Made by a program: the position numbers and the translations under genes. The notes beneath the pieces were generated by a model. That model was not told where the DNA came from. It made no database searches and worked only from the letters and a program-made list of their open reading frames with translations. 64,000 nucleotides of DNA from contig BDGG01000016.1 of assembly GCA_001949185.1 (NCBI GenBank), positions 62,001 through 126,000 of the forward strand, written 5' to 3'. Positions 1-64,000 of this stretch are shown in pieces; position 1 is the first letter of the stretch; each line of letters begins with the position of its first letter. Source of the stretch: Ramazzottius varieornatus. Its lineage: Eukaryota; Animalia; Tardigrada.

Positions 1-1229
1 TGACTTCTCCCCGTGTATTGACCAGGATGTTTGATGGCTTGATATCTACAAGGGAAGCATCATGCGGTCTCGTTAGCAGAGTTTCGAGGCTAGTAAACGA
101 TATAGGAAAATTTTCTGACACCTGCAAACAGCAAGCCTGTTATAATGGGTAGCTCGCAAGTATGCAAGTGAACGAAAACGAAGCGGGTTTTGAGTCCCGA
201 CTTCCCAGATAAATTTTCCATATTTTCCAAAAGCCGGCTTTTGGAGAGAATCATTAACCCTCCTACCTCGATGCAGGATATTGTGCTTTTCTTTCAGGTA
301 GATCAAGCCCTTCAGGACGCAGGTGGTTATTTTCCCTAGAATGTCTTCTGGTACACGAATTCCTCGCCGTAAAATCTGATCCAATGATCCCCCATCCTTA
401 ATCAACAGAACGGCTTTAAGTTGTCATATTCTTCGGACCGCCAAGATGGAAAACTGCGATACGAATATCCACTAACCATGTATTCCATTAAGATACTGAT
501 TTCCCCGTTATCGTAGAAGGCTCCGTAGAACCCCACAATGTAAGGGGAGTTGCATTCGTGGAGGATCTTCAATTCTGTTATGATCTGGTTGCGAATGGCC
601 GGCTTCACCTCCAGATGTATCAACTGTAATTAAGATAAGGCTACAGCACAGCATTTAATACGTTGCACGATGAGAAACGAGGGAATATGCTGTACGTGTC
701 AAAATGGAAGCGTGGCAAACAACTCGATTTCCCAAGTGGCGCACGCATTCTAATGTAACTGGCTGAATGCGCGCGCCACTGGAAAAACGATCGTGTTGGG
801 CTTGTTCCCAGCTGCCAAGTGTACCTTTCGAGCCATCTCTAGCTGTGATGGTCGATGTCGAACACGAAGCACCACGCCACCGCTACCTACTCCTAGTTCA
901 CCCAGCTTGTCTAGCTCGTCGGCATGAATTTCTCCCATCTTCTGCTTCAACTCCAGGAAGCTCTGAAGACGCTTGCGCTGCAATGTATCCAGTTCCAGCT
1001 CGGCTTCCGCATCGACAGCACCCACGCTCCCTTGCGTTACGGTCTTGTCCCGGTCAACATCGGCAGCTGCTGCCAACAGGTCAAGATCGCCTCCCCCTGC
1101 ACCACCGCTACTGCAACGAAAAACACCTGTCTGCACACGGATCAGGTACAACATATGGAAGAAGGAAAAGAGGGCTTACTTGGGTAACGTCAATCCTGGC
1201 CGAGGCTTCTTCTTTCCCACGGCAGCCAT
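1..1229 (-). CDS. MAP2K1: Dual-specificity MAP kinase kinase 1/2 (MEK1/2, Dsor1-like); runs off the window start
   Basis: ATG at 1229 gives [16 protein letters not shown] (ERK-docking D-site). Exons ~1180-1229, 825-1110, 477-623, ~268-396. Motifs [53 protein letters not shown] and [16 protein letters not shown]. Confidence 0.95.
705..813. repeat. Intronic palindromic MITE-like element, copy in MAP2K1 intron 624-824
   Basis: AGTGGCGCAC 735-744 / GCGCGCCACT 771-780, 26-nt spacer. Confidence 0.85.
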
Positions 1230-1620
1230 TTCGACACAGAATGTCCTTCGGTTACAGGAAGGTCAGAAGCCGCCTGACATCCAACGTATGACTATATACG
1301 AGAGACGAGACAAGTCCAAACTCCAGAGATCGACGAAAATAACGAACGAAGACGAAACTCGAAAGTCACGAAATCTTTCCTGTTTCATGGGATCGCTGGG
1401 ACTTTTTTGTGACGTCATTTACACAGCTGATTCAAAAAGTTAAAGTCTCTTAGAACTTCAGACGAGCCGCCGTTAGTTCATTCTTTCGTCTTTTAATTTT
1501 CGAGTTTTCGATTTGCGAATTACGATTTACGAGTCTGCTGATTCTTCTTTAAATCTCTTGTGGCCCAAATTGTGGGAGGTGCCGGTCGACGAGCGTACGT
1601 GATCTTCCGAATCCGAATAA

Positions 1621-2618
1621 ATGTCTGAGGAGACTACATCGGCGTATTTTGTTAAGAAGCGACGGAAGCAGACGACGAGCGGTTCCGGTGATGACGATCT
1701 TAGCGCCCAGGTTGCCTTTCAACCTACTCTTTCGAATTCGACATTTGGTGGTGCCATCACCATGCTTCCCTCGAAATTCTACGCCAAGCCCTGCCACGAG
1801 CTCGCTAAGGCGCTGTTAGGCAAAATCCTGGTGAGGCAGCTTCCTGGCGGCGAGCTGCTAAAGGGACGCATAGTGGAGACTGAAGGTAGCAGACCGTACA
1901 GTAGATTCTTCCCTTTGAAAACGACACGGAATATATCTGTCAGATATCTTCTTCTTGCAGCCTATCCCGGAGAGACGGATCGTGCTAGTCATTCATTCAA
2001 AGGTAAAACTCCCCGCAATGCTGCCATGTACGCCAAAGCCGGGACCGCCTATGTGTACTTTATATATGGCATGTACCACAATCTCAACGTCAGCGCCCTG
2101 GGTAAGTTCCCTGTTCTGATAACGAAGCTGCGAAACATTCCGTTCAAATTGCTGTTCTGATAGAGCCAGGAGCCGGTGTTTTGATCCGCGGTGTGGAACC
2201 GACGGAGGGCATAGAGACGATGCGAACACTACGGAAGAGTGGTGAACAACTAAGAGTCCACCAGTTGTGTAACGGACCTGGCAAGATCTGTCAGGCCTTT
2301 AGCATCCTGACGGCTACACACAACTTTCACGATTTGACTGCCGGTCAGGAACTCTGGCTGGAAGAAGGTATCCCGTCAGAACAGGATGTACCAATGGATG
2401 TTGTCGAGGCGAGCAGGATAGGCATTGCAGGATATGGTGCAGAATGGGCGCAGAAACTATGGAGGTATTACGTACGGGATTCCGAACACGTTAGTAAGCG
2501 TGACAAGGCGCAAGAACTCAAACAGTTCCGTAAAAATGCTCAAGGAACTTCGAGTAACAAGAAGACGTCGCAGGAAAGAAGTCGTAAACTTTCAGCTGAA
2601 GGGTTAGATGAACGGTGA
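1621..2618 (+). CDS. MPG: DNA-3-methyladenine glycosylase (MPG/AAG)
   Basis: Exons ~1621-1885, 1961-2101, 2164-2618. Motifs LAKALLGKILVR, GRIVETEAY, AYVYFIYGMYHNLNVS, VLIRGVEP, LCNGPGKICQAF and SRIGI. Confidence 0.93.
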
Positions 2619-2836
2619 AAGTCAGAAAATTTCGATAGACGGACAGATAAGTTTTGATCTCTCACTGTAAGTTGTTTCACATTACAGCTCGTCCATGCTT
2701 CCTAATTTCTCATAATATTAACGCAGAGCAGATTTATCTAATACGAAGAAGTTTTACTCTGAGAAACGGTAACTTGACATGCTGTTCAAAAAAGGAGGAT
2801 AAAAGAGACAGTGAAAAAGCAGACGACTGCTAGCGA

Positions 2837-4672
2837 TCAGTCGAAATCCAAATCAGCTTGCAGATTTTCTTTCATCTTCGAATCGGCTGAAGATGTCAAA
2901 GTGTCTTGCGAAGAACTGGTCGATGGGGCTTCTTTCTTGAACATACCAGCTAATCAAATGAAGACACATTACAATACACAACATAGACACATGGTCATAG
3001 AGCTCTCCCGCCCTATTCGCGAGAACACTCGCGAATAGGGCGGAAAAAGTGGAGTAAAATACCACATGACGTACCTAACAGTCCTTGTAATGGACCGGAA
3101 GATGATGGAAGAGCGATGCCCAGGTAAATCTGTCCAATCCTCGTTAACAGCTACGAAATGCAAAACAATCTTTCACAGTAACCGGACTTCACTGCATGGA
3201 GCTACAAAGAAACGATTACTATGGCTTTCGCACCTTATCGACCCGCTGGTCCGGCTCGAAGATCTCCGTTATGGCCGCCTGGACTGGGCGATACTCTTCC
3301 TCCGTGGCGTTCCCACTGCAATGACATGATGTCAAGACACAAGACCGAGGTACCTTAAGAGTAGATGATCTCTTGGAACAAATGTACCTCTTGGAACAAA
3401 GGGAGAGAAGGGCCGACAGTAGAGCTAGTATTCGGAAGTTGTACAGCTTGGTCCTGACTTCCGCGTCAGGGTGCTCGGAAATGTACAGCGTAAACAGACG
3501 CTTGGCCACGTCTAACTTTTGCAGAGTGAGAAATCTATGGCACAGAAGCAAGTTAGGAAGCCGGCAAGAGAAATTTGAGGTTTGACTAGAACAAACTCAG
3601 CACTTTAAACGATCACAGCAAAGAGGAAGCAGAGCGTTGTATACCTACTCCATGACGGCAATGGCCAGCAATTTACGATCTGCTGGCTCTTCCGGTACTT
3701 CAACATCGCCATGTTCATCCTTTTCCCGCCCATGATTCTTTTCGTCTTCCGAGGTCTTGAGCGCCTGAAGTGTCCGCAGGCACGATGCAGGATCCAGAGC
3801 TCGTACAGCATGGTACAATGCTAGTTCATAATTCTTCTCTGGAACGCAAAGAAGAAGTTTCACCATTAGTTTGCGTCTTCAAGACTCCGAATTCCTAATC
3901 GTATTTCAGCCTCATGAAAAATCAGAATATCACCGCGCCCTCACAGCAGCATAATCGTACGTACCATCAAAGAGGATGCGTGCAATTTCGGCGTGAATAG
4001 CAGTATGTCCAGCTTTCGTCTCGGGATTTCTCTTCTGCGACCAACTGGTCACCAAATTCAAGAGCAAGCCGCGATCATTAGGCAGGTCGGCCGGAATAGC
4101 CTTATATATTCTCCCAATAGTGCCTACAAGGACAAGAACGCGTCCATTTCAGCCTTGAACCTTCATGCGCGAAGTTCCGGGACGTCGTCGTCGGAGCATA
4201 CGTGGGAACCATCAGGTACATACGTAAATATTTACCTTACCGGTAATTTCTTGCGTGACGGGTAAATTTCCTTTCTCCAGTACTTCGGCATACATCCGAG
4301 CCAGGTCAATCCCACTTTGATTCTGCAAGAATCTTCATTTTAACGCTGAACATGGCAAGTGAACGACCTAATCCAATCTATGCACTTTGTTGTGTACAGC
4401 ATAAATTGAACACAAAAGTAAGTCACGTCGCCATCTCACCAGGTTCAAACGCAGGAATGTTAGACAGCCCTCGGAAAGAAGGTCGGCCAACTGCTGATAC
4501 TTTTTCTGCCGAAGTAACCTGCAACCACAACATGCAATACGGTTCGTGGGTAGGATAGTGGACTTCATCCTCACCGGAAGTTGATGCTCTTATATATCTG
4601 GTGCGCCTCGTAAAAATCCTGCTTCTCGAATGCCGACTGCAGAGATGCTCCGATTTTATCCGATGGATCCAT
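2837..4672 (-). CDS. GET4: Golgi-to-ER traffic protein 4 (GET4/TRC35)
   Basis: ATG at 4672 gives MDPSDKIGASLQSAFEKQDFYEAHQIYKSINFR (GET4 YEAHQ motif). Later exons encode FLTLQKLDVAKRLFTLYISEHP and LLTRIGQIYLG; the last exon ends ...QADLDFD* at 2837. Confidence 0.85.
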
Positions 4673-5219
4673 TGCAGCTGTTCCTTCGACTCGTCAGACT
4701 CGTCTAGGCAATAATCATGTTTCCCACTAGTAAGAGAGCAGGAACGAGAAGGATGTGGATGAGTCAGGATGACTGCCGCCTGCTCGGAAGTCCTGACTCT
4801 TGGAACGATTAAAAGTTTAGTTCTGGCTTTCCATTAACGAGTTTGCGGTACGTCAGAGATGGCTCTAATCGATATGGGAGGTGGGTTGTATTGGTAGCGG
4901 GCGGTCTGCATGACTCACCGATGATGTGTATGTGTCACGAGGGTGCGATTATGCGAACAGCAGAAAATTTTCTTTAAAGCAAACCAGTTTTCTTCTCGCG
5001 TCTTCGGAAGTTGAACCATCATTCTTCGCCAAGTTCGTTTGGCCATCAAGTAGCCTGTAGCAGTATACATCTAGCTGTTTGGGGCTGTCTGTGATCCTGA
5101 CCTTGTGATTCGAACTTGCAACAGCAGCGGATCCTTTTGGCGATTCGAGCGCATTCGTCGCCTGGATTAGGAGGATCGCTCTTAGCTAACAGGATAACTT
5201 CACCTTAGGTGTCAGCTTG

Positions 5220-8200
5220 ATGCCGTATCCCGGTAGTTTGAACGCCAGCAGCGACATCCAGTTATGGGGCCGTGATGTCAAAGTGTGGCAGGACCTCTCC
5301 AGCTCTCCTCCAACGTCCACACCAGCCGCCGTCCCTGTAGAGGGGAGTCTTCCTCCACCCACCGCGATGAACGCCGACAGCAGCAGCAGTCCTGTCGATC
5401 GTTCGCCGTGTTCTTCGGAAGAGGAAGAAGAAGCGGGCAATGATGCCTCTTCATCCAAGTCGCCCAACAACCCTCTGGAATGTACGGGGAAGCTGTATAA
5501 GTGGACCAACTACTTTCATGGCTGGCAGGATCGTTATATCGTCCTTCGCAATGGCTGTCTCAGCTACTACAAGACACCCAACGATCAGTCCCTCGGATGC
5601 CGTGGTGCTCTGAACATCCGCCAAGCCGTTATCCAGGTGAACCTTCACTCCTCATTTCTGGTCTTTTTTCTTATGTATTACGCATGTCGAAGGTAGCTTG
5701 ATTCGTCCACTATTATAGCCAGTTGTTTCATGAAGTGGATGTTTGTTATTCGTTTCGTCAGGAGAGCAACTGTTTGAGCCGAAGAAGCGAAGGATGGTAA
5801 TGCAGGAGAGAGAAGTCAGATGGGAGGAGGGAGGAATTTTGGATGTTGTTATAAGGTTAAATTTAGCTCCGAATTCGAGAACTTGAGCTGCCCAAGATCA
5901 ACTTGAGGCTGACTTCGTTGACATTGATTAAGCGTGACATATCTTCGGGATGAGGGAAGATTCTGTTACCTCAGCATGTGGCTCTGCTGATGGCAGCAGA
6001 CTCTCTTACGTCTGCTAAATTAGGTATGCAACAGTTATCGGAGGCTAGACAAGAATGAAGGGAGGGAATAAGCGAAGGGAGGACAAAGTCTATGTTGACG
6101 TTTAAGTGCACTTTGGAGTAGCCATTGTACACGTAAGGCAGGACAGTGAGTTCGCTTATGATCTAATGAATGAATTAATGGCCAAGGAGTAAGTATAGGT
6201 AAGGCTAGTGCTGTAGATAATAGACAAACCGCATTCCAACAAGAGATTAAATAATAATTAATACCGTAATTCTTATTGCTTCCAGGCTCACGAATTTGAC
6301 GTTTGCCGCTTCGATGTGACGGTCAACGAGAACCTGTGGTACTTGCGAGCTGAAACTGCCGAAGAACGAGATCGATGGATCACCGCACTGCAAGAGCACA
6401 AGGTATACGAGTATGTTTTGAAGTATCTTAATCCGTCCACATTTCCTTTCTGCTAGGGCTTCTGCGTCGAGTTCAGGTTTAACATTACGACTACGCTAAC
6501 ATGTCAGATCGACCTGGCTGAACTACACTAGCACTGTTCGTGATTAGATGAGGCCAGTTAAGCACGCACCACTTTGGAACAAACCAGGGAATCCTGACGG
6601 GAACCTGGAAGCGTGAGCTTTTAATAGAGCCCGTACATCCATGTGTAGGCACAGAGTGCGTTCGGTGCGAGTTTTTCGGGCTAGCTAAACATACCGTCAG
6701 AAACACATTAGAACAGGTAAACTACGCCATAATGTAGTCGGCCGTCATATGACACGACTGAGCTGCATATTTCACGGTGAAGGTGAACTACAGTGCTGGA
6801 TCGACAACCATCATTCACCTTCCTACATAGTGAAGCATACCTGACACACAATGGAATCATGCGGTACATCATAATACTTTTTCGTACTCTGCAAAAAATG
6901 CCCATTCTGTCGGATGAAATAAGCTCTCTTTTGCAAATCAGAGGAAATGAGGAATGCAAACAGAGGGGGGCGTGTACTTTTTGGCACGATCAGTACCTTG
7001 ATAAGTGAGGTAATTGCATGTTGGATCTTTATGGATCTAGATGATACTGGAGTCGGGATACGGAAGCGAGAGTAGCCTACGCCGCCATGGATCAATACTC
7101 TCCCTCACCTCCGCAGCCAGCCTTTCTACGGCTTCCAGCTCTTCCCACAAGGTGAGCTTCGTACCTTGTTTTGATGAAATGAACAGCTATCGATCTCACC
7201 TGGCTTGTTCGAACACAACCGGAAGTGCCAACAGGGGGATCGATAGGGTGACGGACCTATGAACTTGATGCTATTGGATAGCAGTGTGTATGCCTAATCC
7301 GCCATCTATGTTTAGACGGGCAAGGCTCTGCAAGAGAAGCTGGCGGAAATGGAGACATTCAAAGATATCCTGACGCGACAAGTGGACACACTGCAGACAT
7401 ACTTTGACACCTGTGCCGGCACACTGGCGGCTCACAAGGCCGAAACGCACAAGCTGGAGAATGGCGCCGGTGATTTTGAAAGCAGTGACGAGGAGCTGGA
7501 CGAAACACTGCGAGCACACGACAAGGAGCACCACTGTCATAATCATATGCTACCTCGTGAGTCCCGGACATTGGCCTGTTCTTTCGGGTGCCCTGAGTTG
7601 TGACCGTCGTTTTGCTATACAGATTCCGTACCGTTGGACGTCATGTTACAACATGGCCATCACGGACCAGACTTCAAGGGTGAGGCCATCACCTTTCGGG
7701 CTACCACCACCGGTCTGCTGGAGATTGTCCGCCACTGCTTGGACCTCATGACTCAACGCGAGGACTGCTTGAAGCGTAAACTTGAGAAGGTTGGTCCTTT
7801 TTACGCGCCTCGATGTCAAGGCGGTACCTGAAAGTTATGACTATAAAAGCTCGGCGAACGAACTCGGCAAGATTGTTGTCCCAAGTAGCGCACGCTTTCA
7901 GTCAAAAATATCGACAACATGCGTCACTTGGAAAACGAGCTTGTCTGTTTTCCCAAGTGGCGCACCCTTTCACTGTTATTGGCTAGAAGCGTGCGCCACT
8001 TGGAATTTGATCTTGTCGACCTTGTTTGCCGAGCTTGCACATCCTGAACTCGTCCTATCTTTCTCGATCAATGAGTAATATGGGTGGAACGTCTGTAGGA
8101 AGTAGAACGGCGAAAAAAGATAGATTTGATGTATCGCGAAACGACAGAGGTTGTACGAGGTCTCCAGCAGCAATTGGCCAAGCAGCGACTGTGTGCTGGT

Positions 8201-9435
8201 CCCGAGTACGAAGAAGGTCCCCACAGCGCCATCAAGGAGGATGAATTCTTCGATGCCGTGGAAACGGCGCTGGATAAGCAGGAACGCGAGCTGGACCAAC
8301 GCCTAGGCGCCTCCAGCAGCCCCGGCCATCCTCATGTCCATAACGCCAAAGATAGCAACTCCTCCATGAAGCCGCAGCAGCTCAGTCTTATTTCGCCCGC
8401 ACAGGCCGACGATATATGGGAAGAAATTGAAGAGGTACGCGTTTTATGTTGCATGGAGACTGTTGATTCCTTATCGCGCGATTATCTTTTATTCTTCGGT
8501 GTCTGTTGCAGGTAACGACGGAACAGTTCAAATACGCTTTTCTGGGTGTAGGCGAAGGAGGATGGCAGCTCTTCAACGAGGATGGCGAGATGAAGATGTA
8601 CAAGCGGGAGGAGGAAAAGGATGGTCTGGTGGTCGATCCCCTCAAGGCTCAACACTGCGTCCGAGGCTTTACCGCCCATGAAATGTGCCATTACTTTTTC
8701 AGCCCCGATGTCCGCATGGAATGGGAGTGTAAGATTTCACGGACTCTACCTTTATTTTCTTCGATGTGTTTGCGCATGTTGGGTCTGTTGTAGTTACGGT
8801 GGATAACATGAAAGTTGTGGAAAAGTTACGGGACGACACGTTAATCTTTCACCAGATTCACAAGCGAGTTTGGCCAGCCGCCCAGCGCGATGCCCTCTTT
8901 TGGTCGCACATCCGTAAAGGCGACCTGAGCGGCAGTGAGAACAAGGAGAACAGTAACAACAGCGGTGATAACAACAGCAAGCTGGTTGCCGTTAACAGTT
9001 GGATCGTCTGTAACCATTCCGTCGATGTCCCGCCTGTTCCCGTATGCTGTTCATTCTATTACCTACTCTTTAGTCTTGTGTTTATGTGTCGCTTGTTCTA
9101 CAGACAGGGAAATGTTTACGGGTCGTGCTGACCATCTCGCTGACCTGTCAGACCTTTGTGGACGCTTCCGTATCGCATCTGCCACCCGAGCAAATTTCTC
9201 GTGATCACATCACCACCAAGATTATCTACTGTGCCACTGGTGAGACTCGCTATTTTGATTTTCTGTCGGCTACTGTTTAACCAATGTGGCTTTCTTGTAT
9301 CTTGTAGTTAATCCTGGAGGATGGGCGCCGGCGTCGGTCTTGCGAGCAGTGTATAAGCGCGAATATCCAAAGTTTCTCAAACGGTTTACTCAATATGTCA
9401 AAGAGCAAACGGATAATAAGACGGTGCTGTGGTAG
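5220..9435 (+). CDS. CERT1: Ceramide transfer protein (PH domain, serine-repeat motif, FFAT motif, START domain)
   Basis: PH domain [17 protein letters not shown]; SR motif [19 protein letters not shown]; [15 protein letters not shown]; FFAT motif EDEFFDAVE; START domain [11 protein letters not shown] and [27 protein letters not shown]. About 10 exons. The start may be 5220 or 5367. Confidence 0.95.
7847..8036. repeat. Palindromic element, double (two-hairpin) copy in a CERT1 intron
   Basis: Termini AAGCTCGGC...GCCGAGCTT. Cores 7884/7919 and 7956/7991, both with 25-nt spacers. Confidence 0.9.
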
Positions 9436-11288
9436 CTGGAGAATGCTTTTTTAATTCGATTCTTCCTGCCAAAGTTGACGATCTGCGACGATGTGTACAG
9501 TATGGAGGCCCAGACTGCTTTATTTATAATATTATACTACTCTCGAGATCTACAGGACAGATTTGCATGTACTATTTTGAGTTCTGATTTTGGTCTGTGA
9601 CCTCTGAGTTTACATGACTTCTTGAATGCGAAGTAAGTTTTTATTCAAAGATCCAGGTACACTGCTGTTGCGACTTGCGAGTCAGAACTGCTACTGAAAT
9701 ATGCATCTCGGAAACCGCGCAGGGAAGAGACTACAGTACAGTACACGAGCTATTACAGACATCAAGTTGCCACCGCCAGATGAAAGTCCCACTGTAGCTA
9801 AGATGAGTTGCAACGTCACTTATAAGCGCAGCAGCTGATCAGAACTTTGAATAATTTGGGCAGCCACCATGCTTCTCTATGCTAGCCAACCGTAACCCCA
9901 ATTACGCTATTTTCGAAAATAAGGGGAGCTACGGAAAGCAAAATGTAGTTACACGTCACGAAAGGGGCGGAGCAAGGCCGTAGCTACAGTTGCAAAGTGA
10001 ACGGGAGTGGCAACTCAATCTATAATTGTCCGGCCCGCGTCGTTGAAAACGTGAACTACGGTTAGGAATGAAATCGGTCTGAATGGACACTACCGTTTTC
10101 GCGACGATTTGCAGCACGATACAGTTTTTATGAATGGGAAGATGAGCATTGTTGCCGTGTGCTGTATTTCTTCTTTGTAGTCACCCGTCGTGGGGTCGGT
10201 TACGCAAAAAAAAGGAGGTAAAGTTAGGACGTTAAAGTTAGGACGTTTCATCGTCGTCCATATAGAAGATCTTGGTTTCGCTGGACCAAGTTGCAATTCC
10301 ACTGTTGGATTCTCGCGACATCGTCACGGACATGTGTTTTCGGAAACTGCGGCTGATAAGCCAAGTGCGTTACAGCTTTTTCCAGCCGCTGAAGGTCTTT
10401 CGTTCTTTCCAGTTTTCACGGCCCTTCGTCCACCGTGATGCGTCTGCTTTCTCCTAGTTCATGAGAGAAACTCTGAATGAAGGTTTTTCACACAACGTTT
10501 CAAGCTAGTTCGCGGGAGGAACTTACCTCGCGACAGTTCGCGCTAGGACTTACCTCGCGACTTACGCGAGTTGAGACAGATGTCCCTTGTCAGAAACAAG
10601 TCCGCTGTCCGCGATGTCTTGCGTTTTACTTTTTGCTCACGTAAGTCGTCGTATCCCTTCTGTCAATATAGTCGAAGAAAAACTGGCCTGAATGGAATCG
10701 GCTTGGCCACCTGATTTATGTCTGGATAAATTCAAGTGTAGCCACTGGCCCACTGGTCAGTAGAGGACCCAGGGCTCGTTGTTTCGCCTGGGGGCTCTCA
10801 CTTCCGCAGTGATAATACAGTTTGTATGCTTACCGAATAGCCTTCCAAGGCCTCCGCCGAATACGTCCCCGGCAAGCCATTCGGACGGTGGCATTCCTAC
10901 ATTGATTGACGAATAACGATCGAGATTCGAGATCGACTCTTCGTTAAAAAAACAGTTTAATATTCCTCCAACTGTGATTTTTCCTCTCCTGCTGTGTTAA
11001 CGCCACAGAACCCCCTTACTGCGTTCCTCGTCACGCTGGTTTGGCAGCTTTTTGATATCAGAGAGCTGACGCTCAGGTTATTCCGTTGCAGGAACTAGAA
11101 AGTGGGACTTTCCGGAGGAAACTTGTCGATGGTGTTGCCGAGGACAGGCATATATACCGTACACGTACTATATTGGCTCTAACTACGATGCATCGTCCAT
11201 CTGCCATCGCAATGTGCTAGAGGGAGGAAGCTGTTCCTTTCGCGGGAAGCTGGCGTTGCTGACAATCTGGACTTTACCGAGCTGAAGG

Positions 11289-13119
11289 ATGCCTACCACC
11301 AATGCATCGACATTACAGCCGTCGCACCACAATAGCAATGTTCCTGGACCGCGTACTCTTCTAGACTCTTCACAACGCGAAAATGCAGGGATAACATGCC
11401 GGGATGTCTGCTGGCTCTTTTGCTGTCCACCTTGGCCATCCTCCATCGCAGGTATGTTTTCCTTTCGCTAACCTTGAGAGCAGCATGCTATATATTAAGC
11501 TCCATTTATGAATGTGTGTGTGTTTGACTAGTTTATTGTGAAACAACGGTCGAATCCGTTCTGCAGTCTTATGGGAATAATCACTAGTCAAACAAATGAG
11601 GTTTTGGAATAAGTTTTACATGCTGTAGGCTAATCCAGTGTTATTGTATGTTGCAGCCAAGTTAGCCTTCGTCCCACCGGAAGCTAGTTACAAGCTGGCG
11701 GTAACAGCGCTCAACGAGGAGACTCCGAGGACAACTAGCAACGGAGAAAGATTCAATATCGCCCTGAACGATCCTCTAGACTGGCACTTCGTCCCTCGTG
11801 ATCTGGACGGTATTGATGCCTTCTTGGCGCCGACATCGCGGGGCGAGAAGGTAGCCTGCATGTACATGCGGATACACCCCGATGCCAGGTGGACCATGCT
11901 CTTTAGCCACGGCAATGCCGTCGATCTGGGGCAAATGTGCTCTTTCTACTGGGCACTGGGTAAACGTTTAGGGGTGAATATTTTCAGCTACGATTACAGC
12001 GGTTATGGGATGAGCAGTGGTGCCCCATCGGAGCAAAACGTCTATAGTGATATCGACGGTGCATGGAAAGCCCTCCAGAAACGCTACGGCATCAAGGCCG
12101 AGAATGTCATCCTCTATGGCCAGTCCATCGGGACTGTGGCTACTGTCGATCTGGCCGCCAAGGAAAAGTTCGGTGGTGTCATTCTGCACGGGACGTTGGC
12201 CTCCGGTCTGCGTGTGGCCTTCCCGGAAACACGCCGTAATTGGTTCTTTGATGTCTTTAAAAGGTGAGAGATGTGCTCTTCTTTTGCTTTCTTTACCCTC
12301 CGTTAACCTTCCAAGACAGGTAAAATTTACTCGAGCTGTATGACCGGAATGATAAACGAGTAGCGTAATGTTAGGAGTCTGCATCTAGTTAGCGGATCGA
12401 CGTCAAATGCCACAGCTTGATGAGCAAAAATCGATTATGCCGCTCGATCGCCGCACGACATCGACTATATACGTAGCATGCCTGCTCTTTTCATTAAAAC
12501 GCACATCTCCCTGAACAAAAGCCAGTGCTGATTGATGTCACTGCTGGCAGGCATGGTAGCACCGCATCTTTCCTCGCTATCTGTTTAACTTTATAATAAA
12601 TTACTCTCCACAAGGAACATAATTTAGGGCTGCAGCAAATAAATTCGCCCAAATCGGTGTTTCAAGTGGCGCACGTTTTAATCACGTGCGCCACTTGGGT
12701 TAAGCTTCATCGTAAGTGGCGCACGTTCGTACTGTTGCTGGCTGATGGCGTGCGTCACTTGGGGTGATTTCATTTGCAGACGCGACATGTAAGATTAACT
12801 GAAACGTGCTCATCAATCGTTGACGTATATATTGACGGATGGTATGATTGGTATCTCTGTATTTTCCAGTATCGACAAGGCGGGCAAGATCCATAGCAAG
12901 ACCCTGGTCATTCATGGATCTGAAGACGAAGTCATTCCCGTGACGCACGGCATTTCGATATACGAGCGTCTACCTCGTGCCGTCGACCCGCTCTTTATCG
13001 AAGGAGCGGGCCATAACGATGTCGAACTTTTTGCCCAGTATTATGATCGCCTCAAACGCTTCATTAATGAAGACCTCGTCCAACAAGATACGCTAGCAGC
13101 AGGCGATGGCCCACCTTGA
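11289..13119 (+). CDS. ABHD17: Alpha/beta hydrolase ABHD17 (depalmitoylase)
   Basis: N-terminal Cys cluster [19 protein letters not shown], then [17 protein letters not shown], nucleophile elbow [14 protein letters not shown] and GAGHNDVE. Exons ~11289-11451, 11657-12263, 12870-13119. Confidence 0.95.
12628..12765. repeat. Palindromic element, double copy in an ABHD17 intron
   Basis: Cores 12665/12686 (11-nt spacer) and 12715/12750 (25-nt spacer). Confidence 0.85.
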
Positions 13120-13573
13120 TCAAATCCTTTCTAGCACGCCCTCACACTCTTTTTACCATTGATCTTCGTTCAATATTCGTACACTGTATTATAACTTCTT
13201 CTTCTTGCTGCCTGACCAAAACTCGTCAGAGATGAAACAATACAAGCTTCTTTCCTGAATCCTGATTGACTTGTTGGCGTTCCAGTTCTTTACCTCCTTC
13301 AGTTCTGAAGTCTGATTGTTGCGGCTGCTATGTTTTTTACTTCCCGTTTACGTATCTCATCCCATTGGCTTCATAGTATGATGCTGTAGACTGGCCCCTT
13401 TGCAGCACGCGTCCTTTTTTACTTTGCTTAGCTCTGTCCGTACCGGTAATTTTTTGCCGATTTTTCCCTGCTTTGTAATCATTCGCTCGTTCTCACTGTA
13501 CAAAACGGAAACCAAAAAAGCTGGAAGAAAACCGGTGAAACAGCCCGCGGACGGAAAGACATGGTGTGGTACT

Positions 13574-16500
13574 TCAAAGAGTACATTTGATATAGTAGAC
13601 CCATTCCGCAACTTCTTCGACAGGAGGAACGCCTTCGAAGATTGGAATCACCGTAATTTGGCTTAAAAGCGAGTTTTCTTTCGCAGTCTCTCCGTCTAGC
13701 GCCAACAGTGCCGGGTTGAAGCTGACTCCGATTCCGGCAGTCTTTTTGCTCTTGATGACGTCCGTGTTCTCCCGTACTTGGAAAGCGCGGTTGGACGAAC
13801 TCACCTTGAACGAACAAGGACGGGAAAAGGGATTACGAAACTCTAGCGGCGGCTGAAGATCCGTAGCTGGCGACTGCAGAGCGAAAGGTCCTCGGGGTTG
13901 GGGACGCAGGCAGGTGCCTTCTAGTATGAAGACGAACTCCCCGCCTCCACTAGCCGAACTGGCCACTAGACGCCCGCGAGACTTGCCAAGCTTGATGGGA
14001 TCGAACATGATATCCAAGTTCATCTCGGTGGGATTGTGGGAAGACCCAGGTGGCAGCGAGTACACCGACTTTTCGTTGATCAACTGGAACTCGGTGGCGC
14101 CCTCTACGATCTTGACCGCAAATTCAGCCTTGGTTCTCGAATGGTTTCGAAGAGTGCAGATCTGTGAGGCTGTACCTCCCAAAGACGCCGCAAAGGTGAC
14201 GGGAGGTTCAGGTTTGGGAAGGGTAGCGTGTAAGTTGAGCTCGACAGAGAAGATGCCTAATTCTGTGCTGCCGATATCAATGCGACCCTACAAAGCAAAA
14301 AAGCCGAAACGAATATAAGAACAATCACAAAGAAACACGCAATAATATACAGTCAAAAGAAGTTGGAAAAATACACAGGAAGTAGGCAATAAAACGTACA
14401 TTGAAGGTTATCATTTTAAAGTGGCGCACGCTTTCATGGTAATTGGCTGGCAGCGTGCGCTACTTGGGTAAGATAACCATGTTGTGCAATTTCGTTTGCC
14501 TGCCTCCCAAACTGTGTAAAGACGTACGATGTGAAGATCTAATTCAATCGCCAACCTACCTGAGTGGAGCCCGGTTTGAGGGGGAAGTATTCGACAACCA
14601 GGTCCATTTCTTTCTTGCCGGGAACGAGTGTGGGAATCGAGGGCTCCAGCGTTATTTCACCGGCGACACCTTGTAACTGACACGAGATGGTCACGTTAGT
14701 TTCCAAAGGATTGACAACCTTGACGATTTCTCTTCTGGAAGTGCGAACAGGCGCCGTGATGGTCTTTAAGTCGTACATCGGGCCACGTCCCACTTTGTAC
14801 TGAATATCGTAATACTGATATTCCCCGTCGGCATTCTTGAAGACGATCTTGTAGGTGTACACGGCATTCACGTCCCGATCACGTAAGGCTTTAAAGGTTA
14901 GTTCGTACTGACTATGACCCATGGGCGGCACATGGACCATACTGTTGCCGGTTAGTTCGATGGCCGGATCGACTTTGTCCGGCTTGATGTACTCGAAAGT
15001 GACGTTGAAGGATTGCGACTTTTGCAGCCAGTTATTGACCAGGAGTAATTCTTTGTGAGGAACTCGGCAAGGTACTTCCTTGCCAATCCTACCGTTGGGT
15101 TTCGGGGGCAAAGTTTTGCCGGCTAAACTGAAGACCTGACTTTGCCCAGCTGGGAGGATGACCGTGACCAGTCCTTGTTGCGGTTTGCTTTCAATGGGAC
15201 GGAAGATGGCTTCAAAGTGTTCGCTGCTATTGGCGCGCACTGTGACTTGCTGAGGCACGGTCCAGACAGGGTTCGACACTAGAGGCTTGAGGTTCCAAGG
15301 AGTAGCGGTGGTGTTAGTGATGGTCAATTGCTTGCGATCCGACTCACGAACCGGACATTCAAAGTTGAAGACTTCTTTGGGCAGGACGGGAGGCAGGCAA
15401 GCGCCAATCAGATTCAGCTTCACCGGGCTTTTGTTATGCGGAATGGTGCACTGAATGTCCAAGACGCGGATGTCGCTGCTAAGAAAAGCCGGTGTGAATA
15501 TCACTTCGAGTAAGAGCTGGCCCTTGGCTGGGATGTATCCCTTGTCGGGTTTGATGGTGTAATGGGGTGCTAGCAGGGCGGTGTCCCATGTGAAGTAGGC
15601 ACCCAGTTCGCCCTGACTGCGCAACAGCAGGTTCCGCTTGACCCATCCGCCCAGAACTACAGCGCCAAAGTCCACCGTCTGTTCGTCCAGCACGATATCC
15701 AATCCATCACATTTACCGTGGACCGAAGCCAGCTCCACAATAACCTGCTGGTCCGTCACAAAGCACAAGCGAGCGTCAAAGCCCGTAATACGCGCAGCGG
15801 GTTTAAAGTTGACAGAGGCCTCAATGGACTGACCCACAGCAATAATGACGGAAGAATGTGGAACTAGCCAGACTTCTTTGCTATCCAGAAGAGTCTTCAG
15901 TTGCGGGCCGGAGAGACTAGTGACCGGAAGTAGGACGACATGACCGTTAATCTCGACGAGTGAACGGTTGATGACGCTGAAGGACAAGGTTGAAACTTCG
16001 CCCACTTTGGCGTTCTTGAAGACCAAGTGGCGATGCCGCGAAGGTACTTCGACATGCAGCGGCACACCTTGTCCCTTTAGCTCGACAGTCTTGGTCACCG
16101 TACCGTTCATCAGAAAGGTCAGCGACCCAGTACAAGGACCAACCACCGTCGGACGGAACAGACAAGTGTGAATGACGCTATTTCCTGCAGCAAGCTTGGT
16201 GGAGATAAACTCGAAGGTGATGGCGGGTGGTAGGTCGTGGTTGATGAGGTCCAGGGTGACTGTTTGGGCTGTCCGATTGGCGATGATCAGCGGGACAGTA
16301 GCTCCGTATTTCGGGCTGTCTTTGGCGATGAGGACGGTGCCGAAGTCACACAGGTCAAAGCTGTAATCCACGGCCAGGCGGGCTAGTTCGCCGTTCAGAC
16401 GAACGACATACCGAGGTCCGAATTCAATCTCCACTACAAAATGTATCCCCTTGATTTGGTGTCGTAAGGATGTAGGAGAATAAACAAGTATCAAGTTGCT

Positions 16501-19500
16501 ACTCTGTCCCGGCGTCAGTTTGCCATGGTGTAATAACGTCAGATACTTGTCCGTGTTGACGGCGACAAACTCCGAGTTTTGCAAACTGGCAGTATAGGCT
16601 GCATTGACCAACCCGGTATTGGTCAGTTGGAAGCTCAGACGGTAAACGCTGTGCATTTCCGTTGGGCCCAAGTCGACATGGTTGACTTGGAATTTACTCC
16701 CGACGTTATGAAGGACCATACGGCTGTCTGTGACGGGTAAGTATGCGAATTCCACCGCCGGTGAAATGACTTGATGCTCCAGGACGCACTGCAAAGGTAT
16801 ACTGCGCTTCTCCACCCGACATAACAAGGTAAGGTCGGTGGTGAAGGCTTTCTTCGGCACCACCGTCACTTCCACTTGGCTGTCTTTACCGGGGTAGATG
16901 ACTCCTTTCATGGGCACCACACTCCACTGGGCCTCATCATCATGGCCTCTAAAGTTCTCCATATCCATATGGAAGCGCAGTTGTTTCTGTTCTGTGGTGG
17001 ATAACTGTAGCTTGAACTGCTTCTTCAAACCCGGCAACATGGGCTTGAAGGACAAGACTCTTGGGCTCCATGTCACTTCCGCGTCGCGAACAAGAGCACT
17101 GAAAGACAAGTTGAAGCTGAGCAAGGGATATTGGACCAGGTTTAGCAGCCATCGCGAGGAGAAGGTACCCTGGACGTATGGACAAAACGTCACGGTCAGC
17201 AAGGTTCGCTTGCCGGCCGCCACAATCCCTTGCATGGCCGAGACTTCGAAGGGAGCTTTGTTGGCGTCATCGTGGTCCAAACAGGTTAAGTTAAAGTGGT
17301 ACGACTGGTCGGTGGGGTTGTCCAGATAGAGTTCGCTGTGAACACTGCCTTCCGTTCCGATAGCGTCGAAATGCAAGGTCCAGCCCGCTTCCTCCTCTGA
17401 CGAAGTAGGGTGTAACACTCCGTCGGGACCTACGCTGCTGATGTGCAGAATGGGCAGTTTGGCAGCAACGTGAACAGGTATAAACAAAGGAAGGGACTGA
17501 GGTCGCTGATTTGCAATGGTGATAAGAACAGCTGTCAAATATTCACCGGGGATTTCAGGGCGGAAGGACAGACTAAAGGCCTGCGTCGCTCCGGCTGCGA
17601 TGGTTCCCTCTACAGGTGTCAAGTGGAAAGCGGTGGAAATCGGAGAATAACCGGTGATGAAGCTAGTCAGTTCCTGTTGAAAGTGCGATGGAAGGATACG
17701 GCGTGGCATCAGCGTGGAAGGCTTGTCGGCTTGTGGTGGAGTGGCCGCCAACAGAGCACGAGCTTCTTTGCCTGAAGGACCTTTCACTGCCGGAGGGGAA
17801 CGCACCGGCATAATCTTCTCCAAGACCGTGGCTACGGCGTTGTCTTTCGACGCTTTCCGACCACGCTTCTTGTTGGTGCCGTCGCGGGTAGCCGACGATT
17901 CCGTGGAAGACTGGGCCGACGGTGTCCGGCTTCCAGTTTTGCCGCCTTTGGTGGGGATGGGCAAGCTTTGAACCGACAAGTTCTCATCACTACTGTCTCC
18001 TGCCGGTCTATCCACCGCCTCTTTGGCCAATATATTCTTTTGGGGAGTTGCACTGATAGTTGAGCTGGGGTCTTTAGCTTGTAGCGACGATATCTGCTGG
18101 TTGAGGTAAGCGGTACATGGGAGGTTGTCAGTGCAGAACTGCGCGCTGTAGCTGATGGCGGGCAAGCCGGTGTTTTTGAGATTGAAGGTAAACCGCCGTT
18201 CTTCCAGCACGTTGGTCTCCCTCAAGAGAATTTCCTGCGTTTCGCACTCATAACTGGCGTAGCCAACGGTACCACTGACCACTACGGGTAGACTTCTTTG
18301 GGTGTTGGTTTGCACGACCACGCTAGGCTCGCTTTGTGGTACCAGAACCCTGGTTTGGCCGACGGGAAGTACCTCCATGGCGGGTGGAACGCTGCTGGGT
18401 GTTTGAGCGATGGTTGCCAGTTTCAGCTTGTCGTCCTCCACGAGGAATTTGTGGGAGGATGGTTCGGTTTGAGGGATATTGACGGCCGGCGCTATCTGAC
18501 CCTTGGCCGGAACATGGTCAGCTGCTTTACGCTGGTTCGAGGTACGACGTTTCGAAGTGCCTTTGCGCGCTCCTTTGGAATCGGATGATATGGACTCTTT
18601 CTTGGTGGGTTTCTTGTCTTTAGAAGGGGTCTTAGCATTCAGTGTCTTTTTGGGATCCTTTCGGGTCTCGTGCTTGTTCCCTTCTTTGCTGTGCTCGTCC
18701 GAGTCGCTCTCGCCGTGATCACCGCTTCGAGCCAGCTGCGAAGTTTCCTCGTCTCCATTTGACTTGCTGTTTTCGGGCACGACCTGCAGTATAACATGAA
18801 GAAAATAAGATATGAAGAGTTAAGTGCAACGATTTGGAAAATGAATCAATACGAAACGCGAGCAAACTCTGGAAGATCGTTATCAAGAGTGGCGCACGTT
18901 CCCGGCCATTAACCAAAACATTGCGCCACTTGATAGAACGACCATCCCGATATTGTTTTCACGGCCTCCCCTTTCTTACCTGCAAGACTTGTCGTTCTGA
19001 ATTCCAGACAGCCTCTGGATCGTATCTGTCATCCACGGTGATATCGCTCAGCTGTAAAGAAGCGATCTGGACACTGTAGCGAGCTGGAGCATCATCGGCA
19101 AGGTGCAGCTTGGCCTGAAGATGGGCGGCAGTTTGCGGCTTGAGGTGGCCACTTTTGGGCATGATAGCCAGCCCACTACCCAGGTTGTTCCATTCGTAGC
19201 GAACCCACTGAGAAGATCGATTTACAATGTCGAAAGTCTGCAGCTGCGTCTGTCCCGGACAAACATCCCCGAAACCGAGATGGTACCGCTCTCTAATCAC
19301 ATCTTCCAAATCCATCTCCGTTGCGCTAATCAGACGCGCTCGCTCGTCGTATGCTACAGCCGGCAGTTTATCAAGGTAAACTTTATCACCGGGCACAGTG
19401 GCGCCCACCAACAGCAGAAAATTATCTGGGCAAGCCGACTCCCGACAAGACAGCTCCAAGTATCGCTTGAAAGTGCCCAATTTGTCGGGACAGAACCTGA

Positions 19501-22500
19501 TGAGAAACTGTTTAAAGTCTTTGGCCGCCAAAGCCATCTGACACCTCTTCGTGCCGACCTGCGTGCTGGTATCATCGTTCGACAAGATGGCGAATATACC
19601 GTCGGCCACAGTCAAACTGAGGGAAGCTTCCACAGGTATAACGGTATCGTTGTGTATGACCAGAGGAAGATCGTGGTGTTCGCCGACGGGCGTATTGTAG
19701 AAGTACAACGATCGTGGGATAGAGTTGGTTGGTAGATGAGCGGGTAGACCGAACCGAAGATTGGGCAAGATGCCTTCGGCAAAAATATCAAAGGTAAGAG
19801 CGGCAGCTAATCGAATGGTCGGAGGTCCCGATAGCTCGATGGAAATGTCGCAGACAATGTGGTATTTGTTGGTCAGCACGGGAGCGTAGATGAGGGTGAG
19901 GAAGGCATGTCGATGCGACTCGATGACGATAGTGTTGGAGCCGTTGATGCTGAAACCTTCAACGTTGGCCTTGATGGCCGCAGCAGCTGGCGCACCCCCT
20001 TTTCCGCTAGAAGGAGCACCAGTACTGGGTGCGCCACTACCGGCTGGTTGCAGACGGACAAGGATGACGGTAGTCAGGTTAGTGGGATTGCTCAGCTTGA
20101 AGCGAAGGTGACGTTTGGTGCCGACCAGCGTGTGTTGGACGAAAAAGTGTTTTCGCTTGGGTAGGTAAACGGACTGGTCGAGTAGCCATTGGGACAGGCT
20201 GTTGTCGGGAACGGACAAAACGTCATGTGGGAGGACCCGATGTTCAAAGAAGATGTCCTCGATATTCTTCGAGTCGATGGTCGGTGCTGCCACTTCGCCG
20301 GAAAAGTGGTAGGTGAGACCGTCAGGGTACAATAAGGGATTGCGATCACTCAGTTCTAAGAAGTGCGATTCATCGTAGTTGCCCACCAGGTCCGATCCAA
20401 ACTCCCCGGAGATCTGGGCGGTATCCCCGACTTTGACTGTGCCAGCCTGAGGCTTGACAATAAAAGGCATGGCGGAGTTTAGCAGGGAACCAGCCCCTTC
20501 ACCCTTCTTGTTCGAATGCGTACTGGCGGTCGACGCTTTGGCCATCACGGCGCTGTTGATACCACCCAAGTTCTTGCCCAGCGTCGGCGTGTCAGTTCTA
20601 TGAAACATAAACAGAGCTTATGCGCCAGCTAGTTTGAGGCGATAAACAAGCTCGACCAGATCGGGTTGTCGAGTGGCGCACGTTTTCAGTATCATTGATG
20701 AAAGCGTGCGCTACTTGAGAAAAAACCTGGTCGGGCTTGTTTGCCGCGTTCCTCTTTAAATTTTAAAAACGTGGAATCGTGCCGTACCTAGGTGGGACAG
20801 CATTTTGGACGTGGGAGACCAGCTTTTTGAAGGCGTATTGAATGTCAAAGTCTCCACTATTTTGTATGGTGATGGTTCTGGATCTCTTTTGGCCGGGAGT
20901 ACTGCAGGCGAAGCGCATGTGTCCAGCTGGCGGGTTGAGGACAAAGCGGGAGTACCGAGCTGCCAGTACAGTCTTGATGGGAATCTCCGCTACACGCTGA
21001 CTGCCTCGACTGGGATCAAGCACCAGGCATTTTACCAGCTTCTCTTGCTTGACTTCAATTTCGGCCAGTGGGCGAAAGACAACGTTGACGTTCATGGGTC
21101 GTTCGGTGCCACTCAACGTACCACTAGCCGGTTGGAACTCCAGCAGGTTAGATAGTTGCGCAGTGGGGTACGACGGTATGATGATTTCGTCGAGGGCGAG
21201 TACCAGCTGGAAGGCACAGTCACTCTTGCTTTTGTTCTTGATGGTCATCTGTCTCGTAACTTCCTCTTTGACTCTGCAGACACCAAAGTCCAGGATGGGC
21301 TCAGCCATTTTGGGGAAGGTGATATCCAAGATGAGATCGTAACTCTCTCCGGAAATTGTTAGGCTCTCCGTCTGTGAAAATTAACCCGATGAAAGTTGAC
21401 AGCGCATAGTATAGAAGTGGGCACAGGGTTCAACCACGATCGATATCTCAAGTGGCGCACATTAAGTCCTGCGTTGGCTGGCAGCGTGCGCCACATGAGA
21501 AAACGACTTGGCTGAACTCATCTGCCGAGGGTTCCATAAAACCACCGGCCTCCGCACCTGTAAAACCGTGCTTTCGGGTTCGTCAGTGCTGAACTCGATC
21601 TTGAGAGGCTTTTTGGAATGAACCACCGGCTTTTCCCCCGAAGACATGAACTTAACCGGTATGCTCTGAATTTGTGCCGTCGCTTTCAGAACTCCTTCCC
21701 GAGCTTCGAATGTGAACTCAGAGGGCAGAGTATCAACTCCTACCAACTTCCACCTGACAGGCACCAGACCCTGCTTATTGCGCAGCTCAATAGCTCCGAT
21801 AGCCATTTCTCGCAGAGGTACCTTCTCGACCATGACATTCTTCAGTACCACTTCCGCTTGCGGCTTGATACATAGAGCGGACAGGGTGAACTGGACCGGA
21901 GCCGGATTGAATTCGGTGAAAGCCAATACGGTGTCTTCACAACGACCCACTGCGGCTGGATGAGCGAAGAAGCGGATGACCTGTTCACTCTCTGCCGGCA
22001 CCTTGAATCGCTCGGGAAGGATGGAAAAGTCCAGCGTCAGCCATTTAGCTTCTTTGGGGTTATTACCGGCATGTTTGACGATGTTGAAATGGGCATTGAG
22101 CGCCCTCTTGGAGGTATTACGAACAGTCATCACCACCACATTCTGCGACCACTTATCGGCCAACACATCACTCTTCTTCTTGCCCACCAACAGCGGCCCA
22201 AAGAAGAGCTTCTGCTCAGTCGTGACAAATACCGGTGCTTTTCGTTCATCTTGAATAGCCGGAATACTCATTCCCGCAGGAAATAAATCACTCAACTGTC
22301 CGAAGAGGTTGGGATACTGACACTGACCATTGGCATCCAGTGCGACGCTGCCTGAAGCGTAATCGACAATTTCGAAATTATAGCGCTCCTTGAAACTTCC
22401 TTCCTTGTTGGAATGGAAGTTTAGTCGCAGGTACATCTTTTCATGTGCCAACAACGACCACCTGAAGTTGGTCAGCGGCTTCGAGTCTGGTTCGCTGGCT

Positions 22501-25500
22501 TTACGAGCTTTCATGAAGCTAGGATAGAGAGTTGATAGGTCGTCTTTGCCGGCTTTGACTTCCGGGTTGGCACCGGAAGTGCCGGGTTCGCGACCATTCA
22601 TGGCCGAGCCGGGCAGGCGCTGCTTGACGGCTGACTTGGCCGCTGTTCTGGAACGATCCACTCCCAGTGTGTTGCCTTTGGCTTTGTTGGCGTTATTATC
22701 GTTGGGCGCCTCTTTGGGCTGAGCGCTAGGTACGCGGTCACTGCTGACCGCCACGTACTGGGATATTTTTGCGCCCAACGGTGGACTCGTACTGGGCGCC
22801 GGGGAACCTTCTCCCACAAAGTGGAAAGGCGACTCAGGGGAGACGCCTTGGTCCAACACGGGCACGAAAGGCCGACTGCGCAATACGTACGTCTGGGCTG
22901 GCAACAGGGGCAACTGCGCTTTGGTCACAGCTTGAAGGACGGCCAAGTCCGGCAGGTACCACCATCTATGGGACTTTTGCTTATCGTCAAGGTTGAATAG
23001 CCGATCGTCGCCATTGCGAGTGTACTTTCGGTACAGCAGAATCAGCTTGACGCCGAAAATTTTCTTGCTGGCATAGCGAGCTTTGATGCGAGCGATGACA
23101 ACCTTGTCTTTGGCAGCTCGTTCGGCCTCTGAGCTCTCCTTGGTTCGCGCACGAACTTCCTTGCCTTTGACCGTTCGTTTCTTCTGGTTATTCGTCGTAA
23201 CGGGGATGGTGCCACTGACATCTTTATTCAAGTTGTCGGACTTTTGACTTGCTCGCTTCGTGTCTTGTTTATTCTCGCCCGCCCACTCGTTGATCAAAGT
23301 ACAGCATTCTTTCAAGCTGGAGAAGAAAGCTTTGTGTGAACGATAAGCGTTGCTTTTCCATAAGGCCACCTCACTGCCGTCTTCTTTCAGGGATGGCTGC
23401 ATGGACCAGTAGTCGCGCTTGCTACGACTGGCGCCATTATCCTTGGTCGAGGTGGCTGGATGGGAAGTGCCCGGCTTGTTGCTTTTGGTCTTGAAGACGG
23501 ACAGGTTGCGAGCGCTGGCCGCCGCTCGGATGATGGATCGGCCACCCGGCATTGACATGGTCTCCAGACTCTGCATATCCTTGTAGGTCGTTGGCGTCAC
23601 GCTGCCAACAAAGATACCAAACATAACTGAAATCTGTCGATTAAGCAAAACAAGCATGACAAAGGATATACTGTATTTGAATGTAGAGCTCTTGACGATA
23701 ACTAATGCGAAGTCGGCGAACAAACTCGACAGGTCTGTTTTCCCAGTGGCGTACAGTACCAGTGGTATTAACTGAAGGCGTGCGCCGCTTGAAAAGCTAA
23801 TGTTGTCGGGTTTATTTGCCGCAGTTCAGTTTAGCTACTCATGAATATTACATGAATAGTGAATACATGAATACTCATAAATACTCATGAATAGTCACTA
23901 CAGTGTATTAAGTTTCAGTTATGAGCGTTACCTGCCACTTTCGCTGGCCGTGATCAGTTTATGACTTGATGGCACTCGAGATCCCGCCTTGTCTTTTGGA
24001 CCCAGCGTGTCTTTGTTGGTCAAGATGACGGGCGGCTGCTTGGCCTCTGTAGCTCGATGACGTTGTCGCTGATCCCGCATCATCCGTAGTGTGTCAACGT
24101 AGGCATTGATAGCCAAGCTAGCTTTGGTTCTGGTGGAGCGCGGTAGCTGACGGTAGTGGCCTTCCGACAAGGTGCGCAGTCCGTTCATGCGCCGAAGAAC
24201 CGCGGCATAGGCTTCATGGTTATGCGAACGACGTTGACGCATTCTTCGCTGACGGAACTGACGGAAACTGTTGAGCAGAATGTAAGAGTACACTCGCTGG
24301 CGGTTGGCCACGACAGCCAGCAGCATCCTCAGAGTACTGGGGTAGTTGTCGGTAAAGTCACTCTGTAAATCGTCAAAGACTACGCCACGACAGCAGTCGG
24401 GCTGTTGCAAGCGCCAAGTGATCAGTTGACCAAGGAGCTCTTCCGGTATGACGGCACTGTTCAGCTCCCTCATCTCCTCGGTTTGCGCACTGCGATACCG
24501 AATCGGCTTTGAAGTAAAGGGCAGGTCTGGATCGCGTTCTTTATTGGCCAAAGGATCGTTGGCGGAGTTGAGGCCTTTATTGTGGCCCACGGCTGACTTG
24601 GCCGGCTTATTGATGGGCGCTCTTGGGTTGGCCTTGTTCTTGTCGCGCAGTCTGCTGTCCACGTCAGGCGGTGTCTGGATACTACGAACCGCACCCGGAA
24701 GACCAGAGCTCGTCACCGAGGAAGGGTTGACCAGAAAGTTGAGAATCTTGTGATGGATGGCTTCGGTGGGGGTCTGGATAGCGTCCATGATGACTTGGTC
24801 AATGTGCAGCAGCGGCAGCTGGTAGAAATGACTGAGGCGAGTGGCCAGGGTGGTTTTTCCACACGATGGCGGACCATGAATGATAACCACAACACCTATA
24901 CACAAACCAAGCTCTAGTATTCTCTACAGGCGATTACGTCTAAGTCGACAAAATTAGGATTGCGAACTCGGCAAACGAACTCCACAAGATCGATTGCCCA
25001 AGTGGCGCACGCTTTCAGCTAATAACACTTGAAACCTGCGCCACTGGGTATACAGCTCGTGTCGAGTTTGATTCCTCAAGTGGCGCGCTTTCTCAGTTTT
25101 CTCAACTGGAAGCGTGCGCCACTCAGACAAACAATCTTCTCGAGTTCGTTTGTCCGGCTCCCACATCGTACCTTTCTTATCGGTGTTTCTGGTGGTGGGT
25201 GAGAAATGGTCGTATTCCACCAGAGCCTTCTGGACCGGTGTTTGAAGAGCGCTGTGTAGAGCTTGGTATAGTTCCCGTTTCGTTCCAAAGGACCGGCCCA
25301 TCTGCTGTTCAAAGGCTTCGGTGTCCAACCGCTGGTTCAACAACGCCGCTATTCCCCCGCCCTCGTCGTTGGCCGCTTGACTGCTGACAAGCTCCTTGAC
25401 TGCTGGGACATCGGCTACAACCTCGCCAGTCGGTGACATGGCAGGCCGTCCAGTCTTCGATCGGTAGGCCTCTAAGATTTCGCCAGGCAGAGACCCACCC

Positions 25501-28080
25501 AACCGACGCAAAGGAAAGCGCACCTTCTCCATGGTGTGGAACTCCTGCACTTGCTGCAACACATAAGTCTCCAAGACATACTGCGGATCCAGTTCTCTAC
25601 AGAACAAGTCAATGGGGAACGGACAAGGGTTGTATAGCCACAGCTGCTTCTCTGCACCGCCGGCATAAGGTACCACACTGTCAAAGTGTACCACCGACGT
25701 GCTCAGCTCCAGTTCCGGACGAATGCCACACCCTTGGGCTTGGAGGAAGACCACCTGCTGACTGTGGGCAATCTCTAGCCGCCAACCATACTTATACTGC
25801 CGGTCTTCTTGTGGCTCGAAGGACACTTCGTGGTTGCTACACTGACCAGGCTGTAGAGTTCCACAGTAAGGCTGAAAGGCAAAGACCCTGGCCAGACTCC
25901 GCTTGTCCTTTAAGGCTTGTCGCTCTTTCGGCGCTAGACGCTTGCCTTCGCGTATGGTGTCAAAGTCCACGTCATGAGCTCGCCACAGACACGATAAGCG
26001 GCTGTTGTTGATCAGCTGGATGGTGATCTTGGCCAAGTGACCGCATCGTACCAGGCCGAAGTTGAGGGTGGGCAGCCTCAAGTTCCCTCCGACATCCTGA
26101 CAGAAAATGGTGGTGGATCGATGAGAGCGGACGATAGCGGGACAGCGTACTCGTACAGCCAGTTGTGCTTCTTCGATGCAGACTTTGAGCAGCACGGAAA
26201 ACGTCGGACCGCAGTTGGTGTTGAAGGAGACTGTGCAGGTCGAGTGTCCCAGTGGATAGTCGGCTGGGTTGAGGACGAAGCGGATAAGAGCTAGTTCTCG
26301 TGGCGGAAGACGGTTGTGCCGGTTGAACTCGATGGTCAGCTTCTTGCGTAGCCAGTCGTTGTTCTGCTTCAAGCTGAAGGTTAAGACATTCTCGCCCAAG
26401 TTTAAAACATGGATCAGACGAGCTGTCATCGGGCTTGAGATGCCCAGGAAGCCGAAATCCAATACGTAGCAAGTTCGTTGAGGTACACAGATGACGTCGG
26501 TGCAGTCCTGTAAAGCATAGTCGCCGGACACGGCCTCATCGTCTGGTTCCTGCAATAAGGCATGGCGCTTGTCAGAGTGGCAAAGGAACACTGATCCCAG
26601 TCACCTTACGGTATGTTTGCTGGCCTAATCAAGTTGACACATCTCGTGCCGGAAGTGGCGGGAAGACTGCCAGACAGGAAACGTCCACAACAACCTTCTC
26701 GAAGAGCACTTTTTGGCGTGCAGTATCTACACAGAAAACACATTTATGCGTTAGCTGTACCTGCCACCAGAGCCATTTCCCATCTGGCAGTTTCACAGCA
26801 TTTGTCAAAAGGAAATTTACATGCACGAAAGAATCAATTGTGTCATTTTTTGCTCATGCTAACTCGCACAAAGGTAAGCGGGACACAACGGCCGAAATGT
26901 CGGCCTCGATAAAGTCACTATGCCCACGTCGCACAATATTTTTTTATCAAAAGCCAGATTGAAAAACATGGGCTTCGATCGATAAAAATATCAACCAGGA
27001 AGTCTAAACTTGCTCGGTCTGTAGAATGTCTAAAAACCATACCTGTGTCAGATGTCAGAACCATACCTGTTGTTCGAAAACCGTTTCCCGGATATCCTGG
27101 TGCGGATGGCCGATTACCGGTAGATTGACTTGAACTGCGGCGGCCAGAGTATGGCCGAATACCCGCACTTGGAATGGTACTTCGCCAGGAATTTGCAGAC
27201 CGAAGAAGCGAGAAAAGTTTCCGGCTTGTGCCGATGGCAGATAGAAGACATCGAGGAGAGTTTCGGCGGCGGCCTGGACCACGCCCTGTAACGGTCTGAC
27301 ATACACCTTGTCCTCTTGCAGCGAGTCCATCGCTTGCTTCGTTAGCTCTTCCGCTTCCAGGACGGAGTATTGAATGACATGATGTCCCTTATTGATCAGG
27401 CGAAGCGTTTGACGACAGACTTTGCCTGCTACACAGTTGGTCAAATCGACGGCCTTGGGCTCCAGACTAACGTTGAGATGATGACAAGAACCCACCAACT
27501 GAATAGCTTGGACCGTTCCGCCGTCGGTGGTTATGAGCAGTTGAGCATGAACAGTGGTGATCCACAATGGGCAGAAGACGATAGTTAGTTGCTGCTCTGC
27601 CATAGATGCCATTGTTCCCGACCAGGGTTCCACCTGGAAGAAGTGGCCAACCTGGTCGTCGCATTTGTCTTTTAGCTGTCCGAAGGTCTCGTACCAGAAA
27701 GTGGGGATGACTGACTGGTTCAACCTATCATCTGCATCGCAAGTGTCAGGTCCATCTTTGTTGGCAAGATAAGGCTGGCCTGTAGTCGCACGGCGCCCAG
27801 CGAGCTTGGCCCAGAAGAAGGAAGATTCAGCATTGGGTACGGCGGTCAATCTGGTATCCGCCACGATGCTGCAGGAGAAGCGGAGGGTATCGAGCGAGCG
27901 GTTGACGATGTGGCATATCTGTCGGGTCGTCTCGAAGGGTTTGCAAGAGCCAAAGTCCATCAAGAGATGGGATACCCACAAGCCTCCCTTTTCTTCGCTG
28001 CTAATCGGGGCTCCCGCACGTCCGATCTTCTCCTTGGAGAGCGCCTGAATGACCTGGTGCATGTCCTGACTCCCGGCCAT
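13574..28080 (-). CDS. HYDIN: HYDIN-like axonemal central-pair protein (~4,180 aa; ASH/MSP-type repeats and a P-loop region)
   Basis: Eight exons join in frame (12,540 nt): 27067-28080, 25172-26549, 23932-24895, 21558-23601, 20788-21371, 18980-20597, 14560-18783, 13574-14287. Repeated 'DFG..V...L.I.N....P..G.L' modules, P-loop IIHGPPSCGKT, LFFGPLLVGK, LVNNWLQKSQSF and a C-terminal WVYYIK. Confidence 0.85.
14405..14502. repeat. Palindromic element in HYDIN intron 14288-14559
   Basis: Cores 14420/14455, 25-nt spacer. Confidence 0.85.
18855..18962. repeat. Palindromic element in HYDIN intron 18784-18979
   Basis: Cores 18888/18921, 23-nt spacer. Confidence 0.8.
20636..20750. repeat. Palindromic element in HYDIN intron 20598-20787
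   Basis: AAACAAGCTCGACCAG...CTGGTCGGGCTTGTTT arms; cores 20672/20706, 24-nt spacer. Confidence 0.88.
21415..21535. repeat. Palindromic element in HYDIN intron 21372-21557
   Basis: Cores 21451/21486, 25-nt spacer. Confidence 0.85.
23705..23826. repeat. Palindromic element in HYDIN intron 23602-23931
   Basis: Cores 23745/23780, 25-nt spacer; CGGCGAACAAACTCGAC left arm. Confidence 0.85.
23837..23895. repeat. Short imperfect tandem repeat (TACTCATGAA-like)
   Basis: Repeated CATGAATA/TACTCATGAATA units next to the intronic element. Confidence 0.6.
24961..25165. repeat. Palindromic element, double copy in HYDIN intron 24896-25171
   Basis: Cores 25001/25036 and 25079/25114, both with 25-nt spacers. 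Confidence 0.9.
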
Positions 28081-29273
28081 GTTTGTCGCAGTTGGCTCAC
28101 AGTGAGGGAAATTCTTGTTCCTAGCTTGAAGGGGGACAACTGTTGTTCAACAGGCAACAAGCGCTTCTCGCCATCCCCACCGAAACACCGAAAATGAATT
28201 TCAATCCACAAACACCAACTTCCGCCGACGGAAAAAAAATCACAGACTGAAGATTCGTGGTCCTGAAGACGAATTAAGTTGCATACACACAAGATATTAG
28301 GCTCGCTAACGATTTCTGGAGCAAGAATGGACTATCTGAGACTTTTACCTAAGGAGCTGCTGTACGAGTGAGCGTGATTATCGCGAATTTGTGATGGCAC
28401 TGCTATGATCCTCTAAACGGTGCTCCCCTTGTATCAGGAACGTCCGTTAATTGTTCATACATCAGGGTCTTTTAACTATGCAGGTACTCCAGTTGTTTGC
28501 TGAGCAACACTTGAAGCGAAAACGGAAGACCTTGGAGCCAGAAGTGTGCCATCTATGCCTCGTACCGTTCTGTAGCTCCAGATTCCACCAAGGTACTGGT
28601 CGTTAAGTCTATGGGCCTACAACTGACTGAACAAGGAAGCCCCCGACCTTCCTTCCTAACTAAGCTTCGCGCGCGCGCGAAGCTTTCGTGTTCGTACGGA
28701 GCCGACGTCGCGCGAGAACACACGGGACTGGAGACGATCTTGCCAAGAAATATCTTTAATAGGAAATGACATGGTAACAAAAATGAAAAGGTTTAAATTA
28801 TAAACAAGCAGCGCATCGTCAGACAGATGCAACGAGTCCAGTCTGCTCGTCGCGGTCGTACAGATAAATTATGGAAAGAGCAGACAAAGCTTTCAGCACA
28901 ATTTCATACAGCGAGCGATACAGCCAACCTGATCAAAAGGCAATAAGTAAAAATTCTCAGCTACAGTAAGAAGCGCTACTCAGAAGATCCACTAATAATT
29001 AGAATGAATGATATCCTGGCCCAAAGTATACAGGACAGAGAGTAACGTAGCAGCATACAGGAAACGTTAGATCCCTGGTCTCGTCCTCATCGTTGACTCA
29101 GTTCGTGTCTCTATGCGCTACAAGCAACGAAGCTTATTAAAAGGTCTGCAGGTTTATTTTGAGTATGTAAACAAGAAACAGATTTCCAGGCGGTTGATAT
29201 ATGGCAGAAGCACAGAAGAAGACGAATAAGAAGGAGGAGCAGGAGCGTAGGCTGAAATTAGAAAGCTGACGGC

Positions 29274-33385
<4,112 letters not shown>

Positions 33386-33627
33386 GGTGGGCCCGTCGAT
33401 GCGAAATGGGATCCGCCCGTAGACGATACTCCTCCTTCTGCTGGGAGACGATGGTTACGAGGTAATCCCAGTCTCACTACCTCAGTCAGGAATGAACAAG
33501 ATACCTGACTTTTGGATCGAGAAAGATCCCTGCAAACGCAATGAAGGCACACAAACAGCAAGATGAGCAAATGCGGTGTTCAAAATTCCCACTTTCTCAG
33601 CACTGGCCTGGTGCTAAATGACGAGAA

Positions 33628-33899
33628 TGACGTCAACAGCTGGAACTACAGGCAAGCACGATCTTGTTCGTGACGTCTGTACAAGCTCCTTTTGTTCCTG
33701 GCGTTCGGTCAATTTCTCACTGCGAACACGTCAGACGTGAAAATGATGTCATGGCCTTCGTCGGTTACACCGTTTGTGAACAGACGGTTTGCCACAGTGG
33801 TGCATACGGAGCATAGTGGGCCGTTGTACAGACAGGTCACGTCGCGAAGGCGTGATCGGACGTTTTTGATACTGATTCACCTGATTGGTAGATGACGTT
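33628..33899. promoter_or_regulatory. CRE/ATF-like cluster in the PP1 / bromodomain-gene bidirectional promoter
   Basis: Full TGACGTCA at 33628-33635 plus several TGACGT/CACGTC half-sites between the divergent start codons. Another TGACGTCA lies at 1410-1417 between MAP2K1 and MPG. Confidence 0.35.
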
Positions 33900-34456
33900 A
33901 CAGCTCACAAGACTGCACTATGTCTCACGGTAGTCTTGCAACGTGCTGTAAATTTATTTCTCATTTTCCAAGGTTCCTTCGTTATTGATCTTACTCTCCG
34001 GCGCAGGAAACGGGGTTGGAAAAGCTTATAACGAAGGTAGCTTTCTTTCCCGAGTACGAATTTTCGTTTCAGACCGAAAAGTACGCATGCTGTGATTCTT
34101 AGAGACAGAGGAACGAGAAGAAGCCTGATCAACGGCTGCGAAGCGGTGAGGATCGTCTGATGTCGACATCAGCCACGATCTCACAAATCTCGTGTCTTCT
34201 GGAGTGAACTTCCCTCAGAAAGAAGTCTAGGTAAGTTCTTTGATACTTGGTTATTCGTAGGTTTGAAGCTGAAGACGGTATATGACTCTTTTTTAAGTTT
34301 TTGAACGTATTCTGTGTGTGTTGTGGTTTTCCGCCGGTTCCTTTTGATTGATCGATTTATTGGCACAGTCACTCATCTTCCTGTCGTCTTCCTCGCAACT
34401 GTGAACCATCACCGTCTTCGTTTCAGATATTCATCCCGACTCTGTCATCCTCCAAG

Positions 34457-35915
34457 ATGGTAGGTACCTCCTAAGCAATCTTTTTATCGAAAAAGGTTGA
34501 CTCTGGACAGGAGAATGTTTCCAGACACTATTCCTGATCTAGGATCAAAGGTGTCTTCCGATGCTTCTTCGTCAGCTCATTTCTTGCTCTTTTTTAGGCG
34601 GTTACTCCTGTCAAGTCTGTGATCACCCCTGAGGTGTTAAAGAAGCGACAGATGGATTACTGTAAAAAGATAGTGAACGTGATGTTAAGCAAGCAGCACG
34701 CCGACTACGCTTGGCCCTTCTACAAGCCCGTCGACGCGGAGGCGTTGGGCCTGCACGATTACCACCGCATCATCAAGAAGCCGATGGATCTGTCGACCAT
34801 CAAGCGTAACCTAACCAAGTTCCGCTACCAGACTCCAGAAGAATGTGCCGCCGATATCCGGCTGATGTTCTCCAACTGCTATCGCTACAACCCCGCAGAC
34901 AGCGACGTTGTAGCAATGGCTTGGCGCTTGCAGGTAGTTATTGCAGTCCGATTAATCATGTTAGAGGTTTAGGGTGAATGTATCCCTCTTAAGGAAGTCT
35001 TTGAGGCCGACTGGGCCATGTTACCTGATGAAAAAGAGTGGAAGAAGTCGGTGGAACAGAAGGAACAGCCTTCGCCACCAAAGACGAAGAAACCCATCAT
35101 CCTAACCCTTCCCAAAGTTACCAAACGAGCGCTTCCCACCGAAGAACCGAAAGAAGTCAAGAAAGCCCGAGTGGCTGAAAATGCGGATAGCCCGACGTTA
35201 CCAGCGGTTAGTAGTCCTTTCTACTTTTTCATCATGCGAAGTTTTGCGAAGGCCGAGTTGATTCTGCCTTTTTTCCTACGAGAATGCCTGTCAGGTTGGT
35301 GCCGGGCACGGCCTTGTCAACGGTAAAGGGGTAAAATGGGGGAGAACCGGTATTCTCTCTTTGGTTTGTTTGAAGGGTCCATTTGGATGTGGAGTGACTT
35401 TACAGGTTGAGTCGGTCCAGTCAGAGGTAGTGGTGGTGGAACCAGCGAAAGAATCGACAGTTCCGGTGGTTGAACAACCTGCTCCGTTGGCAGCTGAGCC
35501 TGTCAAGGCACCCGAACCACTACTGAAGAACTGGAAAGCTGCCTTCAGCAAGGGCGTCTCCTCGGCCAGCAGTGTTCCCACTGCAACCTTCGAGAGTTCT
35601 TTCGAGCAGTTCCGCAAGCAAGTGCGGGCCAAGGAAGAGCGAGAGAAAGCCCGCGTAGACAATCTGCGTCTCTTGCCAAAGATTTACCAGTCGTCGCCCT
35701 CCTCCAGCGTCTCCTCTGTCAGCTCGCCACCGACTTCGCCCGTCATTCCCATGAGATCTCCCGAGTCACCTTCCGACAAGGTGGCCCCCGACACGTCCGA
35801 CCGGGACAGAAGACGCAAGGAGGAAGCCGAGAGACGAAGGAACGCTGCCACGGCCGGAAGAGTCGACCTGACACACCAACAAGAAATTTTCGCTAATTTC
35901 GAACAGACTATGTAG
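34457..35915 (+). CDS. Short BET-like protein: one bromodomain plus a BRD4-type C-terminal motif (~350 aa)
   Basis: ATG exon 34457-34459, then exons ~34598-34933, 34994-35206, 35406-35915. BD2-like [37 protein letters not shown]...[10 protein letters not shown]; tail [18 protein letters not shown]...[17 protein letters not shown]. Confidence 0.85.
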
Positions 35916-36433
35916 AAAGAGAATCTCCCGAAAGCCTTTACCAATATAGCATATCTCTCTATACTGTCTGTAGATTAGAATATGCGATTTTTCGGTGACG
36001 AAAGAGTTTTTGCTGTATTCCTTGAGTTTCGGGGGAGCTGGTTTATGAGTTTGACAAGTAGCAGAGGAAGGGGAAAATGTGTCGAAAAAAATGGATAGTA
36101 TTACGATACACCAGCATTCTTTCTCTCTTTTGTGTACAGTGAGGTGTACACTTCTTTTTAGATAATGATAGATAAAATGCTATTGGTCTTTTTACTAACT
36201 TACTTGGGTGGATTTGTTTTTTTTGCGGTTCAAGGATGACTTCGATCCGCTTCGTTTGAAAGGAATATTTGGTACGGAAAATGAAACAGAAAATGAATAG
36301 AAAATGTGTGCTATGAACCTCGACTCACTCCTGAGCTGAATATTTATAGCATTCATGAGTTCCGCCTAACACAGGGAAAGACTTCCACCTTGGGGAATAG
36401 AGGCTTTCACCTTCGTCTGGAAACTCATTTGTT

Positions 36434-36540
36434 AGGCCGGCAAACGAAACGTACAAGATCGCTATCTCAAGTGGCGCACCGTTTGATTGGTGTTTACTGG
36501 AACTACGCGCGACGTGGATGGACGATTGTCTACTGGCCTA
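36434..36540. repeat. Palindromic element between the bromodomain gene and the TTC8 3' end
   Basis: Left arm GCCGGCAAACGAAACGTACAAGATCG...CAAGTGGCGCAC; right arm degenerate. Confidence 0.75.
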
Positions 36541-36609
36541 CGTACTGTGTAGTCTGCTGATTTCACATTTATAGGAATGAAGAATGGGATCGAAATACGT
36601 TCTTTGAGT

Positions 36610-38556
36610 CTATAGGGCGTTGATTGTGACGTTCAAGCGAGCCAACAAGTCTTTCACGTCCTTGTCCACAGCACCGAGACTGTTGGTGCTTTCAGCGGCC
36701 ATCTGGGCATACTTGAAGGCGTTGCCGTAATCGCCAGCCTCCCCATAGCATAACGCCAAATTGTACAGGGTGTCCAGTGAGGCTTCTTCTTTGCCGGTCG
36801 AAGAAACGCTGACAGTAAAGAAGGTGATGGCTTTTTGGAGGTCCTTCTCGAAGTACGCGATGTGAGCCAGACCAGCCAGCGCGTCCGGGCTGGAGTTGCC
36901 TGTGGAGATGAGCGACAACCGGAAGCAGCGTCGGGCGCATTCCATCTCCCCGCTGCACAGGAAGATGTAACCGATGTTGTAATACAGGACGGACAGTTGC
37001 TCTTTGTTGCACAGAAGAAAGGCGTTCTCGAAAGCCGACCACATCTGAAATGTGTAAAAACAGGCGCAGTTTAACGTCAGCGCGGCGCAGGGACGTCAAC
37101 ACGCGGACTGTGGCGCTTTCTCTATTAATAATAATCACCAGGTCCGTCTGCTGGCTGAAAAAGCAACACATTCCGACGTTGATAAAGACCTCAGCGGTGT
37201 GGACTCCCATTTGGAGAATCCGTCTGAAACAAGGTTGGAAATCACATGACACGCCAAGCTTGGCACCTGCACCGCATCCTGAAAAAGGTACCTGTAGTAT
37301 CGAAGAGGAAGTTCGGGTTGATCGTTGTAATAGCACTCCATTCCCACGCATGCCAGCGCTTCGAAGTTCATCGCGTCGATCTTCAGAGCGTCTCGGTAGT
37401 AAAGCGTTGAGTTTGTCAAGTCATCCAGTTCTTCGTAAATTCTGGCGGCGCCCAACAGCATGGCTGGCTCGTACGGAAATGTACTGTTCCCCTAGAGAAG
37501 ATTTAAAACGAAATAATATCGTTTCCAAGTTTCTCCAGATTTCACGGTCCACCGACGCCTCACATTTTTGTACGACTCGATAGCTTGTGCAGGTAAGTCG
37601 ATCCTTGCATAGACCTTCGACAACCAGAGGAAATTATCGGGATGAGGAAAGAGCGCAACGGCCTGTTGAAAGTCCTTTTCGACTTCCCGATGAAGGCCCA
37701 GCCTGTAATGACACATGCCTCTTCGGGACAGCCACCACCAGTCTTTCGGGTCCAGCTCGCAGGCTGCGTTCGCCATTTCAAGAGCCAATGCGGTCTCGTG
37801 ATCGTGGAAGAACATGTACTCAAACAGGGGTTTTGCCAGGTATCTCTTCTGTGTATACTTGGACAAGTTCAGTCGCGAGAGAACGATGAAGGGTCCATTG
37901 GGCGATGTTATCATTGAGGCTGTTCCTTGTCGCAGCATCTTCCCGATTTTGGCAGTCAGTGGCTGCTGACCTGTAAAAAGGTCGACTGATTAAAATCCTC
38001 TGCCAATTTTTCTACGGTATTTTACAGATGGTCCGCGATGACGTTATTACGATATTGGTATTCAAATACATTCGGAACGATTACGTCATGTGGGATTCGA
38101 GCCGAAGAAGTTGCATCATATTCATATTATTAATAATCATAAACGCTTTGATCTTTACGTTGTACCTGTTTGTATTCCGCGTCCAGTCGTCATCGCGCCT
38201 CTCAGGCTGGCGGTAGTCTGTCGGCTGGATGGTCGGAGCATCCCACTGACAGGTCTGCCCGTTTTCCTGGACATCGGCCTGGCCGTGGCTCCAGGTCGGC
38301 CTGGCATGGCGGTGCGCAGCGATGTGCCAGCCCGTGGGTTGGAGGCGATGGCACTTTCGTCCATCAGCTGGTCGACTACTCCTTCATATTCCATTTCATA
38401 CTCGTCCACGTAGACTTGCTGTGTTAGAGCTCGCATCTTCAGAGCCCAAACAGCCTCGTTCTGCGGATCTTTCTCCAGTAGCTTGGTCGCGATCTTGCTG
38501 ACGTCCTCATACCTTCGCAGTTCGAATAACCGTAGCGCCACGTAGTATGGATTCAT
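36610..38556 (-). CDS. TTC8: Tetratricopeptide repeat protein 8 (BBSome subunit BBS8)
   Basis: AVWALKMRALTQQVYVDE, RPMSRKTGRPVSGMLRP, LRQGTASM, LAKPLFEY, DWWW and YYNDQPELPLRYYRRILQMG. Five exons. Confidence 0.93.
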
Positions 38557-39237
38557 TCAGTGTTGGTAATTCGATCGAAGGCAACCAATCTGACAGAAAG
38601 CTGACATAAGAAGATGATAACGGAGGCTGCTTCGCAGACCTGTGTATTCGAAATTGGTCCACCAGCAAGACGGAAGATTCTATACCGATCAGATGTGCAG
38701 TCTGTAGGTACGGGTAAAGTATCTGCGCGGACAGGAGACTCTTTCGTGGGTCGATACTCGGGTTGATGCTGCTCAGATGCTACAGACGACACTGTACCTT
38801 TGAGGTAACTCTTTCACACACAATTCCTTCGCTATCGATTTAAGGGTGCGTCCGAGCTCCAGGCTTCCCGTTTGTTCCGTTGATCTTCTTCCGCATAGGT
38901 GGCGCCACCTTCTGGAAAGGACTACACGACTGCGAACTCCGTTTCGGGAACCACGAAAGGAAAGGAACCAGAAAAGATTTATGGACACGCTTTCCTTGAT
39001 GTAGGACCTTGCGCTTTTTGAAAGGTAGCTCTCAGGGAAAACAGTTTTCCTATAGGGTATAGTACCTGCTGCAGTAAATGGTTGAATAACTCCGAAATGT
39101 TTATTAATGCGGCGAAATTGGGTAAGATACTGACTCTGATACTGTATATTCAAGAAAATTGAATCGAAATTAACAGGCAGCAGTCACAGTGTACCAGCGT
39201 AAATTTTCTCAACAAAGAAAGGCTTGACCACAGGATG

Positions 39238-41506
39238 TCAGATGTATCGGTTTGTTCCCGAGTCACTCGAGCATGCATTCGGTTTTCCGAATTCCAGGGT
39301 TTCCGTGATGGTTACGCACTGGCAGGCTTCATTTTCAACTTCCAGCTCGTCCAGATACTCGACGGAATACATCACGTCATCCCCGTTCAGCACCACGTTC
39401 TCGTCATCCTGCAAGCAGGAGAACTTATCATTCACGATTCGTCGTCACAGTGTAACTTCATTAGTTCGGTATGCTTTGTCAAAATTTTCGGTTTACAGAG
39501 CGGTGGATCGCTGCAACGAAAAAAAGAGATTGTTGGATCTCTCGGAGAATTACTCAAGCCAAGAGAACATTGGTATAATATGATGGTAACGACTTAACGC
39601 CACTCGGAAATGTGGCCTAACAGAGCGTGGATGATTGCTTTTAAGGAAGCGGAAGTGCCAGCAGCTGCCAGCGACATATGCACCATCCCCAACCATCTTT
39701 CCTCAGGACGCGAAAGCCATAGAAAACGCAATTTCATAATATTTCCATCAAGGTGAACCGTTCGACTATTGTATCGGAGCGGAGATTATTTAGTACGTTT
39801 CTTGTTTTCGAATGATTGGCCAACCTTGACCGAAAACAACAAGGAAGTGAATGCAAAAGAAATTGGCGAAAACGGGCGGTTCATTCTCGGAAAAAATGGG
39901 ACAGTACTAGTATTAAAAGAGCAATTGTTGATTAAACGGAGCCACTTTTGCATTTGAAAAGAAGCAATAACCTGAGCTGTCGGGGATGGAATGAGGGAAT
40001 ATGGCTAGGGAACCGTGGCCATATCCTTCCTTTTGTGTACGATATAGGGGGCTTTCCGAATGGTTACACAATACTGTAATGTTTCTGCACGATGCTTCAG
40101 CGGCGTCATTTACATGATAAACAAATCCTAAGAGACCATCTTTCTTTACACTGATTGTGAGTAAAGTTTCTCTTGACTGATCCTAGCCCGTTCTCAGCGC
40201 ACTAAGCCCAAGAGCCCGCGCCGGCCATCACAGTCTATCAGGCCCACATTTGCACCCACCCAATGTTAACAGCAACCCATCAGTTTATAACACCACAGAA
40301 ACATTCCACAGTCCTGACAGAAAAATCCCCCATGCAAATGTCACGCTAGCATTTGCGTACGCGGAAGCTGATTGAGAATCAAGAAAAGAGTTACTGGAAA
40401 TCCGCGGCTTCATTGTCAGCATATTCATCCACTTGCCTACGTGGACGCTTGTCAGCGCAACGTCCAGATGTTTGCAGGTCCGTGAAGCCTTCGGTGTTTT
40501 CTATAGACTTCCGGAAAAGTTAGTCTTCCTCAGCGTTCTATTTTGGATAGTGTTCTCGTTTTGTTGGTTGCTTTTAGCAGGATGGAATCGTAACTATGCT
40601 TTGTCCAGAGTTTGCAGAAAGTTTGACCCTAGGGAGCACCTCGACACAGTTTCACACTTTGGCGCTAATGGAACGATGAACACAGCCGCAAGCGGTGGAC
40701 CCATTACGAGCCATCTGTGTCTCCCAGAAAGTCTTTCATCCTCTCCCGAACAGAAAGTCCGACAAGAAGGTACCGACCGAACAAAGTAATTACTTTTTTA
40801 CTACTGCCTATTAGTGCCATAAAACAGTATTCCCATTTGGTAACGGGGCACGAGGAATATGGAACTGTAAATTTGATGGTTACTTACGCAAACGTCGAAA
40901 GAAAAGGGTTGGGTGGTTTCACTCAAGGCCACTTTTTTGACGAACAAAATGATGCCGAAGATTAGTAGGGAAACGGCGGCACAGATGAGCGGCGTAAACA
41001 AATGACTGAGGCCATCTTGATGATTAGCCTGCAAGACCACAAAAAACTGTGATTATACATCTTTGAAATTTCTCTATTGCCGAAGTTCGTATTTTCGTCC
41101 CAATTGACTTTCCCTTACCAATGTTGAGCTGGATTTTGAATAGGAAAAATCTGAAAATCAACACAGGTCAGTATCAGCGGAAGCAATTGCGGACCGTAGA
41201 TAATGGCCTTAAACTTCAGCTTAGCAAATTCGAAGCCTGTGCAGTAGTGGAGTTGTATCCGCTCCAGGATTCATGGTGCAACAAGGAGATTTCTCACCTT
41301 GCGATTCCAAAAGATGGGACCGAGAGAGGTGATTGGTAAAGACCGGTGCGAAATTAAGAAGGTTCTCGGAAACGTTTTGTTCTGCAGTCGTAGACACCGG
41401 TAGTATGACTGGAGAACTAGACGCGTTGGTTGTGGAGGTGTTGTGAAGAGGTCCCGAATTTTCGACAGCTGCAGATTGATTGCGATTAGAAAGGATAGGT
41501 GCCACT
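39238..41506 (-). CDS. Possible uncharacterised single-pass membrane protein (Ser/Thr-rich ectodomain, TM helix, acidic tail); boundaries uncertain
   Basis: Minus-strand ORF segments follow plausible acceptors: S/T-rich NTSTTNASSSPV, hydrophobic LICAAVSLLIFGIILFVKK and acidic DDENVVLNGDDVMYSVEYLDELEVENE. No recognised family and no start codon found. Confidence 0.35.
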
Positions 41507-43106
41507 ATAGCAGAAAAAGCAAAGATTTTTCTTCCCAAGATGAGTGCAAGTTCAAGACCACGCACGCAAACAGGATGCGGAAGAAAGTTTCCCGCCTTCG
41601 AGGGTTGACATGCAGACGTAGAGAGCTAGTGTGGGTCCGCTGAGGTCTAGCTGCCTAATTATGACTTACTTAAACTGCGTAATGCAATTTCCGCAAACTG
41701 ATCAATGGCAAGTGCTCTTGACACCACTGACAACAACACAGCGCCAATATTCAATCTCCCGTTGTTGACGTGAAAGAGCTGACAATTAGAGGACCAACCC
41801 GGAAGTTCCATGACACAGAAAATTCCTCCCTGTAACGTTAAATCAGATAGTTTGAGCGAACTGACTCACAATCTTTGTTTCAAAATGCAAACTGAAGAAG
41901 TATACTTACCTAAACAGTTAAAGTAAGCGAAAGGATATCAGAAAAGAAAATGGTCCTCAAAAGCGGACATTTCTCTGCGGTCGTTCAAGCAGGGAACCGA
42001 CGTGGGACAGAAAGAGGCGTATAACCTTGATGATGGATGCGACGCGGACTAAGATCGAAGAGCAGATCCGAGCAATTACATCAGCGGGAAGAACGTGTGT
42101 CTTATGGGAATCCTGGAGTCAAGCATCCACATCCGCCTTTCGCTGCAGGGAACAACCGTTACGTACTGCGGATCTTCAGCAGCTGTGGCCTGCGGGAAAC
42201 TGGAGGAAGCGCCCAACATCGATCAAGGACTTTCACAACAGTATCTAAAGATGCAAAGTATATTTTAGTACGGTAAACATCGCGACATAGAATGTATACC
42301 GAGAACCGGAAGCGGATGTGGCCGGAACGGGACATACAATAAAGGAAGGGCGTGGTGAAGGCCTGAAGCGGCAAGTGCGATGCTGAAGCGTAACAGTAGG
42401 AGAGGTTGATACAAGAGAGAGTTGTGATACGTAATATCATCCCCTTCCTTCCTTCTACAGTTCACGCTGATCCCTACAGTCAATTCAAGCTTCCCTAAGT
42501 CTAATCCTTCCTCTGCTGTGGAACCGAGATTTGACGGATGAACCTTCAATCGAATCTTCAAGATAGAATCGAACGTATTGTGAAGCAATGTAAGAACAAC
42601 GCACACTTTAGACGGATTTCCGAAGGCAACCTACGTGTAGGCGGCCGAAGTTAAATTGAAGAATTAATCTTCAATCGAAGAATTGATTTTCAATTGAAGA
42701 CTTAATTTTCTTTGAGGTTTATTCCGAAGATTTATCTGACTGCGGAAGTCCTTTAGATTCGTAAGACTCAAAAAGAGAGAAAATTTTACTGGAGCCGGTT
42801 GTTGCCAAATGTGCGCATCATCCCATTCAAAGCTTGTAAAAATAATCAGAACACAGAAACGACGGAAAGAACATTTTGCAAAACAGTCCTCCCAAGCTTG
42901 CTCTTCAGTGAAGACAAAAAGTGTAAATTGAAACAAGAACTTAGAAAAAGATTTTAAACACAAAACACTATTGCAAATTCCTGAAGCAAGACCTAAAAAT
43001 CATTTTGAAAACGAACACTACGAGCACATCGGATGATAAAAGTTCTTTGAGAAAGGTAACATGCAGTCGAGATTGGGAACATCGAGAAGGTTTCGCCGTG
43101 AAGAAC

Positions 43107-45235
43107 CTATTCGTAACCGATGCCGCTGACAGCACCATAGCGAATTTCCTCGTCCCAGTGGGCACCGGGATGAGCACCAGTACCCATGGTATTAATAACG
43201 TTGATCTCCTTCAAACCGTTATTGATTACCTTACCCATGGAACCATGCATGCCACCGCTGTTACCGTTACCGTTCCGACCCCCGTTGCTGCCGCTGCCCT
43301 TGCGGTTCTGACGAGTCAGTTCCAGTGGCTGTCCGTGCTTCTGGATCTTCTGAATTCGGCGACGCTGTGTGGTCCTACAGAGCACAAAGAGGGAACTCAA
43401 TATTGAGCAGTCTCTGAATACGTGTGTGAAGACCAGGAAGTAGTGCGAAAGAGTTCTTGACGTTACTCACACTGTGGAAATGTGTGCTCCAATGCCAGCC
43501 ATCTGACAGGCCTTGCTAATACCCCACACTCCCATATTGGCCGGAATGAATTCCTGCAATGAAAGAAAATTCGTCCGATGGGAGAGTTTACCTGACTGAA
43601 AACTGAAACCTCGGACAAACTGTTTCCTATTTTCCTGACGAAAATTTGGAATGAAGTGTGACAGTTTACATACGTAATTGACAACCATTCCTTGCGAGTA
43701 GTCCAGCATCATCTCGATGTTGCTTCGATCGGGAATCTCCACGCCATTCTCGTCCTTCCAATCAGCTTCCTTCCACTTGGGCCAGTTGACCGTCATCGCT
43801 ACACAAAAGAGACAGTCACACCAGCTCTCCTCGATGTTCGTTGGAGACAGTTATCAATGGGTTTCTTACCGTCGACCAGGTATTGGGAGGCTGAGATAAT
43901 CGTCAGTTCGACATATCCACGAGCTCTAGCGCGGTTGATGGCTGCGATGGAAGACCTGGTTGGGAAATGGTCGATCGAAAAGTAGAAGTTTGCCACGTTT
44001 CTTACCTCGAACTGCGGCGATGAACTCGGCGCGATGCTTGCGTGGAAAGCCTATGAGTGGTGCTTGAACGTTCATGCCCGACTCGAAGCCAAAGTAAACG
44101 CCTATGCCGCCACCACGCGCTGATCGACCTTGGATGGGAGCTGCTCCTGCCACGAAGGCCAACGCCGCGTTCTCCGGCATGACTTCCCAGTAAGCAAAGT
44201 GCTCAGCTTCCGCCAGGTTGCTGCATACCTTCACCACGAAATCCGGATGACCGTTGGTCTGCTTCTCCGCAGCAGCTCTACAACAACAAGGACAAGGAAG
44301 TCTTAGTTCGACTGCAACAGCGTCAGAATCCTGGTGCAGTACGTGTATCGCACGCTATGGAACCAGGAAGTATCGCAACTACCAATTATGGCGCAGCACA
44401 GAAACATGTATGACAGCATCGTTTGCCATTGTACCTGATTAAGCTTTGGTTTGGCAAGACTTGCGGTTGGAAACGGATCCAGGAAATAAATCAAGAATCA
44501 ACTTACCGGTCGGTGTAGACTCCTGGCTGATGTCCATTCTGGACCGCGAAGAACTGCTGAGCAGGTCGCGCTGGACGCTTCCGCGGAGCGCCGGAGCCGC
44601 GAGCTAGTTGAGCATTCGCCGGAAGTTCAACGACAATCTGCTGTGGAGGAGCCACTTTAGCCTGAAATCGAAAGAAGTCTAAAAGCTATTCTTCAGACCG
44701 CGGGTTTCAAGGTGGAGTTTTACTTGCTCTAGTTGCTTACCTGGTTCTGCCCTTGTTGCGGTTGTTGTCCTTGCCCACCACGTCCTCCTCGGCGACGTCC
44801 TGTGCCAGCTCCTCTATTACCATTCTGACCTTTCTGTCCTGCTTTTCCCTCATTCTGCGATCCTTGCTGTTGTTGCTGTTGTTGTTGTTGTTGACCTTGG
44901 TTGGCACCAGCGTTCCGCGTTCTGGGTTTTGGAGCAGCAGTAAGGCCGTTGACGTAGTCTTGAGCAGCCTTGCGAGTTGGAAATTTGTGGACATCGGAAC
45001 CTTTAAAGTTAATCGTCTCTTTTAGGGTATCAGGCCTGCGAAGAAACATTCAACAACCTTCCACCTACAGTGAGCTCCAACCAGTGAGAAGACGAAAGGC
45101 TTACCAGTTATCGTAAACTCCCGGGTGACGTCCGGTCTTCACTCCATAGAAGATCGGGGCTTGAGCCTGACCGGCAGTTAGGGTGTTTAGCTGGTTTCCG
45201 CCAGCTCCTCCACCACCACTAGCCCTGGTGACCAT
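43107..45235 (-). CDS. RNase H1-like protein: two hybrid-binding domains and a catalytically degenerate RNase H domain
   Basis: Eight in-frame exons. HBD1 IFYGVKTGRHPGVYDNW...HKFPTRKAAQDYV; HBD2 FFAVQNGHQPGVYTDR...VKVCSNLAEAEHFA; RNase H fold GGIGVYFG, HRAEFIAA and WPKWKEADWK. Confidence 0.85.
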
Positions 45236-46138
45236 ACTGGAGGAATAGAGGAGAAAATTCAAGTAAAGATGGAACAGAATCCAGATGATTTCACCTGGAG
45301 GATTAATTGACTTACCTCACGTTAACTCCTTCGCCGCCATCCTTTTGAGCCACTAAGACGTAGCGAGCGCCGTTTCCCTTTACAGCCTGCATTGTGAAGA
45401 TTCTTTCTGCAAAGGAAAATCAATAAGGAAGTAATTCTCACCCCGTCAGAACAGAGACGATGTGCCGAGGAAAACAACCAAACAGTCTGAACAAGAGGGC
45501 CGCTGATTGTGAACGAGCATTCGAGCGCGAGTAAATAGCGTAACGCAAATGGTACCTTTGCATTGATTTCACCAAACGGGAAGGAGTAAGATCCGGGACA
45601 GAGTCCAAAAGAGACGATGAAAAGGCTGTACAAAGGGAAGTTCCAGCAGGTAAACTGGCACGTTGATTTGGCCGAAAAGCGGATCTTGTTGATGCTGATT
45701 GGCAATGATTGCTGAAGACGAAAAAAGATGGAAGATCTGTATCTCATGGGCGTGCCGTATAGTTTTAGCCTTACCTGACCATTGTCCAGAATCTTCGGAC
45801 ATCCCACCGGTGGTGATATCCGTCCCGTGCCACTTTTGGCGGTCTTTTCAGTAAACTTTCCCCTTGGATGAAGACTGGCTTGTCTTTGTGGGGCGCACGC
45901 GTCATCGTATTCGCAATGACTCAGCGTATCTCGCATTGCCCATCGGCCTCGGGCCTTGTCTAGTGCCCATGTGGCTTGATTTGTTGACAATCTGGGCAGG
46001 TTTGAGCTGCTAAAGTCTCAACTTCAACCTTTGTCATGCCAAGGTGCCTCCTTCGTCGGATATCTTTAATGACCTAGTTTACAGCCACAGCAGCCTTGAC
46101 ATCCGACGACGTATAATCCTCCAGCTTCCCGTGAGAAG

Positions 46139-47053
46139 ATGACAGAGTCCAGCTCGGAGGCGACCAAGAGGCTGAACGTCAAACGCCAAACACTGGACGA
46201 TGCCTACGCTGCTCCTGCCAATTTCCTGGAAATCGACGTGATTAACCCCATCACCCATGGTGTAGCCAAGAAACGCTATACGGATTATGAAGTTCGAATG
46301 CGGGTAAGGATATTAGGCTGCGAATAACGGACATGAGCCTAGAAATTCGTACCGGAAATGTATCACTTTAAAATAATTATGTTTCCAGACAAATCTTCCC
46401 GTTTTCAAGCAGAAGGAGTCCTCCGTCCGGCGTCGATACAGCGACTTTGAATGGCTCAGGAATGAACTAGAAAGGGACAGCAAGGTATGTGAACCCTCTT
46501 TCTATCCGCGGACATTCCGAGGAATTGGTTTGAGAAACAGTTTGTTTCGTAGATCGTAGTGCCGAATTTACCTGGAAAAGCTCTCAAGAAGCAGATGCCG
46601 TTCCGACAGGACGACGGTATATTCGAAGAAGAGTTCGTTGAGGATCGTAGGAAGGGCTTGGAAGTTTTTGTCAACAAGTATGTAGTCTTGAAGCATTTCT
46701 GGGAAGAGAAACCGTAACAAGTTAACCTGAACGTAGCAGGTAGCTGCTGGCCTTGTCGATGCTCAACGGTGCGCCATCCGGTGCGATGTGTCACGCATGG
46801 GTACAGTTTGCTGGTTTACCAGCAGGCACGTGCATGATGCCGCTGGCGCATCTGAAGGCGATGTCGACCAATGGAATTCAATTTAATTTCAGGGTTAGAC
46901 TGGTACTTCCGGTTGCAGTGTGTAGTGTAAGTCGCATTTCCTTGTAGGATTGCTGGACATCCGCTCGCACAAAACGAGAAGTGTCTTCACATGTTTCTCC
47001 AGGATGTCACCATTGACAAGAATTACGTGCCAGGAAAGATTCGCAACACGTGA
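46139..47053 (+). CDS. SNX3: Sorting nexin 3/12 (PX-only)
   Basis: [52 protein letters not shown] and IAGHPLAQNEKCLHMFLQ. Four exons. Confidence 0.95.
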
Positions 47054-47920
47054 ATCTTGTACTACCCGCAGTTCGACGCATTAACTCTTTGGATGCAGCA
47101 TCGCGCTGAAAAAAAGAAGCCTTCATCGAAATTACTGGCTTTACGCATGTGTATGTTCTTTTTTCCTGAAAGGATTTTAGGATATCTGATTTCTGTCATT
47201 CCCATGATTTGCAGATAACAGGACAAATGCTGTACAGCATTGTTCTGCCTTTCACCCGGCTTTGACATCTGTTACGAGTAGCCACTTCTTTTTTATCTGT
47301 TTTGCTTGAGTGTTCTTAACCCACGAATGAAACACTGATCCCACATGAATCAACATCAGCTACATTATCGGTCGTTCCGCCTGTTATTACTAAGTTTCTA
47401 TGTAAGATTCTATGTTGCAACACTGCTTCACCCGGAAGTGCCACTTGCGCCCGGGAAGGTGGAAGGTCCTGTGCTCCTGTGACCGCTGGTTAAAACGCCT
47501 CGCAGCTCGATCCTGAGCAGAATTCTCGCAACCTTCCCTTTTTACGGATTCAACCAGATTTTGGAAGTTATTTTACTGTGTAAGAAATTGACAGCAAACT
47601 GGCACTAAACTCTGTAACGTACCAAAGAATAAAGATTTCTGACAGTACAGAAAATTTCTCTCACCGTCATCGAAAGGTTTTCGTCCAAACAAAGATACTT
47701 CCGTCGAATAAAAAAGATAAAGCTCCAACTCTGCAGAAATGACACAGGGATCGTGATTATGCTTTGGGTGATAACATACATACAGCGAGGTTGATAATAA
47801 AACTAGAATGACAACAATTTGTTAAAACGCTGGGGAACGTCATGACACTGGGATGAGAAAGAGAGAAAAGAGAGCGATCGATAAAAAATGAAAATGATTG
47901 GATGAAGAACCGAGACTTTC

Positions 47921-50900
47921 CTACGCGAACTGGGACGAAGGACTGAGAGGCAGCTGTTGCTGCGGCGAAGAGCCCGTCGAAGTCGGCGACCCATTCTCGC
48001 TTTGACCACCCCGCTTCTCCTCTGCACTCAGACGTTGCTGGATCATCAGGTGCGTCGCCTGGACGGCGTTAGGACTTCCGGTTATGGTCACCGCACGATA
48101 GCCACCTAAACATACGCATAAGTCCAACAGTATCGATCCAAAGACCGATCGAAGCCATGTGGGAGGCCGGCAAACGAAATGTGCCAGATCGTTATCTCAA
48201 GTGGCGCACACTTCCAGCGTTGGCTGGAAGACAAACCGTGCGCCGCTTGAGACATCGACCCCGGACGTTTCGTTTCAGGACCTCTCATGTGTCTGAATCG
48301 TATTATACGTTATCATGCACAGAATTGCCGCTTACCTTGTCCGGCCATTTTCTTCTTGGGCACCACTTGAATCACCGTATTGTACATCTGCTGCATTTCG
48401 TTGATGACTTTACCGTCACGTCCCAACAGGTGTACCGCGAGATTGTCCATTATATCGAAAGACAGTTGAGAGCGCTCCCCGTTGCTTGCGTTGCCTCCTC
48501 CACCGATCGGAATGGAACCTTCAGTGTGATTGGCGGTCTTGCTGAACAGTCCGTTACTGCCATCAGACTGCGGAGAAGAGCGCTGCTGGTGGAACCACCG
48601 GTTCTGCGGGGTCCAGCCGTCGGAGTGGCCTTGCTTGCTCTGCGCACCGTTCGGAACCTACCAAGATCAAAATTCAGTAAGAATTCTTGACCGATGTTAT
48701 GTAAAGGCGAACTCGAAATACCTGCTGATCGTACTGGCCGTTGTAGCTCGACTCCAGGCTATCCTGACCCGTCATGCCTCCATAACGCACCGGGCTCTTC
48801 GAAGCTCCCGACATGGACGAAGACATGCCATCTGCGTACCCACCGGGCGAACCACCGGCCGACGAAGATGAAATGTTGCCCGCCAAGCTGGATCCTGTCG
48901 AATGACCGAAACCCGAGTCCATCGATGTCTGGTTTCCATGCATTCCCGCAAGACCGGACATGTACGGGCTCACGCCCATTCCACCCAGCCCGAGACCTGA
49001 AAGACAACACACCCGCCATCACGTAAACGTCTCATACTTTGTACATTGAAGAACAAAGATCGTTTACCCAGTCCCAGAATTCCATAGCTGGCCAAAGTCG
49101 ACATGGCGGCGATGATTTCTGCCGTAGCTTCCTCCGTGTAGCCCGCCAAGCGCAGCGTGCTTCTCAAGTTCGCGAAGAAGTTGTTCTGGATGTTGGCATG
49201 CATGTATGGACCAGCCATCAAGTGGTCAGCATGTCCGCCGTGACCACCATGCTGCACACTGGCGAACGGAGATCCGGTGGGATTGTAATTAGGCACAGGA
49301 CCGATCACGTCGGCGTAGCTCAAGTTGGGGCAACTGTTGCTGACGGGGTCTTCGAAAATCTTGGCCAGAATCAAGGCGCAGGCGTTCTTATTCTGCACCG
49401 TGTCACCGATGACCGTGATGCACCGTTCAGTGATGGCGTGGTCTCGAGCTTTCTGCGAGATCTGCACGTAGGCTCCGCTTGCATCCTTGATGTGTTTGAT
49501 ATAGTTGCCTGCTTTACCGATGATCATGCCGGCTGTGCTATTCGGCACCAAAATTTTCACCTAGAAAAAACGAACACGTGAATATTGAAAGAAACAACAA
49601 CTGATGGGTCGGCAAAACAACTCGATAAGACAAACTCCCCGAGTGGCGCACGTTTTTGGTGTTTTGACTGGATGTGTGCGCGACTTGATGAAACGATTAG
49701 GTTGAGGTCTTAATATTTGTCATCTCGCTCGTGAAATCGCAGCACTTATTGGTACCTGTTTGTCGCGCTCGTTAGAGGGCTTCTTCTGTTCATATTCCGG
49801 TGACGCGGGTTTCTGCTGAAGGCCTGGCTCGGGCTTCTCACGAATTTTCTGAGCAATGAAATCGTACACCTGTAAGATACTGTCGGGAGTTGGTCCGTAG
49901 ATTATGCAGACGCGCTCGTTAGTTCCTGCAAGCGTCAGCAATCATAACAAAAGGTGTTTCCCGCAACCGCACTCATTTTGGACAGCTTCTCAACTCGTGG
50001 ACCCTTCACTCTAACCGACCTTACCTGGAAAGTAGTCTGTCGCCTTCGACCTGCGAGCACAATCGCGATAAAATTAACTGCCATCTTCAGTTTGGAAAAT
50101 AAAGCTTGATAAAGTACTTACATCTTGATCCGCGTATCGGTCTGCTGTTGCAGCAAAGCGATAGTTTCTCCTGTAAATTCAGAAGTTACGAGCTATGTCA
50201 GTGGTAACAAGATAAACGAGAATAAGTGGCTGATAATTCTGTGCCGTTGCTCCAAACAAACCTCCTTTTCCAATTATGGCACCAGCTGCAAGGCAAAAAA
50301 AATTTATCAATCTGGCCCCGAATAAAAGAATAAACGTATAATTAAAAGCAGATGGCTTACCGGCGGCGCTCGGCACCAAAATCTTGAAAAACATGGCAAC
50401 TTCTGCAAAACAAGGAAGCAATGGATTGAGAGTTCGTGGCGTACCATGGATGGGAGGGGCCCGGTGGACCGGCCAGGTGGCCAATGGGCACTCGGAAAGC
50501 AAAACCGTAAATTGTTGCTCATGACGACACAAAAGACAAAATGAAGGTATGATGGAAGACAACCGTCAGCTGGAAAGTTCATGACGTCAAAAGCGTTACT
50601 ATGTGGAAAACACGATGACGTCTGCACAGTATGGCTGGTTGAATCGAGCAATCAGCTGATTTCGATCAACTTAATTTTGATCTCTGAGTTTATGCATTTT
50701 CTTCGGCGCCATTTGCATCTTCTTCCAGGATGGTATTTCCTCGCCGGCTGGATGGATTCACCTCGAAAGTGGGAGGAGGAGAGAGAAACATACCTGTAGG
50801 GTAAGTCTGGTTGGCATTCTTTCTTTCGTTGGTAGACTGTTGCGCGGCCTCGCTGTTATCAGGAAGTGGTGATCGTTCGGGCTTTTGCGAGGACGACGGC

Positions 50901-50986
50901 TGCTGCTGGGACTGGGCAATGGATGAATCGCTCGTGTTGCCGTAATCATTCTCGTTGACAGATGAAGTGCTATTTGAATGGTTCAT
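47921..50986 (-). CDS. NOVA: Nova/pasilla KH-domain splicing regulator
   Basis: KH1 KILVPSAAAGAIIGKGGETI; KH2 KILVPNSTAGMIIGKAG; SCPNLSYADVIGPVPNYNPTGSPFA; KH3 ending RAVTITGSPNAVQATHLMIQQRL. Confidence 0.92.
48158..48280. repeat. Palindromic element in the last Nova intron
   Basis: Cores 48200/48238, 28-nt spacer. Confidence 0.85.
49604..49705. repeat. Palindromic element in Nova intron ~49562-49755
   Basis: Cores 49642/49676, 24-nt spacer. Confidence 0.8.
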
Positions 50987-53900
50987 CGTGTCTCCCACGG
51001 CACCGGAACGTGTTGGGCAAGCAAACAAAGAACAAGCGAAGCACGAAATGGATGGAAACGACGAAAGTCCAAGCTGATGGCGAGCAATCCTGTGTAGAAC
51101 CGACAATGCCGAACCGGAAGCGGGTGGTGGAGGCAGGCTCCGGCTGGATGAAATTGAGGCAAGACGACGATGGATGGTTGATGGGGAAACGAACGGGGCG
51201 AGAATGACGGAAAACGGAGAATAAAGTAGAAAAATGCGATGAAAGAAAGGCGATGATGAAGGTGCACAGGCAAATGGAAGCAGCTGGTAGCCTGTAGCGC
51301 CTTCAAGTTCAGATTATCCAGTCGGAACAGCTACACGGTAAGCTAACTCTGAGCCCAGTAGAGTAGGCCGAGGCAGACAACAGACAAGTTTCCGCTGACG
51401 TTATCACCATCGCGTGTCTCTCAGATTCAAGGCCACAGGCACAAGTCTTCCGTGACTCACAAACACAGGCAAAGAAAGGCCTGGATGGAGTGTGGACGGG
51501 ATGGCCTGCCATCGTGGGCGTACTGAGCGTAGCCAGGCAAGCCGTCAAATCATTCCTTCTCGCGCATACGCCGTAAACCCAGCGATCATCGAAGGCCTGA
51601 GTTCCCGGGAAAGTTTTCGCACTTTGGGATTTTTTTTGGATGGAAAAAGGAGTACTTACCGAGCCGTTCAACTCTTAGAGTTTTGAGTTTTTTAACAGTG
51701 CTGCTTTCGAGTACTTACGAAATTTAATCCTGGAAAGACCCGGATTTATGGCAAACCGGCTTCTGCAGTTCTGCGACCCGTAAATGGAAGGGAACTCCGG
51801 CAGATGGCGCCGAGTCGTTAATGGAGCAGTTCTTGCCGAAAACTTGCAGATAGGGTTAACTGTGGCCCGTTCAAATTGTGCGGATTCTCTTGGAATGCCA
51901 TAAGCCCCTCACATAAACTGAAGTTAGAACAGCTGAAAGTTGCGTCGGTTCTACAGAATCATGAATCCGTGGCTCCCTTGCATGGATGCCGCTTGCCATA
52001 CGAAGTTCGTGCCATGATCTCAAGAGAGGTACACCCCACCCCAAAGACAGCTGATCGCCAAAACAAGTTTCGGACCCCCAAGCAGAAAATCATCGGTGGA
52101 CCCCTAAGTTTCACCGTCACTTGTCAAGGGTGCACTTCCTACTGTCGGATCATGGCACGAACTTTTTGACTGCCGGCATCCATGCTCCCTTGTACGCGGA
52201 GTCTCTACGACTTATTGGCGGAGCGCAGGGAATTTTGCCTTGAGGCCAGAGCAGTAAGTTCTCCATTACATTTTGCCTCGACAAGTCGAGGCAAAATGTT
52301 CTTGAGAGTGTTCCTGGAACCTCTATCCTTGCTTAATTTTGAGGGGATTTTCGTAAGGGTACAGCATTTCGCGGAAGAAATGCTTGTTGATCAAGAGAAG
52401 GCCGGCTAAACGAGGGCCGAAAACGCCTCACGTATCGAACCTGTGTGCAGTGCGCGTCTGCAGAGGAGCGAGAGATAATTTTGAGAGAAGCCCCTCCGCT
52501 GCGAAAACAAAAGAACAGCTTCGAATCTGCGTCGGTGACAAGTAAAGGTGTATTCTGACGTGGTTTTGGCTTTATCTACTACTGGAGCCGAATTCGAACA
52601 AAAATACCTGATTGAAAGACCAGGTTGACCACGGCAAACAGAGTATTTCCTCAATCGGAAGTGGCCAAGGTGGCTGCATGGCCTTCTCACCTTGTCTAAT
52701 CTAAGGGCCAGCGTTACGTACGAAGAGGAACACGCTGGAAGCAAGCTACTGGAAGCATGTTACGAGGAAAGCGACAGTAGTGGCTGGGACGTACCTCCTT
52801 ATAAAGCTCGTGGCTTTGGGTCGAGCATCTTTTCTGGATCACCGACGATGCATCGTTCTCGCTGTAATGGTCCGTGTAATCACATTTACCGTATCCGGGC
52901 TAAAGGAAAATAATATACATTCAGAAGTTTTTTCCATTGGTATTTAACCATTGTCTACTGAGGAAGATGAGAATAAAATTGTGACTTCCAGTTCCACAGG
53001 TTAAGGCAAACATCAGCAGAAGACCCTTATATTCTTATTGGTGATGGTGCGCAGTGCCCGGGTTTCGATAACATGACAATGCGCGTTGGTCCCGCCCATC
53101 TGGGCGCACGTGGTCACATTGCTGCAAGGTACGGTCGGATCGTTCTGTCTTACGCGTAGTTTCGGTAGTCACATGACTTTTTCCTCATCGTAGTAACCCG
53201 AATCTGCACGTGGTCGGACGCTGTTGCGCACAGTGATTGGGGAAACCGACCAGAGTTGGGCGAGAATGCTCAAGTTTGCAATCAACGGTTAACACGTATG
53301 CAGAAGCTTCATTCTCGAAAATCGTGGGAACCGGAGCTTTGGGAAACTACCAAGTCCGCCATGGCCATGCCAACTTTTGACTTCCCAACTCCTGAATTTT
53401 AAACGGTGATTTTTCGAGGACAGCTCCAAGATTGGCCTACGCCACTGATCCCTCTTTACCATCCTTGAGACATCAGTGATTGACCGCTTGTACGGATTCG
53501 TTCATCGATCGCCGGAGGCTGTTTGCTCGTTATGCTCTCTTGAAGGACACAGAGGAAGGACGGACCGCTCTATAAGTAAGTGTATCGCTGTAAATGGATA
53601 GGCATCGCCGAGAGAGCAGCCATTACTTTACAGAGTGAAAGGCCTTCAAAGAAGTTGCAAGAGTTTGTCCTCTCTGTAATCTTCCATCGATTATTGACGC
53701 CAATATTTTGAAAGTATCTCGCCCAGATTACCCCTCGCTCCATCAGCCTGGAGAAATTTCGCCTTGCGATTTGCAGGAGAGTTATTGTTTGGTTGCGCTC
53801 TATAAGCGCTTGTCAATAATCGCGTTTAGACTTCAGAGCCTCGCAAAACTTGTTTGTCTCCCTCCTACGCGTGTCTTAATCTTTTGCCTTGAACGTCGGT

Positions 53901-54069
53901 CATCTTGCGTAGGTTGAGTGGTGTTAGGCTGGTGAATGCTTTATGCTTATAACGATCGAAAGCGAAACATACGCTGTTATTTATTGTTACTTCCGGTGGC
54001 ATACGTCGTTTCAGGCTTTCAGCTCTGAAAGATATCTTGGCTGACGTTTTCTGTGTTCATTCTTGGTAG

Positions 54070-57000
54070 TGGCAAGGCCGGAGTACTGGACACAAAGCAT
54101 CGCTGCATTCCAGCGACAGCAGCAGCAGAACATCTACGCTGAACCTTATCAGTATACTACAAGAATTTCTCGCACTCGCTACGAAGCCTTGGGGTCTCAT
54201 TCTCATGTTAACTCTTACCCAACACATCCCGTACATTCGCTGGAAGAGGTAAAATTCTGGCAGCAAAACCAGTATTTTGGTTTGGATTCTGGAATACAGT
54301 CTGGAAGCTCTACACACGTATGTATCATTCTTAGTCAGAAGTGACATTTGACTAGTCGCTCATTTCTGTCAGTCTTCTCTGTGACAGACAATCATTCCGC
54401 ATGACTGAATCTTACATCTTTTCATCCAGAAATGGCGTGCTGCCTGCTTTCGTTCTGTATCTGGTGATGGGATTCATATGTTCGTAGACGTTTCTTCAAG
54501 AAGCTTTCTTGCGTTGCAGGCAGCTCCGTCAGTTTACGGCGACGATCCAGTTAGAGCAGTCTTTGAAGAAATGATGGAAACGGAATACGCTGCTTCCTAC
54601 GAGTTTCAGCAACATGGATACACTCCGGATCAGATGGAAGGTACTAGTTGAATGAATCTGGTAATCGTGTCATGCTGTAGGGAAGCTCGGCCAACAAACT
54701 CATCGAGCTAGTTTTGAAGTGGTGCAGTTTTTCAGTATTATTGGCTGGAAGCGCGCGCCACTTGGAAAAGCGACCCAAACCGAGCTCTTATATGAAACTG
54801 GGTACTGAGGTTCTAATGTAGCCCTCGCTGTTTTTAGATATCGGGAATCAGTACTTTACGACACGTGGACAGCGCGTTCGTGCTGCCATGTTCCCAGAAA
54901 CGATGGACGAAGGCACAGAGATACCAGCAACGCAGTTGACAGAAGAAGAACCGACTGCTGTCGAGAAGCTGGCCGAACCGTCACAACTCCTGAAACACGC
55001 AGTTTCTAACATCGTCAACTACCAGAGCGATGCGGAGAATGCTGTCCGTATCATACCGGACCTCATTCGATGGCTTCAAGACAAAGACGAGGTAAATCCA
55101 GACTCACGAAGAACTACACAGTAGAGTTGAAAATCGGATTAAGAGAAGGAAAAATGAGATCGTTTCCAAGTGGCGCACATGCCCAGTCTTATTGGTTGAA
55201 TGCGTACGCCACTCTAACCGGTCTTGTCAACTTTGGTTGCTGAACTCCCAAATTAATGCCTTTCTGTAGTAACCAAACTGGAATGAAATGAGATGATAAT
55301 ACGGAAAACAACAGACTTTCCGATGAAGTATTTTACGGGCTGTTGATCGTTCCAGGAAGTCGTGAGGAAAACTGCCATGTTTATCCACGAACTGTCAAAG
55401 AAAGACGCCAGTCGTTTCGCGCTGATGCGCGATGCCCAAGTGGTATCTACGCTGGTCAAGGCCATGCAGAACTCTTCCCATCTCAACCCCGCAGACACGT
55501 CTTCCATCAACGACGAAAAGATGCAGTCACTGGGCGCAGCTGCCGGTACCCTGTATAATCTCTCAGCCTTTCCGGAAGGCTTAAGCGCCATCTTCAAGTC
55601 TTACGGCATCCCTTTTCTAATTAAGCTACTCGGGTATGCCTCTTTGTTGAAGCTATTAATCTCTGTTCAATTTGAGGAGTGGATGTAGCCATATAGACTT
55701 GTTATTGAACAGGTTTCCAGCGGAACAAGTTCAGAAGTACGCCTTGGTGACTTTGCACAACCTGATCGAGCACCAAGAAGGTGCCAAGGCTGAGGTCTTC
55801 AGGCACGGAGGTATCCAAGCCATGGTCCCTTTGTTGAGAAAACAAAGTCATCGTCTGGTCACCGTTGTGTGTGACTGCTTAAAGTACCTGACTTTAGGCA
55901 ACCAGGAAGCCAAGGTATCGCTCGCGCTTAGAAACAGATCTCCCCATCGCTGTACAAACTCACCTAACAGCGTTTGAGGCTTTTTCAGGTGATAATCTTG
56001 GCTGCAAATGGACCATACGAGCTGCTGCAGATTATGAAGATGAGCACCTACGAGAAGCTTCTGTACACCGCTTCGTCGGTCCTGAAGGCTATCTCAGTGG
56101 AGCCCCACAACAAGAAAGAAATTCTACGCCACAGTGAGAAAGCTGCATTTCCCTCTTTCAAATTTTTCTAAACTGAAGGTATTTTTGGTCATCGATCATG
56201 TGAATTCTTTGTGGTGGCAGAGGGTTTGGACATCTTGGTCAACTGTGCGCAGATGCGCTCCTTCGAAACTTCCCGTGTTATCACCAATATCCTGTACATC
56301 CTTCGCAACCTGTCGGACATGCTGATCAACGATCCTGACTTCAAAGACAGCAGCTTCGACGGCATCCTCGAGCTGATCGTGCCTCTGCTCGACAAGCAAG
56401 ACGCCGCAGGTCGCCTGCATTCCCAGGTCCTCTGTGCAGCCGGCATCCTCAGTAACCTTACCTGCAACAACCAATCCAACAAGATGAAGGTTAGACTGAA
56501 GAACCTCCGGCGTCATAGGTAGACCTGCAAGAAAAAATGTTTTTCAACTCTATTCCATACAAAAGAGTATAATTGGGAACTATATATATTGCTACCCAGC
56601 AAGATTGTACTCCCAAGTGGCGCATCTTTTCACTGTTGTTGACTGGACGCGCGCGCCACTTGGGGAACGGTCTGGTCCAAGTATTCAGTCTCGAGCATAA
56701 ATTCGGTCCTTTCAATCAATCAAGCACAGCGGTCCACTGAGATTTGATGGTGAAAACAAGCTTTTGCAACTCAGTTTTTATATCAGTCTTCAGTTGACTT
56801 GTGTTGCTTGATTGATCGTTAAGTACGTAAAACGTGCCAAGATTGAATACAACACTGGTCTGGTCGAGTTTGATTGTTTTCCTAAGTGGCGCACATTCTC
56901 AATGGTTTTGGCTAAGAGTGTGCGCGCCATCGGTAGACACGATCTTTTCAGGTGTATTGAGGGAATGAAGGTTTCAAATGAAAAAAGAGCCGAGGGATTA

Positions 57001-58557
57001 AACATAATACGTTTTTTGGTGTATGCATAGGTTATCCATTTGGACGGGATCCCACTGCTGCTGCGAGCCTGTCAGCGCCATCCCAGCCGAGAAGAAATCA
57101 CCGAGCCTGCCATGTGCACTCTTCGGCACATCACCAGCCGCCATCCGGAGTGCGAACAAGCTCGACATCTCGTCCACAACTTCGGTGGACTACAAATCAT
57201 TGCAGGCCTGCTGAACCAACAAAACCCGTGGACCCTGATCAAGGCCATCGTTGGCCTGATAAAGAACGTAGCCGTCGAACGCACCAACCGTTCTCCCCTC
57301 CGACAGCTCGGAGTGGTCAACAAGATGATCGAGTTGCTGTACCAGGCTTACTCTTTTATTCGCGAGGTACGAAAACTTTCATCAGCTAACTACGAAGCCC
57401 GAATTTGGAAAGAAGTAAAATGGGAGTTCGGCATCAAACTCGACCAGATCGCTTTCCCAAGTGGCGCACGCTTCTGATCGGTATCACTGGGAACGTGCGC
57501 CGCTGTGGAAAACAATCTGCTCCAGTTTGTTTGCCAGGTTCCCAAATGACGACTCTCTTCTTACAGTTTTGCTTTCGTAGGCTTCGGGATCTGGACACTT
57601 CAGCACCGACGTTTCTCTGGACAATGTGCGAATGCACGATGTTGCGGAAGCATGTCTTAGCGCTTTATACGAGCTAGCCAAGGACCCGAATAACCGAGCC
57701 ATCATCCGGTCAGATACGAGAGTCATCACCGTCCTGGTTCCGGTAGGTATTGTCTTTTGATATCCCCAGAATCTCTTTTGACCGTCTTCTTCCATCATTT
57801 TAGCTTCTGGCTCATCCCATCGAGAACGTCGTCCGAAGCGCCGTTTCAGTTATGTCCGAGCTTTCGTCAGACAGAGAAGGATGTCAGTTGATCGAACTGA
57901 GTGGCGCAGTCCCTGGTTTGACCAACCTGTTGCATCGTCAGAATGCCCATAACGGAAGCGACTCGATCGGTAAAGTCTCTCCCCAGCTATAATCGATTTT
58001 TCCGAAACTAGAGCTTTATTCTGTAGGAACATACGCTGTTAACACGCTGTACAACCTGGGCGAGATGGAAGGCAAGTCCGTTGACTACCGCAATGGCCTC
58101 CATATCGAGCTGATGGACGTGCTGGCGCAAGGTGGAAATGTGATGTGGGGCTCTGTAAGTCTTTTCAGCAAAGCGCTTAGGGTCATAAGGACTCACTGTT
58201 CTTTGTTTGCAGGGGTCGGAAATGCCTGCTGACTACGACTACCTGTTATCAAGCAACGATTACCCGCACCAGTACCATTCGAGCGGACCACCCAGCGTTC
58301 ACGGTAGCGTCTACGGTACCAACCTTTCAGGTATGGACCAAAGAGCTCAAAGCTGTCAGGTACTAACTGGTGTCATAACGAGCTTGTATCTGGCAGTGTA
58401 TGATCCTGATGGGATGGACGTGTCTCACACTCCGAATCAACAAGTGTGGGAGCAGTACGCTTCCGCCACGCCGATCAACAGCTACGACATCTCCCACAGC
58501 TACCATGGTGCCACGCCCTTACCAGACTCGGGTAGCTGGAAAGATTCCGACGTTTAG
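54070..58557 (+). CDS. CTNNB1: Beta-catenin / armadillo; the start codon may be split with an upstream exon ending at 53575
   Basis: Degron DSGIQSG; [18 protein letters not shown]; [20 protein letters not shown]; ARM repeats [12 protein letters not shown] and [17 protein letters not shown]; C-terminus WKDSDV. Confidence 0.95.
54677..54790. repeat. Palindromic element in beta-catenin intron ~54640-54837
   Basis: GGGAAGCTCGGCCAACAAACTC left arm; cores 54718/54753, 25-nt spacer. Confidence 0.85.
55140..55250. repeat. Palindromic element in beta-catenin intron ~55092-55356
   Basis: Cores 55169/55204, 25-nt spacer. Confidence 0.82.
56592..56690. repeat. Palindromic element in beta-catenin intron ~56490-57030 (first copy)
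   Basis: TCCCAAGTGGCGCA...GCGCGCCACTTGGGG; 25-nt spacer. Confidence 0.85.
56856..56950. repeat. Palindromic element in the same beta-catenin intron (second copy)
   Basis: Core AGTGGCGCAC at 56885 / GTGCGCGCCA at ~56920. Confidence 0.75.
57421..57544. repeat. Palindromic element in beta-catenin intron ~57367-57580
   Basis: Ends TGGGAGTTCGGC...GCCAGGTTCCCA; cores 57460/57495, 25-nt spacer. Confidence 0.88.
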
Positions 58558-61500
58558 TTAGACTAAGTTTTCATTACCATTCGCTCGAGTGCCTCGTTGT
58601 TTTCGTTGAGCCATTCGATGAGCCATTCGATGAGCGCAGACGGACTGGGTAATTTATGACGTACCTGTGCTTCCCTTCGAAAGGGAATCCTTGTTGATTT
58701 TGGCCTCAACCTTGTTATCCGCCTTATCGTTATACTTAAATTCGTAGTCGTCTAGATCTTCCTGTTGAACAGTTCTCGTATGAATCTCATTTTTGGTGTT
58801 GGATTCTCGTCTTGGTGGTTTTGTATACTTTTGTACCATTAGTTTTGTCGGTTTTGTATCCCCACTTCGTGCCGTTCGTGGCATTACCTAATTCGTCTTG
58901 GACGCTAACCTTTTTAGTTTTTTATTGCTCTTATTTCAACTTGTGTTTTGTTATTCTATCCATCTTAACTTCTATTAAATTTATCCCCACAACCTCTTTG
59001 TAGTCGACTGGCCTCTGAAACAAGATAACTTAAATAAGCGAAACGGCTTAAGTGGCTGGAACTTGAAGGGAATTCCGGAAGATGGCGTCAAGTCGGCGGA
59101 AGCTTGCGGTTGGGCGTCTTGGAAATGCGATTGCTTTTGTTCGTTTAAACTGAGGAGATTTTTTTCAGGTTATTCGTAGCTTCTCAAAGTAGAAGGAACG
59201 AAACTGACTATAAAGGTTTGTGTAAGACAGTTTCCGGGAGCTCCTTTATACGAAGTATTTCCGACTTGTTGGGGAGCAGGAAGGGCATATAGTACCTTGT
59301 GCGGTGAGTTCTCCACTACATATCACATCCCGGCAGAATATTTTTAAAAGTTCTTTTGGAACTACGTGTGATAAGCATGCTGTAATTTGAAGGCCACAGC
59401 ATGCATGCTGTTTCGCGGAAACGGTGCTTATCGATCAATAAAAACCTGGCTAGCCAAGTGCCGGAAGAGCCTCTCGCTCCTCAAGCTTCCATTCAGTGCA
59501 CGTGCGCTGAGGTCGAGGGCTAATGTGAGAGAAGCACCTCTGATACGAGAACGAACGGAAAAACCGCTTAGACGTCACCGATTAGGCCAAAGCTGTATTT
59601 GGATACGGTTGATTGAGCTCCTCCTGGAAAAGCAGGCGAGGTAACAGGTAGACGAGGACCCAATGAGTTCCACGCATATCGATAGATGAGACTTTCTTCC
59701 CCAGTGGTAAAAGACCCTTCAGGCTTCTCGTTCGTGTCTATCTTCTCGTAATGCATGAACAATCGATAGATGCTCATATTTAGCTGATTATTAGTTGATG
59801 TGGAGGAATTTCCCGCGTTTGATCGTCCCATGCTATACCGCGCACCGTATGTTGCAATTCGTTGCAGGCTCCAAGGATCACCTCAAATTATCGGGAGAGA
59901 CCATCGATGACAGTCATGCCAAGCAAAGTACGTCTGTACCGCAACAAGATTTTTCTTACGTAACACATGGTTTCCGCACGTGACACGTTTTCCCAACGGT
60001 AATTTTCTTACGTTTACCACAGTGCCGTCACTGCGCCATCGTAAATTTCTCCTTTCTTTCTTGCAGACTGCTATCGGTTTCCTCGCACTGGGCGGATAGA
60101 AACAAGCCGATAACGGGTGTTTCGTCTTTGACTGCATTTCGTTTTTATTTTGTTAAGACAAGTTTATTCTTGTCGCCAAGCTGTATCTATCTAGTGCTTT
60201 TCTTGAGGGATCGAAAATTAGCCGGCTGTCGTTTTTGCTACCCCACTAATGCCAGTAAGCAGCGACTGTGTGTGTACTATACGTTTTCGCCCCGTTCTGG
60301 GAGCATCTTGAAGACAGCTGGCCGCGGGACGTCGTTGAAGAAGAAAGCCCGGAGGTATTAATTTGATTGTCACCGGTAGCGGAGGACTAACCGGAAGCAA
60401 AGGTAAGAATTATGCACAGCTAGTTGGAAGTGGCCAGGAGAAGCAGCAACGTCGTCAAAGATTTTTTCAACGTTACAGCAGCCACATAATTTAGCATTAT
60501 TTCATAGTCGACGGAAGTTCTCGAACTCGAAGCTAGTTTGTCTGGTTCTTAGCTAAGTCAACTATTTGCTGGCTTTTCTGTATGAAATTCGGCGAAAAAG
60601 TTTTGGCTGCTACCTTTGACGGGACGGTCATGCTTACGAAGCTGGATGGCACTGTAACCATCAGCAATTTATTAGCTGTTCAAATCCAACATTTTGACGT
60701 AGGTCCAGCACCACTTCAGACTTCTTTGAAACTTTGGAAGCACGACTTTGTTAGACAGACAGCCGTTGCCTTACACGTGTGTTATTCGACTCGCTTTTTA
60801 ATTCCTTGTTGATTTGTCTGTTTTCCCTTAACACTCTGCGTACGACCGTCCTCTTTGTGTATACAATCACTCAGTTTTATTCACCTCCCAGTTTTAGCTC
60901 TTGGTCTTTCGGGTCTGGGTCTTTTTGTTTGCATGTACCTCGGTCTTCTCACCGAAGCAACACTAATGACCAGCGGTCAGCAGAGCCCCAGCACGCTGGA
61001 AATTGTTTCTACGGTTTCGGGTGGTTTTGGCGAAATTTGGTGTTTCGTCTCTTCCCGCGAGACACGTGCACGGAATTCGCTTAGAAAAAAACTGGAGCAC
61101 TGGGGACAGTCTTATCTATCGAAGCCGAGCCTGGGATAAATTTTGTAGTCATCAGTGCGGTCAGAAGAAAATCAAGACGACCAGTTCTCCCTTTTGAGAT
61201 TTGGCGTTCATGGCCTGTCAATTATCCGAATTTTGGAATTTCGAAGATTGCCTATTGGTTTGACCAGCCTCCGCAACACGGTACCAGCCAATAAAATTCC
61301 TGTATACACAAAGAGGACGGTAGTATTCTGCAAACATGAAAACAATCGTGCAGAAAGTGTTAAGATGAAAGTAATATGACGTGATTTCCTTGCAGGCGCG
61401 AGTATTGAATTGTTTTCCTGGCACTTTCCCGTGGGGAACCTAGACCGGTAAGTATCCGCCTGCCATTCTGTTGATTCTACGCTCGCGCCTCGTCGAACCG

Positions 61501-62778
61501 AAAGGTGAGCTTCGTGTTAGAATGCCAGTTTATTGTTTAGATGCGTATTTCAGGAGTTACAGAGGCTATAGGAGCAGGACGCAATTGTAACGAAAAAAGC
61601 AAACTAGTTCGCTGGATCAGAGAGGTGTTACGCAGGCATCAGGCAGTTCGATTGATTACACGGTGAGCATCATAAGCGAAAGGGTATTCCCATTGAGCCT
61701 CTATAGAAAGGTCTTGTCGATGATGGCTCCCTACCTAAAGACACAGGTATGTGGGGAACCTTGCTGGGCTGCGCACCGGTTCCCATAACACACACAGATC
61801 TGATTCAATAAGCTCATGCAGGTGTGATTGATTTGCGAGACGCAGACCGGTGAAAAGATTTGCAAGAGCTATCGGAGAACTATCTAAGCGCTGTGGGTGA
61901 CGCTCGATTGTGGAAGCAAACTTTGTGATTTCTTGGATGCTTCGAGATATCGCAAGATCCCACAGACGTGTCCATCAACACGAGATTTACCTCGATGAAT
62001 CATGAATGAAGCACCCCAGTACCAGTGACGCAAATAATTTTTACTAATCACTGCGACAAAACCGGCGTCGAAGTTCTGTTTCGACGACAAAACAATTCGC
62101 TTTAATCCCACGCTTCACAGAAACCTTCTCAAAAAAAGTCCTGCTATGTGTAGGTTTGACAAAGAATGCTCACTTAGGCAATCCACGACTGGTTTGGTAC
62201 TTCCGGGATGATACAGTTCGATTTCTTCCGTAATGGCTGGGGATCCTTCTGACAAGGGATTTACGCCAGTCGGTCCACTCCAACTCTAAAAGCAATAAGA
62301 TGGAAAATTAGAAAAGGGTTTACTCCATAAAACAGAGCGGACGGTATCGGCGGAACTAATTCCTGGACACCACTGCGAAATTAGGGAACAGAAGAACTAT
62401 TGTCGTACACTAGCGTACAAGTCTGGTGCAATGACGTGATACTCTTGATTGAGACTTTTTCATCGACAATGAGGTGAACAGCTGATCGGACTTGACGTCT
62501 TGCCGCTCCAAATTGCGCACGATGAAGTACTTCAGCTACAAGACAGCAAGCTGACAACACACTCTTCGCCGATCAGCCGATCACTTCCTTCTCAATCAGG
62601 AATCAAATCAAAGTGCATTACGTCGAAGCGTTTGGTTACGTCGTTGGGACGGAGCCGTACGGCCATTGTATCCCTGTTCCCGAATTTTGTAGTAGCGTCC
62701 AGGAATTATTTCCGCCGATGCTGCCTGCCTCTGTTTATACTACTTATATAGCGAACTGGTTTCAGAGCTGGAGCGTCT

Positions 62779-62997
62779 GAAGGCTCGGCGAACTAAAATA
62801 AGCCGCTTTCGCCGTTCTTAGCCGTGGCTAAAAGTATTTTAGCCGCGGCTAAAGCAGCTANNNNNNNNNNNNNNNNNNNNNNNNNNNNNNNNNNNNNNNN
62901 NNNNNNNNNNATTTTAGCTGCTTTAGCCGCGGCTAAAATATTTTCAGCCACGGCTAAGAACGGCTAAAACGGCTTATTTTAGCTTCGCCGAGCCTTC
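62779..62997. mobile_element. Foldback/long-inverted-repeat element spanning the N gap, nested in the TIR element
   Basis: ~80-bp arms GAAGGCTCGGCGAACTAAAATAAGCCG...TAGCCGCGGCTAAAGCAGCTA mirrored on the other side of the gap. Confidence 0.75.
62861..62910. other. Assembly gap (50 N)
   Basis: Run of n. Confidence 1.
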
Positions 62998-63415
62998 TAT
63001 ATTGGAGTGGACCGACTGGCGTAAATCCCTTGTGAGTACCACTGTATATACGAAAGAATGGTGTACTTGCCTATAATGCACCGAGAAACTCATCGAAACA
63101 GTTTGTGATGAGATGTGTAAAATTAGACGTCTTGGATGAAGGGTTTCACCTCGAATCCATGATCAGGATTCAGGATGATGAGAGCCCGTCCAATTTGCCG
63201 CGTTCGTAAATATTAGTTTATCCCTTACGGCTCACCGTGCACTGAGGGCGTCACCGGAAATAAACTTGAAAATTATTACGGACTGCGCTACTGTGTCAAG
63301 CAGTTGGATACATGCATCAGCTGAACATGCAACATTGCGGTCGTCGAACTATTATTAACACCGATACATGAACATCGCCCTATTTTTGTGAACATCTTCC
63401 TTTGGTATTTTGCAG

Positions 63416-64000
63416 GAGGACCAGCGGTAGCAAGGTTAGACCCTCCAGTGATTGGATTGCCCAGACCGGGTATCGTAAATTCGGAATGCAAACCAGTGAT
63501 GGTTCTCTGGTCCAAGCGAAGAAACCCGATACGGTCGATGTCCGCACCAGCGCCTATCCCTTCCTGGACAGTCTATGCAGGGTCTGCAAATCCCCATCGA
63601 CCGGAGTTCATTATGGAGTCTCTACGTGTGAAGGTACGGACCCGGCGAGACGCGGAAGTTATTGGTTTTGGCTTTAGCATGCGTGATGTTCGGAGAGATA
63701 ATCGCGTATCTTTGTCATTGCAGGCTGCAAGGTGCGGATTGTAATGGATAACAACGAGCAAGAATTGTCAGAATGGCCTGACAAATTAGTGGATTTTCTG
63801 ATTGTTCAAAGCATTGTTACCGATTTTATAAACCGCGTGTTTGATGATTTTCAGACATGTATGAAGTATCTCTATCTTTTTCTTAGGGCTTCTTCAAAAG
63901 AAGTATTCCTAAATGTCAGCATTACAAGTGCTACTTCGGTGGGGACTGCGATATTACGAGGGAAACGAGAAATCGATGCAAGTCTTGCCGGTTCCAGCGA
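63416..64000 (+). CDS. Nuclear hormone receptor DNA-binding domain (partial; P-box CEGCKG)
   Basis: [28 protein letters not shown]...CYFGGDCDITRETRNRCKSCRFQR, joined from exons ending at 63633, spanning 63724-63731, and starting at 63887. Confidence 0.9.

What the first reader, a model, noticed from the sequence alone, without database searches (positions are those of the whole stretch)
43107..45235. Pseudo-RNase H1: two hybrid-binding domains, a Q/G-rich linker and a dead catalytic site
The spliced ORF is intact. Aligned by eye to human RNase H1, three of four catalytic carboxylates are lost: YTDG becomes FVAG (D145 to A), YTDS becomes ISAS (D210 to A), and EADRLA becomes KACQMA (D274 to C). 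H264 becomes N; only RAE (E186) remains. Two N-terminal HBDs are retained (as in yeast Rnh1), separated by poly-Q and RRRGGRGG low-complexity sequence, and there is a G/N-rich tail. Established knowledge: catalytically dead RNase H1 (D210N) binds R-loops without cleaving. Inference: a natural RNA:DNA-hybrid or dsRNA reader/protector, possibly condensate-forming.
Basis: partly seen in the sequence, partly recalled or inferred. Interest (0 to 1): 0.78.

Follow-up and report, generated by a model that had tools for sequence, protein, structure and literature searches.

The report
Catalytically dead tardigrade RNase H1
The desiccation-tolerant tardigrade Ramazzottius varieornatus has an intact, spliced and transcribed copy of the RNA:DNA-hybrid nuclease RNase H1 that lacks three of its four metal-binding acids but has kept the residues that hold the fold together, so it is likely a non-cutting RNA-duplex-binding adaptor whose target is unknown.

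Summary
Observation confirmed. D145/D210/D274/H264 are Ala/Ala/Cys/Asn; only E186 is kept (1 of 258 homologous domains lacks three acids). It descends from tardigrade RNase H1 (84/99) on a branch 6-10 times longer than the intact Hypsibius and Paramacrobiotus enzymes. Fold residues are kept (14 of 18) and polar site residues lost (3 of 13 kept); neutral decay matched this in 1 of 2000 simulations. The 'D210N-like hybrid trap' reading is weakened: N151, R179, T181, N240, W221 equivalents are gone, the basic protrusion is acidic, and HBD2 has lost W43, Y29 and K60. HBD1 and a basic RGG linker are the likely binding parts. No orthologue was found, and whether this species also has an active RNase H1 is unresolved. 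The scan's notes report similar dead RNase H1 genes in a fungus and giant viruses (unchecked).

The parts
45316..45585 (-). Exon 1: 5' leader (contig ends at 45516-45585) and first 26 codons from ATG at 45392; leader holds short upstream ORFs (ATG 45563, 41 aa; ATG 45520, 24 aa) and an out-of-frame ATG at 45340 (7 aa)
45105..45236 (-). Exon 2: Met27 (45235), Gly-rich stretch, first half of HBD1
44741..45035 (-). Exon 3: second half of HBD1, poly-Q and RGG linker
44507..44661 (-). Exon 4: end of linker, first half of HBD2
44006..44277 (-). Exon 5: second half of HBD2, start of RNase H domain with A263 (D145 site, 44150-44148) and E304 (E186 site, 44027-44025)
43870..43941 (-). Exon 6: A328 (D210 site, 43891-43889)
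43674..43798 (-). Exon 7: protrusion segment, acidic here (net -3); N339 (W221 site), D358 (N240 site)
43471..43553 (-). Exon 8: N382 (H264 site, 43538-43536) and C392 (D274 site, 43508-43506)
42800..43374 (-). Exon 9: basic extension of the last helix (predicted to residue 417), G/N-rich tail, stop at 43107, 3' UTR to at least 42800 (an AATAAA lies at 42723)
44948..45154 (-). HBD1 (residues 54-99): keeps Y29, R35, W43, F53, K60, F61 equivalents; R57>D, F58>V, K59>H; phase-2 intron in the W43 codon
44187..44556 (-). HBD2 (residues 204-250), degenerate: Y29>F, W43>R, R57>V, F58>V, K60>V, K59 kept; phase-2 intron at the same codon as HBD1
43482..44177 (-). Pseudo-RNase H domain (residues 254-400)

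Best explanation
RvY_17603 is an expressed, fast-evolved descendant of tardigrade RNase H1 that has lost three of four catalytic acids and is therefore predicted to be a non-cutting protein, likely a duplicate repurposed as an adaptor that would bind RNA duplexes or RNA:DNA hybrids loosely through HBD1 and its basic RGG linker while the retained RNase H fold would serve as a scaffold. Shown: gene structure, splicing, loss of the acids, tardigrade RNase H1 ancestry (moderate support), internal duplication of the HBD with its intron, selective retention of fold residues. Inferred: no cleavage; binding by HBD1 (Y29, W43, K60 kept) with weakened DNA-strand specificity (R57, F58, K59 changed), helped by basic patches (linker net +14, residues 401-430 net +7); HBD2 and the RNase H domain no longer read the hybrid in the canonical way and act as protein-contact or spacing modules; an ordinary active RNase H1 exists elsewhere in the genome.
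For: Splicing in 4 of 4 runs. Acids lost with gap-free alignment; no Asp/Glu within 5 residues of the three lost sites in sequence. HBD1+RNase H tree puts it with Hypsibius and Paramacrobiotus, 84/99, branch 2.51 against 0.24 and 0.39; both relatives have all four acids and one HBD. Of positions at least 90% conserved in 257 homologues it keeps 14 of 18 hydrophobic/Gly but 3 of 13 polar (Fisher p 0.004); of positions shared by the two tardigrade enzymes 29 of 51 against 5 of 35 (p 1e-4); neutral simulation reached that gap in 1 of 2000 runs and ended stop-free in 19 of 2000. Residue roles from passages of PMC9603397 and PMC6846478. Both HBDs carry a phase-2 intron at the W43 codon, where human exon 2 begins (c.129; PMC9194440).
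Against: No orthologue found, so no dN/dS and no independent sign of what is conserved now; the selection signal covers the whole branch and does not prove present-day constraint. Support for the tardigrade placement is not starred; trees on the RNase H domain alone left it unplaced or beside centipede paralogues. No active RNase H1 of this species was seen among the proteins fetched or in the first 8,991 rows of the genome paper's gene table. The substrate-face loop is more basic than usual (R299, K300, R302), and several changed residues (N182, W221, S233) had little effect on binding in the human assay, so the domain may still bind nucleic acid. HBD1 itself scores above only 10 of 256 homologous HBDs. 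The pLDDT 92 model rests on an alignment of active enzymes; single-sequence folding failed.
Confidence: 0.48

Rival explanations
1. It is a natural D210N-like trap: it binds RNA:DNA hybrids selectively with both HBDs and the dead domain, shielding R-loops or primers from active RNase H.
For: Architecture and fold of RNase H1 are kept (Z 22.9, rmsd 1.7 over 152 residues to 2qkb, alignment-driven model); HBD1 keeps Y29, W43, K60; engineered dead RNase H1 binds hybrids selectively (PMC8266564 passages); W225, F213-like and S211 equivalents kept.
Against: N151, R179, T181, N182, W221, N240 equivalents changed; protrusion net -3; HBD2 lacks W43, Y29, K60; HBD1 lacks R57, F58, K59.
Confidence: 0.15
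2. It no longer binds nucleic acid specifically at all; the three folded domains are protein-interaction modules on a disordered, possibly condensing scaffold.
For: All three domains have lost nucleic-acid contacts to some degree; mean IUPred2A 0.52 in the table of PMC9592077; linker 62% Q/G/N.
Against: HBD1 keeps the near-invariant Y, W, K, F surface residues over a very long branch; RGG motifs and basic patches; not among 336 T-DRYPs (absence from a mass-spectrometry list is weak).
Confidence: 0.14
3. It is not a duplicate but the species' only RNase H1 gene: R. varieornatus has given up RNase H1 catalysis and kept a binding remnant.
For: No other R. varieornatus RNase H1 among the proteins fetched or in gene rows up to about RvY_08990; it carries the ancestral HBD intron and an upstream ORF plus two in-frame starts; only one RNase H1 each was seen for Hypsibius and Paramacrobiotus.
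Against: Only 120 of 773 hits were listed and Paramacrobiotus RNase H1 was itself missing from that list; over half of the gene table was cut; RNase H1 is needed for animal mtDNA maintenance (established; disease link in PMC9194440); the N-terminal extension does not look like a mitochondrial presequence by eye, unlike the Paramacrobiotus long isoform (crude measure inconclusive); synteny uninformative.
Confidence: 0.13
4. It is a spare duplicate under relaxed selection, still transcribed from a promoter shared with the neighbouring sorting-nexin gene and on its way to loss.
For: Very long branch, no orthologue, head-to-head position about 550-600 bases from the PX-domain gene's ATG at 46139.
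Against: Open 492-codon frame, eight exact introns, and class-selective conservation that neutral decay gave in 1 of 2000 runs.
Confidence: 0.08
5. It keeps some nuclease activity through E304 and substitute acids.
For: E304 kept; 14 acidic residues lie in the domain; Pfam score above cut-off.
Against: D145, D210 and D274 sites are Ala, Ala, Cys with no indel nearby; a single D210N change leaves negligible activity (PMC8266564). Side-chain distances in the model could not be measured.
Confidence: 0.02

Closest known systems
Eukaryotic RNase H1 (human RNASEH1, PDB 2qk9/2qkb/6vrd; Hypsibius OQV15745.1; Paramacrobiotus XP_055329305.1)
   Same: HBD plus RNase H type-1 domain, 27-34% identity in the domain, same predicted fold, same intron in the HBD W43 codon.
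   Different: Three of four acids and H264 lost; phosphate-pocket and RNA-contact residues changed; acidic protrusion; second, degenerate HBD; poly-Q/RGG linker; 90-residue tail; branch 6-10 times longer.
Engineered catalytically dead RNase H1 (D210N, R-loop probe)
   Same: RNase H1 scaffold without a working metal site.
   Different: D210N keeps the whole binding surface; this protein has changed most of it, so selective hybrid trapping cannot be assumed.
Multi-HBD RNase H1 (fungal Rnh1-type and various animal proteins)
   Same: Two HBDs before the RNase H domain; 22 of the 152 other proteins first fetched had two or more.
   Different: Those keep their acids; here the second HBD is an internal duplication not seen in the two other tardigrade enzymes, and is degenerate.
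Caulimovirus P6/TAV Cauli_VI domain (recalled, not tested)
   Same: An RNase H1-type HBD used for duplex binding without catalysis.
   Different: P6 has no RNase H domain; no specific relationship was tested.

Membership tests
RNase H1 (active enzyme) | RNase H type-1 domain by sequence | tested here: met
   Pfam RNase_H 37.7 bits over cut-off 25.8; human RNase H1 chains E 6e-17
RNase H1 (active enzyme) | RNase H fold with protrusion | tested here: met
   Model pLDDT 92, Z 22.9 to 2qkb, alignment-driven; Atlas model TM 0.65 to RNase H1 clusters
RNase H1 (active enzyme) | N-terminal hybrid-binding domain | tested here: met
   Two Cauli_VI stretches; HBD1 keeps Y29/W43/K60, HBD2 does not
RNase H1 (active enzyme) | Four catalytic carboxylates D-E-D-D | tested here: not met
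   A263, E304, A328, C392
RNase H1 (active enzyme) | Hybrid-contact residues of the catalytic domain (N151, R179, T181, N182, W221, N240) and basic protrusion | tested here: not met
   Q269, F297, R299, K300, N339, D358; protrusion net -3; roles of T181 and N240 are recalled
RNase H1 (active enzyme) | Cleaves the RNA strand of hybrids | not testable with these tools
   needs an assay
Tardigrade RNase H1 lineage | Groups with Hypsibius and Paramacrobiotus RNase H1 | tested here: inconclusive
   84/99 with HBD1+RNase H, 91 in FastTree; unresolved on the domain alone
Pseudoenzyme (dead but maintained) | Expressed, intact, fold conserved while catalytic residues are lost | tested here: met
Pseudoenzyme (dead but maintained) | Active paralogue present in the same genome | tested here: inconclusive
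   No genome held; none seen in partial listings
D210N-like hybrid trap | Binding surface intact | tested here: not met
Dehydration-condensing tardigrade proteins (T-DRYPs) | Listed among the 336 T-DRYPs | tested here: not met
   RvY_17603 occurs once, in the all-proteins column only

The most novel reading that the evidence does not exclude
R. varieornatus has turned its RNase H1 gene itself into a non-cutting duplex reader, with no active RNase H1 left in the genome; an animal would then maintain mtDNA and R-loops without RNase H1 catalysis, and the dead protein would be a candidate guard of RNA:DNA hybrids in a desiccation- and radiation-tolerant animal.
Probability: 0.13. Interest if true: 0.85.

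Novelty: new variant of a known kind. Interest (0 to 1): 0.48.

Why it matters
Dead RNase H1 is known as a laboratory probe; I found no paper on a natural one in an animal or on this gene (the library lacks most subscription papers). Databases label the protein 'ribonuclease H', which is probably wrong. A maintained pseudo-RNase H1 in a genetically tractable extremotolerant animal allows a direct test of what the RNase H1 scaffold can do without catalysis, and one tblastn would settle whether this animal has any active RNase H1. It is so far a single-species gene, which limits its weight.

Tried and rejected
No whole genome is held, so the search for an active paralogue could not be run. Orthologue searches: word search with exon 5 (only itself), with residues 200-410 (itself and three fungal-type proteins), HMMER over 1.84 billion representatives (best others 25-35% identical; relatives over 50% would be hidden in its own cluster), metagenome contigs (none), two runs of other organisms laid at 80% (nothing laid; no proof of absence). 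No run is on record as RNA; RNA origin rests on the spliced joints. Polymorphism test failed: no differences in any run laid. Single-sequence fold failed. The tail gave no usable Atlas hit. No tandem paralogue in the window. P0076, an unnamed metagenomic protein lacking two acids, joined this protein in two trees but did not group with tardigrades once this long branch was left out: rejected as an orthologue. A link to centipede paralogues was neither supported nor rejected (p-AU 0.35). Synteny: Hypsibius TTC8 lies on another scaffold than its RNase H1 and next to PP1-beta, so local order is not kept and says nothing. Expression tables: the row for RvY_17603 lies beyond the cut of the stored file; no hits in supplements of PMC9145152, PMC6652013, PMC5531438 (files 25-27 not searched). 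No complex prediction was run: no candidate partner.

Full report
What is there. The finding lies on the minus strand. Eight GT-AG introns of 64-229 bases give an open frame of 492 codons from ATG 45392 to the stop at 43107. A search with exon 5 returned one protein, RvY_17603 of the tardigrade Ramazzottius varieornatus (GAV07808.1), identical to my model. All eight joints stand in single contigs of 4 of 4 runs from 4 studies, with no other letters; none of these runs is on record as RNA, but the joints, and a loose end at 45528 that I recall as a cDNA template-switch oligo, indicate transcripts. An unspliced contig of another run matches 43522-44405 exactly. Contig depth cannot give an expression level.

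The catalytic site. Pfam finds two Cauli_VI domains and RNase_H. Against human chains the alignment has no gap near the sites; with orangutan RNase H1 as the numbering proxy, D145, E186, D210, H264, D274 correspond to A263, E304, A328, N382, C392. Of 258 domain rows (this one included; isoforms and near-duplicates not removed) 241 have all four acids and only this one lacks three. The nearest other acids are 6 or more residues away in sequence; distances in three dimensions could not be measured. An alignment-driven model (116 rows) has pLDDT 92 and matches human RNase H1 at Z 22.9, rmsd 1.7 over 152 residues (Foldseek); because the alignment is of active enzymes this is weak independent evidence, and folding from the single sequence failed.

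Origin. Hypsibius (OQV15745.1) and Paramacrobiotus (XP_055329305.1) each gave one RNase H1 with all acids and one HBD. With HBD1 and the RNase H domain joined (25 chosen rows, LG+G4), this protein falls with them at 84/99, on a branch of 2.51 against 0.24 and 0.39; FastTree on 258 domains gave the group 91, with one unnamed protein inside. On the domain alone its place was open or beside centipede paralogues, so the placement is likely, not shown. Both HBDs have a phase-2 intron in the codon matching W43; human exon 2 starts at c.129, the third base of codon 43 (PMC9194440, passages). The gene is thus an intron-bearing descendant of animal RNASEH1, and the second HBD arose by internal duplication. 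No orthologue was found.

Is it maintained? Of positions at least 90% conserved among 257 homologues it keeps 14 of 18 hydrophobic or Gly residues (three of the four changes are V>I, V>I, L>M) but 3 of 13 polar ones (p 0.004; the homologues were found with this query, which may favour shared core residues). Of positions shared by the two tardigrade enzymes it keeps 29 of 51 against 5 of 35. Neutral substitution to the same overall loss reached that gap in 1 of 2000 runs and ended without a stop in 19 of 2000 (substitutions only). Selection has kept the fold and let the working surface go, at least over most of the branch.

What it can still bind. In human RNase H1, W43A abolished and K59A/K60A cut about tenfold the HBD's hybrid binding, and N151A and R179A had the largest effects in the catalytic domain, while N182/Q183, F213, W221/W225 and T232/S233 changes did little (PMC6846478, one passage); Y29, K60, R57 hold DNA phosphates and W43, F58 the sugars (PMC9603397, passages). 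HBD1 keeps Y29, R35, W43, F53, K60, F61 but has D, V, H for R57, F58, K59; HBD2 has lost Y29, W43, R57, F58 and K60. In the RNase H domain N151, R179, T181, N182, W221, S233, N240 are Q, F, R, K, N, E, D, and the protrusion has net charge -3, lower than all but 1 of 257 homologues. Against this, the loop before E304 is unusually basic, the linker is net +14 with two RGG, and residues 401-430 are net +7 on a predicted extension of the last helix. The likeliest anatomy is one working duplex-binding HBD with blunted DNA-strand preference, basic low-complexity help, and two folded but resurfaced domains. For condensates there is only composition (62% Q/G/N, no aromatics); the protein is not among the 336 T-DRYPs (PMC9592077, supplement search and passages).

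The open question. No genome is held. No active R. varieornatus RNase H1 appeared among the fetched proteins, but only 120 of 773 hits were listed, and 72 of 222 fetched proteins that score above the cut of the representative list were not in it. The genome paper's table (PMC5034306, supplement search) names no RNase H in its first 8,991 rows and is cut there. Synteny was uninformative (PMC6925440 supplement rows). I take a duplicate as more likely because animal RNase H1 serves mtDNA maintenance (established knowledge), but leave 0.13 for sole copy.

What is known. Searches for tardigrade with RNase H1 or ribonuclease H, for the gene id, for RNASEH1 with the species, and for RNase H1 pseudoenzyme paralogues gave nothing relevant (listings only, plus passages of PMC13560373). 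Passages of PMC8266564, PMC8387031 and PMC11717427 (a C. elegans RNase H1 paralogue predicted to bind RDE-3) were read for context. Supplements that were cut or not searched may hold expression data. The scan's own notes list dead RNase H1/HI genes in a fungus, two giant viruses, a phage-plasmid and soil bacteria (unchecked), none similar by sequence, which suggests repeated independent loss.

Verdict. Real feature, correctly seen; a maintained pseudo-RNase H1, a new variant of a known kind, known from one species; the specific hybrid-trap and condensate claims are not supported by the residues. Interest 0.48.

Noticed in passing
window 45563-45235 (-): Leader has upstream ORFs (41 and 24 codons), an out-of-frame ATG, and two in-frame starts (Met1, Met27), reminiscent of the uORF and two-start control of mammalian RNASEH1 (recalled); the extension does not look like a mitochondrial presequence.
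   Followed up: partly
window 45585-46139: Head-to-head arrangement with a PX-domain (sorting nexin-3-like, name recalled) gene, about 550 bases apart: probable shared promoter.
   Followed up: partly
window 38600-42700: About 4 kb between the TPR (TTC8-like) gene and the 3' end of this gene; four ORFs tested had no Pfam match.
   Followed up: partly
window 13574-28146 (-): Very large gene with long exons, HYDIN-like by eye (name recalled, not tested); neighbours include MPG, a PH-domain (CERT-like) gene, an alpha/beta hydrolase, a BRD4-CDT gene, a KH-domain gene and an armadillo-repeat gene.
   Followed up: no
proteins P0005, P0009, P0036, P0076, P0149: Other RNase H1 relatives with lost acids: a triple-domain protein with two degenerate domains (P0005), an ostracod double domain, a centipede paralogue with Lys at D145, and two unnamed proteins lacking two acids.
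   Followed up: partly
protein P0150: 1321-aa unnamed protein from contigs up to 196 kb with an intact RNase H1 domain fused at its C-terminus to a long unrelated region, possibly giant-virus.
   Followed up: no
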